Shown: positions 1-64,000 of the stretch, piece by piece
How the letters are laid out: each line of letters starts with the position of its first letter
Position numbering within the stretch: the first letter of the stretch is position 1
From: Minisyncoccota bacterium
GTDB taxonomy: Bacteria > Patescibacteriota > Minisyncoccia > Phycocordibacterales > UBA1006
Direction of reading: 5' to 3'
DNA: 64,000 nucleotides
Assembly: GCA_021209525.1 (NCBI GenBank)
Contig: JAJOIF010000004.1
Span: forward strand, 35,730 to 99,729
Program-made: the position numbers and the translations under genes
The notes under the pieces: model-generated
What the model saw: only the letters and a program-made list of their open reading frames with translations
What the model was told of the DNA's origin: nothing
The model's database searches: none

Positions 1-1
1 G

Positions 2-142
2 GCTCTCGTCTTTCTTGAAAGAAAAACACGAGATATGTACGACTTTTTGAAGTCACGCATCAAAGGAAAAGTAGTGCCTCGTATCACCTTTATCAAAGAT
101 GAGGGAGAGAAAAACAGACAACGTATTGACCTCTTGGTATAA
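2..142 (+). CDS. 3' end of an upstream gene (partial; C-terminal 46 aa ...RIDLLV*)
   Basis: Open frame enters the window and stops at TAA 140-142; product not recognisable from the fragment. Confidence 0.3.
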   Translation, partial: ALVFLERKTRDMYDFLKSRIKGKVVPRITFIKDEGEKNRQRIDLLV

Positions 143-195
143 AAAACGTAATATAGTACTGTATTTTCAAGATACATCGATCTGTTCAAGATCGT

Positions 196-267
196 GGCGT
201 GGTGGCGAAGTGGTAACGCTGCGGTCTGCAAAACCGCCATGCGCGGGTTCGATTCCCGCCCACGCCT
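196..267 (+). tRNA. tRNA-Cys (GCA)
   Basis: Cloverleaf read by eye: acceptor GGCGTGG/CCACGCC, anticodon arm GCGGT-CTGCAAA-ACCGC, T-arm GCGGG-TTCGATT-CCCGC. Confidence 0.85.
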
Positions 268-304
268 CAGAGTGATTCATTCACTCTATCAGACACACCC
301 ACTT

Positions 305-386
305 GCCGGAGTGGTGAAATTGGTAGACACGCTTGCCTTAGGAGCAAGTGCCTTCGGGCATGCTGGTTCGAGTCCAGTCTCCGGCA
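305..386 (+). tRNA. tRNA-Leu (TAG), long variable arm
   Basis: Acceptor GCCGGAG/CTCCGGC, anticodon loop CTTAGGA, long variable arm, T-loop GGTTCGAGTCC. Confidence 0.85.
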
Positions 387-414
387 CCCATAGAGAAGAT
401 TATCTTCCCTATTT

Positions 415-495
<81 letters not shown>

Positions 496-575
496 ACGAG
501 AGGAATGACGAGTACATCTGGTTGTATGCTCTTTAGAGTATACATTGAGGGCGAGCTCTTTTTCATTGTAGATAT

Positions 576-659
576 GCCGAGATGGTGGAATAGGTAGACA
601 CGAGGGACTTAAAATCCCTTGCTAGCAATGGCGTGCGGGTTCGATTCCCGCTCTCGGCA
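576..659 (+). tRNA. tRNA-Leu (TAA), long variable arm
   Basis: Acceptor GCCGAGA/TCTCGGC, anticodon arm with loop CTTAAAA, T-arm GCGGG-TTCGATT-CCCGC. Confidence 0.85.
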
Positions 660-1012
660 CAGAAAATATTAGTTCTGCAAGCGATAGCTTGTGGAACTTT
701 TATTTTCGTGTTGAGACGGGAATCAAAAAAAGTGAGCAATGCCGCACGGAGCAGAGCGAGTACGGCGCGAACGGCGTGGTCAGGCGAATGAGCTCGCAGC
801 GAGCACTTATGTGCGAAGCGAGAGCCATGAGGGTGACCGATTCCCGCTCTCGGCACAGCTTAAAGTGCCCTGGCCCGCTCAGCGGGTCCTCGGCACAGAA
901 AATACACGCCACGTGGTGTCACAGATGATATGATCCCTATGTGCGTGTTTTACGTTACATAAATATATTTGACGTGGTTACTTCTACAAGCGATAGCTTG
1001 CAGAACTTTTAC
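660..1012. repeat. Degenerate direct repeats of the tRNA-Leu(TAA) 3' end plus its downstream flank (att-like scars) enclosing a ~330-bp GC-rich segment
   Basis: cgattcccgctctcggcacag (639-659) recurs at 839-858. ctcggcacagaaaata (651-667) recurs at 888-905. tctgcaagcgatagcttgtggaactttta (676-704) recurs as tctacaagcgatagcttgcagaactttta at 983-1011. Confidence 0.5.
676..712 (+). terminator. Candidate rho-independent terminator of the tRNA cluster (short palindrome caagc-gat-agcttg then T-rich tract)
   Basis: Palindrome CAAGCgatAGCTTG followed by gaacttttattttcg. Confidence 0.35.
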
Positions 1013-1162
1013 ATTTGCCGCGTTTACCCCATCAGCCCCGTCAGACGGGTTAGGCGAGGCCAATGCGGCATGCTTGCGTATTCCGGGAATGGGTGGTTAT
1101 AAAATTTGACTTTTATACCTAATTATGCTATAATATACTTAAATACGGACTTTGAAAATGCG

Positions 1163-1229
1163 TGTTAGTGAATATATTCCCCGTGATATTTCGTTGGTAG
1201 TATATTCACTAACACTAAAAAAATAAAAA
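1163..1229 (+). promoter_or_regulatory. 70-bp palindromic leader, copy 1 (16-bp inverted repeat GTGTTAGTGAATATAT / ATATATTCACTAACAC with ~24-nt spacer) ending at the ATG of the downstream gene
   Basis: Near-identical copy (1 mismatch) at 1713-1779. Contains TATATT -10-like hexamers. Confidence 0.5.
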
Positions 1230-1622
1230 ATGAAAATATTTACAATCATCGCTGTGATATTTCTAGGAATCTTCACGGTAAACCTCTTGATCAAACCATT
1301 TGGTCAAGGAAGTATAGAAAAAATTTCTCATATTCAAGATGAATATGAGGGCAGAGGTCTTTCTCCTGGTGATTTTTGTTTTTCGCTGTACAAAAGCGAA
1401 GAGCAGGCCAAGAAAAAAGGCTATAATGTGACCCTGCCTACGGGCAAGACACAAGTATGGCGTGTACCCAACATAGATATAGTGATTGCCGACAAGTACG
1501 GCATCATTATCGGTGAAATAGGGCCCGGCAAGCCCTACTTGCCCATCAATGGAAATAAATTCTATGTATGGGCAAAAGAAAAAAAATATACAGGTGAAAC
1601 ATTCTGTATAGAAATTAAGTAG
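1230..1622 (+). CDS. Small membrane-anchored protein (N-terminal TM, beta-rich C-terminal domain); possible NfeD-like partner of the downstream SPFH protein
   Basis: ORF with N-terminal hydrophobic segment MKIFTIIAVIFLGIFTVNLLI. Sits next to an SPFH gene. Shares the same 70-bp leader. Confidence 0.45.
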   Translation: MKIFTIIAVIFLGIFTVNLLIKPFGQGSIEKISHIQDEYEGRGLSPGDFCFSLYKSEEQAKKKGYNVTLPTGKTQVWRVPNIDIVIADKYGIIIGEIGPGKPYLPINGNKFYVWAKEKKYTGETFCIEIK

Positions 1623-1636
1623 CTCTGTGTAAAAAT

Positions 1637-1672
1637 TAAAGCAAGTCAAAAGACTTGCTTTTTTATTTTATA
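1637..1672 (+). terminator. Rho-independent terminator
   Basis: Hairpin aagcaagtc-aaaa-gacttgctt followed by TTTTTTATTTT. Confidence 0.5.
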
Positions 1673-1712
1673 TATGTTATAATACATATAAATAAGAGCC
1701 TTAACAAAGATG

Positions 1713-1779
1713 TGCTAGTGAATATATTCCCCGTGATATTTCGTTGGTAGTATATTCACTAACACTAAAAAAATAAAAA
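1713..1779 (+). promoter_or_regulatory. 70-bp palindromic leader, copy 2
   Basis: Identical to 1163-1229 except one T/C difference. Ends at the ATG of the SPFH gene. Confidence 0.5.
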
Positions 1780-2829
1780 ATGAAAGAAACAACAAGAGAA
1801 TTTGCTGGTGGAGACATTGCCAGTAATTACCTCATCTCATCAGTACTTGCTGCAGGTGTAGGATTCATATGTGCACTCATTGGCTATGTTGTAATAACAA
1901 TAGCTGGTGAACTTACGGATTCTTTGGGAGGTATTATTCCCAAAGAGGTAAAAACTGGGATCAGCATAGGCCTTGCGCTTATGGGAATCATGGTATTCAA
2001 GGGCAAGATGAAAAACTGGGCTCACCAGGTAAAGGTGGGAGAGGTTCACATTGTAACCTTTTTTGGTCAACCAACCGAAACCATCCTTGAACCGGGAGAC
2101 AGATTTCTTCCTTTCAAGAAAAAGGTGTTTGATATTATTATTAGGAGTATTTTAATTGAGAGTATTGCATCAAAAGACAAAGTAGATGCAATATCAAAAG
2201 ATACTATTCCTTTATCAATTGATAATGTAGAAATACGCTATCAATTAGACAAGGATAATATCTTGAAAACTCTTGATGTCAACCTTGACACACTCAAGAA
2301 AGACCTGGAGTCAAATGTACTTACCTTTGTACGCCAGGTGATTAGTAAACTTGAGTGGGATAAAGTTACCGGGATAAAGGATTTGACGAATGGACTCCGT
2401 TTTGACAAAAATAAATCGGAGACAGAAATCAAAGCCGAGCTGGAGAAAAAATTTGAAGACATTGGCGTTCATGCCGATGATATTAAAATTTGCATTGAAT
2501 ACGCAATGTCAATCTTAGAACAAAGCAAGCAATACGGATTTGTAGTACTTGCTATTCAAATCGGAGATGTTATTTTATCTGAAGCGTTTAAAAAAGCAGC
2601 CGAGAAAAAGAAAATCGAAGAATTTGAAAGGGATGCCGAGCGTACTGAGGCTAATCACACCCTTGAATTAGTTGATGCGATGGTTAATCGCATGATAGCA
2701 CAAGACCCTACCATCAACAAAAAAGAAGCCTACGAGATCGCGGTGGCAAATGCCAACATGATCAAAGGCAAAGACGTTAAAATCATCCACACTTCTGGAA
2801 AAGGAGGCGGATTGATTAATAATGTGTAA
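1780..2829 (+). CDS. SPFH/band-7 (stomatin/prohibitin/flotillin-like) membrane protein
   Basis: N-terminal TM. Motifs resemble the SPFH core (HIVTFFGQP...ILEPGDRFLPF; ISKDTIPLSIDNVEIRYQL; VVLAIQIGDVIL...AAEKKK...AE). Confidence 0.55.
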   Translation: MKETTREFAGGDIASNYLISSVLAAGVGFICALIGYVVITIAGELTDSLGGIIPKEVKTGISIGLALMGIMVFKGKMKNWAHQVKVGEVHIVTFFGQPTETILEPGDRFLPFKKKVFDIIIRSILIESIASKDKVDAISKDTIPLSIDNVEIRYQLDKDNILKTLDVNLDTLKKDLESNVLTFVRQVISKLEWDKVTGIKDLTNGLRFDKNKSETEIKAELEKKFEDIGVHADDIKICIEYAMSILEQSKQYGFVVLAIQIGDVILSEAFKKAAEKKKIEEFERDAERTEANHTLELVDAMVNRMIAQDPTINKKEAYEIAVANANMIKGKDVKIIHTSGKGGGLINNV

Positions 2830-2845
2830 TCCTAATTTTTACAAA

Positions 2846-2916
2846 CAAAATCCTACGCAGTATTGCGTAGGATTTTTTCTATACAAAAAAACCGCCCATG
2901 TAGATGAGCGGTTTTT
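2846..2916. terminator. Two hairpins forming a bidirectional terminator region between convergent genes
   Basis: aatcctacgcagtattgcgtaggatttttt and aaaccgcccatgtagatgagcggttttt. Confidence 0.5.
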
Positions 2917-2924
2917 ATTGTGTA

Positions 2925-3218
2925 TTAGATTCTAATATCAGCACCAAGCGTATTAATGAGAATACGCATAATACCAAATACTGAAACCATAATAAACATA
3001 CCAATGATTCCCCAGAGCATATGCTGCCTTCCCTCTTGAGCTTTTTCAGTATTTCCCTGTTTATAAACAAAAAATTGAAGCATACCAATTAAAAAGAGGA
3101 CGAGTGCCAGCGCAAAAAAGAATACAATGAGCGGATTAATGATGACTTCGTATACACGAGCCATAAAATTTCCTACATTATCTTCAAGTGTTTGTGCAAA
3201 TGCGGTAAGTGGAAACAT
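2925..3218 (-). CDS. Small secreted/membrane 'pilin-like' protein, paralog family member 1 (C-terminal TM-loop-TM hairpin)
   Basis: C-terminus LIVFFFALALVLFLIGMLQFFVYKQGNTEKAQEGRQHMLWGIIGMFIMVSVFGIMRILINTLG is shared with the next four genes. N-terminus looks like a truncated signal peptide. Confidence 0.5.
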   Translation of the reverse strand: MFPLTAFAQTLEDNVGNFMARVYEVIINPLIVFFFALALVLFLIGMLQFFVYKQGNTEKAQEGRQHMLWGIIGMFIMVSVFGIMRILINTLGADIRI

Positions 3219-3226
3219 AAAAAATA

Positions 3227-3589
3227 CTAGAGTACAACACCAGGGATTTGTGACGGCGCGAGAGTTCCTCCTTGCTGAATACCAAAGGTATTGTTAACAA
3301 TACGAATCACTCCAAAAATAGATACCATCAAGAAAAGCGCGATAATTCCTTGAAGCATTACATCCCGCCCTGCTGCTTTTTTGGTATCATCTTTTGCAAT
3401 GATATAATTAACCATTCCCCAAATAAAGTACACAAGTCCAAGTGTAATCAAAATAGGGATAATTCTACCTAAGAGCGTACCAATAGTTTGTAAAATATTT
3501 CCTGCATTTGGTCCTGTAGATACGGTAATTTGAGCAAATGTTGCAAATGGTGTCAAAAGTGTTGCAAGGGCTCCTAAAAATTTTTTCAT
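3227..3589 (-). CDS. Small secreted 'pilin-like' protein, paralog 2 (signal peptide + C-terminal double-TM hairpin)
   Basis: Signal peptide MKKFLGALATLLTPFATFAQ. C-terminus IPILITLGLVYFIWGMVNYIIAKDDTKKAAGRDVMLQGIIALFLMVSIFGVIRIVNNTFG. Confidence 0.55.
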   Translation of the reverse strand: MKKFLGALATLLTPFATFAQITVSTGPNAGNILQTIGTLLGRIIPILITLGLVYFIWGMVNYIIAKDDTKKAAGRDVMLQGIIALFLMVSIFGVIRIVNNTFGIQQGGTLAPSQIPGVVL

Positions 3590-3699
3590 AGTTATGAATG
3601 ATGTTAATTATAAATAAACGACATGTAATCTAATAATGTGTACCTTTTATTATACTACAGAGTATTGGGAAAGGTAAAGAGGAAGGGGTAAAAAATATA

Positions 3700-4095
3700 T
3701 TATCGAAACTGTGGAATAGCAAAAACACTGAGGCCGAAAGTATTGGTGAGCATTGCAACAATTCCCCAAATAGAAATCATAACAAATAACCCAATGATGC
3801 TCCACAACATGAACTGACGCCCTTCTTCACGCTTTGTTTGATCTCCGGCATTTGCAATAAACTTAACCATACCAAACATAAACATAACGAGCGCCAGAGA
3901 AATAATGAGGGGTACAATAGTTCGACTAAGGAGGCACGTGCCGTACACAAAAATATCTCCCAAAGTATTAAATTGTGCGGCACATGTATTGCTTTGCCCT
4001 TGTTGTGCATACGTGACAAGCGGCATACCGAGCAGTGTAATTGCGCCAAAACCTGTGGTATAAAGTGATTGTTGTAGTCTGGTGAAGTATTTCAT
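3700..4095 (-). CDS. Small secreted 'pilin-like' protein, paralog 3
   Basis: Start chosen at MKYFTRL (signal-peptide-like), which removes the overlap with the next gene. C-terminal LIISLALVMFMFGMVKFIANAGDQTKREEGRQFMLWSIIGLFVMISIWGIVAMLTNTFG. Confidence 0.5.
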   Translation of the reverse strand: MKYFTRLQQSLYTTGFGAITLLGMPLVTYAQQGQSNTCAAQFNTLGDIFVYGTCLLSRTIVPLIISLALVMFMFGMVKFIANAGDQTKREEGRQFMLWSIIGLFVMISIWGIVAMLTNTFGLSVFAIPQFR

Positions 4096-4117
4096 AGAAG
4101 TAATAGCTTGGGACATA

Positions 4118-4615
4118 TTAAGCTCGTAATTGATTAATCGTACCGGCAATAGCATTTGCAATAATCACAGCTCCGAGCACGAGCGCTCCGCCGATAATAA
4201 CATAGAGGAATGTTTGCTTGGCCTCTTTGAGTTTATTAGGATCTCCTTGAGCCGCAATAAAGAGAAAGCCTGAATAAATAATAGCGAGTGCCACTAATGG
4301 TACAGCAATAAGTAGAGCGATATTTAAAATAGTGCTCACAAGACTTGGAATACTATCTACCGACCCTTCGAGAGGGTTTTTAAGATATGCAAAATCAGCA
4401 CCACGAGTACTTGATGTATCGCCAGGCCCCATAGTATCAGGATCATTTGTAGTTCCTCCGCCCGCGGCTGGAGTTGAGGTGGTCCCTCCTCCACCTATTG
4501 TATCTGAAACGGAAATCTGTCCATGCACAATATATTGCGGAGTCACTCCAATCAAGAAGAATACTCCGAAAAGCACGAATAAATATTTAATTGCGGTAAT
4601 GGTTATGTATTTCAT
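4118..4615 (-). CDS. Secreted 'pilin-like' protein, paralog 4, with Gly/Thr-rich linker
   Basis: Start chosen at MKYITITAIKYLFVLFGVFFLIG. Linker GGGGTTSTPAAGGGTTNDPD. C-terminal IALLIAVPLVALAIIYSGFLFIAAQGDPNKLKEAKQTFLYVIIGGALVLGAVIIANAIAG. Confidence 0.5.
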   Translation of the reverse strand: MKYITITAIKYLFVLFGVFFLIGVTPQYIVHGQISVSDTIGGGGTTSTPAAGGGTTNDPDTMGPGDTSSTRGADFAYLKNPLEGSVDSIPSLVSTILNIALLIAVPLVALAIIYSGFLFIAAQGDPNKLKEAKQTFLYVIIGGALVLGAVIIANAIAGTINQLRA

Positions 4616-4664
4616 GATATATCTCTTATGAATAAAATCTTTCTTATTGTACGTCACTTATGAC

Positions 4665-6758
4665 CTAGAAATCAAGGAAGCGGTATGCTTGATCGACACC
4701 AAGCGTTGAAAGGATCAGACTAACAATGAGCCATGCTGCCATAACAAATATAATTCCAAGCACTACTTTTCCAAAAATACTGCTTGCGAGTTTTCTCTTG
4801 TCTGGACTGGCACCACCGGTAATATACAAGAATCCGGCATACATAAATGCAATAGCTGCAATTGGGAAAATGAGCGCAAATGCAAAATTGATAAGGTTTT
4901 GAATGAGAATGATAATATGTTTAAATTCACAATCTTCGAGACCTGAGTGTCCACATGGTACCAATCCTACTTCTGAAACTGCATATTGCGTATTAGTTGA
5001 AAAACCCGCAAAAGCTTGATTGCCGGCACGCGGCTCACCAATATTACCTTGCCCTGAACCTGAAATAGAACCAGAAATTGGACCAGTTACATTTCCTTCA
5101 AATGCACCGCTGTCAATACTGCCGGAGGTCGGACCAGTTACATTTCCTTCAAATGCACCGCTGTCAATACTGCCGGAGGTCGGACCAGTTACATTTCCAG
5201 AAAAGGCACTGCTGTCAATATCCCCTGACGATATTGACTCTGGATCTAAAATCATCCCTAAAGATGTTCCTGCAATAGGTACTCCATCTTCGTACACTAA
5301 TGCAAAATACTCTCTGTTCATAGTGATAGGAATTCTTTGTGTGCCGTCAATTGATTCATAATTACTAAAGAAATTAAAAGCAAAAGATCTATTACCTGTA
5401 CCATAGACACGCTCAGTATCGGTAATAATTTGACTTGTCCATGATGAACCGATACTAAAATCAATACGCCCCACTCCTGTACGAGGCGTGCGCATATCCA
5501 CCGCATAACTGATTACATTTTGAAAATCAGGCGTGCGGCTTATAAAGCCAGCAAATTGCTGACTTTCAAATTTTACATCAATAGCATTTGCGGGTTCTGC
5601 AAATGCGGGTGTTTGTTGAAATGAAGCCAATTGGCCATTTACATAGAGTCCAAGGTAATATTTTTGACCTGGCACCACAAAATTATCACTATGCTGTGTC
5701 GGATCATATGTTCTATAGTAATAAAAAGATGGTGATGAGAGTACTTCACGAATCAATATTTTTGAATTATGCTGCGCAAAGTTTGGTGTCTCGCTCAATA
5801 CTACAGCAATATCAATTTCTGATTGATTCCCAGGGAAATCACCTAAATCACCCTGCAAAAGAATATCAAAAATATAATCATCATATTCATCAAGTTCTAC
5901 ATCAATGAGCCATCGGATAAATGGTCGATAACTTACCCGAAAATAGGACCCTGATTCTGTTTCAGGAAATGAAGATGATTCTGTTTCTGTAATCTGCGTA
6001 AAACCAGAAGATGTTGTAGAGAGCGTTCCTTGTCCTGTTGAAAAAGGAAGTGGCCCAGGCACTGCAGAGGCAAATGCCTGCTGGCTAATAAATGACCAAG
6101 ATGAAGAAAGCGCTTCGCCCGGACTTTGTCGAAATGCATACGACCCTAATGTGTATGAATTAAAAAGTGTTCGAGGTACATTATTGCCACGTATGTATAC
6201 ACGAACTACGAGAGGTGTATTTTGAGGTAATATAGCTGCAGGATTAAGGCTATTGTCAGCACGCACACCACGTTCATCAATTACAATAGCATCAAGTGGT
6301 TGAATGGAGGATCGGAATTGAATAACATTATCACCATTCACATCAAATGCCGCGGCAATGGGAACTTCATGAATACGGTGCCATAATTCCCCTTGCATAT
6401 CTTCGAGATGGAATTCTAATACATAATTTTGAGCAAGAGCAGCATCGGCATAATAAATAGCCGGAGATACAGCAATATAATTTTCAAAAACCTCGGCAGT
6501 GAATACAGTACCATTTGCTTGCTGTTGCGTATGCAAGAAATTTGTATCCGGAGTAATAAAACGATGTCCCGTTTGTAATTTTTGAGGAACTTGAAAACCT
6601 TGCGTATTTGCACCTGTCCAATCAATGGTGATAAGGTCAGTTGGCAATGTTGATTGCGCATGCACATAGCCGCCGATCACACCAAAAATCGCAACGCATG
6701 CAACTGCTAGCAAGAATCCTTTTTTGAAAAATGTAGTAATGAAAGAATGAGATGACAT
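4665..6758 (-). CDS. Large secreted surface protein (697 aa) with 17-aa tandem repeats and the same C-terminal double-TM 'pilin-like' domain
   Basis: Signal peptide, large extracellular region, repeats TSGSIDSGAFEGNVTGP. C-terminal FALIFPIAAIAFMYAGFLYITGGASPDKRKLASSIFGKVVLGIIFVMAAWLIVSLILSTLG. Confidence 0.6.
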   Translation of the reverse strand: MSSHSFITTFFKKGFLLAVACVAIFGVIGGYVHAQSTLPTDLITIDWTGANTQGFQVPQKLQTGHRFITPDTNFLHTQQQANGTVFTAEVFENYIAVSPAIYYADAALAQNYVLEFHLEDMQGELWHRIHEVPIAAAFDVNGDNVIQFRSSIQPLDAIVIDERGVRADNSLNPAAILPQNTPLVVRVYIRGNNVPRTLFNSYTLGSYAFRQSPGEALSSSWSFISQQAFASAVPGPLPFSTGQGTLSTTSSGFTQITETESSSFPETESGSYFRVSYRPFIRWLIDVELDEYDDYIFDILLQGDLGDFPGNQSEIDIAVVLSETPNFAQHNSKILIREVLSSPSFYYYRTYDPTQHSDNFVVPGQKYYLGLYVNGQLASFQQTPAFAEPANAIDVKFESQQFAGFISRTPDFQNVISYAVDMRTPRTGVGRIDFSIGSSWTSQIITDTERVYGTGNRSFAFNFFSNYESIDGTQRIPITMNREYFALVYEDGVPIAGTSLGMILDPESISSGDIDSSAFSGNVTGPTSGSIDSGAFEGNVTGPTSGSIDSGAFEGNVTGPISGSISGSGQGNIGEPRAGNQAFAGFSTNTQYAVSEVGLVPCGHSGLEDCEFKHIIILIQNLINFAFALIFPIAAIAFMYAGFLYITGGASPDKRKLASSIFGKVVLGIIFVMAAWLIVSLILSTLGVDQAYRFLDF
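5080..5232. repeat. 51-bp tandem repeat (two perfect units plus degenerate flanking copies) inside the 697-aa surface-protein gene
   Basis: ggaccagttacatttccttcaaatgcaccgctgtcaatactgccggaggtc at 5080-5130 and 5131-5181, with a diverged third unit. Confidence 0.85.
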
Positions 6759-6762
6759 AATA

Positions 6763-8052
6763 TTATGGTAATAATTGAACTAATCCTGCATGCATACGAC
6801 GTATTGCATCGTCTACGCGAACTCTACCTGATGCCGTGTCTTGAATGACAGCGCGCCAGAGTTCACGCGTCGCTTGAGGGTCTGGATCGGGCCACGACCT
6901 TGCACTGATAGCACTATTATAAAACATAAGCCATAGAGGATCTGTGGGTGTCTCTCGTAATAATGATCGCTGCACTGGTGGCACAAAGAATTGATCCCGA
7001 AGGTACGCCCCTGCAAATGGTTGAGCAAATTGCTGTGCGACCAAATATGCGCCTGGGATATTTTGAGACATACGACTTATCCCCACAAAAGTGAGACGAC
7101 CTGATGTTGCGCGTAATTGTGTGTCCCGCATTTGAGGCATCATACGCACATCAAAATTCAAATTCGGATTACGTTCTCGTAATAATCGCGCTTCACTTGC
7201 ATATCCAAAATACAGAGCAAGCGTTCCTTCAATGAATGCGTCTTGATCATTTTTTTGAGCGGTGCTCCATGAGTACGCTGGCTGCGCAGGATTTGAAAAA
7301 GTTGTGTAGAAACGAACCGCAGATGCTGCAACACCTCCTTCTTGAAAAACAACCACGGGTTCACGAGCTTCGTTACGCCCCACGAGAGGATTACCCGCTT
7401 GGAGCATAATGAGTTCAAGCACATCGGTCCCATGCGTAATATTTGCAAATGTACCCATTGCCACGAGAGACTGACGCAGTGCTCCTGCGTCGTTTTTTTG
7501 TACAATACGAGGCGCCAAAGCAAAAAACTCATCCCAAAAAACAGGAGGATCTACGACAAAAGAAGATGCGAGAATATCTCGGTTTACATACATAACCATT
7601 GGGTCAACCATAATAGGAAAACCAAGAACCCCTTCGGTGTCAACAAGCATTTCCGCCTGATCAATAAAGGTTTCGCGCACTGTTTCTGGTGGATAGCTTT
7701 CAAAAGGAATAGCAAATAATTTATTACGATGCGCAAGGAGTGTTTCATCGGTCACAAAAAAGAGATCAGGGCCTCTTCCTTCTGCAAGGGCACGTAATAA
7801 TTCACGGTCAAATGTTTGTGCATCTTTTTGAATATAGGAAACTGAAAGATTGGGGTACAAATCATCAATAGTTGTAATGAGCGGTGCCATGCCTTCTTGA
7901 GGTAAGGTACCCCACACAACGATAGCACCTGAAGGGCCGGCATTCCTCCCTCCTCCGCCTTGGCTCCCTGATGTTGCAAAAAGTGCAAAACCGATCAAGG
8001 CTCCTATTCCAAAAATAATGAGAAAGATTGTTTGAAAGTCTAATTTTTGCAT
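6763..8052 (-). CDS. Membrane-anchored extracellular solute-binding-like protein (ABC SBP family 1 fold)
   Basis: N-terminal TM, Gly-rich linker. Motifs IVVWGTLPQ..., GPDLFFVTD, MYVNRDIL are typical of MalE-like SBPs. First gene of the operon. Confidence 0.5.
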   Translation of the reverse strand: MQKLDFQTIFLIIFGIGALIGFALFATSGSQGGGGRNAGPSGAIVVWGTLPQEGMAPLITTIDDLYPNLSVSYIQKDAQTFDRELLRALAEGRGPDLFFVTDETLLAHRNKLFAIPFESYPPETVRETFIDQAEMLVDTEGVLGFPIMVDPMVMYVNRDILASSFVVDPPVFWDEFFALAPRIVQKNDAGALRQSLVAMGTFANITHGTDVLELIMLQAGNPLVGRNEAREPVVVFQEGGVAASAVRFYTTFSNPAQPAYSWSTAQKNDQDAFIEGTLALYFGYASEARLLRERNPNLNFDVRMMPQMRDTQLRATSGRLTFVGISRMSQNIPGAYLVAQQFAQPFAGAYLRDQFFVPPVQRSLLRETPTDPLWLMFYNSAISARSWPDPDPQATRELWRAVIQDTASGRVRVDDAIRRMHAGLVQLLP

Positions 8053-8155
8053 ACGATACGATATATTATAAGTTGTTCCTTATTGTACCACATCAATTCC
8101 TTTTTGTAGCATACACCTGTGTATACCTCTTTCTATCGCCGTATGTGCGCTGCGA

Positions 8156-10609
8156 CTACAAAAGCGTGAGCGAAGCAATTTCATCACCTGCACGCAATTT
8201 CATAATACGCACCCCTTGTGTGGCGCGACCAAGCACTGAAATATCTTCTAAGGCAGTACGAATCACTTGACCTTTTTTAGAAATTACAATAACTTCAGTA
8301 TACGAAGCATCTACCACGCGAGCACCCACCAAGAGACCTGTTTTTGCGGTGAGTTGTGCGGTTTTAATGCCTGAACCTCCGCGATTTTGCACCTTGTATT
8401 CAGAGAGCTGTGTACGCTTACCAAAACCATTATCCGTTACCACGAGCATGTGCATCTCAGCAGCTACAGGAGTGATAACATCTACACTCACGAGCGTGTC
8501 ACCTTTTTTAAGTGCCATACCCTTGACCCCTGCGGCACCGCGCCCCATAGGACGAATATCAGCATTCTTGAAACGCACTGATTGACCATTACGAGACGAC
8601 ATAATAATGTCATCGTCTTCTGACAAGAGGCGCACATCAAGCAAGAGATCGTCACCCTTGAGCGAAAGTGCAATGAGCCCATTTCTGCGGACATTTTTGA
8701 ATTGATCAGCGGCTACTTTTTTGACAATACCTTTTTGAGTTGCAAAGAAGAATGACAATGTTTTTTGTTGTTCTGTTTTAGGAATAGCAAGAATTGAGGT
8801 GACTTTTTCATCATCAGCCAGTTGCAAGAAATTCATAATTGACTTGCCTTTGGTTGCGCGTTTTGCTTCGGGAATTTCGTACATCTTGATCGAATAGACC
8901 TTACCCATATTGGTAAAGAAAAGGAGGTCACTCTTAGTGCTCGTCACCAAGAGATGCGTCACGACATCTTCTTCTTTGGTTTCCATATCAACAACACCTA
9001 CGCCACCGCGTTTCTGTGCTTTGTATTCAGATGGATCAGTACGTTTTACATATCCTCCTTGAGTAAATACGAGTGCTGATTCTTTGTCTTGGACAAGGTC
9101 TTCGTCTGAAATTTCAGCAACACCGCGAGCTACGACACGTGTGCGTCGCTCGTCATTGTATTTTTCTTTGAGTTCAAGTAATTCGTCTTTGACGACTGCA
9201 AGCATTTTTGCAGGGCTCGCAAGTAATGCTTTGAGCGACTTAATGAGTTTGAGCATTTCTGCTAATTCATCTTCGATTTTCTTGCGCTCAAGGCCGGCAA
9301 GTTTTTGCAAGCGCATATCTAAAATAGCCTGAGCTTGAATATCAGAGAATTTGAATTTTTTAATAAGGTTTGCTTTGGCTGTAGGAGTATCAGGTGATGC
9401 TTTGATGGTTTTAATAACTTCGTCAATATGATCGAGAGCTTTTTTGAGACCTTCTAAGATATGCGCACGCGCTTCGGCTTTGCGTAAATCAAATTCTGCG
9501 CGACGCTTGATGACTTCTCGGCGGTGATCAATAAAGTTCACGAGAATGTCTTTGAGTGACAATGTTTGCGGCACACCATCAACGAGAGCAACGAGGTTAA
9601 AGTTAAAATTGCTTTCAAGGTCAGTATGTTTATAAATATAGTTCAAAATACGCTGCGGATTAATACCTGTCTTGAGTTCAATAACAATACGAATATCATG
9701 TGTTGATTCATCACGCAAATTTTTGATACCTTGAATTTTCTTGTCACGCACCAAATCCGCAATCTTGAGAATCAGATTCGCCTTGTTTACACGATATGGA
9801 ATTGAGGTAATGATAATTTGGAATGCACCACGAACGCTTTCTTCTATGGTTGCTTCGCCACGCGTCACAACACCGCCACGCCCTGTTGCATAAGCATGAG
9901 CGATATCTTTTTTGTTATAGATGACACCCCCTGTTGGAAAATCAGGCCCTTGTACATATTGCATCAAATCTTCATTGGTCGCATTTTTATTATCAATAAG
10001 TGCTACCGTAGCGTCAACCACTTCACCGAGATGGTGTGGCGGAATATTCGTCGCCATACCCACCGCAATACCCAATGTTCCATTCAAGAGCAGGCTTGGT
10101 ACTCCCGCAGGAAGCACAATAGGCTCTACTGTAGACCCGTCAAAGTTTGGACGAAAATCAACAGTTTCTTTGTTAATGTCGCGCATGAGTTCTCCTGCAA
10201 GCTTTGACATTTTTGCTTCAGTGTAACGATACGCAGCAGCAGCGTCGCCGTCAATAGAACCAAAGTTCCCTTGCCCAATAACAAGAGGATACCGGAATGA
10301 GAACTCTTGAGCCATACCCACCATAGAATCATATACGGCAGAGTCACCGTGCGGGTGATATTTACCGAGCACATCCCCTACAATAGTCGCTGATTTTTTG
10401 AAGCGTGCACTGGCGGTCAAATTGTTTTTGTACATAGAATACAAAATGCGACGATGTACCGGCTTGAGCCCATCGCGCACATCAGGAAGCGCACGCGAAG
10501 TAATCACGGACATAGAATACGCCAAAAATGAATCTTTCATTTCTTGGACAATAGGTACTGGTTCAATATGATCGTGAGGTGTTGATACGGGTGATTCTTT
10601 TTTAGCCAT
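8156..10609 (-). CDS. gyrA: DNA gyrase subunit A
   Basis: 817 aa. N-terminus [34 protein letters not shown] and C-terminal beta-pinwheel repeats. Confidence 0.95.
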
Positions 10610-10650
10610 AGATGATACAAGTATACTACAAATGAATAATTAATTAAAGT

Positions 10651-11076
10651 TTAAAGCTCTGTTTCGGATGTCTCGGTAATGTCTGTAATAGTGAGTTCGC
10701 GTTCTGCGGCGAGCTGTTCTTGATTTTCATTTGCAATACGACGCAGGCGTTCTTGCTCTAGTCGTTCAAAAAATGCCGCCTCGTCAACCTCTTGGGTAAG
10801 TTCTTCGGTGCCAATATTTTGAAAGAGTTCCGCGGCGTCCCTGCGGACACTTGGTCTATGTGCTTGAAAATCTTTGAATTGACTAGAGATTGATTGACGC
10901 AAGGCTTGAACTGGGCGAGCAGCCGAAGAGCGCTCCCTGCGATTATCTTCAAAGCGTCCAGCAATTAAGGCTATCCATATGCCTATAATACACAGCAATA
11001 TGACGAGCGAGATAATGAGTGCATAACGGCGACGTTCTGTATGAGTTTTCGTGCGTAATGTTTTCAAGAAATCCAT
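10651..11076 (-). CDS. Hypothetical single-pass membrane protein
   Basis: ORF with TM ALIISLVILLCIIGIWIALIA and an acidic C-terminal tail. Confidence 0.4.
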   Translation of the reverse strand: MDFLKTLRTKTHTERRRYALIISLVILLCIIGIWIALIAGRFEDNRRERSSAARPVQALRQSISSQFKDFQAHRPSVRRDAAELFQNIGTEELTQEVDEAAFFERLEQERLRRIANENQEQLAAERELTITDITETSETEL

Positions 11077-11090
11077 AAGGCGAGAACGGA

Positions 11091-11708
11091 TTATGCAAGC
11101 GGTATAATTTCTGCTTTCTTACCTGCAAGGTCTTTGTATTTGAGAGTAAGTTTTGGTTCTGCGGATACTTGCGCATCACCACCCTCTTTGACAAATTGAG
11201 TAAGTGATTCTTGGTCATATCCCATAGGGATAATAATGTGAGGATTAAATGATACCGCTAATTTATGAGCTTCTGCTGGCATCAAAAGTCCTTGCCCCAC
11301 AGGAACAAAGATGATATCTACATCTTCGATGACTTCTTGGACGGCGGCGGGGATTTCCTTGCTCGTTAATGCTCCTAAAAAGAGAATCTTGATATCGTCA
11401 AAGGTAAAGTAGTAGATAGTATTAATATATTCGCGCCCATCTAGAATAGTTTGCGTCATGAGCCCTTGGATAAAGTACCCATGCACTTCATATGATCCAG
11501 GACTATCTATAGTAAAGGGTTCTTTGTCGCCATAGGTAACATTTTCAAAACCATGATAGAGAGGATGCTGTACACTTGAAAGTGCTATATCAGCACCAAA
11601 TTTTGACACCTTGCCAGAGTCGGTATCTTTGCCGATAGGGTTAAGTGCGATAATGGTATCCCCTACTTGTAATTTAAAGAATTGTTTGCCGTGATGCGTA
11701 ATAATCAT
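11091..11708 (-). CDS. MBL-fold metal-dependent hydrolase (UPF0173-like)
   Basis: 205 aa with beta-lactamase-fold-like features (HHGKQ..., VPVGQGLLM, HIIIPMGYD). Confidence 0.55.
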   Translation of the reverse strand: MIITHHGKQFFKLQVGDTIIALNPIGKDTDSGKVSKFGADIALSSVQHPLYHGFENVTYGDKEPFTIDSPGSYEVHGYFIQGLMTQTILDGREYINTIYYFTFDDIKILFLGALTSKEIPAAVQEVIEDVDIIFVPVGQGLLMPAEAHKLAVSFNPHIIIPMGYDQESLTQFVKEGGDAQVSAEPKLTLKYKDLAGKKAEIIPLA

Positions 11709-11784
11709 ATATGTATAGTATACACTAATTCACGTAAAAATAAAAAGCCGCACATAGTGCGACTTCCTTTTAAATACAGATGCG

Positions 11785-12198
11785 TTATTTTTTAGCAGCA
11801 TCTCTGGCATTTTTTGCCTCCACAGTATGCGTGGTATGCGGCACAATACGTAAACGCTCCGCAGGAATAAGCTCTCCTGTTTTTACACAAATACCGTAGG
11901 TACCATTTGCTATTCTCAGAAGCGCCCTATCAAGATGCGCAATCATCTCCTTTTGACGATTAGTAGCATCAATGAGTTGTTTTTTTTGGTCTTCTGCAAT
12001 TTGAAAGTCGAGACCATTTTCACTCCGCAGAGCATCTCCAGAATAATCAGTTTTGATTTGTTTTTCGAACTCTTTAATGTCTGCCAGGCATTGATTTTTT
12101 TTCTCAAGAATTAATGTTTTGAATTCTGCGAGTTCTTCTGATGAGTATTTTTTCTTTCCTGTACTCACTGTCGGTGTAATTTGTTTTACAGTCATCAT
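11785..12198 (-). CDS. DksA/TraR-family protein lacking the Cys4 zinc finger
   Basis: ALLRIANGTYGICVKTGELIPAERLRIVPHTTHTV matches the DksA C-terminal pattern but retains only one Cys. Confidence 0.5.
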   Translation of the reverse strand: MMTVKQITPTVSTGKKKYSSEELAEFKTLILEKKNQCLADIKEFEKQIKTDYSGDALRSENGLDFQIAEDQKKQLIDATNRQKEMIAHLDRALLRIANGTYGICVKTGELIPAERLRIVPHTTHTVEAKNARDAAKK

Positions 12199-12403
12199 TT
12201 TTTAAGTTTTTTTGTGAACAATATTTGAAATGTATAATACAATATATACATACAAAGTGCAAGCAATCTTGCAATTTTCTTGTGAATAGGTATACTGTAT
12301 AAGCATTTTATTAGACAGATAACCTATAGCTTAACCTTTTGCTGGTAGTCACCTACCCGCAAAAACACTATAGGTGTCCGTTATATGCGGACTTTTATTT
12401 TTT

Positions 12404-13495
12404 ATGCAAACAGACAAATCAGAAGGAGTGCTTGCGCTTATGGATCAACTCATTGTTGACCTCAAAGACCGCGCAATTGCACCAGACGATCTCGTTGAAG
12501 GAACTGTTGTTGCGCTCGAACGACGCGCAGTATATATCAACCTCGGCGACCTCGGTACAGGAATTATTTACGGACGCGAATATATGAATGCGCGCGATAT
12601 TATCCGCAACCTCAATATTGGCGATCCTATCAAAGGAAAAGTAGTTGAAGCAGAAAACGAAGACGGGTACATTGAACTCTCTTTGAAAGAAGCAAAACAG
12701 GCACTTATTTGGAAAGAAGCAGATCAGGCAATGCGTGACAAAGTACAATTTGCTCTTGAAATTGCAGAAGCCAACAAAGGTGGACTCCTCGTTCACTGGC
12801 AAGGTGTTGAAGGCTTCCTTCCCGCATCACAACTCTCTCAAGACAATTACCCACGCGTTGCTGATGGCGACAAAGACAAGATCCTTGAAGAATTGAAAGG
12901 ACTCGTGGGCAAGAAACTTGAACTCAATATCATCGGCGTTAATCCAAAAGAAGGTAAACTTATCTTCTCAGAAAAAGGAAAAGACAAGGCTGAAAAACAA
13001 GAACGTATGGTGAAATACGAAGTAGGTGATACTATCGAAGGAGCCGTTACCGGAACCACAGACTTTGGTATTTTTATCAAACTCGAAGAAGGTCTCGAAG
13101 GATTGGTGCACATCTCTGAACTCGATTGGGCACTCGTAGAAGACCCAAAGAAACTCTTCAAAGTTGGCGATACTGCACATGCACGCATCATTGAAATCAA
13201 AGATGGTAAAGTATCTCTCTCTATTAAGCAACTCAAAGCAAATCCATGGGAAACAGCATCACAAAAATATGCTCCCGAACAAGAAGTGTCTGGTGTTGTT
13301 ATTAAACACAACAAACACGGAGCTCTCGTTGCTATTGAAGAAGGAGTTGCTGGCCTCGTACACGTAAGTGAATTTGGCGACGAAGCAACCTTGCGCAATA
13401 ATCTTGAAATTGGCAAGAGCTATCCATTCAAAATCAATGTATTTGAACCAAAACAACAAAAAATGACCTTGTCATACACAGGCGCAAAGAAATAA
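12404..13495 (+). CDS. rpsA: 30S ribosomal protein S1 (short, multi-S1-domain form)
   Basis: Repeated S1-domain motifs (GTVVALERRAVYINLG..., VHISELDW, GLVHVSEFG). Start at MQTDKSEG is uncertain (alternatives 12374 or 12440). Confidence 0.8.
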   Translation: MQTDKSEGVLALMDQLIVDLKDRAIAPDDLVEGTVVALERRAVYINLGDLGTGIIYGREYMNARDIIRNLNIGDPIKGKVVEAENEDGYIELSLKEAKQALIWKEADQAMRDKVQFALEIAEANKGGLLVHWQGVEGFLPASQLSQDNYPRVADGDKDKILEELKGLVGKKLELNIIGVNPKEGKLIFSEKGKDKAEKQERMVKYEVGDTIEGAVTGTTDFGIFIKLEEGLEGLVHISELDWALVEDPKKLFKVGDTAHARIIEIKDGKVSLSIKQLKANPWETASQKYAPEQEVSGVVIKHNKHGALVAIEEGVAGLVHVSEFGDEATLRNNLEIGKSYPFKINVFEPKQQKMTLSYTGAKK

Positions 13496-13514
13496 TATTC
13501 TCGCATGTGAAAAT

Positions 13515-13552
13515 ACCACCCTCATCAAGGGTGGTATTTTTTTATACCTCTA
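13515..13552 (+). terminator. Rho-independent terminator after rpsA
   Basis: aaaataccaccctcatcaagggtggtatttttttat. Confidence 0.55.
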
Positions 13553-13635
13553 TTTTTATAATATACAGTACCCCGGGCAGAGCATGGGGTATCACCTTTA
13601 CTCAGCGTAATGCTCTCATGTGGCGAAGTATATGT

Positions 13636-14196
13636 TCAAGAGTGTGCTTCATTGTATCTATTCATAGCGGCAGCATGGCCTTCTGCTATAATAACTGCCA
13701 GCGCTGAGGCAATACGCTTTGCAATATGAGGAATTTCTTGTAATTCATCATCAGGATGACGACCGAGCACAGGCGGTTTAATGATGCGACCATCTTGCCC
13801 TAATCGACTAATACCAATGCGTACACGCACAAAATCAAGCCCGCCGAGAGATCTGGCTATAGAATGTACGCCATTATTCCCTGCTGCACCTCGATTATAG
13901 GAAATCTTGAATGACCCAAAAAAAATATCGAGGTCATCATGAAGCACAACAATATGATCATGCGCTACATGATGACGATCCGCAAGAATGCGCACTGCAT
14001 GACCAGAGAGGTTCATCATGGTTTGTGGTTTTACATAAAGCGCATCTGATGTGGCATATGTGAGGGCATCTGCATATTTGTCATACTCCCAAGACGCTTC
14101 TGGTAAAAGCGCATCACATACCAACCAACCAATATTATGGCGGGTATATGTATATTTATCTCCCTTATTTCCAAGAGCAACAATGAGATATTTCAT
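13636..14196 (-). CDS. pth: Peptidyl-tRNA hydrolase
   Basis: MKYLIVALGNKGDKYTYTRHNIGW... is a typical Pth N-terminus; 186 aa. Confidence 0.9.
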   Translation of the reverse strand: MKYLIVALGNKGDKYTYTRHNIGWLVCDALLPEASWEYDKYADALTYATSDALYVKPQTMMNLSGHAVRILADRHHVAHDHIVVLHDDLDIFFGSFKISYNRGAAGNNGVHSIARSLGGLDFVRVRIGISRLGQDGRIIKPPVLGRHPDDELQEIPHIAKRIASALAVIIAEGHAAAMNRYNEAHS

Positions 14197-14277
14197 GCCT
14201 ATGAGTATAGCATACTTGTATATGCATGGTAAGTGATATGTTTGAATTCCGTCTCATCTAAAATAATCCACCAACAA

Positions 14278-14316
14278 AAAACACCCCTCAAAAGAGAAGT
14301 GTTTTTTGTTTTTACT
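14278..14316 (-). terminator. Hairpin + T-tract downstream of the 16S gene (minus-strand reading)
   Basis: aacacttctc-tttt-gaggggtgtt then tttttt on the minus strand. Confidence 0.35.
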
Positions 14317-14507
14317 TTGTGAACTTTTTGTTTCGTTCTATGACCCATTATGTATTCAATTGATATACACAATCAGGCTTTTGCCTCTTCTTAACGCAGA
14401 AGAGGAACGTGTGCCAATTTTCGAACTTGAGCACAATTGTTCGTTGCGTATAGACACAACATCGACCAATATACTAACGGTCAAAGACTCGTATAGTATT
14501 GGCAAAT

Positions 14508-15968
<1,461 letters not shown>

Positions 15969-16249
15969 AATGGATTCCATAGAACGAAACAAAAAATTCA
16001 CAAAATCACATAAGTGATGGTTCGTATTTGATTTACAAAGTAAAATGTCTGCAGGCACAGACACTTAGGAGATATACCGCTACAAATTGTATGTTAGTAT
16101 TTCTTCATAAGTATTGTGATGCAACGCACCTGTGTGAGAGTTTTCTCTAGGTGCGGTGAATATTATACTCATATAAAAAAAATATGCAAGTCTTTTCTTC
16201 AAGAAAATTTCTTGAAGTGCTGTGGAAAAGATATGGGGGTATATCAAGG

Positions 16250-16292
16250 GTAAATTCCAAATTACAAATTCCAAATTACGAACAAAATTACA
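16250..16292. repeat. Short tandem repeat (ccaaattacaaatt x~2.5) in the rRNA/LOG intergenic region
   Basis: ttccaaattacaaattccaaattacgaacaaaattacaag. Confidence 0.6.
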
Positions 16293-16512
16293 AGCCCAAA
16301 AACACAAGCGCATCAAACGGGATTAAGTCCCGCCGAGCCGGAAAAGTAAACTACAGACAATACATCTCAAACCCCAAAAACCGGTTCTGTAGATTTTTAT
16401 GTTTTGTGTTTATTTTTGAAATTTGGGATTTGCATCTTGTTTGTACCTTGTATCTTGCATCTTGCTTTGCTCGACCTGTAACGTTCACCTCTTTTATGCT
16501 ACAATACCCCAT

Positions 16513-17232
16513 ATGTCTCAGAATAATAACAATCACTACAGACCTAAAAAATTAACCACTGACGAAATTCGCGAAGGATGCGTACTCTTGACCGATGGCG
16601 ACGAACACGAGACGCGTATTTGTGTCATCAATGAAGAGTTCCGCCAAGGGCTTGATTTCATCAAAACCTATGACGCATCTGTAACCATTTTTGGTTCTGC
16701 GCGCACTCCGGAAACTGACCCTTACTATGATCTCGCTCGCACTATAGCGCGACGCATTGTCCAAGATCTCGGATATGCTATCGTCACCGGCGGCGGACCT
16801 GGTATGATGGAAGCCGGCAATCGTGGCGCACATGATGCAAGGGGTCGCTCTATTGGATTTTCAATCAAACTCCCTATGGAGCAAACGAGTAATCCATACA
16901 TGACTGATGAGCTCTCGTTTTACTTTTTCTTTTCACGTAAAGTATGTATGACCTATGCATCAGAAGCATACATCTATATGCCCGGAGGGTTTGGAACATT
17001 GGATGAACTCTTTGAAATTCTGACACTCGTGCAAACAGAAAAAATTAGCAGGTTCCCTATTATTCTTGTTGGCGAAGATTTCTGGAGACCACTTGATGCA
17101 TTCATCAAGAAAACACTTCTGGAACAATATCAAACAATTAGTCCCGAAGACTTGGATCTCTATATCATCACTGACGATGTAGATCTCATTATAGAGACGA
17201 TCAAAAAAGCACCTGGCAAGCGTGATGACTAA
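16513..17232 (+). CDS. LOG-family protein (cytokinin riboside 5'-monophosphate phosphoribohydrolase / TIGR00730)
   Basis: Motifs TGGGPGMMEAGNRGA and PGGFGTLDELFE. Start placed at MSQNNNN. Confidence 0.8.
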   Translation: MSQNNNNHYRPKKLTTDEIREGCVLLTDGDEHETRICVINEEFRQGLDFIKTYDASVTIFGSARTPETDPYYDLARTIARRIVQDLGYAIVTGGGPGMMEAGNRGAHDARGRSIGFSIKLPMEQTSNPYMTDELSFYFFFSRKVCMTYASEAYIYMPGGFGTLDELFEILTLVQTEKISRFPIILVGEDFWRPLDAFIKKTLLEQYQTISPEDLDLYIITDDVDLIIETIKKAPGKRDD

Positions 17233-17412
17233 TATGAAATCCCTCCGACACGGAGGGTTTTGTTGTGAATTACCCTTTGTCACCCCAAAGGAGGAAGAGT
17301 GTCACCTCATATGGTTAACTATACATTTACTTACAAATATTTCAGAAATAATGTATACTCTATGCACAAATGTCTTTCGGGATCCATCTCTTGTTTTCAA
17401 GAGAGGGAAATA

Positions 17413-17450
17413 AGAAAAACTCAGAACAGTACTGTTTTGAGTTTTTCTTT
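17413..17450. terminator. Bidirectional terminator between convergent LOG and mazF-like genes
   Basis: aaaaactcagaacagtactgttttgagttttt. Confidence 0.55.
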
Positions 17451-17870
17451 TATTTTACCAAATTCTTTCTTTGGCACATTACCGATCTTTTCAGTGTATC
17501 GCTTTTTATCGATAACCTTTACTTGCGAAAGAATTACATATGACGAATTCTTATGTTTAGGGTTGTGTAATTCAACATCAGAAATCTTGTGGTAAAAATT
17601 ATTATCCTTGCCCTTTATTGTTAAGGCTGCTGTAAAGAACAAATTTACTATCTTTTTTAATATCAGAACCGGTCTCAGGAAATTATCTTTTCCTTTTTCT
17701 TCAAAACCAATATTTTGTCCGATTTTAGCAAACCATATTTCGCGAGGATTGATATAAATAAAATCACCTACACCTCCACTCCTTCTCGCTGCAATAACTC
17801 TTTCTTTGCGTCTTCGCCGCCGCGATTGTAGGCACCTGCTTTTCCTGAACTCAAAATTACGCGATGACAT
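17421..17870 (-). CDS. MazF/PemK-family mRNA-interferase toxin (start uncertain; annotated ATG overlaps MGMT by ~100 nt)
   Basis: GDFIYINPREIWFAKIGQNIGFEEKGKDNFLRPVLILKK... matches the PemK/MazF core. An AGGAG-like sequence near 17775 suggests a later non-ATG start. Confidence 0.5.
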   Translation of the reverse strand: MSSRNFEFRKSRCLQSRRRRRKERVIAARRSGGVGDFIYINPREIWFAKIGQNIGFEEKGKDNFLRPVLILKKIVNLFFTAALTIKGKDNNFYHKISDVELHNPKHKNSSYVILSQVKVIDKKRYTEKIGNVPKKEFGKIKEKLKTVLF

Positions 17871-18025
17871 GGAATTGCTGGATCATAATTATTTTTCATA
17901 ATCGTTCCTACTGCGCGCGCAGCTTTGGGGTTTCCTGTGGCGCGTGCTACTTCGCCATAGGTCATGACAGAGCCTGCGGGTATTTTTGATACGACATGGA
18001 GGACTTTTTGGGTGAAGGTGGGCAT
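17768..18025 (-). CDS. Methylated-DNA-protein-cysteine methyltransferase DNA-binding domain protein (MGMT/Ogt family)
   Basis: 85 aa with the active-site motif PCHRVI and a helix-turn-helix region. Confidence 0.75.
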   Translation of the reverse strand: MPTFTQKVLHVVSKIPAGSVMTYGEVARATGNPKAARAVGTIMKNNYDPAIPCHRVILSSGKAGAYNRGGEDAKKELLQREGVEV

Positions 18026-18077
18026 AGTAAATTAGAGAATGGTGATGAATCATGATTTTAACACTATTTCATTCATC

Positions 18078-21000
18078 TCATACACATATCCAAAATTTTG
18101 AGGTTTTTGATTCGATCAAGCCTTCATCATACGGCTCAGGTAGTTCATCATATAAAACATCTTTGATGGTTACTAAAACTTTTGCTCTGCCTTGTTGAGT
18201 TTTTCTCCAATCCAAAACAAATGCTGTTTGCTTTAGTGTTTTAAGTAACTCTTTTGCAACTTTTTTAATTTCCTTGATTTCATTTTCTTTCAAGTCTTCT
18301 TTGTAAAGCAAATCAAAAATCGCAAGCTCTTCTTCGATTAACTCTTCTCTCACTCCTCTTTTTTCCTCATCATTCAAAGATTCAGCAAATTTCATCAAAG
18401 CCTCAAAAAACTCTTCAATATTTTTTGAGCCAGAATTATATTCTGAAAGTAATTTTTCAAATTGCTCTACTAGTTTTTGTCTAGTCGGGTTCAACCTCAC
18501 CAATTCTTCAAGTTTTTCTTTCAAGGACTGCTTCAATTTTTCTGCTTCTTTTCTTTTATTTTTCTCAAAATACTTTCGCAATTTTTCAAAATCAATCTTA
18601 CTCAAATCATATGGTTTGTAATCTTCAGAAATCACATACCCTTCAGCAGTAATCGCATTATCAAGAAGCTCTTCAATAGCATCTGCAACGTCTTCTACAT
18701 TCACATCTTTTCGAGTCAGAATTCGCACCCTCTCTGCTAAAACTCGATACAATTTAACCACATTGAAAAATTCACTCGCGCTTGGGTCTGGCATAATAGC
18801 CCCCAAAAGACTCGTCGCACGATTACTCATCGTCAAAAATTCGTTCTTTGATTCTTCATCGGTCAAAATAGCATCAACTGCATTTTCTATTAAAGCCAAT
18901 TTTTCAAAATCTACTGCTTCACCAATTTGCACAATATTGATTCCATATTCACTACAATATTTATCAAGCTCGCCCAAAACTCCTCGTAATTCATTTACCA
19001 GTTCTGTTTTTGGTTTTATAGGCTTTGCATCTTCATCACCTCGCGCTCCATAAATAGCCAATGCTTTTTTCAGACTTCGAAATACTCCGATATAGTCCAC
19101 AATCAATCCATTTGTTTTTGCGCCCCACACACGGTTTGCACGAGCAATGGTTTGCATCAGAGTATGATTTTTCATTGGCTTGTCCAAATACACCGTCGAA
19201 ATAATCGGAGCATCAAATCCAGTCAGCCACATATTACACACAATCACAATTTTCAAAGGATCATTTACATCTTTAAATTTTTTTTCCAAATCCTCATTGA
19301 TCATTCTTCGGCGATGAGTTTCTATATCAAGCCCAAGCTTTCGGAAATCATCCACTTCGTTTTGAGTCGAACTCATCACCATCGCAATATCAGGACAGTT
19401 TGGCTGCGTTTTCATTTTGTTATACATTTTCACCGCAGTTGGTCGATCTATCGCCACAAACAACGCCTTACCATCATTCCCTTGGCTGTTAAAATGTTCA
19501 ATCACATCACGGGCAATAGTGTTCAATCGTTCTTCTCTCGTGATCAAATGATATTCAGTATTAAATTCTCGTTCAAGCTTTTTCTCTTGATCATCATCAA
19601 GCTCAAAAGTTTCAAGCACTGTTCCCAAATCCTGCCCTAAACTCTCCAAATCAATCTGCAGCTCTGGAATACGGTTATCGTAATACAAAGGCACTGTTGC
19701 CTTGTCATCCACAGACTGCTTAAAATCATAAATACTGACATAATCTCCAAAAGTGCTTTTGGTTTGTTCTTCTTCGCCAGAAATAAGCGGTGTTCCGGTA
19801 AAACCAATAAATGAAGCATTCGGTAAAGCCCGACGCATATTGAGCGCCAAAGTGTCATACTGACTTCTGTGTGCTTCGTCAGTCATCGCGATAATATCGC
19901 TTCGCTCTGAAAGTACAGGAAATTCCGTCTCGCCTTCTTGCAATTGGAATTTGTGAATCAAGGTGAAAATATTGCGATGGTCTTCGGTTAAAAGTTCGCG
20001 AAGTTTTTGCACACTGCTTGCACGTACCATTTCTTCTGGTTCAAGCACTGCACCCACACCGGCAAAATTTGCATAAATCTGCTTGTCGAGTTCCTGCCTG
20101 TCTGTTACCACAAGAAAAGTATAATTCCCTTCATATTTTCGCAAAATCTTTTGAGCGAAAAATACCATAGAATAACTTTTTCCTCCTCCTTGTGTATGCC
20201 AAAAGACCCCAATTCGCCCATTGTTTTCTTCTCGCTTTTCAAAAGATTTAATCGCATTATTTACTCCCAAATACTGATGATTTTTCCCAATCAATTTTAT
20301 CATCCCTTTGTTTGTATCTTGAAACAATACAAAGTTTTCAATAATATCAAGTAAACGCGTTTTGTCGCACATACCACGAAGCAAGGTTTCCAAATCCACC
20401 CTTCCTTTTTCTTCTTCATCACTAATTCTTTTCCAATCAGAAAAATGTTCAAATCCGCTCGTAATAGAACCCATCTTTGCATCAAGTCCGTTTGAAATAA
20501 TCAAAAGCTGGTTATACCAAAACATCTGCGGAATTGTGTCTTTATAGTCTCGAATATTACCATCAAAGGCATCTCGCAAGTTTTTGTGCGCAGCCTTAAG
20601 CTCGATAAACACCAAAGGCAAACCATTCACAAACCCCACCAAGTCCGCTCGGCGTTTATACATATCACCCAAGATCCACATTTGCGATACCAAAGTAAAA
20701 TGATTGTTCTCTGGATTATCAAAATCAATCACACGCACCGTTTCCACATCACGAGTTCCGTCACCGCTCACCACATCCACCTTGACCCCGTTTTTCAAAA
20801 GCTCATAGATTTCTTTATTCGCTTTGACCATACTCATTTTTGAGCGGTCTTTGGTGATTTCTTCTATTGCATCATCAATGGCACTTTTTGCAATGCTTGA
20901 ATTCAATTTCTCCAAAGTAGTCCGAAGACGAGAAACCAAGACAACCTGACCCTGATGTTCTCGCCCAAGCTTTGCATCACCTTCATCAGTATAGGCATTT

Positions 21001-21092
21001 ACAAAATCCATTTCGCCGTCGGTACCCCAAAGCTCCGACAAAAGCCGGATTACGGGTTGCTCTATGAGATTGTCTTCGTTGAAGGGGTTCAT
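18078..21092 (-). CDS. hsdR: Type I restriction enzyme R subunit
   Basis: 1004 aa. SF2 helicase motifs including MTDEAHRSQY (DEAH), GGGKSY, and a C-terminal coiled-coil. Confidence 0.9.
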   Translation of the reverse strand: MNPFNEDNLIEQPVIRLLSELWGTDGEMDFVNAYTDEGDAKLGREHQGQVVLVSRLRTTLEKLNSSIAKSAIDDAIEEITKDRSKMSMVKANKEIYELLKNGVKVDVVSGDGTRDVETVRVIDFDNPENNHFTLVSQMWILGDMYKRRADLVGFVNGLPLVFIELKAAHKNLRDAFDGNIRDYKDTIPQMFWYNQLLIISNGLDAKMGSITSGFEHFSDWKRISDEEEKGRVDLETLLRGMCDKTRLLDIIENFVLFQDTNKGMIKLIGKNHQYLGVNNAIKSFEKREENNGRIGVFWHTQGGGKSYSMVFFAQKILRKYEGNYTFLVVTDRQELDKQIYANFAGVGAVLEPEEMVRASSVQKLRELLTEDHRNIFTLIHKFQLQEGETEFPVLSERSDIIAMTDEAHRSQYDTLALNMRRALPNASFIGFTGTPLISGEEEQTKSTFGDYVSIYDFKQSVDDKATVPLYYDNRIPELQIDLESLGQDLGTVLETFELDDDQEKKLEREFNTEYHLITREERLNTIARDVIEHFNSQGNDGKALFVAIDRPTAVKMYNKMKTQPNCPDIAMVMSSTQNEVDDFRKLGLDIETHRRRMINEDLEKKFKDVNDPLKIVIVCNMWLTGFDAPIISTVYLDKPMKNHTLMQTIARANRVWGAKTNGLIVDYIGVFRSLKKALAIYGARGDEDAKPIKPKTELVNELRGVLGELDKYCSEYGINIVQIGEAVDFEKLALIENAVDAILTDEESKNEFLTMSNRATSLLGAIMPDPSASEFFNVVKLYRVLAERVRILTRKDVNVEDVADAIEELLDNAITAEGYVISEDYKPYDLSKIDFEKLRKYFEKNKRKEAEKLKQSLKEKLEELVRLNPTRQKLVEQFEKLLSEYNSGSKNIEEFFEALMKFAESLNDEEKRGVREELIEEELAIFDLLYKEDLKENEIKEIKKVAKELLKTLKQTAFVLDWRKTQQGRAKVLVTIKDVLYDELPEPYDEGLIESKTSKFWICV

Positions 21093-21105
21093 ATTTATAC
21101 TATAA

Positions 21106-22209
21106 TCAATTTATTAAATTATTTAAAGCGTTTTCAGCTCTCTCTATTAAATCATCGTAAGTTAAAACTTCAACCCAATGAAAATAAGAAAGAAGCCTTC
21201 TTAAGTTTTTTGGTTCTGCAGATATAGTTTGAGAAGTACTATTTTTTACCAATTCTTTACCGCGTCTTCCTATAAGTAAAATACCTTTTGGTTTATAGTA
21301 TTTCCCATATCTATCTTCAAGTATTTCGTGACCTGTTTCATCATCTCTTTCATGAGAATATTCACTATAGTAATATTCCATATAACCTGTTAATTGACCA
21401 AGAGATTCTGCTAATTTAGGTGAAATATATTGTCTTTCTCTATCATCAGCTCTTAGTAATTCTTCTGAAGGTAGTTTTACTTCTAAAATATCTGATAATC
21501 CATCTATTCTTAAAAGCCTACCATCAGGATGACCACTAAAACCTGCATCTCTAAAATCTAAATTCTTATATTCAGGACCAAAAATCCATGGATTATTTTT
21601 TAAGAAATTTTGAATATCTGAAACCTCTTTTACGTTTGGATCTTCTATGAGTTTTTTAAATTCTTTTATTTTTTCTTGCTTCTCCTGAATTTTATTTTTT
21701 GTTAAACCTTTTTTTATTAAATCAGGAACATCTAAATCAGAGGTTAAGTAGCCATCTTCAAAAAGTTTTATAAGAGTTTCTTTTCCTTTCTCATCACTAA
21801 CAAGAGTTTTTAATTTTTTATCTAAATCTTCGTCTAGCTCTAAATTATCTTCAAAAGAAAGCTTGCCAGCAGAAACAGAAGAAAGATTTGCAGAAGTAAT
21901 AAATTTCAAAAAATTTGTTAAAGTTATTAAATTTTTTGTATCAAGTCTCACTTCAGAAGCGGGTACAAGTTTACCAGCTTTAATTTCAAATTTTTGTATT
22001 TTTAATTCAACAACTTGGTCCTTCTGACTTATAAAAGTTGCTTTAATTTGAGTTCTACCTGTCTCGTAAATAATCTCCTCTTTGCTCTGAAAATCATCTG
22101 AAACAACAGAGAGTATTTTTCCATTAGGAAAATCCGAAGTATATATTTTATCTTCATGTTTATTTGAAACATAATCTTCTTCTGTCGGATCGTAATTACT
22201 TAAGCCCAT
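21106..22209 (-). CDS. Hypothetical protein with a PD-(D/E)xK-like nuclease signature, embedded between hsdS and hsdR (possible Shedu/DUF4263-like defence gene)
   Basis: GHPDGRLLRIDGLSDILEVKLPSEE carries a PD...(D/E)xK arrangement. Tight coupling to hsdS stop and hsdR start. Confidence 0.4.
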   Translation of the reverse strand: MGLSNYDPTEEDYVSNKHEDKIYTSDFPNGKILSVVSDDFQSKEEIIYETGRTQIKATFISQKDQVVELKIQKFEIKAGKLVPASEVRLDTKNLITLTNFLKFITSANLSSVSAGKLSFEDNLELDEDLDKKLKTLVSDEKGKETLIKLFEDGYLTSDLDVPDLIKKGLTKNKIQEKQEKIKEFKKLIEDPNVKEVSDIQNFLKNNPWIFGPEYKNLDFRDAGFSGHPDGRLLRIDGLSDILEVKLPSEELLRADDRERQYISPKLAESLGQLTGYMEYYYSEYSHERDDETGHEILEDRYGKYYKPKGILLIGRRGKELVKNSTSQTISAEPKNLRRLLSYFHWVEVLTYDDLIERAENALNNLIN

Positions 22210-22213
22210 AATT

Positions 22214-23383
22214 TTATTTCACCTCAACTCTCCCGCCGACTAACTGCGGAATGAGGATGTCTCTTGTTTTTTGTAAATTTTGGTTTTGTTTTTCAAGATT
22301 ATATTTTTCAATCATCATCTCTTTTACATGTTCACCAAATTTTTCACACAAATCCACTGGTGGTAAATAAACTTTTTTTGCTGAAAATTCTGGCCAATGA
22401 CCCTTGTAGTCGTTGAAATAAATTAAATCTTTTGTTGCAAAATGTAACCAAAAAATATTTCTATAATTTTCTTTGCTAGGATAAAACGGCAAGACATTTT
22501 GAATAGCTGAAAACGGAAACATAATCAAATTTTGATAACATGTGTGATTTGCAAAAACAATAACAGGATTTTCTGTACTTGCATTTATACCTGGCTCATC
22601 ATTATGATAACCAATCACACCACTTTTCCCTTGATCTAAAATAGGAACATTTCCAATTGGTAAAGCTGTTTTATTGTCGTATTTTTTACCAACCGAAACT
22701 CTTTCAATCAAATCCTCAACTTTCTTCACCTCCCACCCATTAGGTAATCCATCTTTTACCGGTCTTACAAACCATTCTTTGTAGAGGGTTTGAGCGAGGG
22801 TTTCGAGGGTTTTTATTTTCTTTTGATTCACCTCAATCAAATCATCATACGCCGAAAGCACCTCCGCAATTTTCTTTTGTTCTTTATATTCTGGAACCAA
22901 AAAATCAATAGAAAGCATTTTTTCAAGACTCAAGTTATCTTGAGCAGCACCACTTGAAATAGATTGAAAATCTTTTTTAAACAAATCGAGCAAATATTTT
23001 ACAAATCTTACACCAGAAACATTTTCATAAGACCTAAATCCAACAACACTATCGGGAAAACATGCTGGTATTTTTAGAATAGCACTCTCAGAAATATTCG
23101 CCGCAATTGTAATACAAAGAGTATCAGGTTCCCAAAGTTTACTTTGAGCGAGTCCTTTTTCGTTATATGTTTGGGAATATTCTGAAATATAACAGTTAGC
23201 AGATTTTATATCTGAAGTTTGAATAAAAGGATATTCACCTCCATATAGACTTGAATCATTTCTTGGACGATGACGAGAGCGACCTCTATTTAATTCACCT
23301 AAATCGGTCAACCTCACCCTCTTCCACTCCGCCTTGCGAGTTTTCTCCCCACTATTCTTTTGTGTTGTTTGTGTTTTATTCAT
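22214..23383 (-). CDS. hsdS: Type I restriction-modification specificity subunit
   Basis: 389 aa with two target-recognition-domain halves and central/distal conserved repeats. Confidence 0.85.
   Translation of the reverse strand: MNKTQTTQKNSGEKTRKAEWKRVRLTDLGELNRGRSRHRPRNDSSLYGGEYPFIQTSDIKSANCYISEYSQTYNEKGLAQSKLWEPDTLCITIAANISESAILKIPACFPDSVVGFRSYENVSGVRFVKYLLDLFKKDFQSISSGAAQDNLSLEKMLSIDFLVPEYKEQKKIAEVLSAYDDLIEVNQKKIKTLETLAQTLYKEWFVRPVKDGLPNGWEVKKVEDLIERVSVGKKYDNKTALPIGNVPILDQGKSGVIGYHNDEPGINASTENPVIVFANHTCYQNLIMFPFSAIQNVLPFYPSKENYRNIFWLHFATKDLIYFNDYKGHWPEFSAKKVYLPPVDLCEKFGEHVKEMMIEKYNLEKQNQNLQKTRDILIPQLVGGRVEVK
23309..23383. repeat. 75-bp direct repeat, copy A (authentic hsdS 5' end)
   Basis: ~90% identical to 24201-24273. 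Confidence 0.8.
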
Positions 23384-23455
23384 AAATTCTTGTTTGTGGA
23401 TAACTATTTACATTTTTGACCATTTTTGATATATTGTAAATGTAGGTTTTTCCTA

Positions 23456-24166
23456 CTAATCACGCGGTCCCGCTTTTGCGGGATTTTCGCTTTTTGGCTC
23501 GTAATTTCTTTTTCCTGTATAGAGTCGCCCAAAATCAAAATATTTATCTTTAATTTTATGCAGTTCTTCTGCGACTTGATTTCTCACTCCACAAATCCCA
23601 ATCTTTTTATTTTCAATTTTCAATCTTTGTAAAGGACCCTGCATATCAGAATCCCCAGAAAACAAAATAACTGCAGAAAACTTTTTTGCATCATCTAATA
23701 TGTCCATAGTCATCTCTACATCAAAATTACATTTTGGTTCTTCTATTAAAATACCTGGTTTATGTAATTCGTCTACAAGTTCTTCAATTTTACTTTTTAC
23801 ACCATCATCAAAAAGAGTCATAGTTTTACGCTGAAAAAACATTCCTTCTTTTATTGTCTTGGGAATATACTTCATTGGTTTTGTTTTTAGGATTGCACCA
23901 GTTTTTAAAATTCTTTTATGAAAAGCTTTTGAGTTTTTCAAATCTCTGGTATTTAAACCATAGTAAACTTTTATTTCTTGAATATTTTTATATGTTTTTA
24001 GTTGTTCTATCAAGTCTTCTATTCTAAATTTCCAACCCAAAACATCTTGCCAGTGGAACATATTTGTTAAATCCAAATACACAAAAACCACAGGCTCTTT
24101 TTCTAACCATTCTAGATAGTCTTCTCTTACCATAATTTTATTTTTAATATCCTGTGGTATTTCCAT
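23456..24166 (-). CDS. NYN-domain (LabA-like PIN-fold) nuclease
   Basis: VFVYLDLTNM... and AVILFSGDSDMQGPLQRLKIENKKIGICGV match the NYN/LabA fold. Confidence 0.65.
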   Translation of the reverse strand: MEIPQDIKNKIMVREDYLEWLEKEPVVFVYLDLTNMFHWQDVLGWKFRIEDLIEQLKTYKNIQEIKVYYGLNTRDLKNSKAFHKRILKTGAILKTKPMKYIPKTIKEGMFFQRKTMTLFDDGVKSKIEELVDELHKPGILIEEPKCNFDVEMTMDILDDAKKFSAVILFSGDSDMQGPLQRLKIENKKIGICGVRNQVAEELHKIKDKYFDFGRLYTGKRNYEPKSENPAKAGPRD

Positions 24167-24167
24167 A

Positions 24168-24272
24168 TTATTTTCTAAAATTAAATTTAAGTAAAATGCC
24201 CAACTTCACCCTTTTCCACTTTGCCTTGCGAGTTTTCTCCCCACTATTCTTTTGTGTCGTTTGTGTAGTCAT
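24168..24272 (-). pseudogene. Truncated duplicate of the hsdS 5' end (34 codons, MTTQTTQKNSGEKTRKAKWKRVKL... then stop) immediately upstream of the NYN gene
   Basis: Reverse complement of 24201-24272 encodes MTTQTTQKNSGEKTRKAKWKRV; the hsdS N-terminus is MNKTQTTQKNSGEKTRKAEWKRV. Its stop is 1 nt before the NYN ATG. Confidence 0.7.
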
Positions 24273-24273
24273 G
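24201..24273. repeat. 75-bp direct repeat, copy B
   Basis: caacttcacccttttccactttgccttgcgagttttctccccactattcttttgtgtcgtttgtgtagtcatg matches copy A. Confidence 0.8.
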
Positions 24274-24276
24274 TAT

Positions 24277-25746
24277 TTATAGTAATAACAAATAATCTAA
24301 AGGAATCTTCACTATACTATCCTCTGATAATTCTAAAGAATCACTACCAAAAACAATTCCATACTTTGCTCGACCTTTTGTTTTTTTCATAGTTGTTTGA
24401 ACTTGGTTTATTTCATTCTTTGAAAAACCAATTTCAAATACAATTTCTGTATTGTCTTTAAATCGAACAATAAAGTCCGCTCCGCCTGACCCATAATCAT
24501 AGTATGCGTCTACTTGTCCATAGAGTTCTTTTGAAAATAGTAAAGCCAAATAATCTTCAAGAATTTTTCCTTTTATATCAACACCTATTACACCACTCAA
24601 AAGACCTATTCTAATATTAGGACTCATAAAGAGGTATTTCCCACTTTTTTTTACTTGCTTATATGGTTGTCCGTATGCTTTTAATTCATAAAGAATTTCA
24701 GCATCAGTGAGAGCGGATAGAATTTTATTCAAAGTTAACGGAGCCAAATCTATTGTTTCCGATAGTTTTTTTATACTTATCTCATCACTATTTGCAAGAA
24801 GAAAAAGTACATTTGGGATTTTTACCAGAGTCTCTGCATTAAAGTCATTAAGCAAAATCAAATCTCTTTGCACAATATTAATCAGAATCATTGCTTTTAT
24901 TCTTTCAAGGGCTTCTGACTCGTTAATCATTTCAGCAGAAAATGGAAAAGAGCCTCTATAAAAATAGTCTTTCTTGAGATCGTTTAAATTTGTAATAGTA
25001 GAAAGTTTTTTAATAATTACTGATTGTAGTTGTTTTATTTTATCAAAAACTTCTTGAGCATTTTTGCTATGAAAAATTGCTCGAGCTAGATTTTTAGATA
25101 AATCTTTCTCTGGAAAGATATCTTTATGTAAAGTTAGATACTCACAAAACTTTGTAGGTAAAACCCTTTCTGTTTTTGACCTTCTCACCAAATCTTTGTT
25201 TTTTTGATTAAGGAAAATTGCAGAAGATCCTGTTGCAATAACAAGAATATTTTTGTTTCCTTTTGTTTTATCAAAAAGTAATTTTAAGAACAAATCCCAC
25301 TTTGGATCGTATTGAATTTCATCAATAAGTAAAAGAATTTTCTTTTTATTCTGCAATAAATTTCCCCAAACATTTTTTTCTAAATAATCAATGAATTCAC
25401 CCAAAGAAATATCTTCAGAAAGCAAACGGTCAACAGAAATATAAATCCTTTCATCTACCGTAGTGTTAATATCTTTAGATAAATGGTTTACTGGTTTATT
25501 TATTTCAAAAAAATATAATTGAGATAACAAGGTTGTTTTACCAACACCACGAATACCTGGTAGAATAATTATTTTTTCCTCTTCGGGTAATTCTCCTGAT
25601 ATAAGTTTATTTACATATTTTTGTAACATTAAATAAGAGGAACGAGTTTTTCTCTTTTTCCCTTCAGGTGTTTGAAAGTAGCTTTTTAGATATTGATCTA
25701 AATTTGACTTCCATTCGATATAGAATTTTTCAATATTTTTGTTCAT
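24277..25746 (-). CDS. AAA+ ATPase (archaeal-ATPase/AAA_14 + DUF4143-like) embedded in the type I R-M operon
   Basis: Walker A ILPGIRGVGKTTLLSQL, Walker B LLIDEIQY. Confidence 0.65.
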   Translation of the reverse strand: MNKNIEKFYIEWKSNLDQYLKSYFQTPEGKKRKTRSSYLMLQKYVNKLISGELPEEEKIIILPGIRGVGKTTLLSQLYFFEINKPVNHLSKDINTTVDERIYISVDRLLSEDISLGEFIDYLEKNVWGNLLQNKKKILLLIDEIQYDPKWDLFLKLLFDKTKGNKNILVIATGSSAIFLNQKNKDLVRRSKTERVLPTKFCEYLTLHKDIFPEKDLSKNLARAIFHSKNAQEVFDKIKQLQSVIIKKLSTITNLNDLKKDYFYRGSFPFSAEMINESEALERIKAMILINIVQRDLILLNDFNAETLVKIPNVLFLLANSDEISIKKLSETIDLAPLTLNKILSALTDAEILYELKAYGQPYKQVKKSGKYLFMSPNIRIGLLSGVIGVDIKGKILEDYLALLFSKELYGQVDAYYDYGSGGADFIVRFKDNTEIVFEIGFSKNEINQVQTTMKKTKGRAKYGIVFGSDSLELSEDSIVKIPLDYLLLL

Positions 25747-25979
25747 ATTACAATATAATCATATCACATTTCTGATTATATCCTAGTGTTTTCAAAAAGT
25801 AAATACCCTTTATATCCTTATTTTAAAGAGTTTTTAACACATTTCTGATATTGAGTTTTTGGCATTTCACTTTTTATATGATTTCGTATAAAAAGTGAAA
25901 TACCAAAAATGTGTATAATTATACATAAACTATACACATTTTATACATATTCTGATTTTGAATTGTAAAATAAGGCTTT

Positions 25980-27497
25980 TTACAGTATTTTCTTCAGATT
26001 TTCTTTGATTTTCTTTTCTAAAACCGCTGATTCTTTAAACAGATTCTCTAGGTCATTTGAAAGATTTTTGACTTTTTCTTGGAAATCCTCTTCTGATTCT
26101 TCTATTACTTCAGTACCCACATATCGCCCTGGGTTGAGCGAATATCCAGCTTCAGCAACTTCTTGCAATGTTGCAACCTTACACAGTCCTTTTACATCTT
26201 CGTATTTCCCTGCCCCGCTTTCGCCACGATACGCACGAACAATATTTGCAATTTGATCTATTTGCTCTGGAGTGAATTCTCTATGTGCTCGATCAATTTG
26301 TCGGTAAATATTTCTTGCATCAATAAAAAGAATTTTATCTTTTCTATTAGAATTTATTTTTCCTTTATCAAAAAACCAAAGTGTACAAGAAAGAGTTACG
26401 GTATAGAAAAAATTTCCACCAATCGCAACCATCACATCTACCACACCTGACTCGATCAACTTTTTTCTAATTTCAAGTTCTGTTCCTCGTGCGTCACTCG
26501 CAGAATTTGCCATAACAAATCCTGCGCGTCCGTTTTTGTTTAAGCTTTCATAAAAATGCTCAATCCACAGATAGTTTGCATTGTCCACTGTTGGAATACC
26601 AAGTCTATATCTTTTATCTTCTCGTACTTTTTCCTTGTCTACACCACTGACATTAAACGGAGGATTTGCCATGACAAAATCAAATTGCCCCACACTTTCA
26701 TGCAAATCTTCATAAAAAGTATTTCCTTGTTTTATTTGCCCTTCGAGTCCGTGTACTGCAAGGTTCATTTTACACAAATCGGCACTTATTTCTGATTTTT
26801 CTTGTCCATAAATTGAAATAATATTTTGAGTGCTGTTTTTGTGTTTTTTTACAAATTCCGCGCTCTGTACAAACATGCCACCTGATCCACATGCAGGGTC
26901 ATAGACTTTTCCTTGGTACGGTTCGAGGATTTCTACAATCAATTTTACAAGTGAAGTCGGAGTAAAGAACTCTCCTCCACCCTGACCTTCTGCCATAGCA
27001 AAACTTGAAAGGAAATATTCATAAATTTTTCCAAAAACATCACCTTCTACATCCATCGGGATTTCACTAAAAGTTTTAAGAAGTCCAATCAAAATATGAT
27101 TTTCAAGTTTGTTGTATGTTTTTGGTAATACGCTTTTGAGGTTGGGATTATATTCCTCAATTTCTTTCATCGCATCATTGATTGCTTTTCCTATATTTAC
27201 ACCTTCTTTAAGATTGAGTAAATATGAAAAGCGAGCGATTTCAGGAATATACATAATTCCTTTTGCTTGATATTCTTCAGGACCGATCTTTCTCTCGCGA
27301 ACCAGAGAAGCTCCTGTTTTTTTAGTATTCTTCAGTTCATTATCCGCGTGTTCAAATTTAAATTCAGCAAATCTCAAGAAAATAAGCCCTAGAACTGGTT
27401 GAGAATATTGATGAACGGTAAGACCAGAATTTGCTCGCAATGAGTTTGCAGCATCCCACAATCGCTCTTCTAATTTTTTAAGACTTTCTTTTGCCAT
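25980..27497 (-). CDS. hsdM: Type I restriction-modification N6-adenine DNA methyltransferase subunit
   Basis: 505 aa. HsdM N-terminal domain. Motif I region [10 protein letters not shown]. Motif [11 protein letters not shown]. Confidence 0.9.
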
Positions 27498-27506
27498 ATT
27501 GTTATA

Positions 27507-28181
27507 TTAAAGCATTTTTTCACTTTTTATACTAGTAAAACCTTTTGCTGTAATAACCAAATGATCTTGCACTTGTACGCCCAATAATTCCCCCGCCTTT
27601 ACGAGTCTTTTAGTTACTTCAACATCCTCTATCGAAGGTTCCAATGATCCAGAGGGGTGATTATGAGTAATAATAATACTCGAAGCATGTAATCGTAAAG
27701 CTGGTTCAAAAACTTCTCGTGGGTGCACTAAGGATGCGTCGAGAATTCCGACGGAAACAATGATTCGTTCAATTAATCGACTTTGTGTGTCTAAATAAAA
27801 AACCACTAGATGTTCTTTTTTGGAATCTTTAATGTCAGAACACAACAGCCAAACATCTTTTGGGGATAGTATTTCTACTTGATCATTTTGAGTAAAGCGT
27901 TTTCCTAATTCAATAACTGCAAGTATTTGTAATGATTTCACCTTACCTAATCCTTTAATATCTAAAAAATCATTCAAGGAAATATCTTGGACTCCTTTCT
28001 TTTGAATTACCCGGAGCGCTTTACGAGAAATTTCAAGCACATTAATCCCTTGAATTCCTGAGCTAAGCAAAATAGCAAGCAGCTCATAATCTTGCATTTT
28101 TCGTGTTCCATATTTTTCTAATTTTTCACGAGGTAAATATTTTTCATACATATTTAAATATATTAAAATAATCATGCTCAA
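27507..28181 (-). CDS. RadC-like JAB-domain protein (UPF0758)
   Basis: HhH-like N-terminus and JAMM motif HNHPSGSLEPSIEDVEVT. 10 nt upstream of hsdM. Confidence 0.8.
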   Translation of the reverse strand: MSMIILIYLNMYEKYLPREKLEKYGTRKMQDYELLAILLSSGIQGINVLEISRKALRVIQKKGVQDISLNDFLDIKGLGKVKSLQILAVIELGKRFTQNDQVEILSPKDVWLLCSDIKDSKKEHLVVFYLDTQSRLIERIIVSVGILDASLVHPREVFEPALRLHASSIIITHNHPSGSLEPSIEDVEVTKRLVKAGELLGVQVQDHLVITAKGFTSIKSEKML

Positions 28182-28255
28182 TAGCTTATTAAATATAATA
28201 TAATCTACTTCATATAAAAATAAAAACAGCCCCTTCCAGAACTGTTTCTTTACCC

Positions 28256-28648
28256 TTACTCTGCATACTCAACATCCCACAAGAATCCATTGCTGCCTTG
28301 TGGCCATATACGATCCTCAAAACTATTATTAATATCAAGGCATATCTTGCCGCGCATGTTATAGAGCAATACCTTGCCATGTGGTGTTGCAATACGCACA
28401 CCACGATGTGACTGCATGAAATCAAAGGGGCGCTCACCATTTTGCTGTTCCGGCTCTGTGGATATAATCATAATCTCATTCCCGGTACGCGGATCGGTGG
28501 TAATTTTGAAATGACCTTGATCATAATGGTGAACAATATCTATGATGATTTTTTCAAAGTCTTTTTGTAGGTAAAATTTTTCATCAACGGTGCGATCAAT
28601 AAAGATATGATCGAATCTTTTTTTGAATATTTCTATTATATTTTCCAT
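28256..28648 (-). CDS. Hypothetical protein (130 aa)
   Basis: Clean ORF with balanced composition; no recognisable motif. Confidence 0.4.
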   Translation of the reverse strand: MENIIEIFKKRFDHIFIDRTVDEKFYLQKDFEKIIIDIVHHYDQGHFKITTDPRTGNEIMIISTEPEQQNGERPFDFMQSHRGVRIATPHGKVLLYNMRGKICLDINNSFEDRIWPQGSNGFLWDVEYAE

Positions 28649-28736
28649 AGGTGCTTTTTTGTTTGTATGATACTCGTGTAAAAGTATGTGTCAATTGATG
28701 ACTATGATCAATTTTGAGATATTTTTATATCGCAGA

Positions 28737-28918
28737 TACGCGGGCTCGAGGGGCGGACCTCGTCAAACAGGGCAGGCTTCGCGGGTCCTTGGTTCGAGCC
28801 CCATCCGTCAACATAAATAAAAACACCAAAAGCTGTCGCTTGTGGTGTTAATATTTATGTGTTGGCGTCCTTGAGCCAGAACCGTGGTCAGTCAAGCCCT
28901 GCAAGGACATTTTTAGTT
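28737..28918 (+). ncRNA. Candidate structured RNA (~180 nt, GC-rich, unclassified)
   Basis: Sits in a 305-bp ORF-free gap. Stable hairpin CGAGG-GGCGGA-CCTCG. T-loop-like GGTTCGAGCCCC. Hairpin caccaaaagctgtcgcttgtggtg. Terminal stem GTCCTTG...CAAGGAC followed by ATTTTTAG. Confidence 0.3.
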
Positions 28919-28952
28919 TCTTTATCTTATCATTCCGACGGTCTTTGAGCAC

Positions 28953-29144
28953 CTATAAAATCACCTGGTTTCCGTCTTTATCTAGCACCACTCCTTTTGG
29001 CAGTTTATACCTATCTGGATTTTGTTTTCTATCCTGATCTAGTAGCCACTGAAAAACTGCTACCACTCTATCAGTTTCTTCCTTAGTCCAATTTTTAGGA
29101 TTTCTTTTATCTTCTTGATTCATAAAAAGTGACAAAAGTGACAC
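28953..29144 (-). CDS. Small hypothetical protein (63 aa), last gene of the NTase operon
   Basis: ORF 25 nt downstream of the TM effector gene. Confidence 0.3.
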   Translation of the reverse strand: MSLLSLFMNQEDKRNPKNWTKEETDRVVAVFQWLLDQDRKQNPDRYKLPKGVVLDKDGNQVIL

Positions 29145-29168
29145 AGTTTTGAGTATAAAAGTTACAAA

Positions 29169-29768
29169 TTACTGTAACTTTTTAACTTCAAAAGAGCCTG
29201 TATTATTACGATCTCTACCTGAGTAATATTCTGTTTGAAGCACTCCTTCATCTTCTAGCTTTGCAGATGCTGATCCCTCATGTATATGCATACTTTCAGG
29301 TGCATTATCTTTTGGTTTGTTTCTGTATTGATAATGTATTCTAGCCGTCCCGAATTCATCGACATTCATTGACGCTTCAAAACTGAAAGATTCTGATGTC
29401 TCTGTTTCCAGATAGATAAGTAGATGAGTCCATGTTTGTTTAATACAAAATTTCTTTATCTGTATTGGACCGTTGGCATGATTTGAATGAGATGTTATGG
29501 TTCCAGACCAATTTCCGTCTATGATAGGAGTTTTTATACTAGCAATTTTGCGAATAAAATTATTTCTCCACAAATTAGTTTCGAACCACTTATGTAAAAT
29601 TCCATAAAATCCAATTACCGAAGGAGCTTCTATCCACCACGGTAAGGGAAAGATGTTTTTTGAAAATAGATATAATCCCCATGCAAGCAATATCGATATT
29701 ACTGCAAGATAAAGCGACACATACTTGTGTTCTTCTGAGTTTATTGAATATGGATGTATGTTTTGCAT
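29169..29768 (-). CDS. Predicted membrane effector: two N-terminal TM helices + ~130-aa beta-rich C-terminal domain (Cap15-like architecture)
   Basis: TM1 YVSLYLAVISILLAWGLYLF. Second hydrophobic segment PLPWWIEAPSVIGFYGILHKW. Start is 3 nt after the NTase stop. Confidence 0.45.
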   Translation of the reverse strand: MQNIHPYSINSEEHKYVSLYLAVISILLAWGLYLFSKNIFPLPWWIEAPSVIGFYGILHKWFETNLWRNNFIRKIASIKTPIIDGNWSGTITSHSNHANGPIQIKKFCIKQTWTHLLIYLETETSESFSFEASMNVDEFGTARIHYQYRNKPKDNAPESMHIHEGSASAKLEDEGVLQTEYYSGRDRNNTGSFEVKKLQ

Positions 29769-29770
29769 AG

Positions 29771-30694
29771 TTATTTATTCCAATTATCCCAAAGTTCCAC
29801 AAAAGCACTAATAGTTTTTACTGCATCATCTTGGTTCCACTGCTCCTCACTTTCACCAAATAATTCATGAAAATGGTTTTGACACATACATTGACCAAGA
29901 GCTAATGCAGACCAGAGATGTTTTAATACTGCGTGTACGGTTGTAGAATGATCACCAGTAAAGTGCTCATCAGGGACATTGTAAATTAATGACTGTAAGA
30001 AATATGAAGGCGCTACACCATCGGTAAGTTTACCTGTATCAACAAGATGATTTCTCATATTTTTGAAAATTCGCACTGTTGGCTTAAAACGCCCGCCTGT
30101 ACGAGTATCTGAATTTTTATCAACTCCATTTTGATAGTGGTGCTCTGGATAATTTATGATTCCACGATTTGTTGTGCGATGATAGAATTTAACACCCTCT
30201 TCCGCATTATGACTATTAGTACCATAGAAATAATCATATTTTCGATAATTTATAACAGGAACAATGTCGGCCTTTAGTCTTCCTGAAGAAGGTTTGAGTT
30301 TAATTGACTTATTACCACTTGTATCAACGGAAAGTAATCCATAATATTTAGTCAGAGCAGAAATGACATCTCTGCGTAAATCTTGCCAATCATAAACAGC
30401 ACTACCATATGCCTGATCATGAGCATTTTTCTGATCATAAGGAAGTTCGTGTGCATTATGACCAAATGTAGTTGTTAACTCGACAACTACATCCACATCA
30501 CTATCTGCTCGAATATTTGTATCGTTTTTATATGATCCCTGGAGATAGATTTTTACCGAACCATTACTGATACGATCTTTAAGTGGTGACTGATCATGTG
30601 TCAGTGCTGTTCGAATAGATTCATGAGTTGCTTTTGCTGAAACAGTAGCACCTTGATTCGACCATGTTGTTAGTTGAGAGAGTGGAATTGCCAT
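29771..30694 (-). CDS. Pol-beta-superfamily nucleotidyltransferase of the SMODS/CD-NTase type (candidate CBASS cyclase)
   Basis: GS-x9-DSDVDVVVEL gives GS...DxD. A downstream LKADIVPV supplies the third acidic residue on a beta-strand (the 'DIVP' signature of cGAS/DncV-like enzymes). Confidence 0.6.
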   Translation of the reverse strand: MAIPLSQLTTWSNQGATVSAKATHESIRTALTHDQSPLKDRISNGSVKIYLQGSYKNDTNIRADSDVDVVVELTTTFGHNAHELPYDQKNAHDQAYGSAVYDWQDLRRDVISALTKYYGLLSVDTSGNKSIKLKPSSGRLKADIVPVINYRKYDYFYGTNSHNAEEGVKFYHRTTNRGIINYPEHHYQNGVDKNSDTRTGGRFKPTVRIFKNMRNHLVDTGKLTDGVAPSYFLQSLIYNVPDEHFTGDHSTTVHAVLKHLWSALALGQCMCQNHFHELFGESEEQWNQDDAVKTISAFVELWDNWNK

Positions 30695-30695
30695 A

Positions 30696-31607
30696 TCATT
30701 TAAATAGATTATCGATTTCAGCCGACCAATTATCGCTATGTATTATCCTATCTTTTTGATAGTTATTTTTAAGTATTTCTGCTTTGGTCATTTGAGAAAG
30801 CACCTCCCAATCAGTACCTAACACGTAAGTAGCATTACCATAATGCAAACTTTCAAGTAAATAAATACTTTTATCTTTATATCCAAACACAAGATACCCA
30901 GTAAAACCTCCCAACCCTATCGCTATTTGATCAGGCTTGTAAGATTCAATTTTTTTGAACCTGTCAGCTATCATTGCTTTTTCTCCAACAGATCTTTTTT
31001 CAATAATTTCTTTTACTCTTTCGTTAACCTTACTCCAGGGATTTATTCCAGGAGGTAGTAACTCCCAGTTGAGTCTAATAATTTTAGTTTTGACTGGTAG
31101 AGTCAAATTTTCTTTAAAAATCTGAAACTCATCAAATATTTCAAAAAACAAATTCATTGCATGCTTAATATCAGCATATTCACTTTTTACTTTTTTAAAT
31201 TTCTTTGAAATAACTATTTTCTTTGCATCATTTTCAGCAATTTGAAACTCCAAACTAGGAGGAGGGACTAGTTCTCTTTGCCATCTTTCATATGGCATGT
31301 AATTTACACCACTATGTTCATAGCCGCCCCAATCAGTTAATGTCCATTCTCTAGGATAATAAACTGTCTCTTTTGGTAGATCTTTTCTAGGATTTTCTTT
31401 ACCTTCTGCATTAAACTCTGAAACATTTCCAAATATCGCAGGAAGAACAGTCTCACCCACATTGAGATTATTAGAGAAACCTATCTTTTTAAGTAAATCA
31501 AATAAATTATCATTAATCTCAATACCGACATAAAAATTCTCATTCTCTTTTATTAAGGAGAGGTATTTTTCAGGATTAATTACTCTTTTGTGTCTTTTCT
31601 TTGCCAT
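30696..31607 (-). CDS. Hypothetical protein (303 aa), second gene of the repressor-NTase-effector operon
   Basis: Overlapping or abutting neighbours (4-nt and 1-nt gaps). No recognisable motifs. Confidence 0.45.
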   Translation of the reverse strand: MAKKRHKRVINPEKYLSLIKENENFYVGIEINDNLFDLLKKIGFSNNLNVGETVLPAIFGNVSEFNAEGKENPRKDLPKETVYYPREWTLTDWGGYEHSGVNYMPYERWQRELVPPPSLEFQIAENDAKKIVISKKFKKVKSEYADIKHAMNLFFEIFDEFQIFKENLTLPVKTKIIRLNWELLPPGINPWSKVNERVKEIIEKRSVGEKAMIADRFKKIESYKPDQIAIGLGGFTGYLVFGYKDKSIYLLESLHYGNATYVLGTDWEVLSQMTKAEILKNNYQKDRIIHSDNWSAEIDNLFK

Positions 31608-31610
31608 AAT

Positions 31611-32228
31611 TTAGTATAGATCACCAGGAAGTACAGCAACGACTACTCCTTGTATGATGCAGTTATCTGTTAATATAATCGGCTTATGGTCTTTGTTTGT
31701 TGATTTCGGTTGAAGTACAACAGCACCATTCGCTTTCTTGAACACCTTGACGGTTGCTTCGTCATTTATAAGGGCAACAACCTTTTCATTATCTTCCGCT
31801 GTATCCTGTTGTCGAATCAAAAGCAGATCTCCACTATTAATTCCTGCAAGATTCATCGAGTCACCCATAGCACGCAATAGAAAATATTTTGAACCCTTTT
31901 TAGCTAGCCCTGTTGATACAGGAATCATGGCTTGAATATTTTCTTCAGCTAGTACTGGTGAGCCACAAGTTACAGCACCAACCAAAGGAACATCAACTGT
32001 GCTTATTGAAGCTGTTGTCTGCGATCCAGTAAGGATAAGCTGTCGTCCGATTTTCTTTATTAGACCAGCCTCGATAAGTCGATTAACAACAAGGCTCGCA
32101 GATCGTGGAGATTTACCGCCTGTAACCTCATTAATCTCATCGAGAGTAGGGCTTTTGCCATAATGAACAATCTTGTTACGGATAAGGGCAAATGCTTTTT
32201 TGTCTTTGTCGCTAAGGTTATTTGTCAT
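31611..32228 (-). CDS. LexA/CI-like repressor (HTH + S24 autopeptidase)
   Basis: HTH PTLDEINEVTGGKSPRSASLVVNRL. Cleavage-site-like VGAVTCG. Ser/Lys dyad region GDSMNLAG...K. Start placed at MTNNLSDK; the upstream in-frame extension is palindromic operator DNA. Confidence 0.8.
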   Translation of the reverse strand: MTNNLSDKDKKAFALIRNKIVHYGKSPTLDEINEVTGGKSPRSASLVVNRLIEAGLIKKIGRQLILTGSQTTASISTVDVPLVGAVTCGSPVLAEENIQAMIPVSTGLAKKGSKYFLLRAMGDSMNLAGINSGDLLLIRQQDTAEDNEKVVALINDEATVKVFKKANGAVVLQPKSTNKDHKPIILTDNCIIQGVVVAVLPGDLY

Positions 32229-32286
32229 AGTATAAATAGTATAAATTATACTATACAAAAAAGCAAGTATTTGCTATGATATTCTT
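32229..32286. promoter_or_regulatory. Divergent promoter/operator region with palindromes
   Basis: TAGTATAAATTATACTA (32237-32253), direct repeat agtataaat x2, near-palindrome gcaagtatttgc. Confidence 0.4.
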
Positions 32287-32919
32287 ATGGAAAATGACCA
32301 GAAAAAACCAATGACTGTCGGTGAACTGGTAGCAAAGATACACTCTCCTGTTTTAAGCGAGGGGCAGATTTCTCAATTTCGAGAGATTGGTAAAAGACAT
32401 GCGGAAATGATTGAAAATATCAGAAAAGTTGCACAACCTATTATTGAACAAATGAATCGTGTTCGCGAACAAACAAAGCTTTTTGAACCAGTAGAATATC
32501 CAGCAATAGTATATCGTCGCCCCGTTGAATATGACATCCTGGAAGAACTACAAGAATTAAATAAAAACCACAAACGTCTTCTGTCTTCAAGCGAAGATAG
32601 TAATATAATCATCTACGACACAAGTAATGGGTCGCTCGACAGACATTTGGGTGGCAAACTATTTTCATACGATCTCACTGAAAATGGAAAAAGAAAGAAA
32701 TTACTTGAAACATTACTGAATCGAGATGCTTATGTACAAACAAAAGACTTACAAAGAATACTCTCTTGCCCATCATCGCAGGCAGTAGCAAAAATAGTTC
32801 AAACTTTTAATGACTATGCGATAAACACACTAAGACTACCAAAGAAGACAAAACTCATTCAAGGAAAGAAAGGTTCTGGATATCGTATTAATCCTAAAAT
32901 ACACATAGAGAAAGAGTAA
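32287..32919 (+). CDS. Hypothetical protein (210 aa), divergent from the repressor. Possible Cro/antirepressor-position regulator
   Basis: Position divergent from the CI-like gene. C-terminal basic region. Confidence 0.4.
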   Translation: MENDQKKPMTVGELVAKIHSPVLSEGQISQFREIGKRHAEMIENIRKVAQPIIEQMNRVREQTKLFEPVEYPAIVYRRPVEYDILEELQELNKNHKRLLSSSEDSNIIIYDTSNGSLDRHLGGKLFSYDLTENGKRKKLLETLLNRDAYVQTKDLQRILSCPSSQAVAKIVQTFNDYAINTLRLPKKTKLIQGKKGSGYRINPKIHIEKE

Positions 32920-33093
32920 ATTCCTAAGTTGACACCAAGTTGAGTGGATAACTTTGAAAAATCGCCTTTAAATAGGCGTTTTTTCTTTATGTTACTCAAT
33001 TTTGTGGTGATTACATGACTATGTACCTTTTTGATTTCATAGAGTTAGTAGATTAGTCATCTACAAATTTATAAGTAATTAAATAAAAACTCT

Positions 33094-34371
33094 ATGAATA
33101 AAAAACCTTCATGGAAAACAGGAGTTAGAGAAGTCAAAGATTTACTCCCTTGGAAAGAAAATCCAAGAAAAATCTCACGGGTCGCTATGGAAAAATTAAA
33201 AGAGAAAATCATTCAAAGTGGTTTTCATAGTGTAATTGTTATTGATACAGACAATACGATTATTTCAGGTAATCAAAGAAAAACTGCTTTGATACAGCTC
33301 GGTATTAAACAAGTAAATGTACTGATTCCTGATCGTAAATTGTCTGACGAAGAACGTCGCAAGATTGCGATCGAAAGCAATGTCAACGACGGTGAGTGGG
33401 ATTTCGAAAAGCTTAAGTCTTTTGACCTTGAGCTTTTACAGTTCGCTGGATTCAACGAAAAAGAATTAGTTAAGTTTTGGGACGAAGAAAAGGATACCAA
33501 AGATGACAAATTCGATGTCGATAAAGAGTTAAAGAAAATAAAAACACCGCAAACAAAGCCGGGTGATCTTATCATCATGGGTGGTCATAAGTTGCTATGT
33601 GCTAGCTCAACCGACATGAATGCTGTCACTAAGCTATTCGGAAATGATAAAGCCACGGCTATCTATAATGATCCACCTTTTAATATCGGGCTTTCATACG
33701 ACAAAGGTGTTGGTAATAAATCTAACTACGGAGGTACGTTTGACGACAATCAATCACCTGAAGAATATAAAGAATTTATTCGCAAGGTTCTAAAATCTTC
33801 ACTAACCGTATCTACCAAAGATGTACACGTCGCTTTCTGGTGTGATGAAGCCTGGGTGTGGGTTTTTCAAACGCTCTATATGGAAAATGGAGTTAAGAAC
33901 CGAAGACTTAATGTCTGGGTTAAAAACAATTCATCACCGACACCAACTGTTGCGTTCAATAAGTGTCTTGAGTATTGCGTGTATGGCACAAAAGGATCTC
34001 CATATATTTCAGATCTCGTAAAAAATCTCAACGAAGTACAAAACAAAGACTATGGAACTGGTAACCAACTTCTTGAAGACATCTCAAATATCTGGGCAAC
34101 AAAACGACTACCTTCAAATCAAATGGAACATGCGACGAGTAAAAATCCTGAATTACACCATAAGTTTATTATGCGTTGCACTAAGCCAGGAGACATCATT
34201 TTTGATGCCTTCTCTGGATCTGCTAGCACCATGATCTGTGCAGAACAACTGGGTCGAAAGGTCTATTCCCTAGAGATAGAGCCTGTGTTTTGCGATTTGG
34301 CGATTCGTCGTTATGAAAAATTAACTGGTCATAAGGCACAAGTAATTAAGAACTTCTATGAAAAAGAATAA
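33094..34371 (+). CDS. ParB-like nuclease domain fused to an N6-adenine/N4-cytosine DNA methyltransferase (phage-type orphan MTase)
   Basis: N-terminal ParB/Srx motif region. C-terminal IYNDPPFNIG (DPPF motif IV) and FDAFSGSAST (motif I). Confidence 0.8.
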   Translation: MNKKPSWKTGVREVKDLLPWKENPRKISRVAMEKLKEKIIQSGFHSVIVIDTDNTIISGNQRKTALIQLGIKQVNVLIPDRKLSDEERRKIAIESNVNDGEWDFEKLKSFDLELLQFAGFNEKELVKFWDEEKDTKDDKFDVDKELKKIKTPQTKPGDLIIMGGHKLLCASSTDMNAVTKLFGNDKATAIYNDPPFNIGLSYDKGVGNKSNYGGTFDDNQSPEEYKEFIRKVLKSSLTVSTKDVHVAFWCDEAWVWVFQTLYMENGVKNRRLNVWVKNNSSPTPTVAFNKCLEYCVYGTKGSPYISDLVKNLNEVQNKDYGTGNQLLEDISNIWATKRLPSNQMEHATSKNPELHHKFIMRCTKPGDIIFDAFSGSASTMICAEQLGRKVYSLEIEPVFCDLAIRRYEKLTGHKAQVIKNFYEKE

Positions 34372-34765
34372 ATTTCAAGATCAGTTTCTTGATGAGCTAC
34401 GGAAAGTGCCAATCATTCAGGTTGCTTGCGAGAAATCAGGACTATCTCGTCAAAGTGTCTATCGGTGGAGAAAGGAAGATAAAGAATTTCTCAAGAAAAT
34501 GGATAGTGCACTTTCTGAAGGTGTCGCCTTGGTAAATGACATGAGTGAAAGTCAATTACTTACGCTCATCAAAGAGAAAAACTATCCTGCAATTAGTTTT
34601 TGGCTCCGTCACCGAAATGATAATTACAAAAACAAGCTTGAGATTACTACTAAAGATGATAACGAGGAACTAACACCGTCACAAGCGAAAATTGTAAAGC
34701 AGGCGCTCAAACTCGCAAAAATTACTAAGTCGAAATCTATTAAAAATATTAATCGTAAAAAATAA
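34358..34765 (+). CDS. Phage terminase small subunit-like HTH protein
   Basis: HTH VACEKSGLSRQSVYRWRKE. Sits immediately upstream of the terminase large subunit. Confidence 0.5.
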   Translation: MKKNKFQDQFLDELRKVPIIQVACEKSGLSRQSVYRWRKEDKEFLKKMDSALSEGVALVNDMSESQLLTLIKEKNYPAISFWLRHRNDNYKNKLEITTKDDNEELTPSQAKIVKQALKLAKITKSKSIKNINRKK

Positions 34766-34767
34766 TT

Positions 34768-36264
34768 ATGACTAAAATAATTCCCAAAGCACTGGTGAAT
34801 ACGATGATAAAAGATCGTTCAGTGCGAACATCAATTACCAAGGATAGTTTTCTGTATTTCTTCCATTTTTACTATGCACACTATGTAAAGTATGAGACAG
34901 CAGATTTTCAAAAAGAGATTATTCATAATCTCGAAAAAAGTACCACAGAAAATCTGTATGTAGTAGCATTTCGTGGATCAGGAAAATCGACCATGGTTAC
35001 AACAGCATACCCAATTTGGGCAATCCTCGGAAAACAACAAAAGAAGTTTTGTATTATCTTTTGTCAGACACGAGCACAAGCAAAGCAACATATGATGAAT
35101 ATCCGTACTGAACTTGAGGGTAATGACGTTCTTAAAAAAGACCTTGGACCTTTTCAAGAAGAAAGTGACGAATGGGGCTCATTCTCTCTTGTATTCAAAA
35201 AGCACGGAGCAAGAATTACTGTAGCTTCTGCCGAGCAAAGTATTCGTGGAATTCGTCATAATGAACACCGTCCTGATCTCATCATCTGCGATGACGTTGA
35301 AGATGTTCAATCTACTAAAACTCGTGAGGGTCGAGAAAAGACATATAACTGGCTCCGTGGCGAGGTTGTACCTGCTGGCGATAGAAATACACGCTTAATC
35401 ATAGTCGGAAACTTACTCCACGAAGATTCGTTGTTAATGCGTATTAAAGACGAAATTGCAAAAGGTAAGGCGAAAGGAATTTTCAAAGAGTATCCGTTGA
35501 TTGATAAGAATGGTGTTTGTTTATGGTCTGGGAAATATGCAACAGAAAGAGATCTTGAGGATGAGAAGTTAAAAGTTGCCAGTGAAATATCGTGGCAACG
35601 AGAATATTTACTCCGTATTATTCCAAGCGATGATCAAGTTATCTATCCAGAATGGATTCAGTTTTATGACGAACTGCCAGGAGAAAAACATCGTGGCTAT
35701 CGTGGTACCTATGCAGGAGTAGATCTTGCGATTTCAGCTTCAGAAACAGCTGATGACACAGCTGTGGTATTTGCCCACATTTATTCACGCCGTGAGAAAT
35801 TACGAATTTATATACTACCTAACCCTATTGCAAAGAAACTTAACTTTCCTGCACAGGTGGATCTTATGAAAGATATTCGCAACACTTTGCTCACAAGAAG
35901 CTCTGACGAGTTGTTTGTTGAGAGTGTTGCATATCAAGAAGCCCTACCACAAATGCTTGAACATCATGGTGTTAAGGCTACAGCAATAAAACCTAAGGGT
36001 GACAAAAGAACACGACTTGCTCTTACTTCAACTGCAATAAAATCAGCAAAAATTTTATTCCCAAGACAAGGGTGTGAAAGACTTATCGAGCAACTTGTTG
36101 GATTTGGAGTAGAAAAGCATGACGACTTAGCGGATGCATTTTCTCTCTTAATTAACTCAACTATGGATAAACATTCAGGAGAATCTACATGGCTTATGTA
36201 CTGGATGGGAGATGATGAACCTTTGTATTTTAGGGATTATGTAGATATGGGTCAAAAAAAGTAG
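34768..36264 (+). CDS. Phage terminase large subunit
   Basis: Walker A FRGSGKST, Walker B LIICDDVED, and a C-terminal RNase-H-like nuclease region. Confidence 0.8.
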   Translation: MTKIIPKALVNTMIKDRSVRTSITKDSFLYFFHFYYAHYVKYETADFQKEIIHNLEKSTTENLYVVAFRGSGKSTMVTTAYPIWAILGKQQKKFCIIFCQTRAQAKQHMMNIRTELEGNDVLKKDLGPFQEESDEWGSFSLVFKKHGARITVASAEQSIRGIRHNEHRPDLIICDDVEDVQSTKTREGREKTYNWLRGEVVPAGDRNTRLIIVGNLLHEDSLLMRIKDEIAKGKAKGIFKEYPLIDKNGVCLWSGKYATERDLEDEKLKVASEISWQREYLLRIIPSDDQVIYPEWIQFYDELPGEKHRGYRGTYAGVDLAISASETADDTAVVFAHIYSRREKLRIYILPNPIAKKLNFPAQVDLMKDIRNTLLTRSSDELFVESVAYQEALPQMLEHHGVKATAIKPKGDKRTRLALTSTAIKSAKILFPRQGCERLIEQLVGFGVEKHDDLADAFSLLINSTMDKHSGESTWLMYWMGDDEPLYFRDYVDMGQKK

Positions 36265-36359
36265 TCGCGAGTATGCAATATTTCGCTAGTTCTGCATAGA
36301 CTTAGCAAAACGCTCAAATTGCGTCATCAATATAATATGGAGACGCAATATATAAGTAA

Positions 36360-37655
36360 TTTAGGGGTAAGGACAGAAGTACCAAAACCAAGATTCGGTA
36401 TGTCCTGTATGCTCGAAAATCAACCGAATCAGACGAAAAGCAAGCCTTATCTATTGAATCACAGGTTAAGGAAATGCTTGCCATAGCCGACCGTGACGGC
36501 TTAACAGTTGTTGATATTAGGCGTGAATCTCATTCAGCTAAAGAATCCGGTCAACGACCAGTATTTAGAGAGGTATTAGAGGATGTAAGACGTGGTAGAT
36601 ATAACGGAATACTCACATGGGCACCAGATCGTCTATCAAGAAACGCTGGCGACCTAGGATCAGTGGTTGACCTTATGGACGAGACAAAACTTCTTGAAAT
36701 AAGAACATATGGACAGCATTTTAAAAATTCTCCCAATGAGAAGTTTCTTTTGATGATCCTGTGTTCCCAAGCAAAGCTCGAAAACGATAACAAAAGTATA
36801 AATGTAAAACGAGGACTGCGAACAAGGTGTGAAATGGGATTGCGACCTGGACCTGCTGTAGTCGGATATCTTAATGAAAAGAGAATGGATAAAAAGTGCG
36901 AAGTGGTTATAGATCCTGAACGAGCACCGATAGTTAAACAAATGTTTGAAAAAGTAGCTTATGAAAAATGGTCAGGAAGAAAGCTCTATCACTGGCTTAA
37001 GTTTGATCTTAATTTCAAAACTCGTAGTGGCAACAAAGGTCTTACCCTTAGCAATATTTATCTCATACTTCAAAATCCATTCTATTATGGAGTTTTTGAG
37101 TATCCACGAAAAAGTGGAAATTTCTATACTGGAAGACACAAGCCAATAATCAATAAGGAGCTTTTTGAATTAGTCCAAGAGCAGGTAAAAAGCCAAGTTT
37201 TAAGGACCCAAGAACCAAAAGAGTTTGCTTTTACAAAAATGATGACTTGCGGGCTTTGTGGCTCAGGAATATGTGCTGATGAAAAGTTTAAAAAGTTAAA
37301 AGATGGGTCAGTAAACAGGCATATCTATTATGGATGTACTAGATCTAAAGATAAAAATTGTAAGTGTGGGTATATAAACGAGATTGAATTAATACAGCAA
37401 TTTGAAAAGTTGATTGATCAAGTAAATATCAACGAGATTGGGATGAAAGAGAAAATCAAATATGAAGTTGAGCGAATAAAACGCTTTAATCAATCTGTAT
37501 TAAATACAAAACAGCAGATACAAATAAAAGACGTAGACATCAGAGACTACGCCAAATTTATTTTGAAAGACGGTTTGATTGAGGAGAAACGAGAATTACT
37601 AACTTGTTTTAAGAGTAAGATTTTCCTAAAAGAGAAAAGAATTTTCCTCGACTAG
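36360..37655 (+). CDS. Large serine recombinase (resolvase/invertase catalytic domain + recombinase and zinc-ribbon regions); start codon unresolved
   Basis: Catalytic motif IRYVLYARKSTESDEKQALSIESQ is in frame upstream of the first ATG (36474). No ATG, GTG or TTG lies in frame between the TAA at 36357 and the Ser codon. Confidence 0.75.
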   Translation, partial: FRGKDRSTKTKIRYVLYARKSTESDEKQALSIESQVKEMLAIADRDGLTVVDIRRESHSAKESGQRPVFREVLEDVRRGRYNGILTWAPDRLSRNAGDLGSVVDLMDETKLLEIRTYGQHFKNSPNEKFLLMILCSQAKLENDNKSINVKRGLRTRCEMGLRPGPAVVGYLNEKRMDKKCEVVIDPERAPIVKQMFEKVAYEKWSGRKLYHWLKFDLNFKTRSGNKGLTLSNIYLILQNPFYYGVFEYPRKSGNFYTGRHKPIINKELFELVQEQVKSQVLRTQEPKEFAFTKMMTCGLCGSGICADEKFKKLKDGSVNRHIYYGCTRSKDKNCKCGYINEIELIQQFEKLIDQVNINEIGMKEKIKYEVERIKRFNQSVLNTKQQIQIKDVDIRDYAKFILKDGLIEEKRELLTCFKSKIFLKEKRIFLD

Positions 37656-37659
37656 ATAT

Positions 37660-38094
37660 TTAATTCTGTCTAAATCCCTGCATTCCTGAACCTAGCTGAA
37701 TCGACTGAGCATTTACGCTACCATCTGAATTTGCTTGACCCATAATAACCACATTCTCTCCCACAACCAAATCAGCAACAGTTCCTGCTTGTGTTTTGTT
37801 AATAGATGTCGAAGTTGAAAGTAGAATAATTTTAGATCCACCATCTGTGAGTTTTACAGTGATACTCGTATCGTCCTTAGCGATAATTTCACCAACAGTG
37901 CCACCACCGAACACACCTTGTCTACTTTGCGCTCCACTTGGACCGCCTTGTCCACCTCTAAATTGACCCGCTTGTCCCTCTGGGAACCCAGTTGGTCTAT
38001 CGCTAGATTGAGAAACTTTGGTACCTGCATAAAATGCACCACCCCCAACAACCAAAACACCAATAATCGCACCTATAATTATATTTTTGTTCAT
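37660..38094 (-). CDS. Secreted DUF5666-like protein (N-terminal TM, Gly-rich linker, beta-rich domain); paralog of 41757-42248
   Basis: GEIIAKDDTSITVKLTDGG...DLVVGENVVIMGQANSDGSVNAQSIQL is similar to the 163-aa protein upstream in the operon. Confidence 0.45.
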   Translation of the reverse strand: MNKNIIIGAIIGVLVVGGGAFYAGTKVSQSSDRPTGFPEGQAGQFRGGQGGPSGAQSRQGVFGGGTVGEIIAKDDTSITVKLTDGGSKIILLSTSTSINKTQAGTVADLVVGENVVIMGQANSDGSVNAQSIQLGSGMQGFRQN

Positions 38095-38119
38095 ATACTT
38101 TTATTAATTAAACTATTAA

Positions 38120-39343
38120 TTACTCATATCGCAGAGCCTCAATTGGATTGAGGGCGCCTGCGCGACGAGCTGGATAATATCCGAACACAATGCCGATTAC
38201 GGCAGATACACCAAAGGCAAGAAGTATGGAACCAACTGATACTTTTGTTTGGATAATTCCAAACGCTGTTAGTCCGAAGGAAAGCGTTGCACCTAATACA
38301 ACTCCTATTACACCTCCAACAAGGGTGATAACAATTGCTTCTACAAGGAATTGACGATTAATATCACTTCGTTTCGCGCCAATTGCCTTGCGAAGACCAA
38401 TCTCTCTTGTTCGTTCAGTTACGGTGGTAAGCATCATGTTCATGATTCCGATACCACCCACTACAAGAGAGATGCCTGCAACAGCTCCAAGGAGAATAGT
38501 GAACGTTTGCGTTACACTTGAAGCTGTTGCAACAATGTCATTTTGATTCAGAATACTAAAATCAGCTGAAGCAGGATCGGATATACGATGTCGATCGAGA
38601 AGTAAATTTGTAATGTCCGTTTGCGCTTGCGACATTGCGTCAGCGTCTATAGCCTGGGCTGCAATTGTTGATACATAATTGTCACCGGCGAGGAATTTCT
38701 GTGCACTCGTTAGAGGAATAAATATCATGTCATCTTGGTTTTGAAATCCTGAACCTCCTTTTGCTGTTGTAATTCCAATAACCTTGAACTGCATTCCGTT
38801 TATACGAATTGTTTGACCAACAGCAGAAGCACCTTCGCCGAATAAATCATCTCGAACAGTTGGACCAAGTACTACAACCTTTGAAAGACTCTTTAAATTC
38901 TGATCTGACAGAAATACTCCTTCTGAAACAGAAACATTACGAACACTTGGATAATTTGGTGTTGCCCCCATAACAGTAGTGTTTGTGTTCGTACCTTTAC
39001 CAGTTACTTGATATCTTCCTGAAAGCTCAGCGGATACCGCAGAAATCGTTGAGACTTCCTCTGCTACAGCCTGAGCATCTTCATATGTGAGAGTACGCGC
39101 ACTCCCTCGCCCCTGACTTACTTGTGAACCTGGACCACCCTGTGCTCCTGGTGTGACTTGGATTAGGTTCGCACCAAGGGATTGGATATTAGATTGAATT
39201 GTACCTTGTGCTCCTTGACCAATAGCAACCATAGCAATAACCGATCCAATACCGATTATGATGCCAAGCATAGTAAGCCCCGTTCTCACTTTATTAGAGA
39301 GAAGCGCTGTATATGTTTCATGAATAATATCTGATGTTTTCAT
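38120..39343 (-). CDS. ABC transporter permease, MacB/FtsX family
   Basis: N-terminal TM, large periplasmic MacB-like domain, C-terminal FtsX 3-TM domain. Confidence 0.85.
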   Translation of the reverse strand: MKTSDIIHETYTALLSNKVRTGLTMLGIIIGIGSVIAMVAIGQGAQGTIQSNIQSLGANLIQVTPGAQGGPGSQVSQGRGSARTLTYEDAQAVAEEVSTISAVSAELSGRYQVTGKGTNTNTTVMGATPNYPSVRNVSVSEGVFLSDQNLKSLSKVVVLGPTVRDDLFGEGASAVGQTIRINGMQFKVIGITTAKGGSGFQNQDDMIFIPLTSAQKFLAGDNYVSTIAAQAIDADAMSQAQTDITNLLLDRHRISDPASADFSILNQNDIVATASSVTQTFTILLGAVAGISLVVGGIGIMNMMLTTVTERTREIGLRKAIGAKRSDINRQFLVEAIVITLVGGVIGVVLGATLSFGLTAFGIIQTKVSVGSILLAFGVSAVIGIVFGYYPARRAGALNPIEALRYE

Positions 39344-40053
39344 ACGTGGTGTTTTGCGTCTCTCTTTGAATGCGCCTTACCATCTTCAACAATCTGGCCG
39401 TCACGAATAAAGATGATGCGGTCCGCATGCTCAGCGACATCTGGTTCATGTGTGATAAGAATGACTGTTCGACCAAGTTCTTCATTGAGTTTCTGGAATG
39501 TGCCAAGCACGATGTTTCCAGTTTTTGTATCAAGATTTCCCGTAGGTTCATCAGCGAGGATAAGCGATGGATCATTTACAAGTGCGCGCGAGATTGCAAC
39601 ACGTTGAATTTGTCCACCCGAGAGCTGATTAGAGAGATGTTGAAAGTGCGTTTCATCGAGTCCTGCCGCCTTGAGTGCTTTAATCGCTTTCTTTTCTCTG
39701 TGTTCTTCATCAAGACCTGCATATACCAACGGAAGCATTGTGTTACGAAGAACGGTTGTGCGTGGAAGTAAATTGAAAGATTGAAATACAAAACCAACCT
39801 TTTCTCTACGAATGTCTGCAAGTTCGTCATCCGAAAGTGTTGAGACATCTTTTCCATCAAGGAAATATGTCCCCGAGGTCGGCGTATCGAGACATCCGAG
39901 AATATGCATCAGGGTAGACTTTCCAGATCCCGAAGGCCCCATGATGGCAACAAACTCCCCATCATTGATAGTAAAACTAACTCCCTTAAGAGCCTGAAAG
40001 GAGTTATCACTCCCAGCGTTATATGTCTTATTAATGTTCTTTATCTCGATCAT
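39340..40053 (-). CDS. ABC transporter ATP-binding protein (MacB/LolD-type)
   Basis: Walker A GPSGSGKST, signature LSGGQIQRVAISRAL, Walker B ILADEPTGNLD. Confidence 0.9.
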   Translation of the reverse strand: MIEIKNINKTYNAGSDNSFQALKGVSFTINDGEFVAIMGPSGSGKSTLMHILGCLDTPTSGTYFLDGKDVSTLSDDELADIRREKVGFVFQSFNLLPRTTVLRNTMLPLVYAGLDEEHREKKAIKALKAAGLDETHFQHLSNQLSGGQIQRVAISRALVNDPSLILADEPTGNLDTKTGNIVLGTFQKLNEELGRTVILITHEPDVAEHADRIIFIRDGQIVEDGKAHSKRDAKHHV

Positions 40054-40056
40054 AAA

Positions 40057-41754
40057 TTATCGTGGGAAATTTCCGCCTCCACCACCGAATCCACCCGAAG
40101 GTCGACCGCCTCCTGTGCTTCCGCCAAATAAACTAGGTGCTGCACTCTGAGTTGACTGAGTAGCTGTTGAATTAGTGGTTACAGTTCTCGATACATACTG
40201 TTGGCCTTCCTCAAGTCCACTTACAATCTCGATCGTTTCATCATTTGAAAGTCCTGTAACCACTTCTACCTGACTTGGCGGGTTAGGTAGTAATACACCA
40301 GTTCCACCTTGTGATCCTTGTGGAATCTCCTGATTAACCACTTCAACATAACTAATATTTCCTTGTGTTTTAACTGCGCTCACTGGAATTGCAAGAACAT
40401 CTTGTTTCATCTCAGTAATAATGTTTGCAGTTACCGTCATCCCTGGTTTAACCTTGTCGTCGTCTGTATCAAATCCAATTTTTACAGTGTAATTCACCAC
40501 ACCGGAGCTAACCGTACCAACCATATCAACCTCAACGACTTGCCCTGAGATAGTCAGTTCCTCAAGAGCGTCGAATGTAAGCGTTGCCTTTTGTCCAACT
40601 TCAACTTTTGCAACATCAATCTCATTAAGAGAGATCTCGGCAACTTTCTGTTTTGTAATAAGCGTTGCAATTGTTGCACCGCTGTTCATACTGTCACCTT
40701 TGTGAGCATCGACTGAGGCAATCACTCCGTCGAACGGAGCGCGAACGTAATAATCAGCGAGAGCTTCTCGCTTTTGTCGAAGTGATAATTCCTCTGAGCG
40801 GAGATCGAGTGTATCAGGACCTGCTTTTAGATCTTCAAGATCACGTTCAGCATCTTCCAATGCTCTCTTACTTGTAGACAAAGAGCTTTTTGCAGATGAC
40901 AAACTTGAAACAACAGCATTTGCATCTGCTACTAAACCAGTAACTGTGGAGTATGCTTCATCAGCTTCAGTTTGATTATTATCTTCTCTATCTCGAAGAT
41001 ATACGACCGCATCTTGTGCGTATTTTGTAGCTTGAGCAACAGAAACAGATATTTGATACGACTCACTAATCATCTTCTCAATATCTTCTCGTGGAGTTGA
41101 AGCAGAGATGATTCTGTATTGTTTAATAAATTCTTTCTGAAGTTTGTTGGCTGCGTAATAACTTTCCTCAGCACGATCAATATAATCTTTTGAGGTTTTA
41201 CTTAGACTAAAATTATTTGTAGTACTTAAGTATCCACTAAATAATTCATCGACACTAGCAAGCACATCAGCCATGTCAGTCGAAGCACTTGTGAGCGATG
41301 CTCGTGCATCAGTATATGCATCGTTTAAGTCTTCAGTTGCATCAGTAACAGCTCTTTCAGCATCACGAAGATCATCGGCATCAACATTGACTAGTTCTGC
41401 ATAAGAAATCTCAGCAGTCTCAAGCTCATATGCCGCGTCTCCTGCATCAAGTTGTGCAATGAGAGTTCCTGCCTTTACCTCTTGTCCTGCTTTTGCGTTG
41501 AGATATATAAGATCCCCGGATGCTTTTGCAGAAACATCTACTTGGTTTGAAGCAGATACTTGTCCTGTTCCACTGATGGAAGAAATAATTGACCCGCGTT
41601 CTACGGTCGCAAGAACGTATCTGGTTTCTTCATCGCCTTTACTGAACATTTGAAATGCTCCATATATCAGGACAACTAGAACAAGTGCTAAAACAGCAGA
41701 AGTCTTTTTGTGAGTAAGAACCCATGTTTTTGATTTTAAAATAAATGGTTTCAT
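40057..41754 (-). CDS. Periplasmic adaptor (HlyD/MacA-like membrane fusion protein) with Gly-rich C-terminus
   Basis: N-terminal TM, long coiled-coil, beta-barrel region. C-terminal GGSTGGGRPSGGFGGGGGNFPR. Confidence 0.75.
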   Translation of the reverse strand: MKPFILKSKTWVLTHKKTSAVLALVLVVLIYGAFQMFSKGDEETRYVLATVERGSIISSISGTGQVSASNQVDVSAKASGDLIYLNAKAGQEVKAGTLIAQLDAGDAAYELETAEISYAELVNVDADDLRDAERAVTDATEDLNDAYTDARASLTSASTDMADVLASVDELFSGYLSTTNNFSLSKTSKDYIDRAEESYYAANKLQKEFIKQYRIISASTPREDIEKMISESYQISVSVAQATKYAQDAVVYLRDREDNNQTEADEAYSTVTGLVADANAVVSSLSSAKSSLSTSKRALEDAERDLEDLKAGPDTLDLRSEELSLRQKREALADYYVRAPFDGVIASVDAHKGDSMNSGATIATLITKQKVAEISLNEIDVAKVEVGQKATLTFDALEELTISGQVVEVDMVGTVSSGVVNYTVKIGFDTDDDKVKPGMTVTANIITEMKQDVLAIPVSAVKTQGNISYVEVVNQEIPQGSQGGTGVLLPNPPSQVEVVTGLSNDETIEIVSGLEEGQQYVSRTVTTNSTATQSTQSAAPSLFGGSTGGGRPSGGFGGGGGNFPR

Positions 41755-41756
41755 AA

Positions 41757-42248
41757 TTATTGAGCAGGTTCGTTATTAGAGCGCATATCTGGTGGAGGCG
41801 GTGCCAAACGGATAAGCTTTGCATCGACCTGACCCTGATCATTTGGAGTTCCAAGAACAATAATGAAATCTCCAATAGAAAGCTGATCCGATTTTAGTGT
41901 GTCTCGGAACTCTCGAATCTCAGTGGTATCAGTAACAACCACTGTTTTTTCCAAATTATCTGGACCGGCAACGACAACTAATGGGAGGTTAATGCTTATA
42001 ATTTCTCCGACCGCTCCATGTCCACTGGGCATGTTCGCGCCTCCTGGGAGACCTCTCTGCATAAAGACTCCACCACGAGGATCTCTAAAATTTCTTTCAA
42101 AATTATCACCGAATCTATGCGCGAATGATGCCTTACGTTCTCCGACCGCTACACCAGATTGAAAGATGATGAGAGCGATGATTGCAATAAAAATTCCAAT
42201 AAGGATACCTTTGAACGACTGTGATTGTATGTATTCTTTTATGTTCAT
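41757..42248 (-). CDS. Secreted DUF5666-like protein (N-terminal TM + beta-rich domain)
   Basis: GEIISINLPLVVVAGPDN...DFIIVLGTPNDQGQVDAKLIRL. Paralog of 37660-38094. Confidence 0.45.
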   Translation of the reverse strand: MNIKEYIQSQSFKGILIGIFIAIIALIIFQSGVAVGERKASFAHRFGDNFERNFRDPRGGVFMQRGLPGGANMPSGHGAVGEIISINLPLVVVAGPDNLEKTVVVTDTTEIREFRDTLKSDQLSIGDFIIVLGTPNDQGQVDAKLIRLAPPPPDMRSNNEPAQ

Positions 42249-42259
42249 ATTTTTAAAAG

Positions 42260-42673
42260 TTAATTGTTAAATGAGGGCATTAAATGTGGTTTCGCATTAT
42301 TTACTAATACACGCATTGAAGTGAGAAGTGTCGCAAGAGCAATGAGTGCAAGTGTTATCCCAACAAACGGTACTGTTTCAATGAGTGGCAGTGACAATTC
42401 TTTCCAATAAGAAACTGCGATATCAGGATCAGAGAAAATGAGTGAGAAGTAGCTATAAAAACTGGACTGATAAAACCCTTGGAGCATGTACTTAAACGCA
42501 AAAACCGCACCGAGAGATGAGGTTGCAATTGTGGCAAGTGCTACAAATACATACATTCGAGCACGACGAATTTCTTCACTTTTTATAGAAGCGATAATTT
42601 TTCCACGAAGTCCTTTAGGTAATTCTAATCTGTCCATAACATATATACGAAAACAGGATGCATTTTGGTGCAT
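42260..42673 (-). CDS. Membrane protein in the anti-sigma position (3-4 TM)
   Basis: Immediately downstream of the ECF sigma. Hydrophobic segments. Confidence 0.35.
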   Translation of the reverse strand: MHQNASCFRIYVMDRLELPKGLRGKIIASIKSEEIRRARMYVFVALATIATSSLGAVFAFKYMLQGFYQSSFYSYFSLIFSDPDIAVSYWKELSLPLIETVPFVGITLALIALATLLTSMRVLVNNAKPHLMPSFNN

Positions 42674-42688
42674 CCTGTTTCTTTGAGA

Positions 42689-43258
42689 TTAAGCGGTCTG
42701 GGTTTCAAGTAATCGCCGTAGTGCGACTAAACCTCTTCGATGTTGGCTTTTGACGGTATGGAGAGGTCGCTTGAGTACTTTGCCTATTTCATCAAATGTC
42801 ATATTGCTTGTGTGGCGAAGCGTGAGAACTTCCCGATACTCGGGGTTGATCTGTCCAAGTAGTATTCCGAGGAATCTCGCATCTTCTGCTCTGGCAAGTA
42901 ATTCATCAGGCAAAGGTCCTGTATCAGCAAGGGTTGCAACAAGCACATTCTCACCATCGGTATTTGTCTCAAAGGCAGAAAATGGTACTGCCTTTTTCTT
43001 TCTAAGAAAATCAATTGCTGTGTTGCGAATGATACTAAAAAGCCAACCTCGGAAACTATTTCCTGGCACAAATTTTCGCATATTCTTCCATGCTTTAGTA
43101 AAAGATTCTTGGGTGATATCTTCTGCAACTTGAGTATCGCCAGTTAGTTTAACTGCGAACGTATAAGCATCGCTAAGATAACGATCAACAAGAACCGTAA
43201 GGGCTTTTTCATTTCCCTCAAGATAATCAGAAATTAGTTGTTCGTCTGATTTATTCAT
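42689..43258 (-). CDS. ECF (sigma-24 family) RNA polymerase sigma factor
   Basis: Region 2 (DITQESFTKAWKNM) and region 4 HTH (MTFDEIGKVLKRPLHTVKSQHRRG). Confidence 0.8.
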   Translation of the reverse strand: MNKSDEQLISDYLEGNEKALTVLVDRYLSDAYTFAVKLTGDTQVAEDITQESFTKAWKNMRKFVPGNSFRGWLFSIIRNTAIDFLRKKKAVPFSAFETNTDGENVLVATLADTGPLPDELLARAEDARFLGILLGQINPEYREVLTLRHTSNMTFDEIGKVLKRPLHTVKSQHRRGLVALRRLLETQTA

Positions 43259-43388
43259 CTTTTACATTATAGCAAAAAATCACCGCTTTGTTGACGGTGA
43301 TTTTTTGCTCTGGTTACTGCTCTCAGCAGATATGCAATTACTGTATAGATTTCCTGATTAGCTCTATCTTTGAGCTAGCTCAAGTTTG

Positions 43389-43459
43389 CTGCCGGGCTAG
43401 GACTCGAACCTAGATACCCAGGACCAAAACCTGGTGTCCTACCATTAGACGACCCGGCA
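43389..43459 (-). tRNA. tRNA-Gln (TTG)
   Basis: Revcomp TGCCGGG...CCCGGCA acceptor (U1:A72), anticodon arm CCAGG-TTTTGGT-CCTGG, T-arm CTAGG-TTCGAGT-CCTAG. Confidence 0.85.
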
Positions 43460-43477
43460 CTACTGTGCATACCAGCG

Positions 43478-44515
43478 CTACATATCTTGCCCTAAAATAC
43501 GCATAAATGCAAGCTCAAGAGCAAGGACAGGAATCGCTGCGTGTCGCATATGTGCATGCGCTTCGAGCAAGTGCGCGATAGCTTGTGCATTAATATGCTT
43601 GCCCTCTATAGTACTCATTTTTTTCAAAAATGCAAAGTCTGTATCTGTGTATTCTTGAGCAAGATATGCTGATGCTTGGGGTGCAAAACGAATGAGGAGT
43701 ATTGCGCGTAATTGTTGCAATAAAAATAGTACTGATAATGAAATATCTGCATGATCAGCAGTGAGTTGTTGCAGTGCGCGCGTAATAGATTCAAAATCAT
43801 GATGCGCAATACCCGTAATGAGTTCGTGAATAATTTCTTGGGATGGAATACCGGTCACGAGACGGAGCGCATCATACGTAATTTCCGTACCCGGTGTTGC
43901 AGCAATGATCTTTTGGAGCATCCCTTGCGTGTCACGAAATGAACCATCACCCAAGAGCGCAATAGCTTCAGGTACACCTACGCCCAGTGTATATCCTTCG
44001 CGCGTAGCAATATCGCGCACGACATCCTGAAGGAGCGCATGCGTTGGTTTGTGAAAATGGAGTACCTGACAACGAGAAACAATGGTCGGCAAAATTTTGT
44101 CGAGTTCAGTCGTTGCTAAAATAAAAATAACATGAGCAGGTGGTTCTTCGAGGGTTTTCAAGAGTGCATTAAATGCATCCTTGGTGAGCATATGCACCTC
44201 GTCAATAATGTACACTTTGTATGGTGATGAAAATGGAAGTGTCCCTACTCCACTACGGAGTTCGCGAATATCATCAATACCTCGATGTGAAGCCGCGTCA
44301 ATTTCATAGAGATCATGATCGTGCGTACCAAGTGCTTTTGCAAAAATGCGCGCAAGAGTAGTCTTGCCGGTACCACGAGACCCCGCAAAGAGATAGGCGT
44401 GCGCAATAGATTGCTGAGCAAGAGCGCCTTCAAGGACAGAGACAATGTGATCTTGACCACGGACATCGGCAAATGTTTGTGGGCGATATTTACGATAGAG
44501 TGCTTGAAATGACAT
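43478..44515 (-). CDS. dnaX: DNA polymerase III gamma/tau-like clamp-loader subunit (short form)
   Basis: YRKYRPQTFADVRGQ, Walker A GSRGTGKTT, SRC motif SRCQ. Confidence 0.75.
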   Translation of the reverse strand: MSFQALYRKYRPQTFADVRGQDHIVSVLEGALAQQSIAHAYLFAGSRGTGKTTLARIFAKALGTHDHDLYEIDAASHRGIDDIRELRSGVGTLPFSSPYKVYIIDEVHMLTKDAFNALLKTLEEPPAHVIFILATTELDKILPTIVSRCQVLHFHKPTHALLQDVVRDIATREGYTLGVGVPEAIALLGDGSFRDTQGMLQKIIAATPGTEITYDALRLVTGIPSQEIIHELITGIAHHDFESITRALQQLTADHADISLSVLFLLQQLRAILLIRFAPQASAYLAQEYTDTDFAFLKKMSTIEGKHINAQAIAHLLEAHAHMRHAAIPVLALELAFMRILGQDM

Positions 44516-44535
44516 GCAGAGAGTATACCATATTT

Positions 44536-45546
44536 TTATAAAATAATAATATCATCCGCATGCGGACTTTCCTCAAGGAATTGTTGGACACGCGCTTGAA
44601 TAGTTGCATAATCTGGCGCATCCATAAGCTCAATACGTAATTCTTTTGCAGAAGGAAATCCGTGCACATATGCTTTGTAGTGCTTTTTCATTACAGAGAA
44701 TTTCTTGATGTCGCCAATGAGCTCTAAAAAGAGTTCAGTGTGCTCGAGCATCACCATGAGGCGTTCACGCACCGTCACTGTTTTCTTGGATTCATCAAAG
44801 AGCCATGGATTACCAAAAACAGCCTTACCCATCATCACCCCGTCACATCCCGTAAGCGCTACAACATGACGCGAATCATCATGATTCATGATGCCACCAT
44901 TGGCGATAATGCGTGTCTCCTTGCCAGAAGCATTGCGAATTTCTACAGCGCGCGCTACCGCATCCCAATGTGGAGGCACTTTGGAAAGCTCTTGGCGTGT
45001 ACGCGCATGAATGGTAATGACTGCAGGATCAGCTTCGAGCAGCGCCGGAAGCCATGTTTCAATTTCATTACGCGTCCATCCGATACGAATTTTTACACTA
45101 ATGGGTAAGTGCGGTGCACCTGCTTGTGTTGCACGAATAATTTCTTGGGCAAGGGGTGGGTTTTTGCAGAGTGCTGCACCAGCACCTTGTTTATTAACGG
45201 TACGATCTGGGCATCCCATATTAATATCAATGCCATCATATCCAAGATCAGCAACCATCCGCGCGACGAGGGTAAAATTTTCAGGACGTGCCCCAAAGAG
45301 TTGCGCAACAATAGGACGCTCCCCTTCTGAATACGCAAGATCACGCATGAGGCGATCGCGGCCACCCTCTGAAGCGAGTCCGTCAACAGATACGAATTCA
45401 TTCCATATCACCGAAGGACCACCACCTGGTGCTCCCATGCGAGAATATTTTGCAATGATGCGACGAAAAGCGCTGTCAGTGACATCAGCCATAGGGGCAA
45501 GTACGATGTACGGTTTTTCTAAATCTTTCCAAAATCCTAATTCCAT
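44536..45546 (-). CDS. dus: tRNA-dihydrouridine synthase
   Basis: TIM-barrel Dus motifs LAPMADVTD and INMGCP. Confidence 0.85.
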   Translation of the reverse strand: MELGFWKDLEKPYIVLAPMADVTDSAFRRIIAKYSRMGAPGGGPSVIWNEFVSVDGLASEGGRDRLMRDLAYSEGERPIVAQLFGARPENFTLVARMVADLGYDGIDINMGCPDRTVNKQGAGAALCKNPPLAQEIIRATQAGAPHLPISVKIRIGWTRNEIETWLPALLEADPAVITIHARTRQELSKVPPHWDAVARAVEIRNASGKETRIIANGGIMNHDDSRHVVALTGCDGVMMGKAVFGNPWLFDESKKTVTVRERLMVMLEHTELFLELIGDIKKFSVMKKHYKAYVHGFPSAKELRIELMDAPDYATIQARVQQFLEESPHADDIIIL

Positions 45547-45670
45547 ATAGCGCTTATACTACAGGTCAGCGCGCTAACAATCAAGTCCCTTTCTTTTTAT
45601 GCGCACCAAAAAAAACAACGAGATACTCATTGCTTTACTGACATATCTTGAGCAAAGAACAGAAATATTC

Positions 45671-46540
45671 TTAATAAAATTTAAAGAGTGCGCGTCCTTC
45701 AAAGCGTACATCAATATAGTGCAGGTCTTCGCCTTGTTGCAAGCGCTCACGAAAACGAGATTGCTCACGCACAGCAGTAATAGCAGCGAGAATGACGTCT
45801 GGATCTTGGGTAAGAGCAATACGTATATGACTCTCATGAGGCATACTGCGTCCGTCCAAGGTGTCAATATATAATTCAATATCACGATGCTCGCCTTGAG
45901 ATATTTTATACACAAAGACACCGCGTGATTCTAATTCTTGACGTAGGGCAAGGAGCATCTCAAAGTCGCCTTCATTAAAAACATACCTACCGAGCGGTTC
46001 TCCGTACTCAGCTTCGCGCGTATGAAATTTCATATACACATAATCAGAAAAAAGCGGCGCACGCGCAAAGACATATCCATCACGCGCCACATACCAACAT
46101 ATTTCAGATGTGCGCATTGTTGTAGATTCAGTTTCTGTATAGGTACACCATAAATACGCAGGCGCATATTCACGAAGCGAAATGACTATGTGACGCAATC
46201 CATTGCGCTCAATACGTATTTCTTCAATACGTGAAATACGATCAGGCAAGAGTGTACGCATGCGACGCTTGGGTACAAACAAGAGCGATGTGCGCGGTAC
46301 GAGCCCGAGCCATTTTTCTTCAAGGAGCGGATCCGTCACACGACGTAATTCATATTCAGCAATCATCGTATTGCCGATAAAAGTGACTGACTCAATCTGC
46401 AAAAAAGGACGCCGCAGCACCATCACGAGCAAGATACCCACCACAATGAGCGCACATAGATTGAGTACGCCAAAGACGATATTGGTACGAAGCGAGGCTT
46501 CTTGTTTTTCTTGCATGCGCACGCGACCTTTAGTAGACAT
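45671..46540 (-). CDS. FtsQ/DivIB-like cell-division protein (single TM + POTRA-like region)
   Basis: N-terminal basic region, TM IVFGVLNLCALIVVGILLVMVL, then beta-rich domain. Confidence 0.4.
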   Translation of the reverse strand: MSTKGRVRMQEKQEASLRTNIVFGVLNLCALIVVGILLVMVLRRPFLQIESVTFIGNTMIAEYELRRVTDPLLEEKWLGLVPRTSLLFVPKRRMRTLLPDRISRIEEIRIERNGLRHIVISLREYAPAYLWCTYTETESTTMRTSEICWYVARDGYVFARAPLFSDYVYMKFHTREAEYGEPLGRYVFNEGDFEMLLALRQELESRGVFVYKISQGEHRDIELYIDTLDGRSMPHESHIRIALTQDPDVILAAITAVREQSRFRERLQQGEDLHYIDVRFEGRALFKFY

Positions 46541-46549
46541 AGAGGAATG

Positions 46550-47821
46550 TTAGAGCGAATGACTTAAGATGTCTTTTTTCATATACGGACGAAGGACTTC
46601 GGGAATGACAACAGTTCCGTCAGCTTGTTGGAAATTTTCAACGAGTGCCACCAAGAGGCGCGGTGTTGCAGCAGCGGTATTGTTCAAGGAATGTGCAAAA
46701 CGCATATTACCTTCGGCGTCTTTGTAGCGCACATTAAAACGACGTGTTTGAAAATCATGAAAATATGATGCACTCGCTAATTCACGATATTGATTTTGTG
46801 ACGGGAACCACGCCTCAATGTCGTATTGTTTGACTTTGCTCGCAGAAAGATCACCTGTACAAATAAGGAGGCGACGGTATGGAATACCGAGCGATTCTAG
46901 AAACATTTCAAAATTGCGTGTAATTTCTTCGTGGAGTTCATGTGACACTTGATGATCCGCAGGGCACAACACAACTTGCTCTAATTTATAAAATTCATGT
47001 ACACGAATGAGCCCTTTGGTGTCCTTGCTATGACTCCCGGCTTCGCGGCGATAACATGGAGAGAAAGCGAGGAATCGTTTTGGAAAATCTGATGCCGCGA
47101 GCACTTCATCAGCATAATATCCCATCATAGAAACTTCTGATGTTCCGGTTAAGTAATCTTCGTCCTGAGTAACAAAAAGGTCTTCGGCATCATTGGGCAA
47201 GTGCCCTGTCGCATAAAAATATGGCTTGCGTACAACAGCTGGTGCAATGAATGATTCGAAATTACGCGCACCAAAAAAATCACGTGCATAATTCCAAATT
47301 GCCCATGACAATTCTGCGCCATCCTTTTTCAAGAAATACCCACGAAAACCGTGTACTTTGGTACCGCGCTCAAAATCAACCATATCCAAGTCTTTCATAA
47401 TATCAACATGGTCGCGCACCGGAAAATCAAATTGCGGTAGCGTACCCCATGTCGCCACTTCGACATTATCTTCTTCGCCCCGACCTTCGGGTACAGAAAT
47501 ATGAGGAATATTAGGCACAGCAAGCATGAGCATACGCCATTCTTCCATGATTGTTTTGAGGCGTTCTTCGTATTCTTGAAGATCCGCCTTGAGCGCACGC
47601 ATTTCAGTCAAGAGTTGCTCCTTGATATCTGGCGTTGCTGCAGTAGCAATGTTTTTGCTCACCATATTTTGTTCTGCGCGAAAATGTTCAACGCGCTGAA
47701 GTACTGCCCGGCGATCTTCGTCAACAGCCAATAGACGATCAATGTCTACAGTGATATTTTTCTTGCGCGCCGCTTCTTTGATAATGTCGGTGTGATTACG
47801 TATAAAATGGATATCTAACAT
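46550..47821 (-). CDS. serS: Seryl-tRNA synthetase
   Basis: N-terminal coiled-coil. Class II motifs including FRRE-like YRREAGSHSKDTKGLIRVHEF. Confidence 0.9.
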   Translation of the reverse strand: MLDIHFIRNHTDIIKEAARKKNITVDIDRLLAVDEDRRAVLQRVEHFRAEQNMVSKNIATAATPDIKEQLLTEMRALKADLQEYEERLKTIMEEWRMLMLAVPNIPHISVPEGRGEEDNVEVATWGTLPQFDFPVRDHVDIMKDLDMVDFERGTKVHGFRGYFLKKDGAELSWAIWNYARDFFGARNFESFIAPAVVRKPYFYATGHLPNDAEDLFVTQDEDYLTGTSEVSMMGYYADEVLAASDFPKRFLAFSPCYRREAGSHSKDTKGLIRVHEFYKLEQVVLCPADHQVSHELHEEITRNFEMFLESLGIPYRRLLICTGDLSASKVKQYDIEAWFPSQNQYRELASASYFHDFQTRRFNVRYKDAEGNMRFAHSLNNTAAATPRLLVALVENFQQADGTVVIPEVLRPYMKKDILSHSL

Positions 47822-47909
47822 ATACATATAGTATACATAATTTTATGATTTTAAGAAAATAAAAACCCCTCACCATTGTAGGCGGGGGTTTTGGTTAAGA
47901 AAATACTTA

Positions 47910-48458
47910 TTACACATTCATGAGCGCATAAGCATAATCTCTCTTTTTAAAAGAGAGTAGTTCGCACGCTCTCTTAAATGCCAGTTTATGTCCAGGGAAA
48001 ATCACCTTGGACAAATTTTGAGCGCTCATCCAAAAAGGAGGTGATACTTCTCCTGCATCAGCGCTTGATACGGTCTTTAATATACCGCCAGCTTTTCCAA
48101 TTAAAAAAAATACCTTGTGATGCACATTATATGCACCACTATTTTTCTTAGGTGGAAAAATTTGATGCTGAATGATCTCAGCTTCATTTTGAGCAGGAAA
48201 CAATCCTGTTTCGGTCTTCATTTCTCTTACAAGGTTTTCAAAAGGAGACTCTCCTTCTTTTGAGCACCCTCCAGGAAATTTGATCTGAAGTGGACCTATT
48301 CCATCTCTGCGATAATTCACTACTAAAAATTTTATTTCTCTTGAATCTGTATCAAAAGTATAAAAAATTCCCGCAGCAAAAAAATCATTTTCAGAATTAT
48401 GGATCATTTCAAGAATTTCTTGATTTTCCATTTCTTTAATTATTTGCTCTTTTTCCAT
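47910..48458 (-). CDS. NUDIX hydrolase
   Basis: Nudix box GGCSKEGESPFENLVREMKTETGL. Confidence 0.75.
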   Translation of the reverse strand: MEKEQIIKEMENQEILEMIHNSENDFFAAGIFYTFDTDSREIKFLVVNYRRDGIGPLQIKFPGGCSKEGESPFENLVREMKTETGLFPAQNEAEIIQHQIFPPKKNSGAYNVHHKVFFLIGKAGGILKTVSSADAGEVSPPFWMSAQNLSKVIFPGHKLAFKRACELLSFKKRDYAYALMNV

Positions 48459-48573
48459 TTTTTAAGTTTTAAAAGTTTTTGCCAATATTAGCCTAATAAA
48501 TATATTAGCATAGTTATCTATATATGTCAAATAATTTATCATAATTTGAAGAGATTCATGTTATATACATTCT

Positions 48574-49434
48574 ATGGAATATATACCTGCAGATGACCCG
48601 CGCTTTCCCCCGCTCTTGCGTCACATACAAAAACCACCCAAAGGTATCTATGTACGCGGAACATTACCAGCCCGCAATGACATTAAATATCTCTGTATTA
48701 TTGGATCAAGGAAATACACCTCTTATGGCAAAGCAGTGTGCGAATACCTTATCAAGGGACTCGCAGGATACCCTATTGTTATTGTATCTGGTTTAGCGAG
48801 CGGTATTGATGCATGCGCACATAGACAGGCTCTTGCTTGTAATATTCCTACTATTGCATTTCCAGGATCTGGTATTGATGATACGGTCATCTATCCCCGA
48901 AATAATCTGGCTCTTGCTCAGGATATTCTCAGATCAGGCGGTGCACTCATTTCAGAATTAGAACCACATACACCTTCATCGCACTGGGCTTTCCCGATGA
49001 GAAATAGGCTCATGGCAGGTATTAGTCATGCCGTACTCATTATTGAAGCAGAAGAAAAATCAGGAACACAAATTACAGCGACCTATGCGGCGACCTATGG
49101 TCGCGATGTGCTCGTGGTACCAGGAAATATTTTTTCACCCCAATCAAAAGGAGTGCATCAACTCCTTGCCCAAGGCGCTCTACCCATCACAGCGCCCCGA
49201 GATATTCTCGAGCATTTTCATTTTCACATACACCCAACAACGCCATCTCTCCTTGAAAAACATCATGATGAACTCGCTCAAAAAATCCTTGACCACCTCG
49301 TGCAACCGGCGGCGCGTAATGAACTCTTGCGCTTGCCGCATAGTACTGCGGTCGAGATACTGCACAAGCTCTCGGAACTAGAACTTGATGGCTATATCAA
49401 AGAAGAATACGGCACCTACATACGCATCCGCTGA
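48574..49434 (+). CDS. dprA: DNA-processing protein DprA (Smf)
   Basis: Rossmann-like core GSRKYTSYGK...IVSGLASGIDACAHRQAL. Confidence 0.85.
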   Translation: MEYIPADDPRFPPLLRHIQKPPKGIYVRGTLPARNDIKYLCIIGSRKYTSYGKAVCEYLIKGLAGYPIVIVSGLASGIDACAHRQALACNIPTIAFPGSGIDDTVIYPRNNLALAQDILRSGGALISELEPHTPSSHWAFPMRNRLMAGISHAVLIIEAEEKSGTQITATYAATYGRDVLVVPGNIFSPQSKGVHQLLAQGALPITAPRDILEHFHFHIHPTTPSLLEKHHDELAQKILDHLVQPAARNELLRLPHSTAVEILHKLSELELDGYIKEEYGTYIRIR

Positions 49435-49506
49435 CAACCTTATGCACATGGGTATCTGTGCTCTATTTGCAAAAAAAATGTATGCGTGCTACTAATATGT
49501 GCATAT

Positions 49507-51942
49507 ATGAAACTCGTTATTGTAGAATCACCATCAAAAGCAAAGACCATTGAAAAGTATTTAGGTAGCCCGTACAAGGTGGTTTCAAGTATTGGTCATA
49601 TTCGCGACTTGCCCAAAACGAACAAAGACGCCATTGATATTGAAGGTGGTTTCGTACCCAAATACGAAGTGAGCAGCACCAAGAAAAAAGTCGTACGCGA
49701 TATTTTGCAATTAGCACATCGCGCCGATACAGTGCTTCTCGCTACTGACCCCGACCGCGAAGGAGAAGCTATTGCGTGGCACCTCCAAGAGCTCATCCAT
49801 AATGATGAGGTGAAGGCTCCGTGCGTACGAATTACATTTAATGAAATTACCCGAGATGCTGTCATGCATGCCATAGAACACCCGCGCGACGTTGATCAGA
49901 ATCTTCGTAAAGCTCAAGAAGCACGACGTGTTCTTGATCGTCTCGTAGGATATGATTTGTCAGGACTCATTTGGAAAAAGGTGCGCTATGGACTTTCTGC
50001 AGGGCGGGTGCAATCACCTGCATTACGCATTCTCATGGAACGCGAGCGAGAAATACGCGCTTTCATTCCCGAAGACTACTTTGTAATCACCGGACAATTC
50101 ACCAAAGACAAAACCGCCTTTCCCCTACTCTGCGAAGAGACTCCCGCAACACAAGCCGAAGCAGATCGTATTATTGCTGCCGGAAAAAAATATCCATGGC
50201 ATGTTCATGAAGTGAAAAAAACACCTGCGACACGCAAACCGTACGCACCGTTTACTACATCAACACTGCAACAAGCCGCATCAACATATCTAGGATTTGC
50301 GCCATCGCGCACGATGCAACTTGCCCAAAAATTGTATCAAGAAGGACATATTACCTATATGCGTACTGACAGCCCAGCGCTTTCAGCGCAGGCTCAAAAA
50401 AGTATCTTGGCGTACTTGCATAGTGCATACGATGCATCATATGTACAACCGCGCAATTATCGTGCGCGCTCAAAAAATGCTCAAGAAGCTCACGAAGCGA
50501 TTCGCCCTACATCATTTGCATCTGCAAGCCCCAAAGGCGCCACGCAAGCTGAGCGAGAATTATACACCCTCATCTGGAATCGTACGCTCTCATCACAAAT
50601 GGCAGATGCGCGTCTTGAGCGTACCAAAATTATTGCAACTATTACAGGCGATACCATTCCTCCTTTTTCTGCGACAGGGTCACGTCTCCTCTTTCCTGGT
50701 TGGCTTGCGCTGGATACGCGCGCACGCCGTGATGACGTAGAAGTACCTCCTCTCGAACAAGGAGACGCACTCGCTTGCACAGATATTTCTACAGAAGCAA
50801 AACAAACACAACCACCTCATCGCTATACCGAAGCAGGACTTATCAAAGAACTCGAAAAACGCGGTATTGGACGACCTTCAACCTATGCAAGCATTATGCA
50901 AACACTCCAAGAGCGTGGCTATGTTACCAAAGAAGGCAAAACACTCTTTCCTACCGATACAGGCGATGTCGTATCATCATTCCTTGAACAACATTTCATG
51001 GAATATATTAATGACACCTTTACAGCGAGTATGGAAGACAATCTTGATCATATTGCACATGGTGATGCTGAATATGTGCATGTTTTGCGCACATTTTATA
51101 TACCATTTCACGAGCATGTCATGTCAAAAAATGACATCGAGAAAATCACCAATCTTGGAGATGCTGATACGCGTCATCGATGCCCACTCTGTAGCGGTGA
51201 TATGGTTATCAAGCTCGGTAGTGCGGGTAAGTTTTTGTCATGCAAACGCTTCCCTGAATGTACTGGCGCGCTCACCCTCGAAGGATACGAAGTATCTGGC
51301 CACACTGCTCTTGGATATGACCCAGAGACCAACCTCCCTATTTTTGTTAAAGATGGACGCTTTGGTCCATATGTACAATTAGGAGAGTCTCCTGAAATAC
51401 CTCCCCTTACTCAATTCCCGAAAGGTCATAAAAAAACTGCCGAAGAAAAAGAGCTCGTCAAAAAAGAAAAAGAAGCGCGCGCAGCAGCACAAGAACTCCC
51501 TCAACCTAAACGCGCCAGTATTCCTAAAAATATTACTCCTGAAAATATTACCCTTGAACAAGCACTCCACCTCTTAGCGCTACCGCGCACCTTGGGTACG
51601 CATCCCGAAAGTGGCGATGATGTCATTGCAAATATCGGTCGCTTTGGTCCATATGTAGGCCATGGACGCACTTTTGCATCATTAAAAAAATCAAGCGGTC
51701 TTGACCCATATACCATTACCCTTGATGAAGCACTTAAGGTATTAAGCGCACCTAAAGCACTCCCCAAAGGAACAGAATTGGTACGCACTTTTGCGCATCC
51801 AAAAACAGGAAAAGAGTTGCGTATCTTGAAATCTAAATCAGGAACCTTTCTCATGCGCGGCATGAAGCGGCTCTACTTACCTGATACTTTTGATGCAGAG
51901 CATGCAACCCCCGAAGAGATTATGGCTGTGGTTGCAGTGTAG
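49507..51942 (+). CDS. topA: DNA topoisomerase I
   Basis: MKLVIVESPSKAKTIEKYLG Toprim start, active-site Tyr region, C-terminal zinc ribbons (CPLCSG) and basic repeats. Confidence 0.92.
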   Translation: MKLVIVESPSKAKTIEKYLGSPYKVVSSIGHIRDLPKTNKDAIDIEGGFVPKYEVSSTKKKVVRDILQLAHRADTVLLATDPDREGEAIAWHLQELIHNDEVKAPCVRITFNEITRDAVMHAIEHPRDVDQNLRKAQEARRVLDRLVGYDLSGLIWKKVRYGLSAGRVQSPALRILMEREREIRAFIPEDYFVITGQFTKDKTAFPLLCEETPATQAEADRIIAAGKKYPWHVHEVKKTPATRKPYAPFTTSTLQQAASTYLGFAPSRTMQLAQKLYQEGHITYMRTDSPALSAQAQKSILAYLHSAYDASYVQPRNYRARSKNAQEAHEAIRPTSFASASPKGATQAERELYTLIWNRTLSSQMADARLERTKIIATITGDTIPPFSATGSRLLFPGWLALDTRARRDDVEVPPLEQGDALACTDISTEAKQTQPPHRYTEAGLIKELEKRGIGRPSTYASIMQTLQERGYVTKEGKTLFPTDTGDVVSSFLEQHFMEYINDTFTASMEDNLDHIAHGDAEYVHVLRTFYIPFHEHVMSKNDIEKITNLGDADTRHRCPLCSGDMVIKLGSAGKFLSCKRFPECTGALTLEGYEVSGHTALGYDPETNLPIFVKDGRFGPYVQLGESPEIPPLTQFPKGHKKTAEEKELVKKEKEARAAAQELPQPKRASIPKNITPENITLEQALHLLALPRTLGTHPESGDDVIANIGRFGPYVGHGRTFASLKKSSGLDPYTITLDEALKVLSAPKALPKGTELVRTFAHPKTGKELRILKSKSGTFLMRGMKRLYLPDTFDAEHATPEEIMAVVAV

Positions 51943-51957
51943 AATACCTTCTGATGA

Positions 51958-51992
51958 CATAATAAAACCCGCACATATCAGCGCGGGTTTTC
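51958..51992. terminator. Bidirectional rho-independent terminator
   Basis: aaaacccgcacatatcagcgcgggttttcatttttt. Confidence 0.6.
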
Positions 51993-52010
51993 ATTTTTTA
52001 TTTTTTAAAA

Positions 52011-52544
52011 TTAAATTGAAATAATAGCTTCAACATGATGAGGAGACACTATGCCGTCATCTATACTATAATTATATGATATATCAAGCCTATCTAGATC
52101 ATGCTGAGCGGACTGTATGGTCTGCAAATCTTCGGTACGCACTCTATTTTGAACGCGAGACAAAGCAGTCTCATGGTCTACATTTATATGTACGGTAACC
52201 AATTGTATTGAATATCTTTTGGCAAGATTCTCAAGAAATTGATACATACCCTTATCCTGATGCACAGCATCAAGTATGAGCACATCAGTGCGATTATTGA
52301 GAAAAATTCCCTCAACCATGCTCATTTTTAATAATTTAATAGAATCTCTAATAAATACTGCTTGAGTGCATGCATACGTACTATTTACCGTACTGTCCTC
52401 AGTTCCTGTAATCATTTTTCTGATGACATCATTTTCAATAATCAGAATGTTTTTACCTTGACGCCTCAAAAATGTATACAATTCTTTTGCTAGCGTGCTC
52501 TTGCCAGCACCAGGTACGCCACTGATCACTATAATTTTTTTCAT
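52011..52544 (-). CDS. P-loop NTPase / small-molecule-kinase-like ATP-binding protein
   Basis: Walker A ISGVPGAGKSTLAKEL at the N-terminus (start placed at MKKIIVISG). Confidence 0.5.
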   Translation of the reverse strand: MKKIIVISGVPGAGKSTLAKELYTFLRRQGKNILIIENDVIRKMITGTEDSTVNSTYACTQAVFIRDSIKLLKMSMVEGIFLNNRTDVLILDAVHQDKGMYQFLENLAKRYSIQLVTVHINVDHETALSRVQNRVRTEDLQTIQSAQHDLDRLDISYNYSIDDGIVSPHHVEAIISI

Positions 52545-52693
52545 GTGTTTTAATTTTTTAGTTTTAAATGTTAAAAGTATCCGCATTTTTATAGCATAAT
52601 TAATTACACAAGTCAAGTTTTCGTACTATTTCAGTGCCCTTTACCAAAACAATCTCCTACCCTTCTTTAATTCCATGATATACTACACTCCGT

Positions 52694-54376
52694 ATGAATA
52701 CATTTTTTGAATTTGCGCTACTCATGGCGCTCGCAACCACCATTGCTATCATTATGCGCCTGCTCAAGCAGCCGCTCATTATCGGACATATTATTACTGG
52801 ACTCATTGCAGGATCATTCTTTTTTGCTATTTTGCCTTCAATGGAAGTGCTCCATCTCTTTAGTGAAATTGGTATTGCTATCTTGCTCTTTCTCGTAGGT
52901 CTACACTTGCACCCAGACAATATTCGTCAATTTGGAAAAGTGTCAGTCATTACCGGTGTCGGACAAGTACTCTTTACTTCTCTTGTTGGTTTCGGCGTTG
53001 CATTACTCCTCAATTTTCCAGTACTCACCGCCATATATGTAAGCGTCGCCTATGCATTTAGTAGCACCATTATTATTCTCAAACTCATCCAAGACAAAGG
53101 TGACGTGGATGCACTCTATGGACGCATCAGTATTGGGTTTCTTTTAGTCCAAGACTTTATTGCCATTTTGATTCTGTTCTTGCTCCCTCTCGTAGCATCA
53201 GGTAATTTCTCTCTTGTAAATATTGCTATTCTTTTTGCGCGGGCAACGATATTGCTCATTATTGCATACATTGTGGCGCAGTACATCATTCCGCGCATTG
53301 GGCGATTCTTTGAACGGTCTCATGAGCTTTTGTTTATTTTCACCATAACATGGGGACTCTTGGTTGCAGGTATTTTCGGCATTACTGGTTTTGGTATTGA
53401 GAGTGGTGCCCTTATTGCAGGGATTACCCTTGCAGGGATGCCGTCTCGTCATGAAATTAATGCGCGCCTTACACCACTTCGTGACTTTTTTATTATTATG
53501 TTCTTTGTGATTTTGGGTGCGCAAATGAATCTTGGAAATATTCTAGAGCTCTTGCCATTGGCGCTCATTTTCTCAGCGCTCATCCTCATAGGAAATCCAC
53601 TTATCCTTATGAGTATTATGGGGCCCCTTGGCTACAAGAAAAAAACGAGTCTCCAAACAGGATTTACTGTTGCGCAAATTAGTGAATTCTCTCTCATTGT
53701 AATCGCGCTCGGCGTGCGTATTGGCCATGTCTCAGAGACAATTCTGTCACTCTCGACACTGGTTGCCCTGATTACGATTTTTGGATCAACATACCTCATT
53801 ACATATTCTGATCAGATCTATGTATTCTTGGAAAAGTATCTTGATATATTTGAGAGAAAAAATGTGCAAGCAGAGACACCCCTTAGCACCTCTCCTGAAA
53901 TTATTCTCTTTGGTGCAGGGCGTATTGGCCAAGAATTCGTGCATCATTTCAACGAGCGCAATCTATCCTATTTGGCAGTAGATCATAACCCAGATATTAT
54001 TGCAGAATTGAGCGCTGCAGGTGCCCATGCAATTCATGCTGATGCGGGAAGTATTGCATTTCTAGAGTCGCTCTTGGTAGAAAAAACACGGATGATTATT
54101 ATTACAACCCCCGAAATAGAAACATCGCTCACGATTAGCACTGCACTACGCGAGGCACAACCTACATGTCTCATTATAGGAGTTGCCGCACATCACAGAG
54201 ACGCTCAAACACTCTACACCGCAGGATATGATTATGTTATCACCCCTTATGCATTAGGAGCGCATCATGCTACAGAAATTTTTGGATCATATGGCTTTAA
54301 CAAAGAATCATATGCCTATATGCGCAGCGCGCATCAAAAACACCTCGAGAGATTTTACAGAGAACCTATCGTATAA
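52694..54376 (+). CDS. Kef-type cation:proton antiporter (CPA2) with C-terminal TrkA-N/RCK domain
   Basis: 12-13 TM Na+/H+ exchanger domain. Rossmann ILFGAGRIGQEF. Confidence 0.8.
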   Translation: MNTFFEFALLMALATTIAIIMRLLKQPLIIGHIITGLIAGSFFFAILPSMEVLHLFSEIGIAILLFLVGLHLHPDNIRQFGKVSVITGVGQVLFTSLVGFGVALLLNFPVLTAIYVSVAYAFSSTIIILKLIQDKGDVDALYGRISIGFLLVQDFIAILILFLLPLVASGNFSLVNIAILFARATILLIIAYIVAQYIIPRIGRFFERSHELLFIFTITWGLLVAGIFGITGFGIESGALIAGITLAGMPSRHEINARLTPLRDFFIIMFFVILGAQMNLGNILELLPLALIFSALILIGNPLILMSIMGPLGYKKKTSLQTGFTVAQISEFSLIVIALGVRIGHVSETILSLSTLVALITIFGSTYLITYSDQIYVFLEKYLDIFERKNVQAETPLSTSPEIILFGAGRIGQEFVHHFNERNLSYLAVDHNPDIIAELSAAGAHAIHADAGSIAFLESLLVEKTRMIIITTPEIETSLTISTALREAQPTCLIIGVAAHHRDAQTLYTAGYDYVITPYALGAHHATEIFGSYGFNKESYAYMRSAHQKHLERFYREPIV

Positions 54377-54927
54377 GCACCTTGCCGCACGAGTGTGTAT
54401 CCATCATCATGCAGGTGAATAATCGTTGATGGTTCAGTATTGTGTATCACACCTCCATCACTATACACATCAATGCCTCGAGGAAAATAATGTCGCGCCT
54501 CGTCGCATGTGGCTGCTGGTGTTTCGCCTTCCCTATTTGCGCTTGGTGCAATGAGCGGTCCTGATATACGCAAAAATTCACGGAGATGCTCGTCCTTGGG
54601 TATGCGAAATGCAAGAGATAATGTACCGCGATGAATATCTGCAAAGAGATCTTGATTAAGGTCTAAAATAACACTGAGCGGCGCCGGCCAATGTTTTCTG
54701 AGAAAATCTTTTTGAAATGAATTGAGGTCTATCGGAAATTGATCAAGGTCAGTAATATCAGCAATAAGAATAATACAGGGCTTTGTAGGCGTGCGCCCTT
54801 TGAGCTCATATACACGCGCAATAGCATCAGAATGAAACACTGACGCCACTATACCATAGAGCGTATCTGTGGGCAGAATTCCTATACCCCCTTGGCGGAG
54901 TATTTTTGCATCTAATGGAGAAAACAT
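54355..54927 (-). CDS. tsaC: L-threonylcarbamoyladenylate synthase (TsaC/YrdC)
   Basis: ILPTDTLYGIVASV and the KGR...P motif. Confidence 0.8.
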   Translation of the reverse strand: MFSPLDAKILRQGGIGILPTDTLYGIVASVFHSDAIARVYELKGRTPTKPCIILIADITDLDQFPIDLNSFQKDFLRKHWPAPLSVILDLNQDLFADIHRGTLSLAFRIPKDEHLREFLRISGPLIAPSANREGETPAATCDEARHYFPRGIDVYSDGGVIHNTEPSTIIHLHDDGYTLVRQGAYTIGSL

Positions 54928-54951
54928 ATAGAAATATGATACACTGCATCT

Positions 54952-55641
54952 ATGAAATACGCAAAAGAAATCACTTCATGGCATCCTCGTATCGCGGCAT
55001 TTTTTGTAAGTCATACAGGCAAGAAACTCCTTGAGGATATAGAGGCTGCCTATCGTACAGGCACAATATTTCCCCCGCCTCATGACATCTTTCATGCATA
55101 TAGACGTACTGCATTTGATGCAGTACGCGTCATTATAGTAGGCCAAGATCCTTATCATCAACCAGGTCAAGCACATGGTCTTGCATTTTCAGTACCAGAA
55201 AACACTCCATTACCGCCATCGCTCCGTAATATTTTGAAAGAAATATACACCAATGACCCTATGCCAAGATCAGGAGATTTGAGATACCTCGCCGATCAAG
55301 GAGTTCTTCTTCTAAACACCTATTTAACCGTACCTCAAGGATGTGCATTAGGTCATAAAAACATTGGCTGGCAAGCATGTACTGAGCTCGTCATACAAAC
55401 CCTCTCTCAAGAGAGAGAGCATCTCGTTTTTATGCTTTGGGGCGCTCATGCGCAGTCATATATACCACATATTCATAATACCAATCGCCATCTCATTCTC
55501 ACTGCACCGCATCCATCACCACTGTCTGCGCATCGTGGTTTTATAGGGTGTAATCACTTTGCATTGGCAAATGAGTATTTAGAAAAAAATGATACAGGAA
55601 AAATTATGTGGCAAAAAAAATCATTTGATAAACTTGAGTAA
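54952..55641 (+). CDS. ung: Uracil-DNA glycosylase, family 1
   Basis: GQDPYHQPGQAHGLAFSV and HPSPLSA motifs. Confidence 0.85.
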   Translation: MKYAKEITSWHPRIAAFFVSHTGKKLLEDIEAAYRTGTIFPPPHDIFHAYRRTAFDAVRVIIVGQDPYHQPGQAHGLAFSVPENTPLPPSLRNILKEIYTNDPMPRSGDLRYLADQGVLLLNTYLTVPQGCALGHKNIGWQACTELVIQTLSQEREHLVFMLWGAHAQSYIPHIHNTNRHLILTAPHPSPLSAHRGFIGCNHFALANEYLEKNDTGKIMWQKKSFDKLE

Positions 55642-55763
55642 TGTTGCTCATTATATTAAATATGTATGCGGATAGAGTTACCTGTGCACACTGATCAAGA
55701 ATTTGACAAAAATAGCAAAATCTGTATAATAATATAAGATTTTTAACCTTAAAAACAAATACA

Positions 55764-56093
55764 ATGAGCACATTAGAAAAAAAAGTTGTTGACAGTCTAC
55801 TTCAGGTAAGCACACCAACACAAACCGTAGAAGAATTATTGCTGAAACAATTTGCCCAAGGCGAACATTTCACGCTTACAAATGGGAGCGGTGCCAAATG
55901 GAATATCCACCTCACCAACATGATGAGAGAAGACGGCAGTGGTAAAAAATTCATTTTCAAAGGAACATTATGTTCCACGGTATCACCCACGGGTAATATT
56001 ATTAATAAAGGAAATACTATTGCCTGTGAAGGTTTTGTTGATATGGCAACACAAAAAGGCACCCTCAAATTTCTTCCTAAAAAGAACGGATAA
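55764..56093 (+). CDS. Hypothetical protein (109 aa)
   Basis: Isolated ORF followed by a terminator hairpin. Confidence 0.3.
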   Translation: MSTLEKKVVDSLLQVSTPTQTVEELLLKQFAQGEHFTLTNGSGAKWNIHLTNMMREDGSGKKFIFKGTLCSTVSPTGNIINKGNTIACEGFVDMATQKGTLKFLPKKNG

Positions 56094-56109
56094 GAGTACT
56101 CGAATAAAA

Positions 56110-56150
56110 AAGCGCGGACAATTGTTCGCGCTTTGATTTTTAGAGGGTAT
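56110..56150 (+). terminator. Rho-independent terminator
   Basis: aaaagcgcggacaattgttcgcgctttgattttt. Confidence 0.55.
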
Positions 56151-56282
56151 TTAATTTTATTAATACCCATACAAGAAAGGTTCTAGAGTGTCTGACATCG
56201 CTTCTGACGTGACTAGTCTCATATTTGATTTTACCAAGATGTTTTCCCATTATCTTTACTCCTCCAAAACCTTTCCGTGTGC

Positions 56283-56603
56283 TTAATTATTAGTTTTTCG
56301 ATTATTCATATGTTCAATGAATACATCTATTTTTTCTAAGCCATCAACACGTGGGAAAAGTAGAGTGAAAACAACCCCCCCCACTCCAACAAAGAAGAAA
56401 TAAAGGAAAGCGGATTGTTCAATAGATAGCAAGAATCTCACCCAAACCCACATCCCAAAAATGTGAAACAAAGCGAGAAAATTTAAAACTATTATTGCAG
56501 CCGCAATGAATCGAAAATTTTTTGTCTGCACTATATACCAGAAAGCAGGTATAGTAAGAGCAGAAACAAGAAAAATTAAAAGTGTTACGAGTATTAGTGA
56601 CAT
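56283..56603 (-). CDS. Hypothetical 3-TM membrane protein
   Basis: Hydrophobic ORF. Confidence 0.3.
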   Translation of the reverse strand: MSLILVTLLIFLVSALTIPAFWYIVQTKNFRFIAAAIIVLNFLALFHIFGMWVWVRFLLSIEQSAFLYFFFVGVGGVVFTLLFPRVDGLEKIDVFIEHMNNRKTNN

Positions 56604-56702
56604 TTTAAAGAATTTTAAAGTTTAAAAAATTTAAACTAATAAAGTATGCAGCATATAGAAAAGTCAAGTTTTTACGCATACTTAAATTTAAGCTTTTATT
56701 TT

Positions 56703-57011
56703 TTAGAGAGTATACCTGCTAACATTGTTATTTTTAAGTTTGGATAGAATCGGATTAGGAACCCTCTCAAGACACAGTGAAATCTCAGCATCTGGAGTAA
56801 TGGACATTACATAATCAGTAATATCGATTGCGTCGCGAGGATCAAGTACTGCAAAACGTACGACATTGTCTTTATCCTCCGCATTTTCAACGAGTACATT
56901 GATATTCTTTTCAATACACAGCTTGCGTATTCTACCACGAAACATAACACCATGAAGAGGTTGTGTGGGCGAATATATTTCATAAATGGTGTAAAGATTG
57001 AGAGACTGCAT
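56703..57011 (-). CDS. Acylphosphatase-like protein
   Basis: LHGVMFRGRIRK...NVLVENAEDKDNVVRF resembles VQGVxFR / GWVxNxxDGxV. Confidence 0.35.
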   Translation of the reverse strand: MQSLNLYTIYEIYSPTQPLHGVMFRGRIRKLCIEKNINVLVENAEDKDNVVRFAVLDPRDAIDITDYVMSITPDAEISLCLERVPNPILSKLKNNNVSRYTL

Positions 57012-57058
57012 ACTATATATTTAAAAAGTTTTCTGTATTATACACTATTATACACTTT

Positions 57059-58178
57059 TTACGCCCCAATCTTGAACTCAATCACATCCCCATCTTGCAC
57101 AATATATTCCTTCCCTTCTGTGCGCATTTTGCCTAATTCACGTGCCTTGGCATGAGATCCAACTTCAAGGAGTACATCCCATCCAATCGTCTCAGCACGA
57201 ATAAACTTCTTTTCAAAATCAGTGTGAATCGCAGCGCCGGCCTGGGGTGCAGTACTGCCTTTTTTGATCGTCCATGCACGCGTTTCTACCTTACCTGTTG
57301 TAAAGTAGGTCATAAGCCCCAAGAGGTCATATCCTGCACGAATGAGCGCATCGATTCCTTCGCCTTCATAACCAAGGTCTTGGCGCATGAGTGATTTTTC
57401 TTCGGCATCAAATTCTGATAATTCATGCTCTGTAACAGCATCAATAACCACATAATGAGAACCATCAGCAGTCAGCGTAGATACAATATTCTTGAATGTT
57501 TCTGGATCAGTCTCGTCAAGATTATTCCCTCCTGATTTTTTATTGAATCCATAGAGGACCGGCTTCATAGTCAAGAGATGCAGTGATTTTGCTCGCTTTT
57601 TTTTCTTCGTCAGTTAATACAACAGTATTGGCGAGTTGTTCTGCTTCGAGTGCTGTGAGCAATTTTGCGCAGAGAGCGTCTTCGGCGAGTGCCTCTTTGT
57701 CGCCACGCTTGATATCGCGCGCGAGATTGGCGCGTCTCTTGTTTAAGGTTTCCATATCAGCCAAGATGAGCTCCATGGTAATGACTTGGGCATCACGAAG
57801 TGGATCAATATTTCCGTACACATGATGCTGTTCAGTTGAGGTGGTGTCGTGAATATCAAAAATACGAATGAGGTGCAAGATGGCATCTACTTCGCGAATA
57901 TGCGCAAGGAATTGATTGCCGAGACCTTCACCCTTGCTGGCGCCCTCAACGAGCCCCGCAATGTCAACGAATTCAACAACAGCAGGAATAGTTTTTTCTG
58001 ATTGTGAAAATTGCGCGAGTGCATGCAAACGATGGTCAGGTACAGCGACAATACCCACCGATGGATCAATGGTACAAAAAGGATAATTTTCTGCGGGTAC
58101 AGATTTTTGAGTCAGGGCATTAAAGAGTGTAGATTTACCAACATTCGGCAACCCTACAATACCAATAGAGAGTGACAT
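57059..58178 (-). pseudogene. ychF: Ribosome-binding ATPase YchF, split by a +1 frameshift at an A8 homopolymer (genuine pseudogene or sequencing error)
   Basis: N-terminal piece has G1 MSLSIGIVGLPNVGKSTLFNAL. C-terminal piece has KPVLYGFN and TGS domain EYIVQDGDVIEFK. With A7 instead of A8 at ~57593-57600 the frames join as ...DEEKKRAKSLHLLTMKPVLY. Confidence 0.75.
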
Positions 58179-58181
58179 AGA

Positions 58182-58562
58182 TTATTGCATGAGCGCTTTT
58201 TGGAATTCAGCCTGCATCTCTCGTTGTACTTGCATTGCAGCTGCTGTCTCATTCATACCTTGCGCTTGTTTTTCTTTCATTTTCTCTTCGGCCTTTTTAA
58301 AGAGGTCAAGGATTGCTGGATTGCTTTGGATTTTTTCCAAAATCATATCTATTTGAGCTTCAGGAATACCTTGTTTAGTTAATTGTCTTTTGAGCAATGC
58401 CATCATTGCTTTGTCGCGTAATTTCTTGAACATATGGGGATATGGTAGCACGAGGGCAAGTAAATTACAAATCTCAAAATACGCACGTGCGGTGAATGAT
58501 CTATGGTCACAGCTGTACCTTGTGTCTTTTTCATATTTTGCTTGCTCGTCGTAGTACTTCAT
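58182..58562 (-). CDS. Hypothetical protein (start probably internal at MFKKLRDK)
   Basis: Small helical/charged ORF. Confidence 0.3.
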   Translation of the reverse strand: MKYYDEQAKYEKDTRYSCDHRSFTARAYFEICNLLALVLPYPHMFKKLRDKAMMALLKRQLTKQGIPEAQIDMILEKIQSNPAILDLFKKAEEKMKEKQAQGMNETAAAMQVQREMQAEFQKALMQ

Positions 58563-58630
58563 CCTTCGTCGCGTCGAATGCGACTATGGATGACACAGAG
58601 CGAAGGAAAGTATATTCTTCTATTTTCTTC

Positions 58631-61282
58631 TTATGCTTCGCTTCGTCTCACAAAGAATTTGCGCACTTCTTCAAAAAATATAATGGAACTCGCCACAGCA
58701 AGGGCGATAAGCCATTCATAGAATGACAAAGGTACTGTTTCAAATATTTTTTGCATAAAAGGTGTATATACTGCAAAACTTTGTAGCGCCAGTGCACCCA
58801 GTACTGCAAAGAATGTCAGCCGATGCGCAAATGGATTTACGGTGAAAACCGAGGTTGTATCTGACTGAATGGTGAGTAATCTAAAAATCTGGAAAAGTGC
58901 AAGGGTGACAAATACCATCGTACGCGCCACTTCAATACCTTGCCCAAGGTAAGCAATAAAGACAGCAAGTGTTCCTCCGGTAATAATGAGCGCGAAAAAT
59001 ACCATTCTCAAAAAGGTGGGCATATCTAAGATATATCGTGGATGTTTTTTATGAGCATCTTTATTGAGATCTTGTGTCATGCGTGGCAAAAATGCCAGCG
59101 TCATTACCAAGAAACTATCAGTCACCAAGTTGAGCCAAATAATCTGAGCAGGGATGAGCGGAATACGCATTATCACCAATACCCCAAACATAATCACGAG
59201 GAGTTCGGCAAGATTAGTTGAAAAAAGGTAAACTAAAGTCTTTTTGAGTGTTGCATAAATATGCCTCCCCTCTTCTACAGCGCGTGAAATATTACCAAAA
59301 TCATCATCAAGAAGAACAATGTCAGCTGCGTCTTTTGCTACTTCGGTACCCACAATACCCATTGCCACACCAAGATCTGCAGCAACGAGCGATGGTACGT
59401 CATTTACACCATCACCAGTCATGGCAATAATTTCTCCGCGTGCTTTGAATGCTTTGATAATACGCATTTTGTGCTGAGGAGCAACGCGCGCAAAAACCGT
59501 CACACCCACCACGCGTTCTTGTAATATTTCATCAGACATATGCGTCATATCATGACCTGTGAGTACCTTGTCGCCATCGACAAAAATACCCGCCTGCCTC
59601 GCAATTGCCTCTGCGGTAATTGCATGATCGCCTGTAATCATGACGACACGCATACCTGCATCTTTTGCTTTCTGAACGGCGAGAGGGACTTCGGGACGGA
59701 GCGCGTCTTGCATAGCAACAAATCCTACAAAGGTGACCCCATCTTCAGATGATTCAGCGAGACCAATAACACGCAATCCTTGTGTTGAGAAAAGATGCAT
59801 ATGCTCATCAAGCACACGACGCTCTGCTGGATCAAGTGGCGCGGCGCCATCACGCTTCCACACAAGAGCACTCATATCCAAAATGACTTCTGGAGCACCA
59901 ATCATAAGAGTGCGCTCTGTTCCTTGATCAGAAAATGTGGTCATCAAATATTTCTTTTCGAAATCAAAAGGAGTGTGTACGATATGATCAATACCCGAAA
60001 TACCTTTTTCTCGATCATAATTATTTTTCTTACCAAAAACAATGAGGGCGATTTCTGTAGGATCTCCTACATAGGTCACAGCGTCATCCTGATAAAAAAT
60101 CTTTGCATCAGAAGCGAGCGCAGATATCATCGTGATGTAATCAAGAGCTCTGCGATGATCTCTATCCTGAGAACCCTCAGGGCCGGTAATGGTGCCCTGA
60201 GGATTATATCCCGTACCTGAAACATTATAGAGCGTATCATCAATAAAACACTGCACTACTGATAATTCATTTTTGGTAAGTGTTCCTGTCTTATCAACAG
60301 CAATAATGGTCGCTTGCCCCAATGCTTCAACCGCTTGTAATCTCTTGACGAGCGCATTATGCTCACTCATTCTTTTGACACCTCGTGCTAGAATCAGGGT
60401 CATAACCACTGGTAATCCTTCGGGAATAACGGATACCATGAGCGACAATGCCACCAAGAACATATAAGAGACATCATTGCCGAGCAAAATACCCGCACCA
60501 AACAAGAACCCAATAGCAAGCACCACGACCACAATAATAATACGCGCCAAATTGCGCACCTGCACTTGCAGAGGTATTTCTGTGGTATTTTCTTTAATGT
60601 TTTGAGATATTTTTCCAAGCTCAGTTTCTATACCCGTAGCAACAACCACTACGTGAGCTGTTCCTTTTGCAACAGTGGTGCCACTCAGCACCATATTCAC
60701 TTGATCGGTAATCATGCGTTCCTCATTGAGTGGTAGTGTTGTATTATTTTTAGAAACAGGAAAAGACTCACCCGTGAGAAGAGCCTCACTCGTAGAAAAA
60801 TCTTTACTTTCCAAGATGCGCCCGTCAGCAGGCACCTTGTCTCCCTCGCGCAGTATAATCACATCACCAGGAACGAGCAGTGTGCTTGAAATTAAATCGT
60901 GCACACCATTACGCACCACCAATGTTTGAAAATCGGTTAATTTTTTCAGCGCAAAAAGAGCATCTTGTGCTTTTCCTTCTTGAAAGGCACCCATAAAACC
61001 ATTCAAGAGGAGCACTGCACCAATAATAATACCGTCAGTGATTTCACCAAGGAGCACGGCAATAATTGCAGCTCCCACAAGAATGTACAAGAGCGGACTC
61101 GTGAATTGACGCAAGAAGATAAAGAAATATGAATCCTTTGAAGTCTCAGGCAATGTATTCATGCCGTGTATTTCACGACGAGAGAGAACTGCCTCATCAG
61201 CAAGCCCTAATATGTTTGTTTCAAAAATTTCTAATGTTTCGTCAGGGGTGATACTACTCCAATCATGATTATAGAGAGACAT
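58631..61282 (-). CDS. P-type cation-transporting ATPase (type II, Ca2+/Mg2+-like)
   Basis: Phosphorylation motif DKTGTLT, TGES, GDGVNDVPSL hinge, 10 TM. Confidence 0.9.
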   Translation of the reverse strand: MSLYNHDWSSITPDETLEIFETNILGLADEAVLSRREIHGMNTLPETSKDSYFFIFLRQFTSPLLYILVGAAIIAVLLGEITDGIIIGAVLLLNGFMGAFQEGKAQDALFALKKLTDFQTLVVRNGVHDLISSTLLVPGDVIILREGDKVPADGRILESKDFSTSEALLTGESFPVSKNNTTLPLNEERMITDQVNMVLSGTTVAKGTAHVVVVATGIETELGKISQNIKENTTEIPLQVQVRNLARIIIVVVVLAIGFLFGAGILLGNDVSYMFLVALSLMVSVIPEGLPVVMTLILARGVKRMSEHNALVKRLQAVEALGQATIIAVDKTGTLTKNELSVVQCFIDDTLYNVSGTGYNPQGTITGPEGSQDRDHRRALDYITMISALASDAKIFYQDDAVTYVGDPTEIALIVFGKKNNYDREKGISGIDHIVHTPFDFEKKYLMTTFSDQGTERTLMIGAPEVILDMSALVWKRDGAAPLDPAERRVLDEHMHLFSTQGLRVIGLAESSEDGVTFVGFVAMQDALRPEVPLAVQKAKDAGMRVVMITGDHAITAEAIARQAGIFVDGDKVLTGHDMTHMSDEILQERVVGVTVFARVAPQHKMRIIKAFKARGEIIAMTGDGVNDVPSLVAADLGVAMGIVGTEVAKDAADIVLLDDDFGNISRAVEEGRHIYATLKKTLVYLFSTNLAELLVIMFGVLVIMRIPLIPAQIIWLNLVTDSFLVMTLAFLPRMTQDLNKDAHKKHPRYILDMPTFLRMVFFALIITGGTLAVFIAYLGQGIEVARTMVFVTLALFQIFRLLTIQSDTTSVFTVNPFAHRLTFFAVLGALALQSFAVYTPFMQKIFETVPLSFYEWLIALAVASSIIFFEEVRKFFVRRSEA

Positions 61283-61298
61283 AGGCTGCGTTTGGTGA

Positions 61299-62495
61299 TT
61301 ATATTATTTCATTGCGAGCAAAAAATGCGCGCCATGCTTTGGGTAAGGATAAAATCGACAGATAGAATTTAAAGTCAATAATATGGCGCACGAGCCATGG
61401 CAAACGTCCATAAAAAGTACGATTACCTATAACGAGTGCTGCCCAACCAGGACCCACCGGCACATCAAAAGCAACAGGACGAGGGGTGTATAGTGTTTTT
61501 TTCTTGCCCAAAACATGTGCTTCAATAGAGCGCGCAATATAGGCGCCGTCATAGAGTGCTGTTTGCGCTAAACCAGAAAAAGGCGTTGCCGCATTATCGC
61601 CAGCAATAAAAATATGCTCGTGGCCTTTGGCTTGCAAATACTCATCAACAATAACGCGCCCCTTGCCGTCAAATTCAAAATGATCGACGAGTGATTGAAA
61701 GACATTATTGGTTTTAACTCCTGCTGTCCAAATAATAGTACGCGTTCCCATATTCATGTCTTTAAGGAGTGCTGTCCATGACTTACCTTGAATCAGTGTA
61801 CGATTCGGAAGCACATTCACCCCAAGCATACGCAGGCGCTGTGTTGCACGAGCAGATACTTCTTCGGGAAAAGTAGGTAAAATACGCGAAGACGCCTGAA
61901 TGAGATTAATAGAAATAAATGATTCTGGAATATTGTGTTTTTGAGCAAGTGCGCGTGCGTAGAGCGCGAGCTCACCAGCAAGTTCCACACCAGAAGGACC
62001 AGCTCCAACGACGAGAAAATTTAAGGCAACTAATGTTTCGTCGACTTCTTCGGGGCGAGCACGCTCAAAGAGCTGATGAATATGTTTTTTAAGTTCAAGT
62101 GCTTTGTGTACGCTCTTGAAATTAAATGATACTTGCTCGAGACCTTCGATGTTGAAGTAATTCATTTCTGATCCAAGCGCAAGTACGAGCATATCGCCCA
62201 CATAGGTTTCCCCTCCTTCGCATATAACCGTTTTGGTTGCAGTATCAATACGCTCTACCGTATCATGCACGAGACGCACACGCGTATGTTCAAAAATATC
62301 CCCTAGAGGTATTTGTACGCGCATAGGAGACGAACCTGTCACCACACGATACATAGCAGGATAATATTCAAAAAAAGGATAATTACTGATGAGTGTAATC
62401 TCGATAGTGTCTGTATGGCGAAAACGGTGTGCAAGGTCAAGCGCTGTACGCACACCTGCAAATCCACCTCCGACAATAATAATATGAGTATTCAT
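61299..62495 (-). CDS. ndh: Type II NADH dehydrogenase (NDH-2) / FAD-dependent pyridine nucleotide-disulfide oxidoreductase
   Basis: Two Rossmann motifs IIIVGGGFAG and LVVGAGPSGVELAGEL. Start placed at MNTHIIIVGGG. Confidence 0.8.
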   Translation of the reverse strand: MNTHIIIVGGGFAGVRTALDLAHRFRHTDTIEITLISNYPFFEYYPAMYRVVTGSSPMRVQIPLGDIFEHTRVRLVHDTVERIDTATKTVICEGGETYVGDMLVLALGSEMNYFNIEGLEQVSFNFKSVHKALELKKHIHQLFERARPEEVDETLVALNFLVVGAGPSGVELAGELALYARALAQKHNIPESFISINLIQASSRILPTFPEEVSARATQRLRMLGVNVLPNRTLIQGKSWTALLKDMNMGTRTIIWTAGVKTNNVFQSLVDHFEFDGKGRVIVDEYLQAKGHEHIFIAGDNAATPFSGLAQTALYDGAYIARSIEAHVLGKKKTLYTPRPVAFDVPVGPGWAALVIGNRTFYGRLPWLVRHIIDFKFYLSILSLPKAWRAFFARNEII

Positions 62496-62645
62496 GGGGA
62501 CTATATTAGCATATTTTAGGGGTATTAAAAACACACCTATGCGCTTTTCCTGCACATTTTGGGTATATCTATGCTATACTAAGCATTATACACCTCGTAT
62601 ATCTTGCTTTTATGTAAGAATACTACTTGTGATGCGTCATCATAT

Positions 62646-63167
62646 ATGAACACGAATATGCCACAATACCAGGATTTTTCAGCAGCATATGACACCTATG
62701 CTGACGAGATTTTCCGATTCTGCCACTTCAAAGTGGGTAATCGTGATGATGCTCTTGATATTACCCAAGAAACATTTGCAAAAACATGGGTCTATCTCGA
62801 GAAAAACGGCACCGTACAAAATATACGCGCATTCCTCTACCAAGTAGCTCGCAATATGATTGTTGATTTCTTTCGCAAGAAAAAATCATACTCTCTAGAC
62901 GCAGTCCTTGAAGAAGGTATTGATTTTGGTTCTCATGATCATATCTCTATGATTGAGCGAACCGAAGCCCAGATATCTATTAGTATTCTCGAGCTCTTGA
63001 ACCCACTCGATCGAGAATTACTCGTACTGCGCTACGTCCAAGATATGGATATTCCTGACATTGCCCGCCTTGTTGGTCACAAAGAAAATACCGTTTCCGT
63101 CAGGATACATCGCGCACTCAAAAAAGCAAAAGAATTGATTGAAAAGAAAAACACCTATGAAACATAA
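62646..63167 (+). CDS. ECF-type sigma-70 family sigma factor
   Basis: Region 2 DITQETFAKTW and region 4 HTH MDIPDIARLVGHKENTVSVRIHRAL. Confidence 0.75.
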   Translation: MNTNMPQYQDFSAAYDTYADEIFRFCHFKVGNRDDALDITQETFAKTWVYLEKNGTVQNIRAFLYQVARNMIVDFFRKKKSYSLDAVLEEGIDFGSHDHISMIERTEAQISISILELLNPLDRELLVLRYVQDMDIPDIARLVGHKENTVSVRIHRALKKAKELIEKKNTYET

Positions 63168-64000
63168 TTTTATTACACAATTGAAAAAAGATTTTGACGC
63201 ATGGGGGCTCACCCCACTAGAAAAAGCTTCTCTCAAAAAGACGCTCTTTGAACGCATTGGCGCTTCATCATCTACACCAACACCTTCTCCGTATCATCGT
63301 ATAATGATCTTTTCAATGCGCGCATCAGTATTTGGCCTCATGATGATGCTTGGCGCAGGAGGAGGACTCACTTATGCATCTCAAAACACACTCCCTGGTG
63401 ACAGACTCTATGGATTCAAAGTACATGTCGTTGAGGAAATCAAAGAACATGTACAGCCCTCACCAGAAGCGCGTGCACGCATTGCCATTGAACGAGCGAC
63501 AGAACGCCTCGACGAAGCTCATGCACTCCTCTTGAAAGAAGAACTCACCCCAGAACATATTGAAAAAATTCACGAACTCATTACAGAAAATATCGCTACC
63601 ACACGCACTGTTCTTGCGCGTCATGACATTACACGCACCGAAAAAGCGCTTGATATTTATATGCGTATTGAGACACGTCTGCGTCCGCGCCACGAGGCAT
63701 TACGCCACGCCCAAGCATCTCTTGATTTTGGCACAGAAATAGCACTTCTTGATGATGTTGCACAACATCTTGACTATGTTATTGCTATGCAACAAGATCT
63801 CATTGAAATAGTTCCTGTACGCATTGCTGATGCATCTATTGTGCAAAACAAAGTTTCAACCATCAAAGAAAATCTTGCCCGCATAGAATCACTTATTCCC
63901 ACTTCAACAGAAGGAGGAGAACAGGAAACACCCGCTCTTGCAATGATGTCTACAGTATTCTCATCAGAATCAACAACCCAAGACACGCGAGACACCATTC
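63157..64000 (+). CDS. Anti-sigma-factor-like membrane protein (DUF5667-like), 5' partial. Overlaps the sigma stop by 11 nt and runs off the window
   Basis: Read manually: MKHNFITQLKKDFDAWGLTPLEK...IMIFSMRASVFGLMMMLGAGGG (TM) then a helical domain. Open to position 64000. Confidence 0.5.
   Translation, partial: MKHNFITQLKKDFDAWGLTPLEKASLKKTLFERIGASSSTPTPSPYHRIMIFSMRASVFGLMMMLGAGGGLTYASQNTLPGDRLYGFKVHVVEEIKEHVQPSPEARARIAIERATERLDEAHALLLKEELTPEHIEKIHELITENIATTRTVLARHDITRTEKALDIYMRIETRLRPRHEALRHAQASLDFGTEIALLDDVAQHLDYVIAMQQDLIEIVPVRIADASIVQNKVSTIKENLARIESLIPTSTEGGEQETPALAMMSTVFSSESTTQDTRDTI

Follow-up and report, generated by a model that had tools for sequence, protein, structure and literature searches.

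Why should two adjacent genes of an uncultured Pacebacteria (CPR) bacterium begin with nearly the same stretch of DNA, start codon included? The initial annotation of the window, by which we mean the whole 64-kb stretch of DNA analyzed here, described the shared segment as a palindromic leader that drives both genes and offered three readings of it: a shared operator/promoter for a dimeric regulator, a 5′-UTR hairpin controlling translation, or a MITE-like element that donated promoters.

The Repeat and the Two Genes

The segment does occur twice with one mismatch and is slightly longer than the 70 bp first reported. It is a direct repeat of 74 bp on the forward strand, at positions 1162–1235 (copy 1) and 1712–1785 (copy 2), that is identical at 73 of 74 positions; the sole mismatch is T1165 in copy 1 versus C1715 in copy 2. 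Copy 1 contains a hairpin, an A-rich spacer, and the ATG AAA of gene 1, and copy 2 contains the hairpin (1712–1765), an A-rich tract (1766–1779), and the ATG AAA of gene 2. The start codon and second codon of both ORFs thus lie inside the repeat (1230–1235 and 1780–1785), as had been noticed. Two matches to the 54-mer were seen in none of 100 dinucleotide-preserving shuffles. The block of identity is asymmetric, running from the left base of the hairpin to 20 nt beyond its right base, and its flanks (TGC/TAA and GAT/TAA) show no target-site duplication.

An assembly artefact, raised in the initial annotation, can be eliminated as the source of the repeat. The NCBI metagenome-assembled genome GCA_021208345.1 carries both copies with the same T/C difference, while it differs from the window by homopolymer differences elsewhere. 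Assemblers typically break contigs at true repeats, and the contigs of two further assemblies (GCA_021208725.1 and Logan SRR12390696) end inside copy 2. Copy 2 is fixed in all four of the assemblies or samples observed.

Gene 1 (1230–1622, forward strand) is an ORF for a protein of 130 aa that has a membrane anchor at its N terminus and a β-rich domain of ∼100 aa bearing two conserved Cys residues. It has no match in Pfam, NCBIfam, or PADLOC, which places it outside known families, and its single-sequence AlphaFold2 model (mean pLDDT 48.6) is too poor for a fold search. Gene 2 (1780–2829, forward strand) encodes a 349-aa membrane-anchored SPFH/Band 7 protein, in which residues 83–291 match Pfam PF01145 (Band_7; E = 2.1e-12, 47.9 bits against a cutoff of 23.6) and are preceded by a hydrophobic N-terminal region. 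This protein is very divergent: a search of 1.84 billion representative proteins gave six hits at E ≤ 1e-3, the closest of them 31% identical. PADLOC defense-system and NCBIfam scans of the two proteins gave no meaningful match, and no regulator gene is found adjacent to the locus among the ORFs and their Pfam matches. The proposal of an NfeD-like/SPFH pair is therefore borne out for the SPFH half, by the Band_7 match (E of 2e-12), and lacks sequence support for the NfeD-like half: NfeD (PF01957) gives no Pfam match at E ≤ 1 for gene 1, for its ortholog in the related lineage L019 described below, or for the small neighbor genes of distant relatives, and no NCBIfam match for gene 1 or the L019 ortholog. 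The locus resembles NfeD–SPFH (stomatin/flotillin) operons in that a small membrane-anchored gene sits beside an SPFH gene, a pairing that recurs in distant CPR relatives; it differs from them in the missing PF01957 signal and in the predicted transcription of its genes as separate units.

Predicted Promoters and Terminators

A consensus scan places a near-consensus promoter, TTGACT-17-TGcTATAAT (11 of 12 positions match, and the TG extension is present), at 1106–1134 on the forward strand, upstream of copy 1. The promoter consensus predicts a gene 1 transcription start at ∼1141 and a leader of ∼89 nt. An intrinsic terminator follows gene 1 on the same strand (1638–1671, terminator scan), with a 10-bp stem at 1638–1661 and then TTTTTTATTTT. 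The putative gene 2 promoter, read from the sequence at 1655–1683 on the forward strand, consists of a −35 TTGCTT, a 17-nt spacer, and TGtTATAAT (1675–1683), with a predicted start at ∼1690. Its −35 element is weak and located in the descending arm of the terminator, and because it matches only three of six consensus positions the promoter is not listed by the promoter scan. The distance from promoter to hairpin is 27 nt for gene 1 and 28 nt for gene 2, and the distance from hairpin to ATG is 14 nt at both. Downstream, two back-to-back bidirectional terminator hairpins (2836–2916) lie between the SPFH gene and convergent pilin-like genes.

Since each copy of the repeat lies downstream of its own promoter and a terminator stands between the genes, the repeat is best read as a shared 5′ leader and not as a promoter. 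On these predicted signals, genes 1 and 2 are two separate transcription units, not an operon. The notion that the leader "drives" both genes is accordingly unsupported, given the near-consensus promoter upstream of each copy and the terminator stem between them.

Predicted Structure of the Leader

The leader folds strongly when predicted in context (copy 1, −25.7 kcal/mol, z = −4.9; copy 2, −21.2 kcal/mol, z = −4.5). In copy 1, the forward-strand RNA is predicted to form a 54-nt stem-loop (1162–1215) with 17 consecutive pairs, one of them U·G, an interior loop, two C–G pairs, and an apical mini-stem. There are 22 predicted pairs in total, and 25 of the 26 positions aligned with the L019 hairpin are able to pair. 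The inverted repeat had been described as a perfect 16-bp palindrome with a spacer of ∼24 nt. With GTATATTCACTAACAC as the 3′ arm, it comprises 15 Watson–Crick pairs and one T/G as DNA, and 22 nt separate its 16-nt arms. The −10-like TATATT boxes that had been pointed out are present within both arms; in copy 2, one is matched with a TTAACA −35 (TTAACA-16-TATATT), and a transcription start inside the hairpin from such boxes is conceivable. Folded alone, the copy 1 hairpin is more stable on the sense strand (−24.3 kcal/mol) than on the antisense strand (−20.7 kcal/mol). The T-to-C difference in copy 2 creates a C·A mismatch at the fourth pair and lowers the stability from −24.3 to −20.0 kcal/mol; the same position is G·U on the antisense strand, and copy 2 shows no sense-strand bias.

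Between hairpin and start codon lies a 14-nt A-rich tract (CTAAAAAAATAAAA A, 1216–1229, forward strand), an SD-less translation-initiation region that is predicted to be unpaired. Tract and AUG are unpaired in both the minimum free energy and the centroid structures (1216–1235 in copy 1, 1766–1785 in copy 2), so a switch that occludes the ribosome-binding site, such as an RNA thermometer or a riboswitch expression platform, can be dismissed. A hairpin that leaves the start site free gives no simple on/off mechanism from structure. Among the interpretations first offered, a 5′-UTR hairpin controlling translation is the best supported, though not in the form of a simple occluder of the start site.

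Two other candidates were rejected. An intrinsic terminator or attenuator does not fit: the hairpin is followed by an A-run on the forward strand and preceded by a T-run on the reverse strand, and it is absent from the terminator scan. A leader peptide does not fit either: the 22-codon upstream ORF of copy 1 (1158–1226) corresponds to ATG TGC TAG in copy 2, and although an ATG occurs in that register in L019 as well, the frames of the 3′ arm differ between the lineages and no peptide is conserved.

A Related Locus and the Origin of the Second Copy

Relatives were sought with a k-mer-indexed protein search, which returned the query only, an exhaustive HMMER search, which gave six hits, and a profile search, which added none. 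The only informative related lineage in public data is that of L019 and L020. In L019, the gene order is the same as in the window, next to T4SS-pilin-like genes; the SPFH protein is 31% identical to that of the window and the gene 1 protein 24% identical over its full length (E = 8e-9). A homologous 55-nt hairpin with 24 predicted pairs lies at L019 positions 389–443, also 14 nt from the gene 1 ATG, and it is present before gene 1 only. The surrounding signals correspond as well: gene 1 has a promoter equivalent (TTGACA-17-TGcTAATGT) and is followed by a terminator in the same arrangement (∼895–929), and the gene 2 promoter (CTTGCTTTTTTT..TGCTATAAT) aligns with that of the window. Behind this conserved promoter, the L019 SPFH gene has a short plain leader without the hairpin and starts with ATGAAA. 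Three distant SPFH loci (L024, L025, and L027) keep the neighborhood of SPFH, small, and pilin genes in reversed order; their leaders are of the SD type and lack the hairpin, and gene 1 could not be shown to be homologous to the small genes of such distant relatives. The plain SPFH leader of L019, taken with the hairpin-free distant loci, indicates that the hairpin before the SPFH gene is lineage-specific. These comparisons suggest that the element is ancestral at gene 1 and reached the SPFH gene by a recent copying event, although with two taxa a loss at L019 gene 2 is equally parsimonious.

We favor, with moderate confidence, the reading that the 74-bp repeat is a portable 5′-leader module that acts in the mRNA, ancestral at gene 1 and recently copied to the SPFH gene; as such it is probably a new, if modest, regulatory RNA element. 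The module would consist of an imperfect 54-nt stem-loop (∼22–25 pairs) placed 14 nt upstream of the start codon and followed by the unstructured, SD-less A-rich tract. The hairpin in the gene 1 leader would have been maintained by selection from the ancestor, and a segmental duplication or gene conversion would have copied the module into the leader of the separately transcribed SPFH gene. Both partner genes would thereby have come to share one post-transcriptional signal and one translation-initiation region, and the shared leader would substitute in effect for operon coupling.

Copy 2 might instead be a neutral by-product of a recent microhomology-mediated duplication or gene conversion between A-rich leaders 550 bp apart, which we consider rather unlikely. 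The 73/74 identity does speak for a recent event, the one difference weakens the copy 2 stem, and no hairpin is needed for the SPFH gene to function in L019. The block boundaries, moreover, fall in A-rich sequence and at ATGAAA, the latter probably already present in the ancestral gene 2 (compare L019), making microhomology plausible. Against neutrality, copy 2 keeps both the promoter-to-hairpin and the hairpin-to-ATG distances of copy 1, it is fixed wherever it was observed, and a 20-kcal leader hairpin is unlikely to be neutral for expression.

RNA Hairpin or DNA Operator

Comparison of the window with L019 bears on whether the palindrome is read as RNA or as DNA. In a three-sequence alignment, 90.8% of cells are paired, as opposed to 28–51% when the partners are slid. 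Both-sided changes are found in 8 of the 26 hairpin pairs, a count from two independent lineages, for which covariation statistics are weak. The upper stem is only ∼37% identical and yet remains paired (9 of 11 and 10 of 12 pairs; shuffle p ∼ 0.006 and 0.011). The 12 pairs of the lower stem are invariant (GTTAGTRAATAT / ATATTYACTAAC). The compensatory changes expected of a structured cis-regulatory RNA are thus present between these two lineages. The L019 hairpin also folds better on the sense strand (−29.0 versus −18.3 kcal/mol antisense); the sense strand is the more stable at both gene 1 copies because the imperfections are G·U pairs on that strand. We note that the upper-stem shuffle test by itself does not discriminate between the strands. 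We infer that the hairpin is transcribed, acts as RNA, and is read by some factor.

If the palindrome were a DNA operator, the conserved 12–14-bp arms would be inverted half-sites ∼40–41 bp apart center to center (four helical turns), and a dimeric or tetrameric repressor bound to them would block elongation of transcripts begun at the upstream promoters or repress weak internal TATATT promoters, so that both genes would be co-regulated transcriptionally. Several observations fit. Each arm is conserved at 11 of 14 positions while the spacer sequence has diverged and the proteins are only 24–31% identical; the arm spacing is nearly constant (40 versus 41 bp); a G–C to A–T change occurs symmetrically in the two arms, in the manner of co-evolving half-sites; and the invariant lower-stem pairs would equally suit a protein that recognizes DNA half-sites. 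The TATATT boxes in the arms, including the TTAACA-16-TATATT match in copy 2, could supply the internal promoters, and a palindrome that matches by chance, with the core GTGAATATTCAC, is found in an unrelated genome where a TetR gene begins, which shows that such cores serve as operators. The operator nonetheless appears doubtful. A DNA-binding dimer has no need of a spacer that stays self-complementary in both lineages despite its turnover, and the imperfections are G·T, which form wobble pairs in the sense RNA only; these two features turn us away from the shared operator/promoter of the initial annotation. In addition, a site at ∼+21 to +74 from near-consensus promoters would be oddly placed for an operator, no regulator is encoded next to it, and the copied block includes 20 nt of translation-initiation region that would be superfluous for an operator.

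Searches for Further Copies

The initial annotation had also proposed a search for further copies of the repeat, and none turned up in the 113 kb (window, extra flanks, and related loci) covered by a covariance-model search; the covariance model R1 run on the 64 kb and 8.6 kb of flank recovered just the two copies. An arm-pattern scan of 185,579 representative genomes gave 16 hits, none sharing the loop or the context, all of them long, perfect palindromes from Firmicutes, Bacteroidia, and other unrelated groups. A degenerate arm pattern gave three unrelated hits in JGI metagenome contigs: two come from a single Bacteroidetes-like locus, at which a TetR gene with a TolC-like neighbor begins right beside the motif, and the last is a palindromic sequence flanked by convergent genes. 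Nothing relevant emerged from IMG/VR viral contigs, INPHARED phages, or PLSDB plasmids. No Rfam family matches the repeat: a permissive scan (E ≤ 10) of positions 1–4000 gave no hit over 1160–1235 or 1710–1785 save a weak antisense match to rliF (18.5 versus 60 bits), and a scan of the whole window at the gathering threshold found tRNAs and 16S only.

Correia repeat-enclosed elements are 100–155 nt long, have inverted repeats, and fold in mRNAs, where they bind RNase III and alter the expression of neighboring genes (PMC2649163). The repeat resembles such elements in its inverted repeat with −10-like boxes, its position immediately upstream of genes, and the hairpin that it would form if transcribed. 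Even so, insertion of a miniature mobile palindrome (MITE, REP, or Correia-like) upstream of both genes, suggested by two near-identical copies with 15–17-bp terminal inverted repeats around a short core, is very improbable and largely refuted, as is the MITE-like promoter donor first proposed, because the element is 54 nt long and not dispersed within the 113 kb searched, the copied block is asymmetric and without target-site duplication, and a very distant relative has a homologous hairpin in the orthologous place and at a matching distance, which points to vertical inheritance at one locus.

Likeness to Known Leader Elements

How might the leader module act? Most likely its stem-loop would set mRNA stability or processing, or serve as a protein-binding site; the length of the stem would suit a double-strand-specific, RNase III-type enzyme, and its sequence-conserved lower part would suit specific recognition.

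Stabilizing 5′-UTR stem-loops are known from the E. coli ompA leader, the B. subtilis aprE leader, and phage SP82. The element is like them in being a predicted stable leader stem-loop that lies upstream of the ribosome-binding region without overlapping it and that would be portable between genes. It differs in having a much longer stem (22–25 pairs) with a sequence-conserved lower half and in the ∼20 nt of predicted single strand ahead of it, whereas the known stabilizers lie within a few nucleotides of the 5′ end.

Leader hairpins processed by RNase III occur in the E. coli pnp and rnc leaders and at the processing sites of phages T7 and lambda. Here, too, a predicted imperfect stem in the leader covers some two helical turns (at least 20 bp), and its size is preserved between the lineages (54 versus 55 nt) even as the upper sequence drifts. 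The predicted hairpin also offers the mostly uninterrupted RNA duplex of ∼20 bp or more that characterizes an RNase III substrate. The known sites differ in that they are not known to keep a constant distance of 14 nt from the AUG.

Translational operator hairpins bound by proteins include the MS2/R17 coat-protein operator, the thrS operator, and ribosomal-protein leaders. A fixed short distance to the start codon and a partly sequence-conserved stem are shared with these and suggest specific recognition, but translational operators include or abut the SD or AUG, and here the 14-nt tract and AUG are free.

If functional, the leader would be among very few candidate cis-regulatory RNAs for CPR/Patescibacteria, about whose gene regulation, to our knowledge, almost nothing is known. 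Its recent copying onto a partner gene would be a clean natural example of regulatory wiring by 5′-UTR duplication and not by operon formation. The practical value is limited, as the organisms are uncultured and the element is present in two lineages only.

Translation Initiation in the Genome

The 16S rRNA of the host ends in GATCAACTCATT in place of GATCACCTCCTT; judged from this 3′ end, the anti-SD sequence is lost from the genome. An SD is found in 2 of 58 ORFs, and a −10 box lies 4–14 nt from the ATG in ∼13 of the 58, so that the genome looks largely leaderless. With SD sequences rare and leaderless starts common, a structured leader of ∼90 nt is exceptional here, and it could show how SD-less, mostly leaderless genomes express their minority of leadered mRNAs. 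In the leader module, the A-rich tract would recruit ribosomes where SD/anti-SD pairing is missing. The A-content of the leader is 0.73, which ties for the highest in the window. A bolder and decidedly speculative extension is that the repeat belongs to a new class of module through which a bacterium without an anti-SD initiates and regulates translation of its leadered mRNAs. The hairpin would then position 30S subunits or gate their loading, and it would be recognized either by a dedicated factor or by the ribosome itself, where the mRNA footprint of the ribosome ends; copied between genes, such a module would create a small regulon that acts after transcription and takes the place of an operon.

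A Duplicated Hairpin Leader at Two Adjacent Genes

In the window, which comes from an uncultured Candidatus Pacebacteria (CPR) bacterium, a 74-bp sequence is directly repeated (1162-1235 and 1712-1785), with its two copies matching at 73 of 74 positions and differing only at T1165 versus C1715; the initial annotation had recognized the repeat and its single mismatch but had put its length at 70 bp. Both copies terminate in ATG AAA, which forms codons 1-2 of two distinct ORFs. Two 54-mer matches were recovered in none of 100 dinucleotide-preserving shuffles. The repeat is genuine and not an assembly artefact: the NCBI metagenome-assembled genome GCA_021208345.1 (L001), 99.9% identical to window 1-11618, has both copies with the identical T/C difference while homopolymers differ elsewhere, and two further assemblies, GCA_021208725.1 (L028) and one by Logan from SRR12390696 (L002), have contigs that start or stop within copy 2, just where a true repeat is expected to break them. 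Gene 1 is frameshifted in GCA_021208345.1 by a T5/T6 difference (window 1373-1377, L001 ~10036), and its annotated product there (LRY46_02020) has 94 aa; a sequencing or assembly error in that entry is the probable cause.

The long inverted repeat inside each copy had been taken for a perfect 16-bp one. Its duplex consists of 15 Watson-Crick pairs and one T/G, because the 3' arm starts with G, not A. The sense RNA is predicted to fold into a hairpin of 17 consecutive pairs, one of them U.G, topped by two C-G pairs and then a small apical stem. The folds in context reach -25.7 (copy 1) and -21.2 kcal/mol (copy 2), with z = -4.9 and -4.5, and leave the adjoining A-rich tract and AUG unpaired in both copies.

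For gene 1 (1230-1622, 130 aa), a predicted near-consensus promoter, TTGACT-17-TGcTATAAT, lies at 1106-1134 and a terminator with a 10-bp stem and T-run at 1638-1661; gene 2 (1780-2829, 349 aa) is preceded by an extended -10, TGtTATAAT, at 1675-1683. Since a predicted promoter lies upstream of each copy and a terminator follows gene 1, each gene is a transcription unit of its own, and both share one leader module. The repeat is not the promoter, and the idea that it drives the two genes is not supported. The -10 box precedes the hairpin start by 27 and 28 nt at the two genes, giving predicted leaders of ~89-90 nt that diverge in sequence only within the first ~20 nt. Within the module, the hairpin takes up 54 nt and the A-rich tract, which has no Shine-Dalgarno (SD) sequence, 14 nt; the start codon follows.

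The gene 2 product is membrane-anchored and belongs to the SPFH/Band 7 proteins (PF01145, E 2e-12), as initially proposed. Its divergence is extreme: at E ≤ 1e-3, a search of 1.84 billion representative proteins yields just six, the closest at 31% identity. The gene 1 product has an N-terminal anchor followed by a beta-rich domain of ~100 aa. Searches of Pfam, NCBIfam, and PADLOC returned zero matches to it, and its assignment as NfeD-like is not confirmed, no NfeD domain having been found in the Pfam or NCBIfam scans. A single-sequence AlphaFold model (pLDDT 48.6) was too poor for use.

Translation Initiation Context

The usual bacterial 16S rRNA 3' end is GATCACCTCCTT. The 16S gene of this genome (14504-15959, minus strand, Rfam gathering scan) has GATCAACTCATT in its place (14504-14530, minus), and the anti-SD CCUCC is thus lost. 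The altered tail, UCAUUU, appears complementary to AAAUGA, a sequence that often surrounds start codons here. With starts taken as mechanical first-start calls, an SD-like motif precedes just 2 of 58 long ORFs, and a -10-like box ends 4-14 nt from the ATG in at least 13 of the 58, a pattern that suggests widespread leaderless or very-short-leader mRNAs. Given both observations, a structured leader of ~90 nt is exceptional here. The A content of its A-tract, 0.73, is the joint highest upstream of any window ORF. Neither a 23S nor a 5S gene was detected by the same Rfam scan anywhere in these 64 kb, which suggests that the rRNA genes are not linked.

Conservation and Origin of the Hairpin

The nearest SPFH homolog, P0003, is encoded on contig L019 (same sequence on L020), where the gene order matches that of the window: a 139-aa gene precedes SPFH, and convergent T4SS-pilin-like genes follow it. 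The product of the 139-aa gene is the ortholog of gene 1 (24% full-length identity, E 8e-9, both Cys kept). A matching promoter, TTGACA-17-TGcTAATGT, lies upstream of that gene; a 55-nt hairpin (389-443) comes next, and an A/T-rich stretch of 14 nt separates it from the ATG. A terminator and an extended -10 promoter are conserved in front of the L019 SPFH gene, the leader of which is short, unstructured, and without the hairpin. Three more distant CPR loci (L024, L025, L027) retain the SPFH/small-gene/pilin/SBP neighborhood but place SPFH ahead of the small gene, and the stop and start overlap in two of the three; their SPFH-locus leaders carry an AAGGAG-type SD and no hairpin.

From the presence of the hairpin at gene 1 but not at SPFH in L019, and its absence from the more distant loci, we infer that it is an old feature of the gene 1 leader and that the near-identical copy before SPFH is specific to the window lineage, acquired via recent duplication or gene conversion. 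With two taxa only, loss in L019 combined with homogenization in the window lineage is also conceivable. Under gain or loss alike, recent sequence transfer between the two leaders took place.

Several comparisons point to selection on the hairpin itself. When the three hairpins are aligned, a single 26-pair helix accommodates all of them, with 90.8% of cells paired versus 28-51% after the partners are shifted by 1-3 columns. Both sides have changed in eight pairs (e.g., G-C to U-A, U-A to G-C, G-C to A-U, C-G to U-A, and A-U to U-A). Most of the lower-stem sequence is conserved (GTTAGTRAATAT / ATATTYACTAAC); in the upper half, identity is only ~37%, near saturation, yet pairing is retained at 9/11 and 10/12 positions (shuffle p ~0.006 and ~0.011). 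Hairpin size (54 vs 55 nt) and the 14-nt distance to the ATG are maintained in both lineages.

Sense RNA is the more stable at the gene-1 copies (-24.3 vs -20.7 kcal/mol for antisense in the window, -29.0 vs -18.3 in L019) because the imperfections are G.U on the sense strand. The private mismatch of copy 2 favors the opposite strand, and the shuffle test by itself cannot tell the strands apart; the assignment to the sense strand is therefore supported but not proven.

Proposed Function and Alternatives

Of the three options initially offered, a 5'-UTR hairpin fares best, and we consider it fairly likely that the repeat module is a sense-strand RNA element within the leader. Transcribed from the upstream promoters, the hairpin would act as a stability or processing determinant or a protein-binding site. 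A stem of 22-25 pairs would suit RNase III-type enzymes specific for double strands, and sequence conservation in its lower part suggests that it is specifically recognized. The unstructured A-tract beside the hairpin may let ribosomes load independently of an SD. With the module copied in front of SPFH, both partner genes, which in the more distant relatives would be co-expressed as an overlapping operon, would come under one post-transcriptional regime. That the recent copy is functionally neutral seems rather unlikely. A DNA operator with the arms as half-sites would fit the conserved arms and constant spacing, but the spacer is complementary with wobbles and the element sits at +21 to +74, and we regard this reading as unlikely.

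No Rfam family matches the repeat. Searching with a covariance model of the three copies revealed nothing further in the window, 8.6 kb of extra flank, and related loci (113 kb in total); in representative genomes and metagenomes, pattern scans picked up unrelated palindromes only, and viral, phage, and plasmid collections gave no relevant match. The copied block lacks symmetry: it begins at the left base of the hairpin but reaches 20 nt beyond the right one. This asymmetry, the absence of a target-site duplication, the lack of further copies in the 113 kb, and the orthologous position in L019 lead us to reject a MITE/REP-type origin, a MITE-like element having been suggested initially, and make a mobile palindrome very improbable. 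A new cis-regulatory leader RNA, present in two CPR lineages only as far as public data show, is plausible. Overall, the original observation is confirmed with small corrections, and the element is tidy and of moderate interest.

One chance match to the arm pattern, at L021 4692-4736 in a Bacteroidetes-like genome (same sequence in L023), is an inverted repeat with a 12-bp palindrome, GTGAATATTCAC, 2 nt upstream of a TetR-family gene beside a TolC-like gene; it is likely the operator of that adjoining regulator.

Other Features of the Window

On the downstream side of tRNA-Leu(taa) (window 576-1011), pieces of its 3' end recur at 824-858 and 889-904, and its terminator hairpin (669-702) recurs at 978-1011, with a ~150-bp GC-rich stretch between; these repeats look like att-like scars of integration or excision at the tRNA. 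The terminator-like hairpin, TTCTGCAAGCGATAGCTTG, and ~30 nt preceding it are conserved in L019 (97-137) despite large divergence. Directly upstream of the gene-1 promoter, L019 146-310 holds ~8 tandem 18-19-bp units (TTTACCGCGTNNTACGTGG-like), which may be an array of binding sites; window ~1011-1060 has only degenerate remnants of the unit (TTGCCGCGTTTACCCC...).

Convergent with the SPFH gene, five successive T4SS-pilin-like (PF18895) genes occupy 2925-6758 on the minus strand. One product, of 697 aa, contains tandem 17-aa (51-bp) repeats at ~5080-5220, with a one-unit difference in copy number between the window and L002. Window 18000-32000 has a GC content of 0.28-0.37 versus ~0.42 elsewhere, strongly negative GC skew, and all genes on the minus strand. 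Very long, near-perfect intergenic palindromes with A/T-run flanks at 25856-25909 (26-nt arms, 92%) and 17412-17449 (19-nt arms, 95%, loopless) are probably bidirectional terminators.

Follow-up and report, generated by a model that had tools for sequence, protein, structure and literature searches.

A genuine operon of six genes occupies the minus strand at positions 2925 to 8052 of the window, by which we mean the whole stretch of 64,000 nucleotides analysed. It encodes a membrane-tethered protein of sugar-binding type followed by five T4SS pilin-like proteins (p1 to p5). Judged from sequence, this locus of an ultra-small CPR bacterium is most likely the form taken in Paceibacteria by the VirB2-like pilin array of Patescibacteria. 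Its features are as follows:

6763..8052, minus strand: SBP gene, 429 aa, heading the operon
4665..6758, minus strand: p1 gene, 697 aa, pilin-module protein
4118..4615, minus strand: p2 gene, 165 aa from the probable ATG (ORF listed as 4118-4657, 179 aa from GTG)
3700..4095, minus strand: p3 gene, 131 aa from the probable ATG (ORF listed as 3700-4161, 153 aa)
3227..3589, minus strand: p4 gene, 120 aa, pilin-module protein
2925..3218, minus strand: p5 gene, 97 aa, shortest pilin-module protein
4689..4934, minus strand: VirB2-like helical hairpin module of p1, residues ~609-690, matched by the custom module HMM
5080..5220, minus strand: in-frame tandem repeat in the p1 ectodomain (Tandem Repeats Finder)
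2883..2921, minus strand: intrinsic terminator at the operon end (RNA fold and U7 tail)

All six ORFs were present on the minus strand exactly where the initial annotation had placed them. The genes are tightly packed: 4 nt separate the SBP stop codon from the p1 gene, and a second junction has a gap of 8 nt. On the 3' side of p5, a strong terminator hairpin (dG -18.8 kcal/mol; z -7.16 relative to shuffled sequences) runs into a U7 tail. The gene sizes given earlier held as to coordinates but not as to the starts of the 179- and 153-aa ORFs, for which internal ATGs are likelier. The start of p2 is most likely the ATG at 4615 (165 aa) and that of p3 the ATG at 4095 (131 aa); both lengths agree with the gene calls of the public 'Candidatus Pacebacteria' MAG, and with these starts an apparent overlap of 44 nt between the two genes disappears.

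The hairpin module, its leaders and its family

The common C-terminal module claimed for the five proteins was recovered in each by a hydropathy scan, as two strongly hydrophobic segments of ~19 residues with a short charged loop between them, and the loop sequences quoted in the initial annotation were found in the proteins. A custom HMM of the module matched these five ORFs and none besides in the whole 64-kb window. Against PF18895 (T4SS_pilin; module of ~71 residues, curated gathering threshold 26.6 bits), p1, p2, p3, p4 and p5 scored 31.0, 34.9, 36.6, 24.2 and 26.9 bits, so that four of the five passed and p4 fell just under. In other genomes the p4 genes are positional orthologues of this sub-threshold protein, which the module HMM also matches. 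The Pfam profile search that had been proposed as a check thus identified the shared module with a curated family. The earlier statement that the locus could not be assigned to a characterised system no longer holds, since PF18895 is such a family and pilin arrays of this kind in Patescibacteria have been published.

Similarity to other pilin families was more distant. By Pfam, p2 is the most TrbC-like paralogue, with a weak match to TrbC PF04956 (24.7 bits, slightly below the cut-off of 27.9). All four small paralogues matched NF045849, a family of pilin-like conjugal transfer proteins (E 7e-8 to 1e-4; 22-32 bits, p3 best at 32.1), with every score under the 40-bit cut-off; on these profile scores they are related to that family rather than members of it. 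The family's Mbov_0395-type proteins of Mycoplasma ICEs share with the locus an 80-residue two-helix module and a wall-less or monoderm lineage, whereas the locus lacks an ICE context. Using hhalign, the hairpin profile of the p1 position aligned with six authentic plasmid VirB2 sequences over 62 columns and both helices (probability 83.5%, score 37.1), while reversed and column-shuffled controls scored no higher than 14.6; the corresponding matches for p2-p5 were weak (<4%). A profile built from 65 modules matched no solved conjugative pilin in the PDB sequences.

The resemblance to VirB2/TrbC pilins noticed at the outset is supported by the PF18895 matches of the five hairpins and by hhalign for p1, with a near-threshold PF04956 match for p2. 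As in Gram-negative VirB2/TrbC (Agrobacterium VirB2, RP4 TrbC; PF04956), hydropathy and sequence reading gave a leader, two hydrophobic helices and a short loop, cleavage being only predicted. The proteins of the locus are nevertheless remote from these pilins, below the Pfam cut-off and without a PDB pilin match, and they differ in being five paralogues rather than one, in a monoderm host, with one member fused to a 575-residue ectodomain. Unlike plasmid VirB2, their genes do not adjoin virB1, virB3 or virB4.

Signal peptides were judged by eye from their n, h and c regions, and a predicted cleavage site, [HYF][AG]|Q, is common to all five pilin proteins. The claim that all carry signal peptides stood for the others but not for the 97-aa p5, which has no ordinary signal peptide and a leader of only 9 residues, MFPLTAFA|Q. 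The p5 orthologues keep a short leader (M..LF.N.AYA|S), so it is a genuine feature rather than a truncation.

The SBP-like protein and the large first pilin

The initial call of an SBP-like protein was upheld by matches to PF01547 (49.8 bits, E 6.5e-13) and PF13416 (42.7 bits) and by a single N-terminal TM helix. From this helix (residues 4-27) a Gly-rich linker leads to the SBP fold, which has two lobes and many invariant aromatic residues. An AlphaFold2 model made with 32 homologues (pLDDT 91.2, pTM 0.85) returned oligosaccharide SBPs as the top Foldseek matches in the PDB (5ci5, 4qsd, 5f7v, 2zyo, 7bvt, 4r9g and 7c67; E ~1e-20), with TM-scores of up to 0.74. We are confident that the modelled fold is of the MalE/CUT1 oligosaccharide-binding type, both the Pfam match and the two-lobe class-II fold expected of a CUT1 SBP having been found. 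Compared with characterised CUT1/MalE SBPs (2zyo, 4qsd, 5f7v, 4r9g), which share the two-lobe fold and the SBP_bac_1 / SBP_bac_8 Pfam families, the protein is only 12-18% identical, has a TM helix as its anchor where others are lipid-anchored or free in the periplasm, and is invariably co-operonic with pilin-like genes instead of lying near permease or ATPase genes. No ABC permease or ATPase of MalF/MalG/MalK type was found in the 64-kb window or in six Pfam-annotated neighbourhoods; the sole ABC system in the window is of MacB/FtsX type (38120-40053).

The first pilin, p1, begins with a signal peptide (residues 1-34, ...YVHA|Q), continues with an ectodomain of ~575 residues and a Cys-x7-Cys motif, and ends in the VirB2-like hairpin. 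TM-like segments lie at residues 14-32, 615-633 and 665-683, the PF18895 match spans residues 618-682, and AlphaFold2 placed helices at 607-646 and 652-685, that is, a helical hairpin; for the ectodomain the model was of no use (pLDDT 38). Only eight relatives of the ectodomain were found among 1.84 billion representatives, three of which (P0122, P0123 and P0126) have the architecture of p1. By these searches the ectodomain is lineage-specific, and within the array it alone is fast-evolving. The tandem repeat reported earlier for the 697-aa protein was confirmed by Tandem Repeats Finder as 2.8 copies of a 51-bp unit with 94% matches (score 247). In the protein the units are 17 residues long, ...SGSIDSGAFEGNVTGPT..., and lie on the membrane-proximal side of the ectodomain. 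Two giant proteins, P0124 and P0125, contain 9-14 similar repeats.

Conservation, synteny and T4SS context

The SBP was found in at least 591 species genomes. A search of other genomes for the same synteny, as suggested in the initial annotation, showed that SBP and pilin array recur together beside gyrA: at least four pilin genes lay directly 3' of the SBP in 53 of the 56 loci with enough downstream sequence, and gyrA lay upstream in 56 of 57. In 44 of 56 loci no more than 30 nt separated the SBP stop from the start of the first pilin, and in 14 the two overlapped. Genes downstream of the array differ among genomes; the SBP-pilin junction is constant. Together, gyrA, the SBP and the pilin array make up a conserved block of the core genome.

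The mutual identity of the five paralogues is 12-32%, yet each can be followed from genome to genome. The best match in another genome occupied the same position in 87, 79, 67, 84 and 95% of cases for p1 to p5, against an expected 20%. In a mapping of 34 loci, the same position was recovered for p1 in 33, p2 in 30, p3 in 27, p4 in 31 and p5 in 33. Identity was 37-47% within positions as compared with 25% between them. By these measures the five are ancient, distinct subunits, positional orthologues rather than diversifying copies.

Arrays of divergent VirB2-like pilins are known from Patescibacteria (PMC12857230), where 441 VirB2 arrays of 2-11 genes, ~25% identical, have been catalogued (Quinonero-Coronel et al., Microb Genom 2025, PMC12102498). 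Following PMC12102498, an array comprises at least two PF18895/PF04956 genes that stand in tandem on a patescibacterial chromosome and share little identity; here, five tandem low-identity genes lie on the chromosome of a 'Candidatus Pacebacteria' MAG. Like the arrays of S. epibionticum ML1 (SEML1_0006-0019), N. lyticus TM7x and the 441, the locus is chromosomal, has no relaxase context, belongs to a monoderm CPR host, is found by PF18895 and PF04956, and consists of tandem divergent genes whose products each combine a signal peptide with a two-helix hairpin. It differs from them in lying outside any T4SS cluster, in a housekeeping block beside gyrA, in being headed by a MalE-like SBP, in its five members, which are positional orthologues in at least dozens of species, and in the large ectodomain of its first member. 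The Bartonella and Anaplasma T4SS loci, as cited in PMC12102498, also carry several divergent VirB2 genes in tandem; those paralogues are read as antigenic or host-range variants, whereas the orthology by position of p1 to p5 in different species speaks for roles that are fixed and distinct. The fixed five-gene order and constant SBP partner appear to be unreported so far. Gyrase, SBP and solute are mentioned zero times in PMC12102498, and the gyrA setting separate from the T4SS, the SBP head, the five positional orthologues and the p1 ectodomain were absent from the literature searched.

The initial annotation was right that no secretion ATPase is nearby: VirB4, VirD4 and VirB6 are all absent from the 64-kb window. 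Published Table S1 covers seven related genomes with the locus and marks six of them as VirB4-positive; the remaining one, which has the array, is listed as VirB4-negative and is an incomplete, scaffold-level draft MAG. Across Patescibacteria a pilin gene lies near virB4 in just 1135 of 1948 assemblies (PMC12102498). Pilin subunits of the array are essential in S. epibionticum (Southlakia; Cell 2023, PMC10633639), and T4SS pilins are among the highest-expressed genes of cultured Paceibacteria (PMC10936435). A pilus has so far been observed for no patescibacterial T4SS (PMC12857230).

Proposed assembly and alternative readings

On balance we favour, with some confidence, a core-genome operon for five non-interchangeable, T4SS-dependent, pilin-type subunits of a surface fibre or conduit, together with a dedicated membrane-tethered MalE-like protein. 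What the sequences show directly is, for every pilin, a leader and a hydrophobic two-helix hairpin of PF18895/VirB2 type. The Sec pathway would insert the pilins so that both termini face outwards and the short, weakly basic loop faces inwards, and signal peptidase would then cleave them at [AG]|Q. Because no T4SS ATPase or channel gene occurs in the 64 kb or within ±10 kb of 80 related loci, T4SS dependence is something we infer: relatives and the literature suggest that a monoderm-type T4SS (VirB4, VirB6, VirB3, VirB8), encoded elsewhere in the genome and typically near dnaA in this class, would pull the pilins from the membrane for assembly into a host-contacting surface fibre or conduit. 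In such a structure p1 may be a low-copy tip or decorating subunit whose fast-evolving ectodomain sets host specificity, and the smaller paralogues may form the shaft or base. The co-translated SBP would be a partner of the pilin structure on the cell surface and would feed no ABC importer; its most plausible ligand would be an oligosaccharide or glycan, either from the surface of the host or as host-derived cargo. We infer its link to the pilins from one observation, conserved adjacency, and gyrA is an equally conserved neighbour.

It is unlikely, though worth weighing, that VirB2 ancestry persists here where a T4SS is no longer needed, the SBP and the five two-helix proteins forming a stand-alone hetero-oligomeric envelope complex, for example an SBP-dependent uptake channel or sensor. 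The operon is always apart from T4SS genes, its five orthologous subunits and one SBP resemble a stoichiometric complex, the SBP has no ABC permease nearby, and one array-bearing draft genome is listed without VirB4. We know of no precedent, however, for a VirB2-type hairpin as a transporter. VirB4 is present in the other six related genomes, the exception being an incomplete MAG, and in Saccharimonadia the homologous arrays are essential and form part of the T4SS cluster (PMC10633639, PMC12857230). The pilin array could also work without the SBP, the latter being a mere conserved neighbour that serves an ordinary CUT1 sugar importer encoded elsewhere. Its canonical MalE-type fold with conserved aromatic residues is compatible with this, and synteny in the lineage is rigid in general, gyrA, Pth, S1 and Lactamase_B_3 being neighbours just as conserved but with no plausible link to pilins. 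This separation of SBP and pilins nevertheless seems improbable, for the overlap or gap of at most 30 nt between SBP and p1 in most loci points to translational coupling, the junction stays the same where genes downstream of the array vary, and a CUT1 permease was found in no examined neighbourhood.

The initial annotation had also offered a family of membrane-inserted toxins with diversifying N-termini. A family of toxins (secreted or membrane-inserting), bacteriocins or holin-like proteins would fit the small size of the proteins, their two hydrophobic helices and the variability of their N-terminal regions, as well as the lineage-specific p1 ectodomain. We consider such a role highly improbable. 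Positional orthology across many species, at 37-47% cross-species identity, argues for structural subunits under purifying selection, the genes occupy a core-genome site in a housekeeping neighbourhood beside gyrA and are free of immunity-like companions, and their Pfam and NCBIfam matches are to pilins.

Architecture of the operon and identity of its hairpin module

The six minus-strand genes proposed in the initial annotation were all recovered at exactly the coordinates it had assigned. They encode a solute-binding-protein homologue (SBP) followed by five pilin-like proteins (p1 to p5), with gyrA upstream and a divergent SPFH protein gene and a tRNA cluster downstream:

8156-10609, gyrA
6763-8052, minus strand, SBP, 429 aa, a TM-tethered homologue of MalE/CUT1-type solute-binding proteins
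4665-6758, minus strand, p1, 697 aa
2925-6758, minus strand, p1 to p5 together, where p2 is an ORF of 179 aa, p3 of 153 aa, p4 of 120 aa and p5 of 97 aa

A hydropathy scan located a single N-terminal TM segment in SBP. Each of p1-p5 has a hydrophobic leader at its N-terminus, that of p5 being very short, and two C-terminal hydrophobic segments about 20 residues apart, in agreement with the shared module claimed earlier. An HMM built from this module (two hydrophobic helices with a short charged loop) and iterated on 86 related loci matched exactly p1-p5 and no other ORF in the 64-kb window. The tandem repeat noticed in p1 is in frame, 51 bp long and present in 2.8 copies (5080-5220). For p2 and p3, translation most likely begins at an internal ATG (4615 and 4095, respectively) of the 179-aa and 153-aa ORFs, giving the 165 and 131 aa of the public MAG gene calls. 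With these starts, the intergenic gaps along the operon are 4, 49, 22, 110 and 8 nt. Downstream of p5 there is a strong hairpin that carries a U7 tail (dG -18.8 kcal/mol, z -7.2), and a promoter scan of the operon region was at chance level (17 found, 15.9 expected). Predicted leader cleavage sites of p1-p5 all have the form [H/Y/F]-[A/G]/Q, where the slash marks the cut, so that each mature pilin would begin with a glutamine that could cyclise to pyroglutamate. A conserved Cys pair is found just ahead of the first helix in p1 and p3.

Against PF18895 (T4SS_pilin), p1 through p5 scored 31.0, 34.9, 36.6, 24.2 and 26.9 bits, respectively, with a gathering threshold of 26.6; p2 also scored 24.7 bits against TrbC/VirB2 PF04956 (threshold 27.9), and matches to the NCBIfam model NF045849, a Mycoplasma-ICE "pilin-like conjugal transfer protein", fell below threshold. 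For profile comparison by hhalign, reference VirB2/TrbC genes were taken from six conjugative plasmids (Agrobacterium-type loci), each located between virB1 and virB3-virB4. The hairpin profile of position 1, the first pilin gene after SBP in related arrays, could be aligned to VirB2 over 62 columns that span both helices (probability 83.5%, score 37.1), as compared to scores of at most 14.6 for the reversed and 30 column-shuffled VirB2 control profiles. The pooled family profile scored 24.7 (control, 10.4); positions 2-5 taken singly did not reach significance against VirB2. A profile of 65 hairpin modules retrieved no solved pilin among PDB sequences, only generic membrane-protein noise, the top match being a designed channel (E 0.066). 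A tblastn search with p2 of 72,556 plasmids returned no match. The Pfam scores, the hhalign results and the lack of a PDB pilin match together led us to classify the module, at the level of sequence profiles, as a true PF18895 member that is distantly related to VirB2/TrbC.

The resemblance to pilins was thus correctly recognized at the outset, given the PF18895 matches and the patescibacterial VirB2 arrays already published; the statement that the operon could not be assigned to a characterised system was mistaken, since arrays of this kind are in the literature. Quinonero-Coronel et al. 2025 (PMC12102498) used PF18895 and PF04956 to screen 3,035 Patescibacteria genomes and described 441 "VirB2 arrays" of 2-11 genes with a mean identity of 25%; VirB2-like genes occurred in 1,948 VirB4-positive assemblies, adjoining virB4 in only 1,135. 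The locus described here is a patescibacterial VirB2-like pilin array, real and well defined; taken as one feature of one genome, it does not amount to a new type of system. We did not find described its SBP partner, the fixed order of five subunits, the gyrA-adjacent core location or a pilin with a large, variable ectodomain, all of which thus appear to be new to the literature searched; PMC12102498 makes no mention of gyrase, SBP or solute, and further literature searches added nothing.

Conservation and orthology of the subunits

The p1 and SBP proteins are identical to those in "Candidatus Pacebacteria" MAGs (e.g. GCA_021208345.1). Hundreds of full-length SBP relatives were found at 35-49% identity, all in Paceibacteria-type organisms, and SBP occurred in at least 591 genomes when one genome per species was scanned. 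Six Pfam-annotated neighbourhoods share the block Pth - S1 - Lactamase_B_3 - gyrA - (methyltransferase) - SBP - 4 to 6 T4SS_pilin genes. Loci were analysed in the best 80 of the at least 591 SBP genomes. Within this set, 53 of the 56 loci with at least 3.5 kb of downstream sequence carried four or more same-strand pilin-module ORFs directly after SBP (five genes in 31 loci, six in 13, four in 5 and seven in 4). The distance from the SBP stop to the first pilin start was 30 nt or less in 44 of the 56 loci, with overlap in 14, and gyrA lay upstream of SBP in 56 of 57. The SBP operon is therefore conserved and sits in the core genome. This pattern of conservation disfavours the earlier suggestion of a toxin (or holin) family.

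Orthology of the individual subunits was tested with 35 five-gene arrays, the window's array included. The best match between genomes fell at the same position in 87, 79, 67, 84 and 95% of cases for positions 1-5, as compared to 20% expected, and p1-p5 were assigned to positions 1-5 in 33, 30, 27, 31 and 33 of 34 genomes. Identity at the same position across genomes was 37-47%; between positions within a genome it was 25%. The paralogues thus arose before these genomes radiated, and their distinct identities and their order have been retained. The last gene of the array is always the shortest, and its leader always measures about 10 residues and ends in AxA. We had considered p5 as an N-terminally truncated copy; this was ruled out by the short leader common to its orthologues.

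In the public MAG contig JAJOJW010000014.1, p4 and p5 are split into calls of 76 and 52 aa by single-base indels relative to the window (at 3382 and 3095); because the window's intact p4 and p5 match their orthologues, the indels are probably homopolymer errors in the MAG contig. In the closest related metagenomic contig (L002, 413-9711; SBP 49% identical), the SBP and five-pilin operon occurs twice as a perfect inverted duplication centred on a 238-aa gene; this palindromic arrangement may be genuine, or it may be an artefact of assembly.

The ectodomain of the first pilin is variable. Related loci have position-1 proteins of about 120 to 600 aa with ectodomains that sort into unrelated groups, and some are weakly annotated as fn3-like. 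A word-index homologue search with p1 retrieved only p1 itself, its 575-residue ectodomain having no match; full HMMER against 1.84 billion representatives yielded eight relatives of the ectodomain, which confirmed the architecture and gave no indication of function. Three of the eight (P0122, P0123 and P0126) share with p1 a signal peptide, ectodomain, Cys-x7-Cys and hairpin; two giant proteins match the repeat region only. Single-sequence AlphaFold2 modelling of p1 gave a pLDDT of 38, the ectodomain model being unusable and the hairpin excepted. Of four public assemblies of this organism, three break off within p1 (at residues 406, 346 and 530), breaks that may reflect strain-level variation or the ectodomain repeats.

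The solute-binding protein and possible roles of the operon

Patescibacteria account for a sizeable part of bacterial diversity and rely on host cells; Paceibacteria are their largest class. The AlphaFold2 model of SBP, computed with 32 homologues, was confident (pLDDT 91.2, pTM 0.85); in it, a disordered Gly-rich tether follows the N-terminal TM helix and leads to a two-lobe body. Foldseek matched it in the PDB to MalE/CUT1-type oligosaccharide-binding proteins (E ~1e-20, TM-score up to 0.74, 12-18% identity) whose ligands are sucrose, maltodextrin, cycloalternan, mannotriose or cellotriose; 4r9f was the only PDB match by sequence alone. Trp, Tyr and Phe are frequent among the 27 invariant positions, a composition that appears typical of sugar-binding sites.

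Neither a T4SS partner nor an ABC partner was present locally. As had been claimed, a Pfam scan of the 46 further ORFs in the window detected no VirB4 or VirD4; VirB6, VirB8 and a MalF/MalG-type permease were likewise not found among them. Within 10 kb on either side of related loci (best 80 of at least 591), the recurrent large ORFs were SBP, gyrA, IF-2, Mur ligase, an aminotransferase and a HisRS-like protein, with no T4SS ATPase among them. Seven locus-bearing genomes have a VirB4 status in Table S1 of PMC12102498: six are positive and one, a draft MAG, is negative; the source assembly is absent from that supplement.

In Southlakia epibionticum, pilin subunits of the T4SS cluster are essential (Wang et al. 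2023, PMC10633639), and among such systems only the patescibacterial T4SS with its pilin array has been shown to be essential to the growth of its own bearer (Cell 2023). "T4SS pilins" are among the top-expressed genes of unknown function in cultured Paceibacteria that parasitise methanogens (PMC10936435). A 2025 review describes the patescibacterial T4SS as the only one with potential pili in a bacterium of Gram-positive (monoderm) type, and speculates that the pilus serves as a conduit for uptake from the host (PMC12857230).

A probable sequence of events is as follows: the pilins would be inserted by Sec and cleaved at [AG]/Q; a T4SS encoded elsewhere in the genome would assemble them; p1 would act as the host-specificity subunit, and SBP as a glycan- or cargo-binding partner. 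A bolder reading of their invariant pairing would make SBP and the five fixed VirB2-type subunits a nutrient-capture apparatus, in which host-derived oligosaccharide would be received by the tethered SBP at the base of a pilin-derived fibre or channel extending to the host, the ABC permease being replaced by a T4SS-type conduit or by a T4SS-independent, pilin-derived channel. We regard this apparatus as improbable. The main rival of assembly by a T4SS is a complex of SBP and the hairpin proteins that works independently of any T4SS; the T4SS-free neighbourhoods are consistent with such a complex, and the six VirB4-positive genomes are consistent with assembly by a distant T4SS. A nutrient-capture apparatus of this kind, if real, would be the physical counterpart of the published speculation about the patescibacterial T4SS pilus as an uptake conduit.

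What the operon adds for Paceibacteria is a set of five ancient, non-redundant pilin subunits in fixed order, genomically uncoupled from the T4SS, with SBP as a constant predicted operon partner. The fixed order, the uncoupling and the pairing with SBP argue against a pure "antigenic variation" view of pilin arrays. SBP, with a ligand that is probably conserved, offers a concrete partner for the idea of uptake from, or recognition of, the host, and the variable p1 ectodomain is a candidate determinant of host range.

Other features of the window

Cumulative GC skew reaches its maximum near 4 kb, declining steadily over the rest of the window, and gene orientation flips in roughly the same region; the pilin operon may thus lie close to a replication terminus or origin. 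The remaining features include a defence and prophage-remnant island in this CPR genome:

14504-15959, minus strand, full-length 16S rRNA gene
18078-37655, low-GC (0.28-0.38) defence and prophage-remnant island
18078-21092, 22214-23383 and 25980-27497, hsdR, hsdS and hsdM of a type I R-M system
21106-22209, Shedu SduA gene, inserted between hsdR and hsdS
24277-25746, PDC-S01-type AAA ATPase, in the island
29169-30694, compact type I CBASS
29169-29768, its Cap15-type 2TM effector (PADLOC E 9e-57)
29771-30694, its oligonucleotide cyclase (PADLOC E 1e-106; Pfam SMODS just E 1e-4)
34358-36264, small and large terminase-like genes, in the island
36474-37655, serine recombinase, in the island
38120-42248, tripartite-pump-like operon: MacB/FtsX permease, ABC ATPase and a 565-aa HlyD-like membrane-fusion protein
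42689-43258, ECF-type sigma factor

No 23S or 5S match was found in the whole 64 kb, so the rRNA genes are unlinked here. A 303-aa ORF adjoining the CBASS (30696-31607) had no family match. The island also holds an NYN nuclease, RadC, a LexA-like S24 repressor and a ParB-N6/N4 methylase. A small DUF5666 protein precedes the MacB/FtsX-HlyD-like operon, in an organism thought to be without an outer membrane.

Follow-up and report, generated by a model that had tools for sequence, protein, structure and literature searches.

A type I restriction-modification unit with probably exchangeable cargo slots and a predicted antisense RNA gene beside an embedded NYN nuclease gene in a Patescibacteria genome

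Defence genes embedded in type I restriction-modification (R-M) operons are familiar from PrrC in EcoprrI and the rlo genes of Campylobacter. A second group of systems relevant here are the type I toxin-antitoxin pairs, in which an antisense RNA can lie over the 3′ end of the toxin gene, as in txpA/RatA and bsrG/SR4 of B. subtilis and in par/Fst; most known type I toxins are small membrane peptides, and nuclease toxins occur in SymE/SymR and RalR/RalA. Further examples of embedding are DarTG2 in the RRDM island of EPEC (PMC12255303), the embedded systems of VPI-2 in V. cholerae (10.1101/2024.04.04.588119) and, in the relevant passages of a third study, the PADLOC "guilt-by-embedding" candidates (10.1101/2024.01.29.577857). 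In this study, we analysed a window of 64,000 nucleotides (the whole stretch of DNA considered) from a Patescibacteria genome, which carries the NCBI label Candidatus Pacebacteria. The locus is of an ordinary anti-virus kind, a type I R-M operon with inserted defence genes. Our best explanation, to which we give a probability of about 0.8, is a mobile type I R-M unit of the form radC-hsdM-slot 1-hsdS-slot 2-hsdR, with exchangeable slots and a module made up of an NYN nuclease gene and an antisense RNA. Slot 1 would hold an ATPase of the PDC-S01 type with its own promoter, together with the NYN/RNA module, and slot 2 the Shedu effector SduA. The NYN insert, with its predicted antisense RNA gene, is the new element; the RNA gene was not seen in the preliminary description of the locus.

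All eight open reading frames were confirmed in the minus-strand order radC, hsdM, ATPase, hsdS 5′ fragment, NYN, hsdS, PD-(D/E)xK protein and hsdR. As the gaps in operon order measure 9, 233, 4, 1, 72, 4 and 13 nt, the preliminary description was correct that most of them are of 0-15 nt, and its palindrome-containing spacer of about 230 bp between hsdM and the ATPase gene proved to be 233 nt long (25747-25979, with an inverted repeat at 25856-25909). Its gene labels also agreed with the Pfam and PADLOC domain assignments, with two of them now refined: the "PD-(D/E)xK-like protein" to Shedu SduA, and the "AAA+ ATPase" to the AAA_14/DUF4143 (COG1373-type) family, PADLOC PDC-S01. The GC content of the cargo is 24-31%, against 33-42% in hsdM and hsdR. 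Independent Logan assemblies of other runs reproduce segments of the window at 100% identity (L001 corresponds to 30000-24228 and L169 to 24252-23336), and the arrangement is therefore not an assembly artefact; both contigs end at the 35-nt core of the hsdS repeat described below.

The first gene of the unit is a radC-like JAB-domain gene (27507-28181; this and all following features are on the minus strand unless stated; Pfam RadC 1.8e-38 plus UPF0758_N), for which the ATG near 28151 is the probable true start. A gap of 9 nt separates the gene from hsdM, a pairing also found in L003, L004, L139, L162 and L170, and DNA homology with L003, L004 and L170 begins within radC, at 28138. The type I methyltransferase subunit is encoded by hsdM (25980-27497; N6_Mtase 2.9e-94, HsdM_N 2.4e-18, PADLOC MTase_I 6e-211), with amino acid identities of 96% to L003 and 77% to L004. 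An intact two-TRD specificity subunit is encoded by hsdS (22214-23383; Methylase_S 7.9e-24; PADLOC Specificity_I 7.3e-88 over residues 24-384); compared with L004, its conserved 5′, central (22881-22720, 97.5%) and 3′ (22293-22210, 93%) segments match and its TRDs differ. The restriction and translocase subunit, hsdR (18078-21092; HSDR_N 6e-44, SWI2_SNF2 4.7e-70, T1R_D3-like and T1RH-like_C; PADLOC REase_I 5.9e-186), is homologous at the DNA level to L004 over 21112-18078 (91.6%) and to L170 over 21118-18077, its product being 94% identical to that of L004.

Three close relatives have this radC/hsdM/hsdS/hsdR backbone in common and differ in the cargo between identical borders. L004 has AbiEi/AbiEii in the hsdM/hsdS slot and an ATPase-TOPRIM protein in the hsdS/hsdR slot; L170 has the same ATPase as the window, no NYN gene and, where the window has SduA, a KAP NTPase. 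The inserts are accordingly not ancestral components, since these orthologous loci carry other cargo. In all three comparisons, DNA homology ends and resumes at the same borders: blastn alignments with L004 are interrupted at 25858, at the start of hsdS, at its stop (22210) and at 21112, which is 20 nt short of the hsdR ATG, and the slot-2 borders against L170 fall at 22206 and 21118. From these breakpoints, recombination between conserved flanking sequences is the most likely means of cargo exchange; the 3′ end of hsdM with the spacer, the hsdS segments that are conserved and the 5′ end of hsdR would serve for it. At least one slot is filled in 39 of the 49 homologous loci, and embedding is therefore the norm for this R-M family; the hsdS/hsdR slot is filled in 36, the hsdM/hsdS slot in 13 and both in 10, some with 6-7 ORFs. 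The idea of a composite defence island is supported, with the correction that, by these counts, three inserts in one operon are not unusual for this family. The cargo of the relatives matches AbiE, AbiL, Kiwa, PARIS/AriA, Gabija- and Septu-like ATPases, SIR2/HerA, RloB and toxin-antitoxin genes. Together, domain searches and orthologous loci support the earlier view that this type I R-M operon is a hotspot in which unrelated defence or nuclease genes are inserted. Such embedding, named as a known phenomenon in the preliminary description, is already published (PMC12255303, and the passages on embedding and restriction in bioRxiv 10.1101/2024.01.29.577857 and PMC5499597) and is not new here.

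The spacer that opens slot 1 is a mosaic of three pieces, as seen from its inverted repeat, its fold (RNA z = -6.8) and comparison with L003, L004 and L170. The first piece, from 25979 to about 25885, is shared with L003 and L004, with some 75 nt (25957-25885) identical in all three, and is absent from L170. The second is the 54-nt palindrome at 25856-25909 (arms of 26 + 26 nt, 92% complementary), which lies directly 3′ of the hsdM stop in L170; L003 and L004 have only its 3′ arm. The third is the leader of the ATPase cassette, with a promoter-like TTTACT-17-TATAAT (25803-25775) that is conserved in L170. Neither of the spacer hairpins is followed by a U-tract. The ATPase gene itself (24277-25746; Pfam AAA_14 1.3e-21; PADLOC PDC-S01 3.8e-24 over residues 42-436) encodes a Walker A motif, GIRGVGKTT, from residue 64 and a Walker B motif, LLLIDEIQ, at 138, and an 88% identical homologue occupies the same slot of L170. 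Its architecture is that of PDC-S01 (AAA_14 ATPase plus DUF4143 PD-(D/E)xK domain; COG1373), and the protein is probably an ATPase fused to a nuclease domain, although its DUF4143 match (6.2e-05, 23.2 bits) falls under the Pfam cut-off of 28.1. Like the genes from which PDC-S01 was defined, which are nested in BREX, DISARM and type I R-M loci, it is an embedded gene; this is a candidate defence family only, for which we found no experimental validation in the literature (PMC12988326).

The cargo of slot 2 is the Shedu effector SduA (21106-22209). It matches SduA_C at 3.4e-14 and 53.7 bits (cut-off 27) as well as 16 PADLOC SduA models (best 8.2e-27), and its D-ILEVK motif can be aligned with DIIEVK in the solved Shedu structure 8ps4; a homologue lies in the same slot of L006. 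With Shedu (8ps4, 8ps5) it shares the form of a single-gene PD-(D/E)xK effector with an SduA_C/DUF4263 domain and a D...EVK motif. It differs in that similarity to the solved protein is confined to the C-terminal nuclease core (E = 0.014), the N-terminal half matching other PADLOC SduA subtypes, and in having no separate promoter region, with flanking gaps of 4 and 13 nt. None of the three inserts was given a housekeeping role by domain searches, which returned a Shedu effector (SduA), a PDC-S01 candidate (the ATPase) and a PIN-like nuclease (NYN). Going by these family annotations, defence would be layered: the R-M enzyme would cleave DNA that enters unmethylated, and the co-transcribed cargo nucleases may act as back-up or abortive-infection effectors, the R-M system and every cargo gene being predicted to be active.

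A record of how slot 1 was filled is found between the ATPase and NYN genes, where a 34-codon ORF (24168-24272) repeats the start of the live hsdS. The repeat (24180-24266 against 23288-23374) is 87 nt long and 85% identical, including 35 nt at its core without a mismatch, and the stop of this remnant lies 1 nt before the NYN ATG. A three-way alignment with L004 indicates that remnant and live gene are two different alleles, each having variants common with L004 that the other copy lacks, at about 10 variable sites. In L170, an intact hsdS ATG stands 2 nt past the ATPase stop, at a junction free of NYN, and the L170 sequence remains homologous to the window as far as 24245. From sequence comparison, we take the remnant to be the original hsdS start of the ATPase/hsdS junction. 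The NYN and antisense RNA module would have been inserted later, in slot 1, bringing a second hsdS 5′ end and leaving the resident start as the 34-codon remnant. A truncated hsdS copy, in an operon broken by a 233-nt structured spacer and a convergent promoter, could also be read as a decaying R-M system, disrupted by insertions and with its hsd genes becoming pseudogenes. We hold this to be very improbable: hsdM, hsdS and hsdR each have their full length and full set of domains, with HMM matches spanning the whole protein; the remnant is succeeded by an intact hsdS; terminator prediction gave none on the minus strand within the unit; and most relatives have filled slots.

The remaining cargo gene (23456-24166; Pfam NYN, PF01936, 6.7e-16) encodes a LabA-like NYN nuclease, a putative RNA-cutting enzyme. 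Alignment of homologues shows its catalytic residues to be intact, D32 being nearly invariant and N35, K145, D149, G171, D172 and D174 invariant, and its AlphaFold model (pLDDT 75.7) is best matched in the PDB by 2qip (TMt 0.75) and the MARF1 NYN domain 5yaa (TMt 0.71). It also matches PADLOC HEC-09 weakly (3e-05). Among 647 homologues, the best 120 are 68-77% identical and those that are named all belong to Patescibacteria, of several lineages; the clade is tight, its next relatives standing at about 30% identity. R-M genes of types I to IV make up some 40% of the neighbouring genes, and genes of other kinds about 55-60%. The hsdM-NYN-hsdS placement recurs in L091, L139, L140, L142, L143, L117, L155 and L162, RadC-NYN-methylase-ResIII arrangements are found too, and certain loci, such as L088, have two copies. 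In L084-L087, the module with its RNA adjoins no R-M genes and lies among ribosomal and Fic genes. The gene is co-directional with its upstream neighbour in 55 of 64 loci and starts within 15 nt of the upstream stop in 22 of those 55; it thus often appears to lack its own promoter and to be translationally coupled to the upstream gene. Although the coding sequence has only about 70% nucleotide identity, its last 40 nt and the 3′ flank are nearly invariant. As the protein tail is translated in two frames (GGTA* and AGPRD*), this constraint acts on the nucleic acid.

At this site, we predict a convergent small RNA of about 55 nt (23434-23497, plus strand), antisense to the last 40 nt of NYN and perfectly complementary to its mRNA across the stop codon; with it, the NYN insert is compact, at about 800 bp. 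The RNA comprises a hairpin (23442-23456), a linker UAAUCACGCG (23457-23466) and a terminator stem (23464-23490) with a U-run to 23495, a terminator-like site on the plus strand whose U-tract is conserved. Covariance model R1 scores 67.3 bits on it (E = 2.4e-12). Aligning 74 loci gave pairing in 99.5% of cells and compensatory changes in 7 pairs, a result equalled by none of 500 shuffles, and slid controls are 28-45% paired; RNAalifold predicts the identical fold. Counts of 18 G-U cells and 5 non-pairs speak for the strand opposite NYN. R1 matches 76 of the 80 NYN loci of the metagenome scan, the other four contigs stopping short of the NYN 3′ end, and gave no match away from NYN loci in 1.7 Mb; in Rfam the RNA gene has no match. 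A predicted sigma-70-type promoter precedes it (23407-23435, plus strand; TTTACA, 14 nt, extended -10 TGATATATT, 17 nt between hexamers), with 10 of 12 matches and a TG. Across the 74 loci, it is kept in register (TTGAC columns 45-74 of 74, TG 63-64, -10 T-A-T-A-c-T 41-74) with a hexamer spacing of 17-18 nt. Just upstream of the -35 is a DnaA-box-like 9-mer (minus strand TTATCCACA, 23395-23403), the sole perfect copy within the 64-kb window, which 58 of the 74 loci also carry with at most one mismatch (34 without any), its position being almost constant and its orientation evenly divided (29 each). The RNA gene is thus well supported by comparative sequence evidence. We found no earlier description in the literature of an NYN-linked antisense RNA gene, and the passages on NYN, LabA, restriction and embedding in 10.1101/2024.01.29.577857 and PMC5499597 mention no associated antisense RNA. 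The element has hairpins, marks the 3′ border of a conserved unit and follows a cassette-like gene, often promoterless and inserted right after stop codons, which might point to an integron attC-like recombination site rather than an RNA gene. This seems highly unlikely, as the element consists of two separate short hairpins with strongly conserved primary sequence instead of one long imperfect palindrome, and promoter and terminator are conserved in register; the sole recombinase among the ORFs scanned (about 12-38 kb, a selection of those there) is a serine recombinase 13 kb away.

As to function, we best read the NYN gene and its RNA as a type I toxin-antitoxin-like or regulatory module, with the RNA as the putative antitoxin. 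Because the clade is unusually conserved and also found among housekeeping genes (L084), the nuclease could have an RNA-processing or regulatory role instead of being a toxin. In its strongest form, this would make NYN a housekeeping RNA-processing enzyme of Patescibacteria and the 3′ element the end or stabiliser of its own mRNA, leaving only two of the three inserts as defence cargo. Consistent with this are the tight, 68-77% identical clade across several lineages, the housekeeping neighbours of some copies and the link of NYN/LabA to tRNA and rRNA processing by gene neighbourhood, in the corresponding passages of PMC5499597. Nevertheless, we consider it improbable: the gene varies in position, may be present twice, has R-M genes of four types among its neighbours and is absent from the orthologous L170 and L004, and the G-U pairs, U-tract and conserved -35/TG/-10 indicate transcription of the opposite strand. 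Alternatively, the module might control the R-M operon instead of acting as a toxin or in defence, the RNA pairing with the polycistronic transcript, or NYN cleaving it, to set the ratio or timing of modification and restriction, by analogy with C-proteins and the antisense RNAs of some type II systems. Antisense control of R-M is a known principle, reportedly described for the EcoRI system by Mruk and Kobayashi, a review by whom is cited in PMC5499597. The recurrent position between the methylase gene and hsdS-hsdR, the usual coupling to the upstream gene and the complementarity of the RNA to an inter-cistronic part of the operon transcript would all fit. We think this unlikely, given that module and RNA also occur away from R-M genes, that most NYN neighbours are non-R-M, and that L170 and L004 have backbones identical in kind without the module.

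Compared with known type I toxin-antitoxin systems, the NYN/RNA module would share a convergent small RNA that has a strong promoter and a terminator of its own and is fully complementary to the mRNA 3′ end, and a constant linkage of RNA and protein genes (76 of the 76 NYN 3′ ends present in the metagenome loci). It differs in that its protein is a 236-aa nuclease of putative toxicity, in the DnaA-box-like site at the RNA promoter, and in that the protein gene is often promoterless and coupled to R-M genes. HEC-09, the Hma-embedded NYN candidate in the relevant passages of 10.1101/2024.01.29.577857, is likewise an NYN nuclease nested in or near a multi-gene restriction-type system; as described there, it has an extra N-terminal domain that the window protein lacks and, as the single NYN candidate assayed by Payne et al., it gave no protection. 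A similar context is given by the PIN-like nucleases coupled to type I R-M subunits in the corresponding section of PMC5499597. With embedded type I R-M systems, the locus shares nuclease and ATPase genes nested co-directionally among hsdM, hsdS and hsdR, cargo that varies between related backbones and, as in the RRDM island, the hsdS/hsdR junction as the commonest slot. It is set apart from them by having both slots filled, by a duplicated hsdS 5′ end that records insertion history, by a radC-like gene leading the operon, and by its host, a small-genome Patescibacterium.

The eight consecutive minus-strand open reading frames that the preliminary description placed between 28181 and 18078 are present, and Pfam and PADLOC identify their products, in operon order, as a RadC-like JAB protein, HsdM, an AAA_14 ATPase, a 34-codon ORF, an NYN protein, HsdS, SduA and HsdR. 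The gaps between them measure 9, 233, 4, 1, 72, 4 and 13 nt. A terminator scan predicted no intrinsic terminator on the minus strand within the operon, and Rfam gave no gathering-level match anywhere in it. HsdM carries N6_Mtase (2.9e-94) and HsdM_N (2.4e-18) domains in Pfam and matches MTase_I in PADLOC (6e-211); HsdS has two TRDs between conserved regions, with Specificity_I (PADLOC, 7.3e-88) spanning residues 24-384 of 389; and HsdR is complete, with HSDR_N (6e-44), SWI2_SNF2 (4.7e-70), T1R_D3-like (1e-21) and T1RH-like_C (5.8e-33) domains in Pfam. By these features hsdM, hsdS and hsdR qualify as a type I restriction-modification (R-M) system with predicted restriction activity. The genes inserted into this backbone (cargo) have a GC content of 24-31%, as opposed to 33-42% for hsdM and hsdR. 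An assembly artefact was ruled out: independent Logan contigs from other runs are 100% identical and break solely at a 35-nt repeat core.

A scan for HsdM in species-representative genomes returned 80 loci, and in 49 of these all three of hsdM, hsdS and hsdR could be located. Counting a junction as filled when more than 250 bp separated the flanking hsd genes, we found the hsdS-hsdR slot filled in 36/49 and the hsdM-hsdS slot in 13/49, with both filled in 10/49 and neither in another 10/49. The 83 ORFs embedded in these relatives matched varied defence families, namely AbiE, AbiL, Kiwa, AriA/PARIS, Gabija- and Septu-like ATPases and PDC-S70, and further SIR2/HerA, Abi_2, RloB, RhuM and toxin-antitoxin genes. 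Three related loci allow a closer comparison. In L004, from a Zambryskiibacteriota MAG, RadC, HsdM and HsdR are 67%, 77% and 94% identical to those of the window at the amino acid level. DNA homology extends from radC to 25858, is then confined to three conserved segments of hsdS, at its 5′ end, centre and 3′ end (93-97% identity, with differing TRDs), and resumes from 21112 to the hsdR stop; the cargo of L004 between these stretches is AbiEi/AbiEii and an ATPase-TOPRIM protein. L003, from a Saccharibacteria MAG (HsdM 96%), has a junction of the L004 type. The third locus, L170, is ordered radC-hsdM-spacer-ATPase (88%)-hsdS-KAP_NTPase-hsdR, and its homology to the window is unbroken from 28138 to 24245 and returns at 22287-22206 and 21118-18077. 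As judged from these alignments, the slot borders are identical in every comparison and the cargo varies between relatives. Same borders, differing cargo and the differing genomic contexts of the radC-to-hsdR unit together support the proposal, made in the preliminary description, that the operon is a composite defence island. Its three inserts in one operon are likewise present, but they are not exceptional: three cargo genes lie within the normal range of the family, because some relatives hold 6-7 ORFs. Against both L004 and L170, which sit in other genomic contexts, homology of the unit ends sharply at about 28138 and 18078, and the entire operon therefore appears mobile. R-M operons led by RadC recur in Patescibacteria (L003, L004, L170, the further loci L139 and L162, and RadC-NYN-methylase loci).

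The operon adjoins a region (29169-32258, minus strand) with a type I CBASS, made up of an oligonucleotide cyclase (29771-30694; PADLOC 9.6e-107) and a 2TM Cap15 effector (29169-29768; 8.7e-57). Upstream of these two genes lie those for an S24/LexA-like repressor (31611-32258) and for a 303-aa protein that matched no family (30696-31607). A phage-like block on the plus strand (33094-37655) encodes an N6_N4_Mtase DNA methylase, a small HTH protein similar to terminase small subunits, a large-terminase-like protein (DEAD/Terminase_6C) and, at 36474-37655, a large serine recombinase; possibly it represents a cryptic prophage or a satellite at the boundary of the defence island. Just upstream of radC lies a 130-aa ORF (28256-28648, minus strand) with no Pfam or PADLOC match, which has the best promoter-like site of the region on its 5′ side (TTGACA-16-TATCAT, 11/12) and a terminator-like hairpin (28249-28222) on its 3′ side, the whole element covering 28222-28694. 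Directly downstream of hsdR, in the region 17421-18025 (minus strand), a MazF/PemK-like toxin ORF (PF02452, 3.4e-11) overlaps an 85-aa ORF with a 6-O-methylguanine methyltransferase DNA-binding domain (4.2e-29). A complete 16S rRNA gene (14504-15959, minus strand; 1378 bits), flanked by pth and a LOG-like gene, lies some 2 kb away from the defence island. There are no 23S or 5S rRNA genes in the window; unlinked rRNA genes are known in small-genome Patescibacteria, and the lone 16S fits this.

Also present is the palindrome-containing spacer that had been described after hsdM. It is 233 nt long and a mosaic of three pieces. The first (25885-25979, ~95 nt), directly after hsdM, is common to L003 (~11518-11612) and L004 (~11563-11657) and missing in L170. 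It includes a 14-bp hairpin and a promoter-like TTTACA-N18-TATAAA. The window, L003 and L004 have hsdM genes that are only 76-86% identical in DNA, yet they do not differ over about 75 nt of this piece (25957-25885). The second piece is a 54-nt palindrome, which lies directly past the hsdM stop in L170 and of which L003 and L004 have the 3′ arm alone; the third is the ATPase leader (~110 nt, with TTTACT-17-TATAAT), which L170 keeps. The spacer folds much better than shuffled sequence does (z = -6.8). We rejected the palindrome (25856-25909) as an intrinsic terminator, as it is not followed by a U-tract in either direction and the terminator scan did not return it; on sequence grounds, neither spacer hairpin is terminator-like. 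Among 168 loci, the conserved spacer element was found only in L001 (one of the Logan contigs identical to the window), L003 and L004.

Two of the cargo proteins match a defence family and a candidate defence family, respectively. SduA matches SduA_C (DUF4263, PF14082) with 53.7 bits against a cut-off of 27, and 16 PADLOC SduA models match it. In an alignment with 8ps4, a solved Shedu structure (whole-sequence E = 0.014), its DILEVK, from residue 240, falls opposite DIIEVK, and a GQLTGY motif comes after it; going by PD-(D/E)xK motifs, we take the D and E-x-K to be the catalytic residues. The sequence thus has the features of the Shedu effector SduA with its catalytic D and E-x-K retained, for which an anti-phage role is predicted. 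The ATPase matches AAA_14 in Pfam (1.3e-21) and the PADLOC candidate HMM PDC-S01 (3.8e-24), and both of its motifs are intact (Walker A GIRGVGKTT from residue 64; Walker B LLLIDEIQ from 138). Its C-terminal DUF4143 match scores 23.2 bits, under the cut-off of 28.1, and PF13635 occurs in close homologues. A PDB sequence search with the ATPase gave spurious P-loop matches only, and the literature on DUF4143/AAA_14 in defence and on Shedu in type I R-M added little.

Nesting of defence genes in type I R-M operons is an already published phenomenon. "Guilt-by-embedding" is the origin of the PDC families (10.1101/2024.01.29.577857), DarTG2 sits between hsdS and hsdR (PMC12255303), and PIN-like nucleases are coupled to type I subunits (PMC5499597). 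In this respect the window is a textbook example of modest interest, and the main value of the operon is that of a well-resolved case, in which three related loci share a common backbone and the cassette borders can be set at base level.

The third insert, the NYN gene, has left a record of its arrival in the duplicated start of hsdS. In L170 the ATG of an intact hsdS stands 2 nt past the ATPase stop. In the window, a 34-codon hsdS remnant, whose product starts MTTQTTQKNSGEKTRKAKWKRVKLG, begins 4 nt past the ATPase stop, departs exactly at the boundary between the conserved N-terminal region of HsdS and TRD1, and stops 1 nt ahead of the NYN ATG; 3′ of it come the NYN unit and then a full hsdS, which includes a second copy of the 5′ region. 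We rejected target-site duplication as a simple origin of this hsdS repeat, given that the copies are 85% identical, that L170 has the pre-insertion junction and that, in a three-way alignment, remnant and live hsdS each have L004 variants missing from the other. These non-overlapping variants common to L004, at about 10 variable sites, argue that the two copies are different alleles. The order hsdM-NYN-hsdS is found in many relatives, and an "NYN module plus hsdS" was probably imported from another locus, by a left join that would have been illegitimate and placed where the resident conserved hsdS region ends. The two hsdS 5′ copies form 87-nt direct repeats with a 35-nt exact core (23331-23365 and 24223-24257). 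Recombination across them could excise the NYN module precisely and restore the ATPase|hsdS junction. Two short-read assemblies (L001 and L169) end at the 35-nt repeat.

The NYN protein itself appears, from computational evidence including a structure model, to be an intact NYN-fold (PIN-like) LabA-like nuclease with predicted activity. It matches the NYN HMM (PF01936) with 59.5 bits against a cut-off of 24.2, and its model (pLDDT 75.7) is closest to 2qip (TMt 0.75) and the MARF1 NYN domain (TMt 0.71). Across 36 sequences, down to 27% identity, the active-site residues N35, D149, D172 and D174 do not vary at all, and D32 hardly does. A search at E <= 1e-5 returned 647 homologues; the best 120 of these, of about 234 aa, show 68-77% identity, and all taxon-named sequences among those 120 come from Patescibacteria. 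As clustering at 50% left only two full-length near relatives, with the next at ~30% identity, the family forms a tight clade.

Conservation at the 3′ end of the NYN gene is of another kind. The coding sequence is ~70% identical in DNA alignments, whereas its final ~40 nt and the ~35 nt that follow are near-invariant, and the protein tail is read in two frames, as KSENPA-L/F-GGTA* or KSENPA-x-AGPRD/AGPHN*; hence the constraint acts on nucleic acid. On the strand opposite NYN, 74 distinct NYN loci align with their features in register. A putative DnaA-box-like 9-mer, TTATCCACA, lies directly 5′ of the -35 of a promoter and occurs with at most one mismatch in 58/74 loci (34 perfect), 29 of the 58 in each orientation. 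The promoter consensus of the 74 loci is -35 TTGAC(a/t), a 17-18 nt spacer and an extended -10 TG-n-TATAcT. Behind it, the RNA body consists of a 6-bp hairpin, usually with a GNRA loop, an invariant linker CUAAUCACGCG, and a GC-rich stem followed by UUUUCGCUUUUU, the U-tract of a terminator. In this structure 99.5% of cells are paired, with compensatory changes in 7 pairs. The observed values were not reached in any of 500 shuffles, pairing fell to 28-45% when the partners were slid, and RNAalifold found the same fold independently. The 18 G-U cells against 5 non-pairs, together with the U-tract and the promoter, indicate that the transcribed strand is the one antisense to NYN. In the window, where these features span 23395-23497, the box (23395-23403) is the sole perfect copy within the 64 kb, a promoter scan places the promoter with its conserved -35, TG and -10 at 23407-23435 on the plus strand, and the ~55-nt RNA follows at about 23441-23495 (plus strand), where R1, our covariance model of it, scores 67 bits (E = 2.4e-12). 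Computationally, then, the 3′ end of NYN is predicted to be overlapped by a gene for an antisense RNA, complete with promoter and terminator.

The RNA goes with the gene wherever we could look. R1 matches one site at all 76 NYN 3′ ends available in metagenome loci, four other contigs stopping short, and all matches in 1.7 Mb (the window and the loci) are at NYN 3′ ends, with no orphan copies. At L088, a locus in which one hsdM is flanked by two copies of the NYN module, both copies have the RNA. In two further loci (L083, at 1924-2547, and L137) the conserved NYN gene has a more distantly related NYN paralogue nearby, which lacks the antisense RNA. Taken together, the RNA is specific to one NYN clade. 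These alignments strongly support NYN, antisense RNA and DnaA-box-like site as a conserved genetic unit. Rfam returned no gathering-level match in 23300-23600 and, at E <= 10 around the RNA, nothing meaningful, the best matches being unrelated families far under threshold. The module was not found in Rfam 15 or the searchable literature, and literature searches linking NYN or LabA to antisense RNA, to toxin-antitoxin systems or to CPR yielded nothing specific. Two other origins of the element were considered. A phage origin of the RNA core was rejected, with no exact match among IMG/VR viral contigs. So was an integron attC site, since the NYN 3′ element is not a single imperfect palindrome: it forms two hairpins apart from each other, is conserved in primary sequence and contains a promoter. 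No integron integrase was among the window ORFs scanned, the serine recombinase at 36474-37655 being the sole recombinase found there.

In 55/64 loci NYN and the gene upstream of it point the same way; in 22 of these 55 NYN starts within 15 nt of the stop of that gene, as it does in the window behind the hsdS remnant. NYN often lacks a promoter of its own. Upstream neighbours (53 scanned) include N6_Mtase (10), RadC (6) and GmrSD (2), with MmeI, Mrr and others found singly; downstream (46 scanned) are Methylase_S (6), N6_N4_Mtase (4), ResIII (2) and HSDR_N (2), and DpnI and GmrSD singly. By these tallies ~40% of NYN neighbours are R-M genes, of types I to IV. Such company would suit a unit that tunes the modification-to-restriction ratio inside the operon, which it may do. 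The module also occurs amid housekeeping genes (loci L084-L087), and NYN may instead have a conserved RNA-processing role. On a different and more specific reading, to which we give a probability of roughly one in three, NYN, the ~55-nt antisense RNA and the DnaA-box-like site would constitute an undescribed, R-M-associated module, widespread in Patescibacteria, that acts as a type I toxin-antitoxin-like switch, with an RNase silenced by an RNA whose promoter possibly senses DnaA or replication status. By inserting right behind R-M stop codons, it would give restriction systems a back-up that targets RNA, or a layer of control, in bacteria that are mostly without CRISPR. In Patescibacteria genomes are tiny and CRISPR is rare, and these bacteria depend heavily on R-M. 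The NYN module, a nuclease of high conservation to which the antisense RNA is obligatorily linked, recurs inside their R-M operons and could matter more than the operon that carries it. As a hypothetical new RNA-controlled element of defence or of R-M control it is a concrete candidate that can be tested, and the RNA would add a new structured family.

How the proposed switch would work is best seen beside known systems. The convergent RNA, with its predicted strong promoter, is always linked to NYN and is fully complementary to the NYN mRNA across the stop codon. It could hold NYN expression down, for example by duplex-dependent mRNA decay, and its loss, for example when transcription is shut off in infection, would release the RNase. 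The pairs txpA/RatA and bsrG/SR4 are 3′-overlapping type I toxin-antitoxin systems that work by duplex-dependent mRNA decay. The toxin of such systems is usually a small hydrophobic peptide, whereas NYN is a soluble nuclease of 236 aa; the nuclease toxins SymE and RalR are exceptions of this sort. Since NYN is not a small peptide, and both its toxicity and its neutralisation are putative, we propose a likeness and not class membership: the NYN module would work like a type I toxin-antitoxin system.

Follow-up and report, generated by a model that had tools for sequence, protein, structure and literature searches.

A predicted Shedu (SduA/DUF4263) nuclease gene embedded between hsdS and hsdR in a type I restriction-modification operon of a Candidatus Paceibacterota genome

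A gene that is wedged between two subunit genes of a type I restriction-modification (R-M) operon raises the questions of what it encodes and whether its product acts with the R-M enzyme or on its own. Such a gene is found in the 64,000-nt stretch of contig JAJOIF010000004.1 that was analysed in this study and that is referred to below as the window. It is a 367-aa ORF at 21106..22209 on the minus strand, with an ATG start and a TGA stop codon at 21106-21108, and is designated sduA here on the basis of the ORF listing, Pfam, PADLOC and its identity to an NCBI entry. An earlier note, made from the sequence alone, had described this ORF as abutting both hsdS and hsdR. The coordinates bear this out, with gaps of 4 nt (22210-22213) between hsdS and sduA and of 13 nt (21093-21105) between sduA and hsdR.

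sduA is the fifth in a close-packed series of six genes, all on the minus strand. The first of these, and the first R-M gene, is hsdM (25980..27497), encoding a type I methyltransferase subunit of 505 aa (Pfam N6_Mtase, 2.9e-94, and HsdM_N; PADLOC MTase_I, 6e-211). Two genes are embedded between hsdM and hsdS. One, at 24277..25746, encodes an AAA_14/DUF4143 ATPase (Pfam/PADLOC; PADLOC candidate PDC-S01) and has a GC content of 28.6% and a GC3 of 19%, and the other, at 23456..24166, encodes a putative RNase with a NYN domain (Pfam NYN, 6.7e-16; weak PADLOC matches to NYN/HEC-09, 3.6e-7 and 3e-5). Directly upstream of sduA is hsdS (22214..23383), for a specificity subunit of 389 aa (Pfam Methylase_S; PADLOC Specificity_I, 7e-88, aa 24-384). 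Directly downstream is hsdR (18078..21092), for a restriction subunit of 1004 aa in which Pfam identifies HSDR_N, SWI2_SNF2, T1R_D3-like and T1RH-like_C domains and which matches PADLOC REase_I at 6e-186. The type I operon is complete (hsdM, hsdS and hsdR) and contains three embedded genes, counting sduA.

A putative Shine-Dalgarno sequence for sduA, GAGGTGA, was read directly from the DNA at 22219..22225 on the minus strand. It precedes the ATG by 9 nt and falls within the final codons of hsdS, a placement that implies co-transcription of sduA with hsdS and makes coupled translation possible. Promoter-like sites in the interval 17300-28900 numbered 44, compared with 42.5 in shuffled sequence, so that no promoter belonging to sduA itself can be claimed; terminator-like sites in the same interval numbered 6, compared with 5.8. 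sduA would probably be expressed from the transcript of the R-M operon, because no promoter of its own is evident and because its Shine-Dalgarno sequence lies inside hsdS.

The type I operon and sduA sit in a small defence island of the genome of Candidatus Paceibacterota, a member of the CPR. A CBASS pair (a SMODS-like gene at 29771-30694 and Cap15 at 29169-29768) and a MazF/PemK toxin gene (17421-17870) are also present in the island. RadC is encoded there as well, and the island adjoins a 16S rRNA gene (14504-15959).

The sequence of the encoded protein identifies it as a member of the Shedu family. Pfam PF14082 (SduA_C/DUF4263) matched aa 195-355 with 53.7 bits, compared with a gathering score of 27 (E = 3.4e-14), and the match spans positions 4-159 of the 159 in the profile. 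In addition, 16 PADLOC SduA models matched, the best of which (8.2e-27) covers the N-terminal half of the protein too (aa 6-211); NCBIfam gave no match for the protein. Among 5.8 billion proteins searched, 123 homologs were detected, of which the best is 77% identical and 122 carry PF14082. Those homologs that could be named derive from the Patescibacteria/CPR (Saccharibacteria, Yonathbacteria, Microgenomates, Kerfeldbacteria, Adlerbacteria and Minisyncoccota). The protein is identical to NCBI MCD8563591.1, a 'DUF4263 domain-containing protein' from a Candidatus Paceibacterota MAG, and its DUF4263 domain has therefore already been recognised by automated NCBI annotation. Given the 123 homologs and the presence of the exact sequence in NCBI, the 367-aa ORF is not a chance ORF.

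When the PDB was searched with the single sequence, only a marginal match was obtained, to E. coli SduA (E 0.014). That match improved to 1.1e-7 with a profile of the clade and to 1.3e-15 (8ps4) with a profile of the broader family. The broader profile also matched B. cereus Shedu (8ti8) at 4.7e-35, in an alignment that is collinear from the linker to the C-terminus. As judged from its sequence, the ORF is an intact gene for a nuclease of Shedu, an anti-phage system that is complete in a single gene, and catalytic activity of its product is predicted.

That prediction rests on the conservation of the active site. An alignment of 47 orthologs has a mean column identity of 55% and contains 52 invariant columns, among them those of E195, P228, D229, D240, L242, E243, K245, G271, Q272 and L273. 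The active site of B. cereus Shedu comprises E204, D249, E264/K266 and Q295 (Gu et al., bioRxiv 10.1101/2023.08.10.552793), where the numbering is that of Gu et al. and runs +2 in the PDB chain. In the window protein, motif II is H227-P-D229-G230 (21520..21531, minus strand), in which D229 is the predicted catalytic Asp; it aligns with VDFL of B. cereus Shedu, which contains D249. Motif III is D240-I-L-E243-V-K245 (21475..21492, minus strand), with the predicted catalytic Glu and Lys, and aligns both with IEIK of B. cereus Shedu (E264/K266) and with EVKKP of E. coli SduA. Motif IV is represented by Q272 in GQL (21394..21396, minus strand), which aligns with TQVL of B. cereus Shedu (Q295). The candidate for motif I is E195 (21625..21627, minus strand), which is invariant in the clade. 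In the broader alignment it is displaced by one residue from the E of EKxWQ in other Shedu proteins, but it is the probable Glu of motif I. PD-(D/E)xK motifs I-IV can accordingly all be recognised in the protein, with an uncertainty of one residue in the register of motif I.

Three parts can be distinguished in the protein. The N-terminal domain (aa 1-115; 21865..22209, minus strand), delimited from AF2 models, is a putative sensor or regulatory domain. It is followed by a helical linker (aa 116-190; 21640..21864, minus strand), as seen in the AF2 secondary structure, and by the DUF4263/SduA_C nuclease domain of the PD-(D/E)xK type (aa 191-367; 21109..21639, minus strand), which was recognised through Pfam, Foldseek and PDB profile matches. 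The AF2 model of the whole protein has a pLDDT of 72.5 overall and of 80-95 in most blocks of the nuclease domain, with low confidence in the linker region at aa 110-125 and 153-168. The linker is collinear with that of B. cereus Shedu (the alignment starts at profile position 132 and chain residue 134). A Foldseek comparison of the model with the PDB gave the B. cereus Shedu structures 8ti8_C (E 2.6e-5) and 8ti9_A (E 5.5e-4), both with prob 1.00, as the sole matches below 1e-3.

The N-terminal domain is predicted by AF2 to consist of five antiparallel beta strands (residues 22-27, 30-39, 51-60, 65-77 and 80-90) followed by a helix (91-106). Folded alone, it has a pLDDT of 76.7. No match with E < 0.1 was found for it in the PDB, and there was weak resemblance to Pur-alpha, Sub1/PC4 and p32. 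When 1.84 billion cluster representatives were scanned exhaustively by HMMER with aa 1-170 as the query, 42 proteins were obtained, in all of which the match was N-terminal, and 26 of the 29 N-domain proteins that were scanned for domains carry SduA_C and no other domain. By these sequence matches, the domain is a Shedu-specific N-terminal module and not a sensor borrowed from other systems.

The closest structural counterpart is B. cereus Shedu (PDB 8TI8/8TI9, 'Type 1A' of Gu et al.), which has the same layout in a chain of 382 aa, compared with 367 aa here. In each of the two, about 110 aa of N-terminal domain precede a helical linker and a C-terminal DUF4263 domain, and motifs II-IV are conserved. 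B. cereus Shedu is the best Foldseek match, yet the two proteins are only about 17% identical in the structural alignment. Their N-terminal domains do not align in sequence, and that of B. cereus Shedu is disordered in the structure; a sPC4/Whirly fold (beta-beta-beta-beta-alpha) has been assigned to the N-terminal domain of Type 1A Shedu proteins (Gu et al.). A further difference is that the window SduA belongs to a CPR bacterium and is encoded within a type I R-M operon. With E. coli SduA (PDB 8PS4/8PS5, Loeff et al.) the DUF4263 core matches, with alignment in the ExK, GRxx and TYDDL regions. Sequence and profile searches detected no similarity between the N-terminal clamp of the E. coli protein and the N-terminal domain of the window protein, and the sensing of DNA ends should therefore not be assumed for the latter.

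From the motif HPDG...DILEVK in the C-terminal half, the earlier note had tentatively proposed a PD-(D/E)xK nuclease core of the Shedu/DUF4263 type behind a variable N-terminal domain. The motif was found where it had been placed (aa 227-230 and 240-245), and the proposal is supported by the Shedu matches of the AF2 model, the invariance of the HPDG and ExK residues, the Pfam score, the PADLOC models and the family profile. The profile searches (Pfam PF14082, PADLOC and PDB profiles) and the structure prediction and structure search (AF2, with Foldseek leading to 8ti8/8ti9) that the note had suggested as checks were both positive. A nuclease fold was predicted, and there was no match to a non-defence accessory of HsdR, these being the two points on which the note had made its proposal depend. 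It is apparent that the window SduA has every property of Shedu that can be checked from sequence or structure prediction, namely an SduA_C match above the curated threshold, the nuclease fold of 8ti8/8ti9, the catalytic motifs and, to judge from the gene contexts of its orthologs, the character of a single-gene system without dedicated partners.

Those gene contexts bear on the second question, that of the relationship between sduA and the R-M operon. Loci were fetched from genomes (17) and metagenomes (65), together with exact-protein contexts, and neighbouring genes were classified by phmmer/tblastn against the Hsd proteins of the window and by Pfam. Among 26 de-duplicated, informative loci of full-length orthologs, sampled by pattern and counted without phylogenetic correction, sduA was situated directly after hsdS and/or before hsdR in 18, beside type II or type III-like systems in 4, and in an available flank without R-M genes in 4. 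Some R-M system thus adjoins the gene in 22 of the 26 loci (about 85%), and type I genes are lacking from the flank in 8 of the 26. Where sduA abuts its neighbours, the gaps range from -14 to +6 nt and are mostly between -4 and +4 nt. Type I genes are absent beside an ortholog that is 75% identical to the window protein (L020), which adjoins a type II MvaI/BcnI-like restriction enzyme and a C5 methylase. Other orthologs are situated beside Eco47II (L005) or beside HpaII and a C5 methylase (L022). In L023 the adjacent gene is type III-like (ResIII/HI_1054), and in L021 the ortholog is surrounded by housekeeping genes.

Distant relatives that share the N-terminal domain (22-29% identity) were found in type I loci in three of five cases (L089, L091 and L093); the other two (L092 and L094) stand alone among housekeeping genes. 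The gene order in L089, hsdM-NYN-x-hsdS-sduA...hsdR, resembles that of the window operon. Relatives with a different N-terminal domain were also observed in the hsdS/hsdR slot (L048, L049, L050, L055 and L056).

Shedu genes within R-M systems, type I systems included, have been reported before (602 of 5,499; Gu et al., bioRxiv 10.1101/2023.08.10.552793), and loci of type I R-M, BREX and DISARM often contain embedded defence genes, a pattern that has been termed 'guilt-by-embedding' (Payne et al.). TgvAB of V. cholerae VPI-2 is an experimentally verified defence system embedded in a type I locus and, like sduA, is foreign to an otherwise complete hsdM/S/R operon. Since the occurrence of Shedu within type I operons is already published, the present finding is correct but ordinary: the first, motif-based reading is confirmed, one more embedded defence gene is added, and little is changed. 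What is mildly new is how often this CPR-centred Shedu clade is embedded: about 69% of its loci are in the type I slot, compared with about 11% of all Shedu genes inside any R-M system.

An outlying base composition was observed for sduA, with a GC content of 28.7% and a GC3 of 13%, compared with 38.4% and 35% for hsdR and a GC content of 39.9% for the window. These values indicate that sduA was acquired separately from hsdR and fairly recently. Homology to the orthologs at the DNA level ends at the ends of the sduA ORF, and no flanking repeats or scars of mobile elements were found around the gene. The HsdR proteins that accompany SduA fall into at least three groups and are 31-52% identical to the HsdR of the window, compared with 50-76% for the SduA proteins themselves. 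In one locus (L002) the values are discordant, with 76% identity for SduA and 38% for both HsdR and HsdS. Co-inheritance of sduA with its own hsdR was considered as a general rule and rejected, in view of the L002 identities and the difference in GC3. The pairwise identities of SduA and HsdR are correlated (Spearman 0.63, for pairs that are not independent), and some co-inheritance of SduA within the HsdR groups is likely.

Taken together, the domain identity, the conservation of the motifs, the fold, the gene order and the existence of orthologs both with and without type I genes make it quite probable that sduA encodes an autonomous, single-gene Shedu nuclease, carried as embedded cargo at the hsdS-hsdR junction and co-expressed with the R-M operon. 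Its mode of action can be sketched from the characterised members of the family. E. coli SduA is a tetramer that is triggered by free DNA ends (Loeff et al.). B. cereus Shedu is an autoinhibited tetramer in which D249 is sequestered on a long loop, and single-stranded nucleic acid has been proposed as the cue for the sPC4/Whirly-type domains of B. cereus-like Shedu proteins (Gu et al.). By analogy, the window SduA would form a tetramer that is held off by its N-terminal domain and linker. Upon infection, the N-terminal domains would sense a nucleic-acid feature of the invader, and the site formed by D229, E243 and K245 would then nick or cut the dsDNA of the phage. SduA would in this way probably constitute a second line of defence, directed against phages that evade the type I enzyme. 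Between the WIFG motif and the Asp of motif II, the window protein has about 12 residues fewer than B. cereus Shedu, and autoinhibition of the B. cereus type may therefore not apply or may differ in detail.

A different relationship, in which SduA is functionally coupled to the type I enzyme, is considerably less probable, although the preference for the hsdS-hsdR slot is suggestive of it. Coupling could take two forms. SduA might be a guard like PrrC, though a DNase, held latent by the HsdMSR complex until a phage anti-restriction protein inactivates the latter, or it might be a finisher, attacking the DNA ends made by HsdR or using them as an activating ligand, so that the two enzymes would form one two-step degradation pathway. 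There are precedents for such arrangements. PrrC, which is found almost exclusively embedded in R-M systems (Payne et al.), is embedded in EcoprrI, where it is kept latent by HsdMSR and released when an anti-restriction protein disables the complex; E. coli SduA senses free DNA ends; and KELShedu is a DUF4263 nuclease that requires a partner protein. The hsdS/hsdR slot is occupied in the window and in the 18 close-ortholog loci, recurs among the distant relatives with the shared N-terminal domain and among those with a different one, and is kept across the HsdR groups, and the correlation between SduA and HsdR identities points in the same direction. If coupling were true, the repeated, translationally coupled placement of sduA after hsdS would reflect selection for co-expression and not a neutral insertion hotspot.

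The comparison with PrrC is nevertheless only partly favourable to this alternative. The position is the same in EcoprrI, and the type I operon in which sduA occupies the hsdS-hsdR junction is complete. The (almost) exclusive linkage to type I systems that marks PrrC is not seen for sduA, as 8 of the 26 close orthologs and 2 of the 5 distant relatives are without type I genes. The proteins differ as well, in that PrrC is an ABC-ATPase anticodon nuclease silenced by the type I complex, whereas Pfam identifies DUF4263 only, and no ATPase or ACNase domain, in the window SduA. Close orthologs that lack type I genes in their flanks (L005 and L020 to L023) weaken the case for coupling. SduA is far more conserved than HsdR and HsdS, which argues against co-evolving protein contacts; sduA is often separated from hsdR by extra genes; and the GC3 values show that the two genes arrived separately in the window genome. 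Furthermore, the characterised Shedu proteins defend alone (Gu et al.). These observations favour the autonomous nuclease, and the CPR Shedu clade in the hsdS-hsdR slot is well suited to asking whether functional cooperation underlies embedding.

The structure search raised one other candidate. After the Shedu structures, the next Foldseek matches were EndoMS (5gke/5gkj, E 3e-3 to 7e-3) and Pyrococcus NucS (2vld). NucS/EndoMS, the mismatch endonuclease of archaea and actinobacteria, has a related PD-(D/E)xK, RecB-like fold and is an acknowledged distant relative of Shedu, and the window protein could on that account be a DNA-repair endonuclease acting on mismatched or branched DNA and present in the R-M operon by chance. 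This is highly improbable. The Shedu structures score better, Pfam and PADLOC match SduA, and the EndoMS alignments are of poor geometry (TM 0.22-0.23, rmsd about 20 Å). No Pfam match to NucS was found in SduA, and the structure search with the N-terminal domain found no NucS N-domain. NucS/EndoMS differs, moreover, in its N-terminal domain, its role in repair and its distribution as a chromosomal core gene, whereas the R-M neighbours of sduA in 22 of the 26 loci, its patchy distribution and its foreign composition are typical of a defence gene and not of core repair. An identity as NucS/EndoMS was rejected.

It is equally hard to credit that sduA is a degenerating or non-functional relic, or that it encodes a stand-alone restriction endonuclease of some other class that was wrongly assigned to Shedu: its low GC content, recent acquisition and moderate model confidence (pLDDT 72.5) would allow this, but the protein is full length (367 aa, compared with 365-383 aa in the orthologs), its catalytic residues are invariant among the 52 invariant columns of the 47 sequences, the SduA_C profile is covered almost from end to end and the Shine-Dalgarno sequence is intact, and the pseudogene reading was accordingly rejected.

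The loci examined here also reveal other cargo. In several of them a Fic gene, a DUF4145-like gene or an unknown gene lies between sduA and hsdR, and the gap between hsdM and hsdS elsewhere holds variable cargo (Fic, Bro-N, DUF3800 and unknowns). The bias of sduA towards its slot (18 of 26 loci, compared with about 11%) is not explained by a purely independent-cargo model alone. The type I operons of the CPR appear to hold two cargo slots, hsdM-hsdS and hsdS-hsdR, and the defence candidates in these slots include NYN, AAA_14/DUF4143, Fic, Bro-N, DUF3800 and DUF4145-like genes.

[quoted passage not shown] The first encodes an AAA_14/DUF4143 ATPase (24277-25746) and corresponds to the PADLOC candidate PDC-S01 (3.8e-24). 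The second (23456-24166) encodes a putative RNase with an NYN domain, for which a weak PADLOC match to NYN/HEC-09 was obtained; HEC-09 was without defence in Payne et al. Both genes are marked as compositional outliers by their low G+C content. An NYN homologue likewise occupies the hsdM-hsdS position at L089, the locus of a distant SduA relative that shares the N-terminal domain of the protein studied here.

An 87-nt direct repeat, with 85% identity between its copies, was found in this region. One copy (23288-23374) represents the 5′ end of hsdS, approximately codons 4-32, and the other (24180-24266) is an orphan situated in the gap that separates the AAA_14 gene from the NYN gene. Because of the positions of the two copies, the NYN gene is flanked on both sides by hsdS 5′ sequences. 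The repeat pair has the appearance of a recombination or insertion scar, and thus of a route by which embedded genes entered the hsdM-hsdS slot. A near-perfect 26-nt palindrome (92% complementary, with a 2-nt spacer) was also observed, at 25856-25909, in the 233 nt that separate hsdM from the AAA_14 gene. This element may function as an operator, as a terminator or as a recombination site.

Additional genes were found in association with sduA at related loci. In several type I loci, a recurring unannotated protein is encoded between sduA and hsdR (2311-2846 in L024, 6660-7517 in L035 and 293-1132 in L017). Its N-terminus contains the sequence LNTNEKQ(I/L/V)LEKLFQM, and its C-terminus shows a weak match to DUF4145. 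At two other loci with sduA relatives, L021 and L049, a DUF4145 gene is located directly upstream of sduA. The DUF4145-like protein may represent a second family of cargo that moves together with the Shedu clade of the window.

In the window, a gene for a RadC-like JAB-domain protein (27507-28181) is placed directly before hsdM. L012, a locus whose SduA is 51-55% identical, shows the same arrangement; there, the RadC gene (5808-6476) and hsdM (6473-8044) share a 4-nt overlap. The presence of RadC before hsdM in both cases suggests that this linkage is conserved in at least part of this type I operon family.

Just upstream of the operon, 29169-30694 probably constitutes a minimal CBASS pair. 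It comprises a gene for a Cap15 effector (29169-29768), with TM helices and a cyclic-dinucleotide receptor domain (1.8e-27), and one for a SMODS/nucleotidyltransferase-like protein (29771-30694), identified by weak Pfam matches (1.1e-4). Downstream of hsdR are a PemK/MazF-type toxin ORF (17421-17870) and, overlapping it, an 85-aa ORF (17768-18025) with a 6-O-methylguanine methyltransferase DNA-binding domain. The true start of the toxin is probably internal to its ORF, since the PemK domain begins only at residue 43.

A bacterial 16S rRNA gene was identified on the minus strand at 14504-15959 (1378.6 bits, the full model in 1456 nt). Across all 64 kb of the window, neither 23S nor 5S rRNA was detected, so that the rRNA genes are unlinked here. 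The 16S rRNA gene is situated about 2 kb from the defence island.
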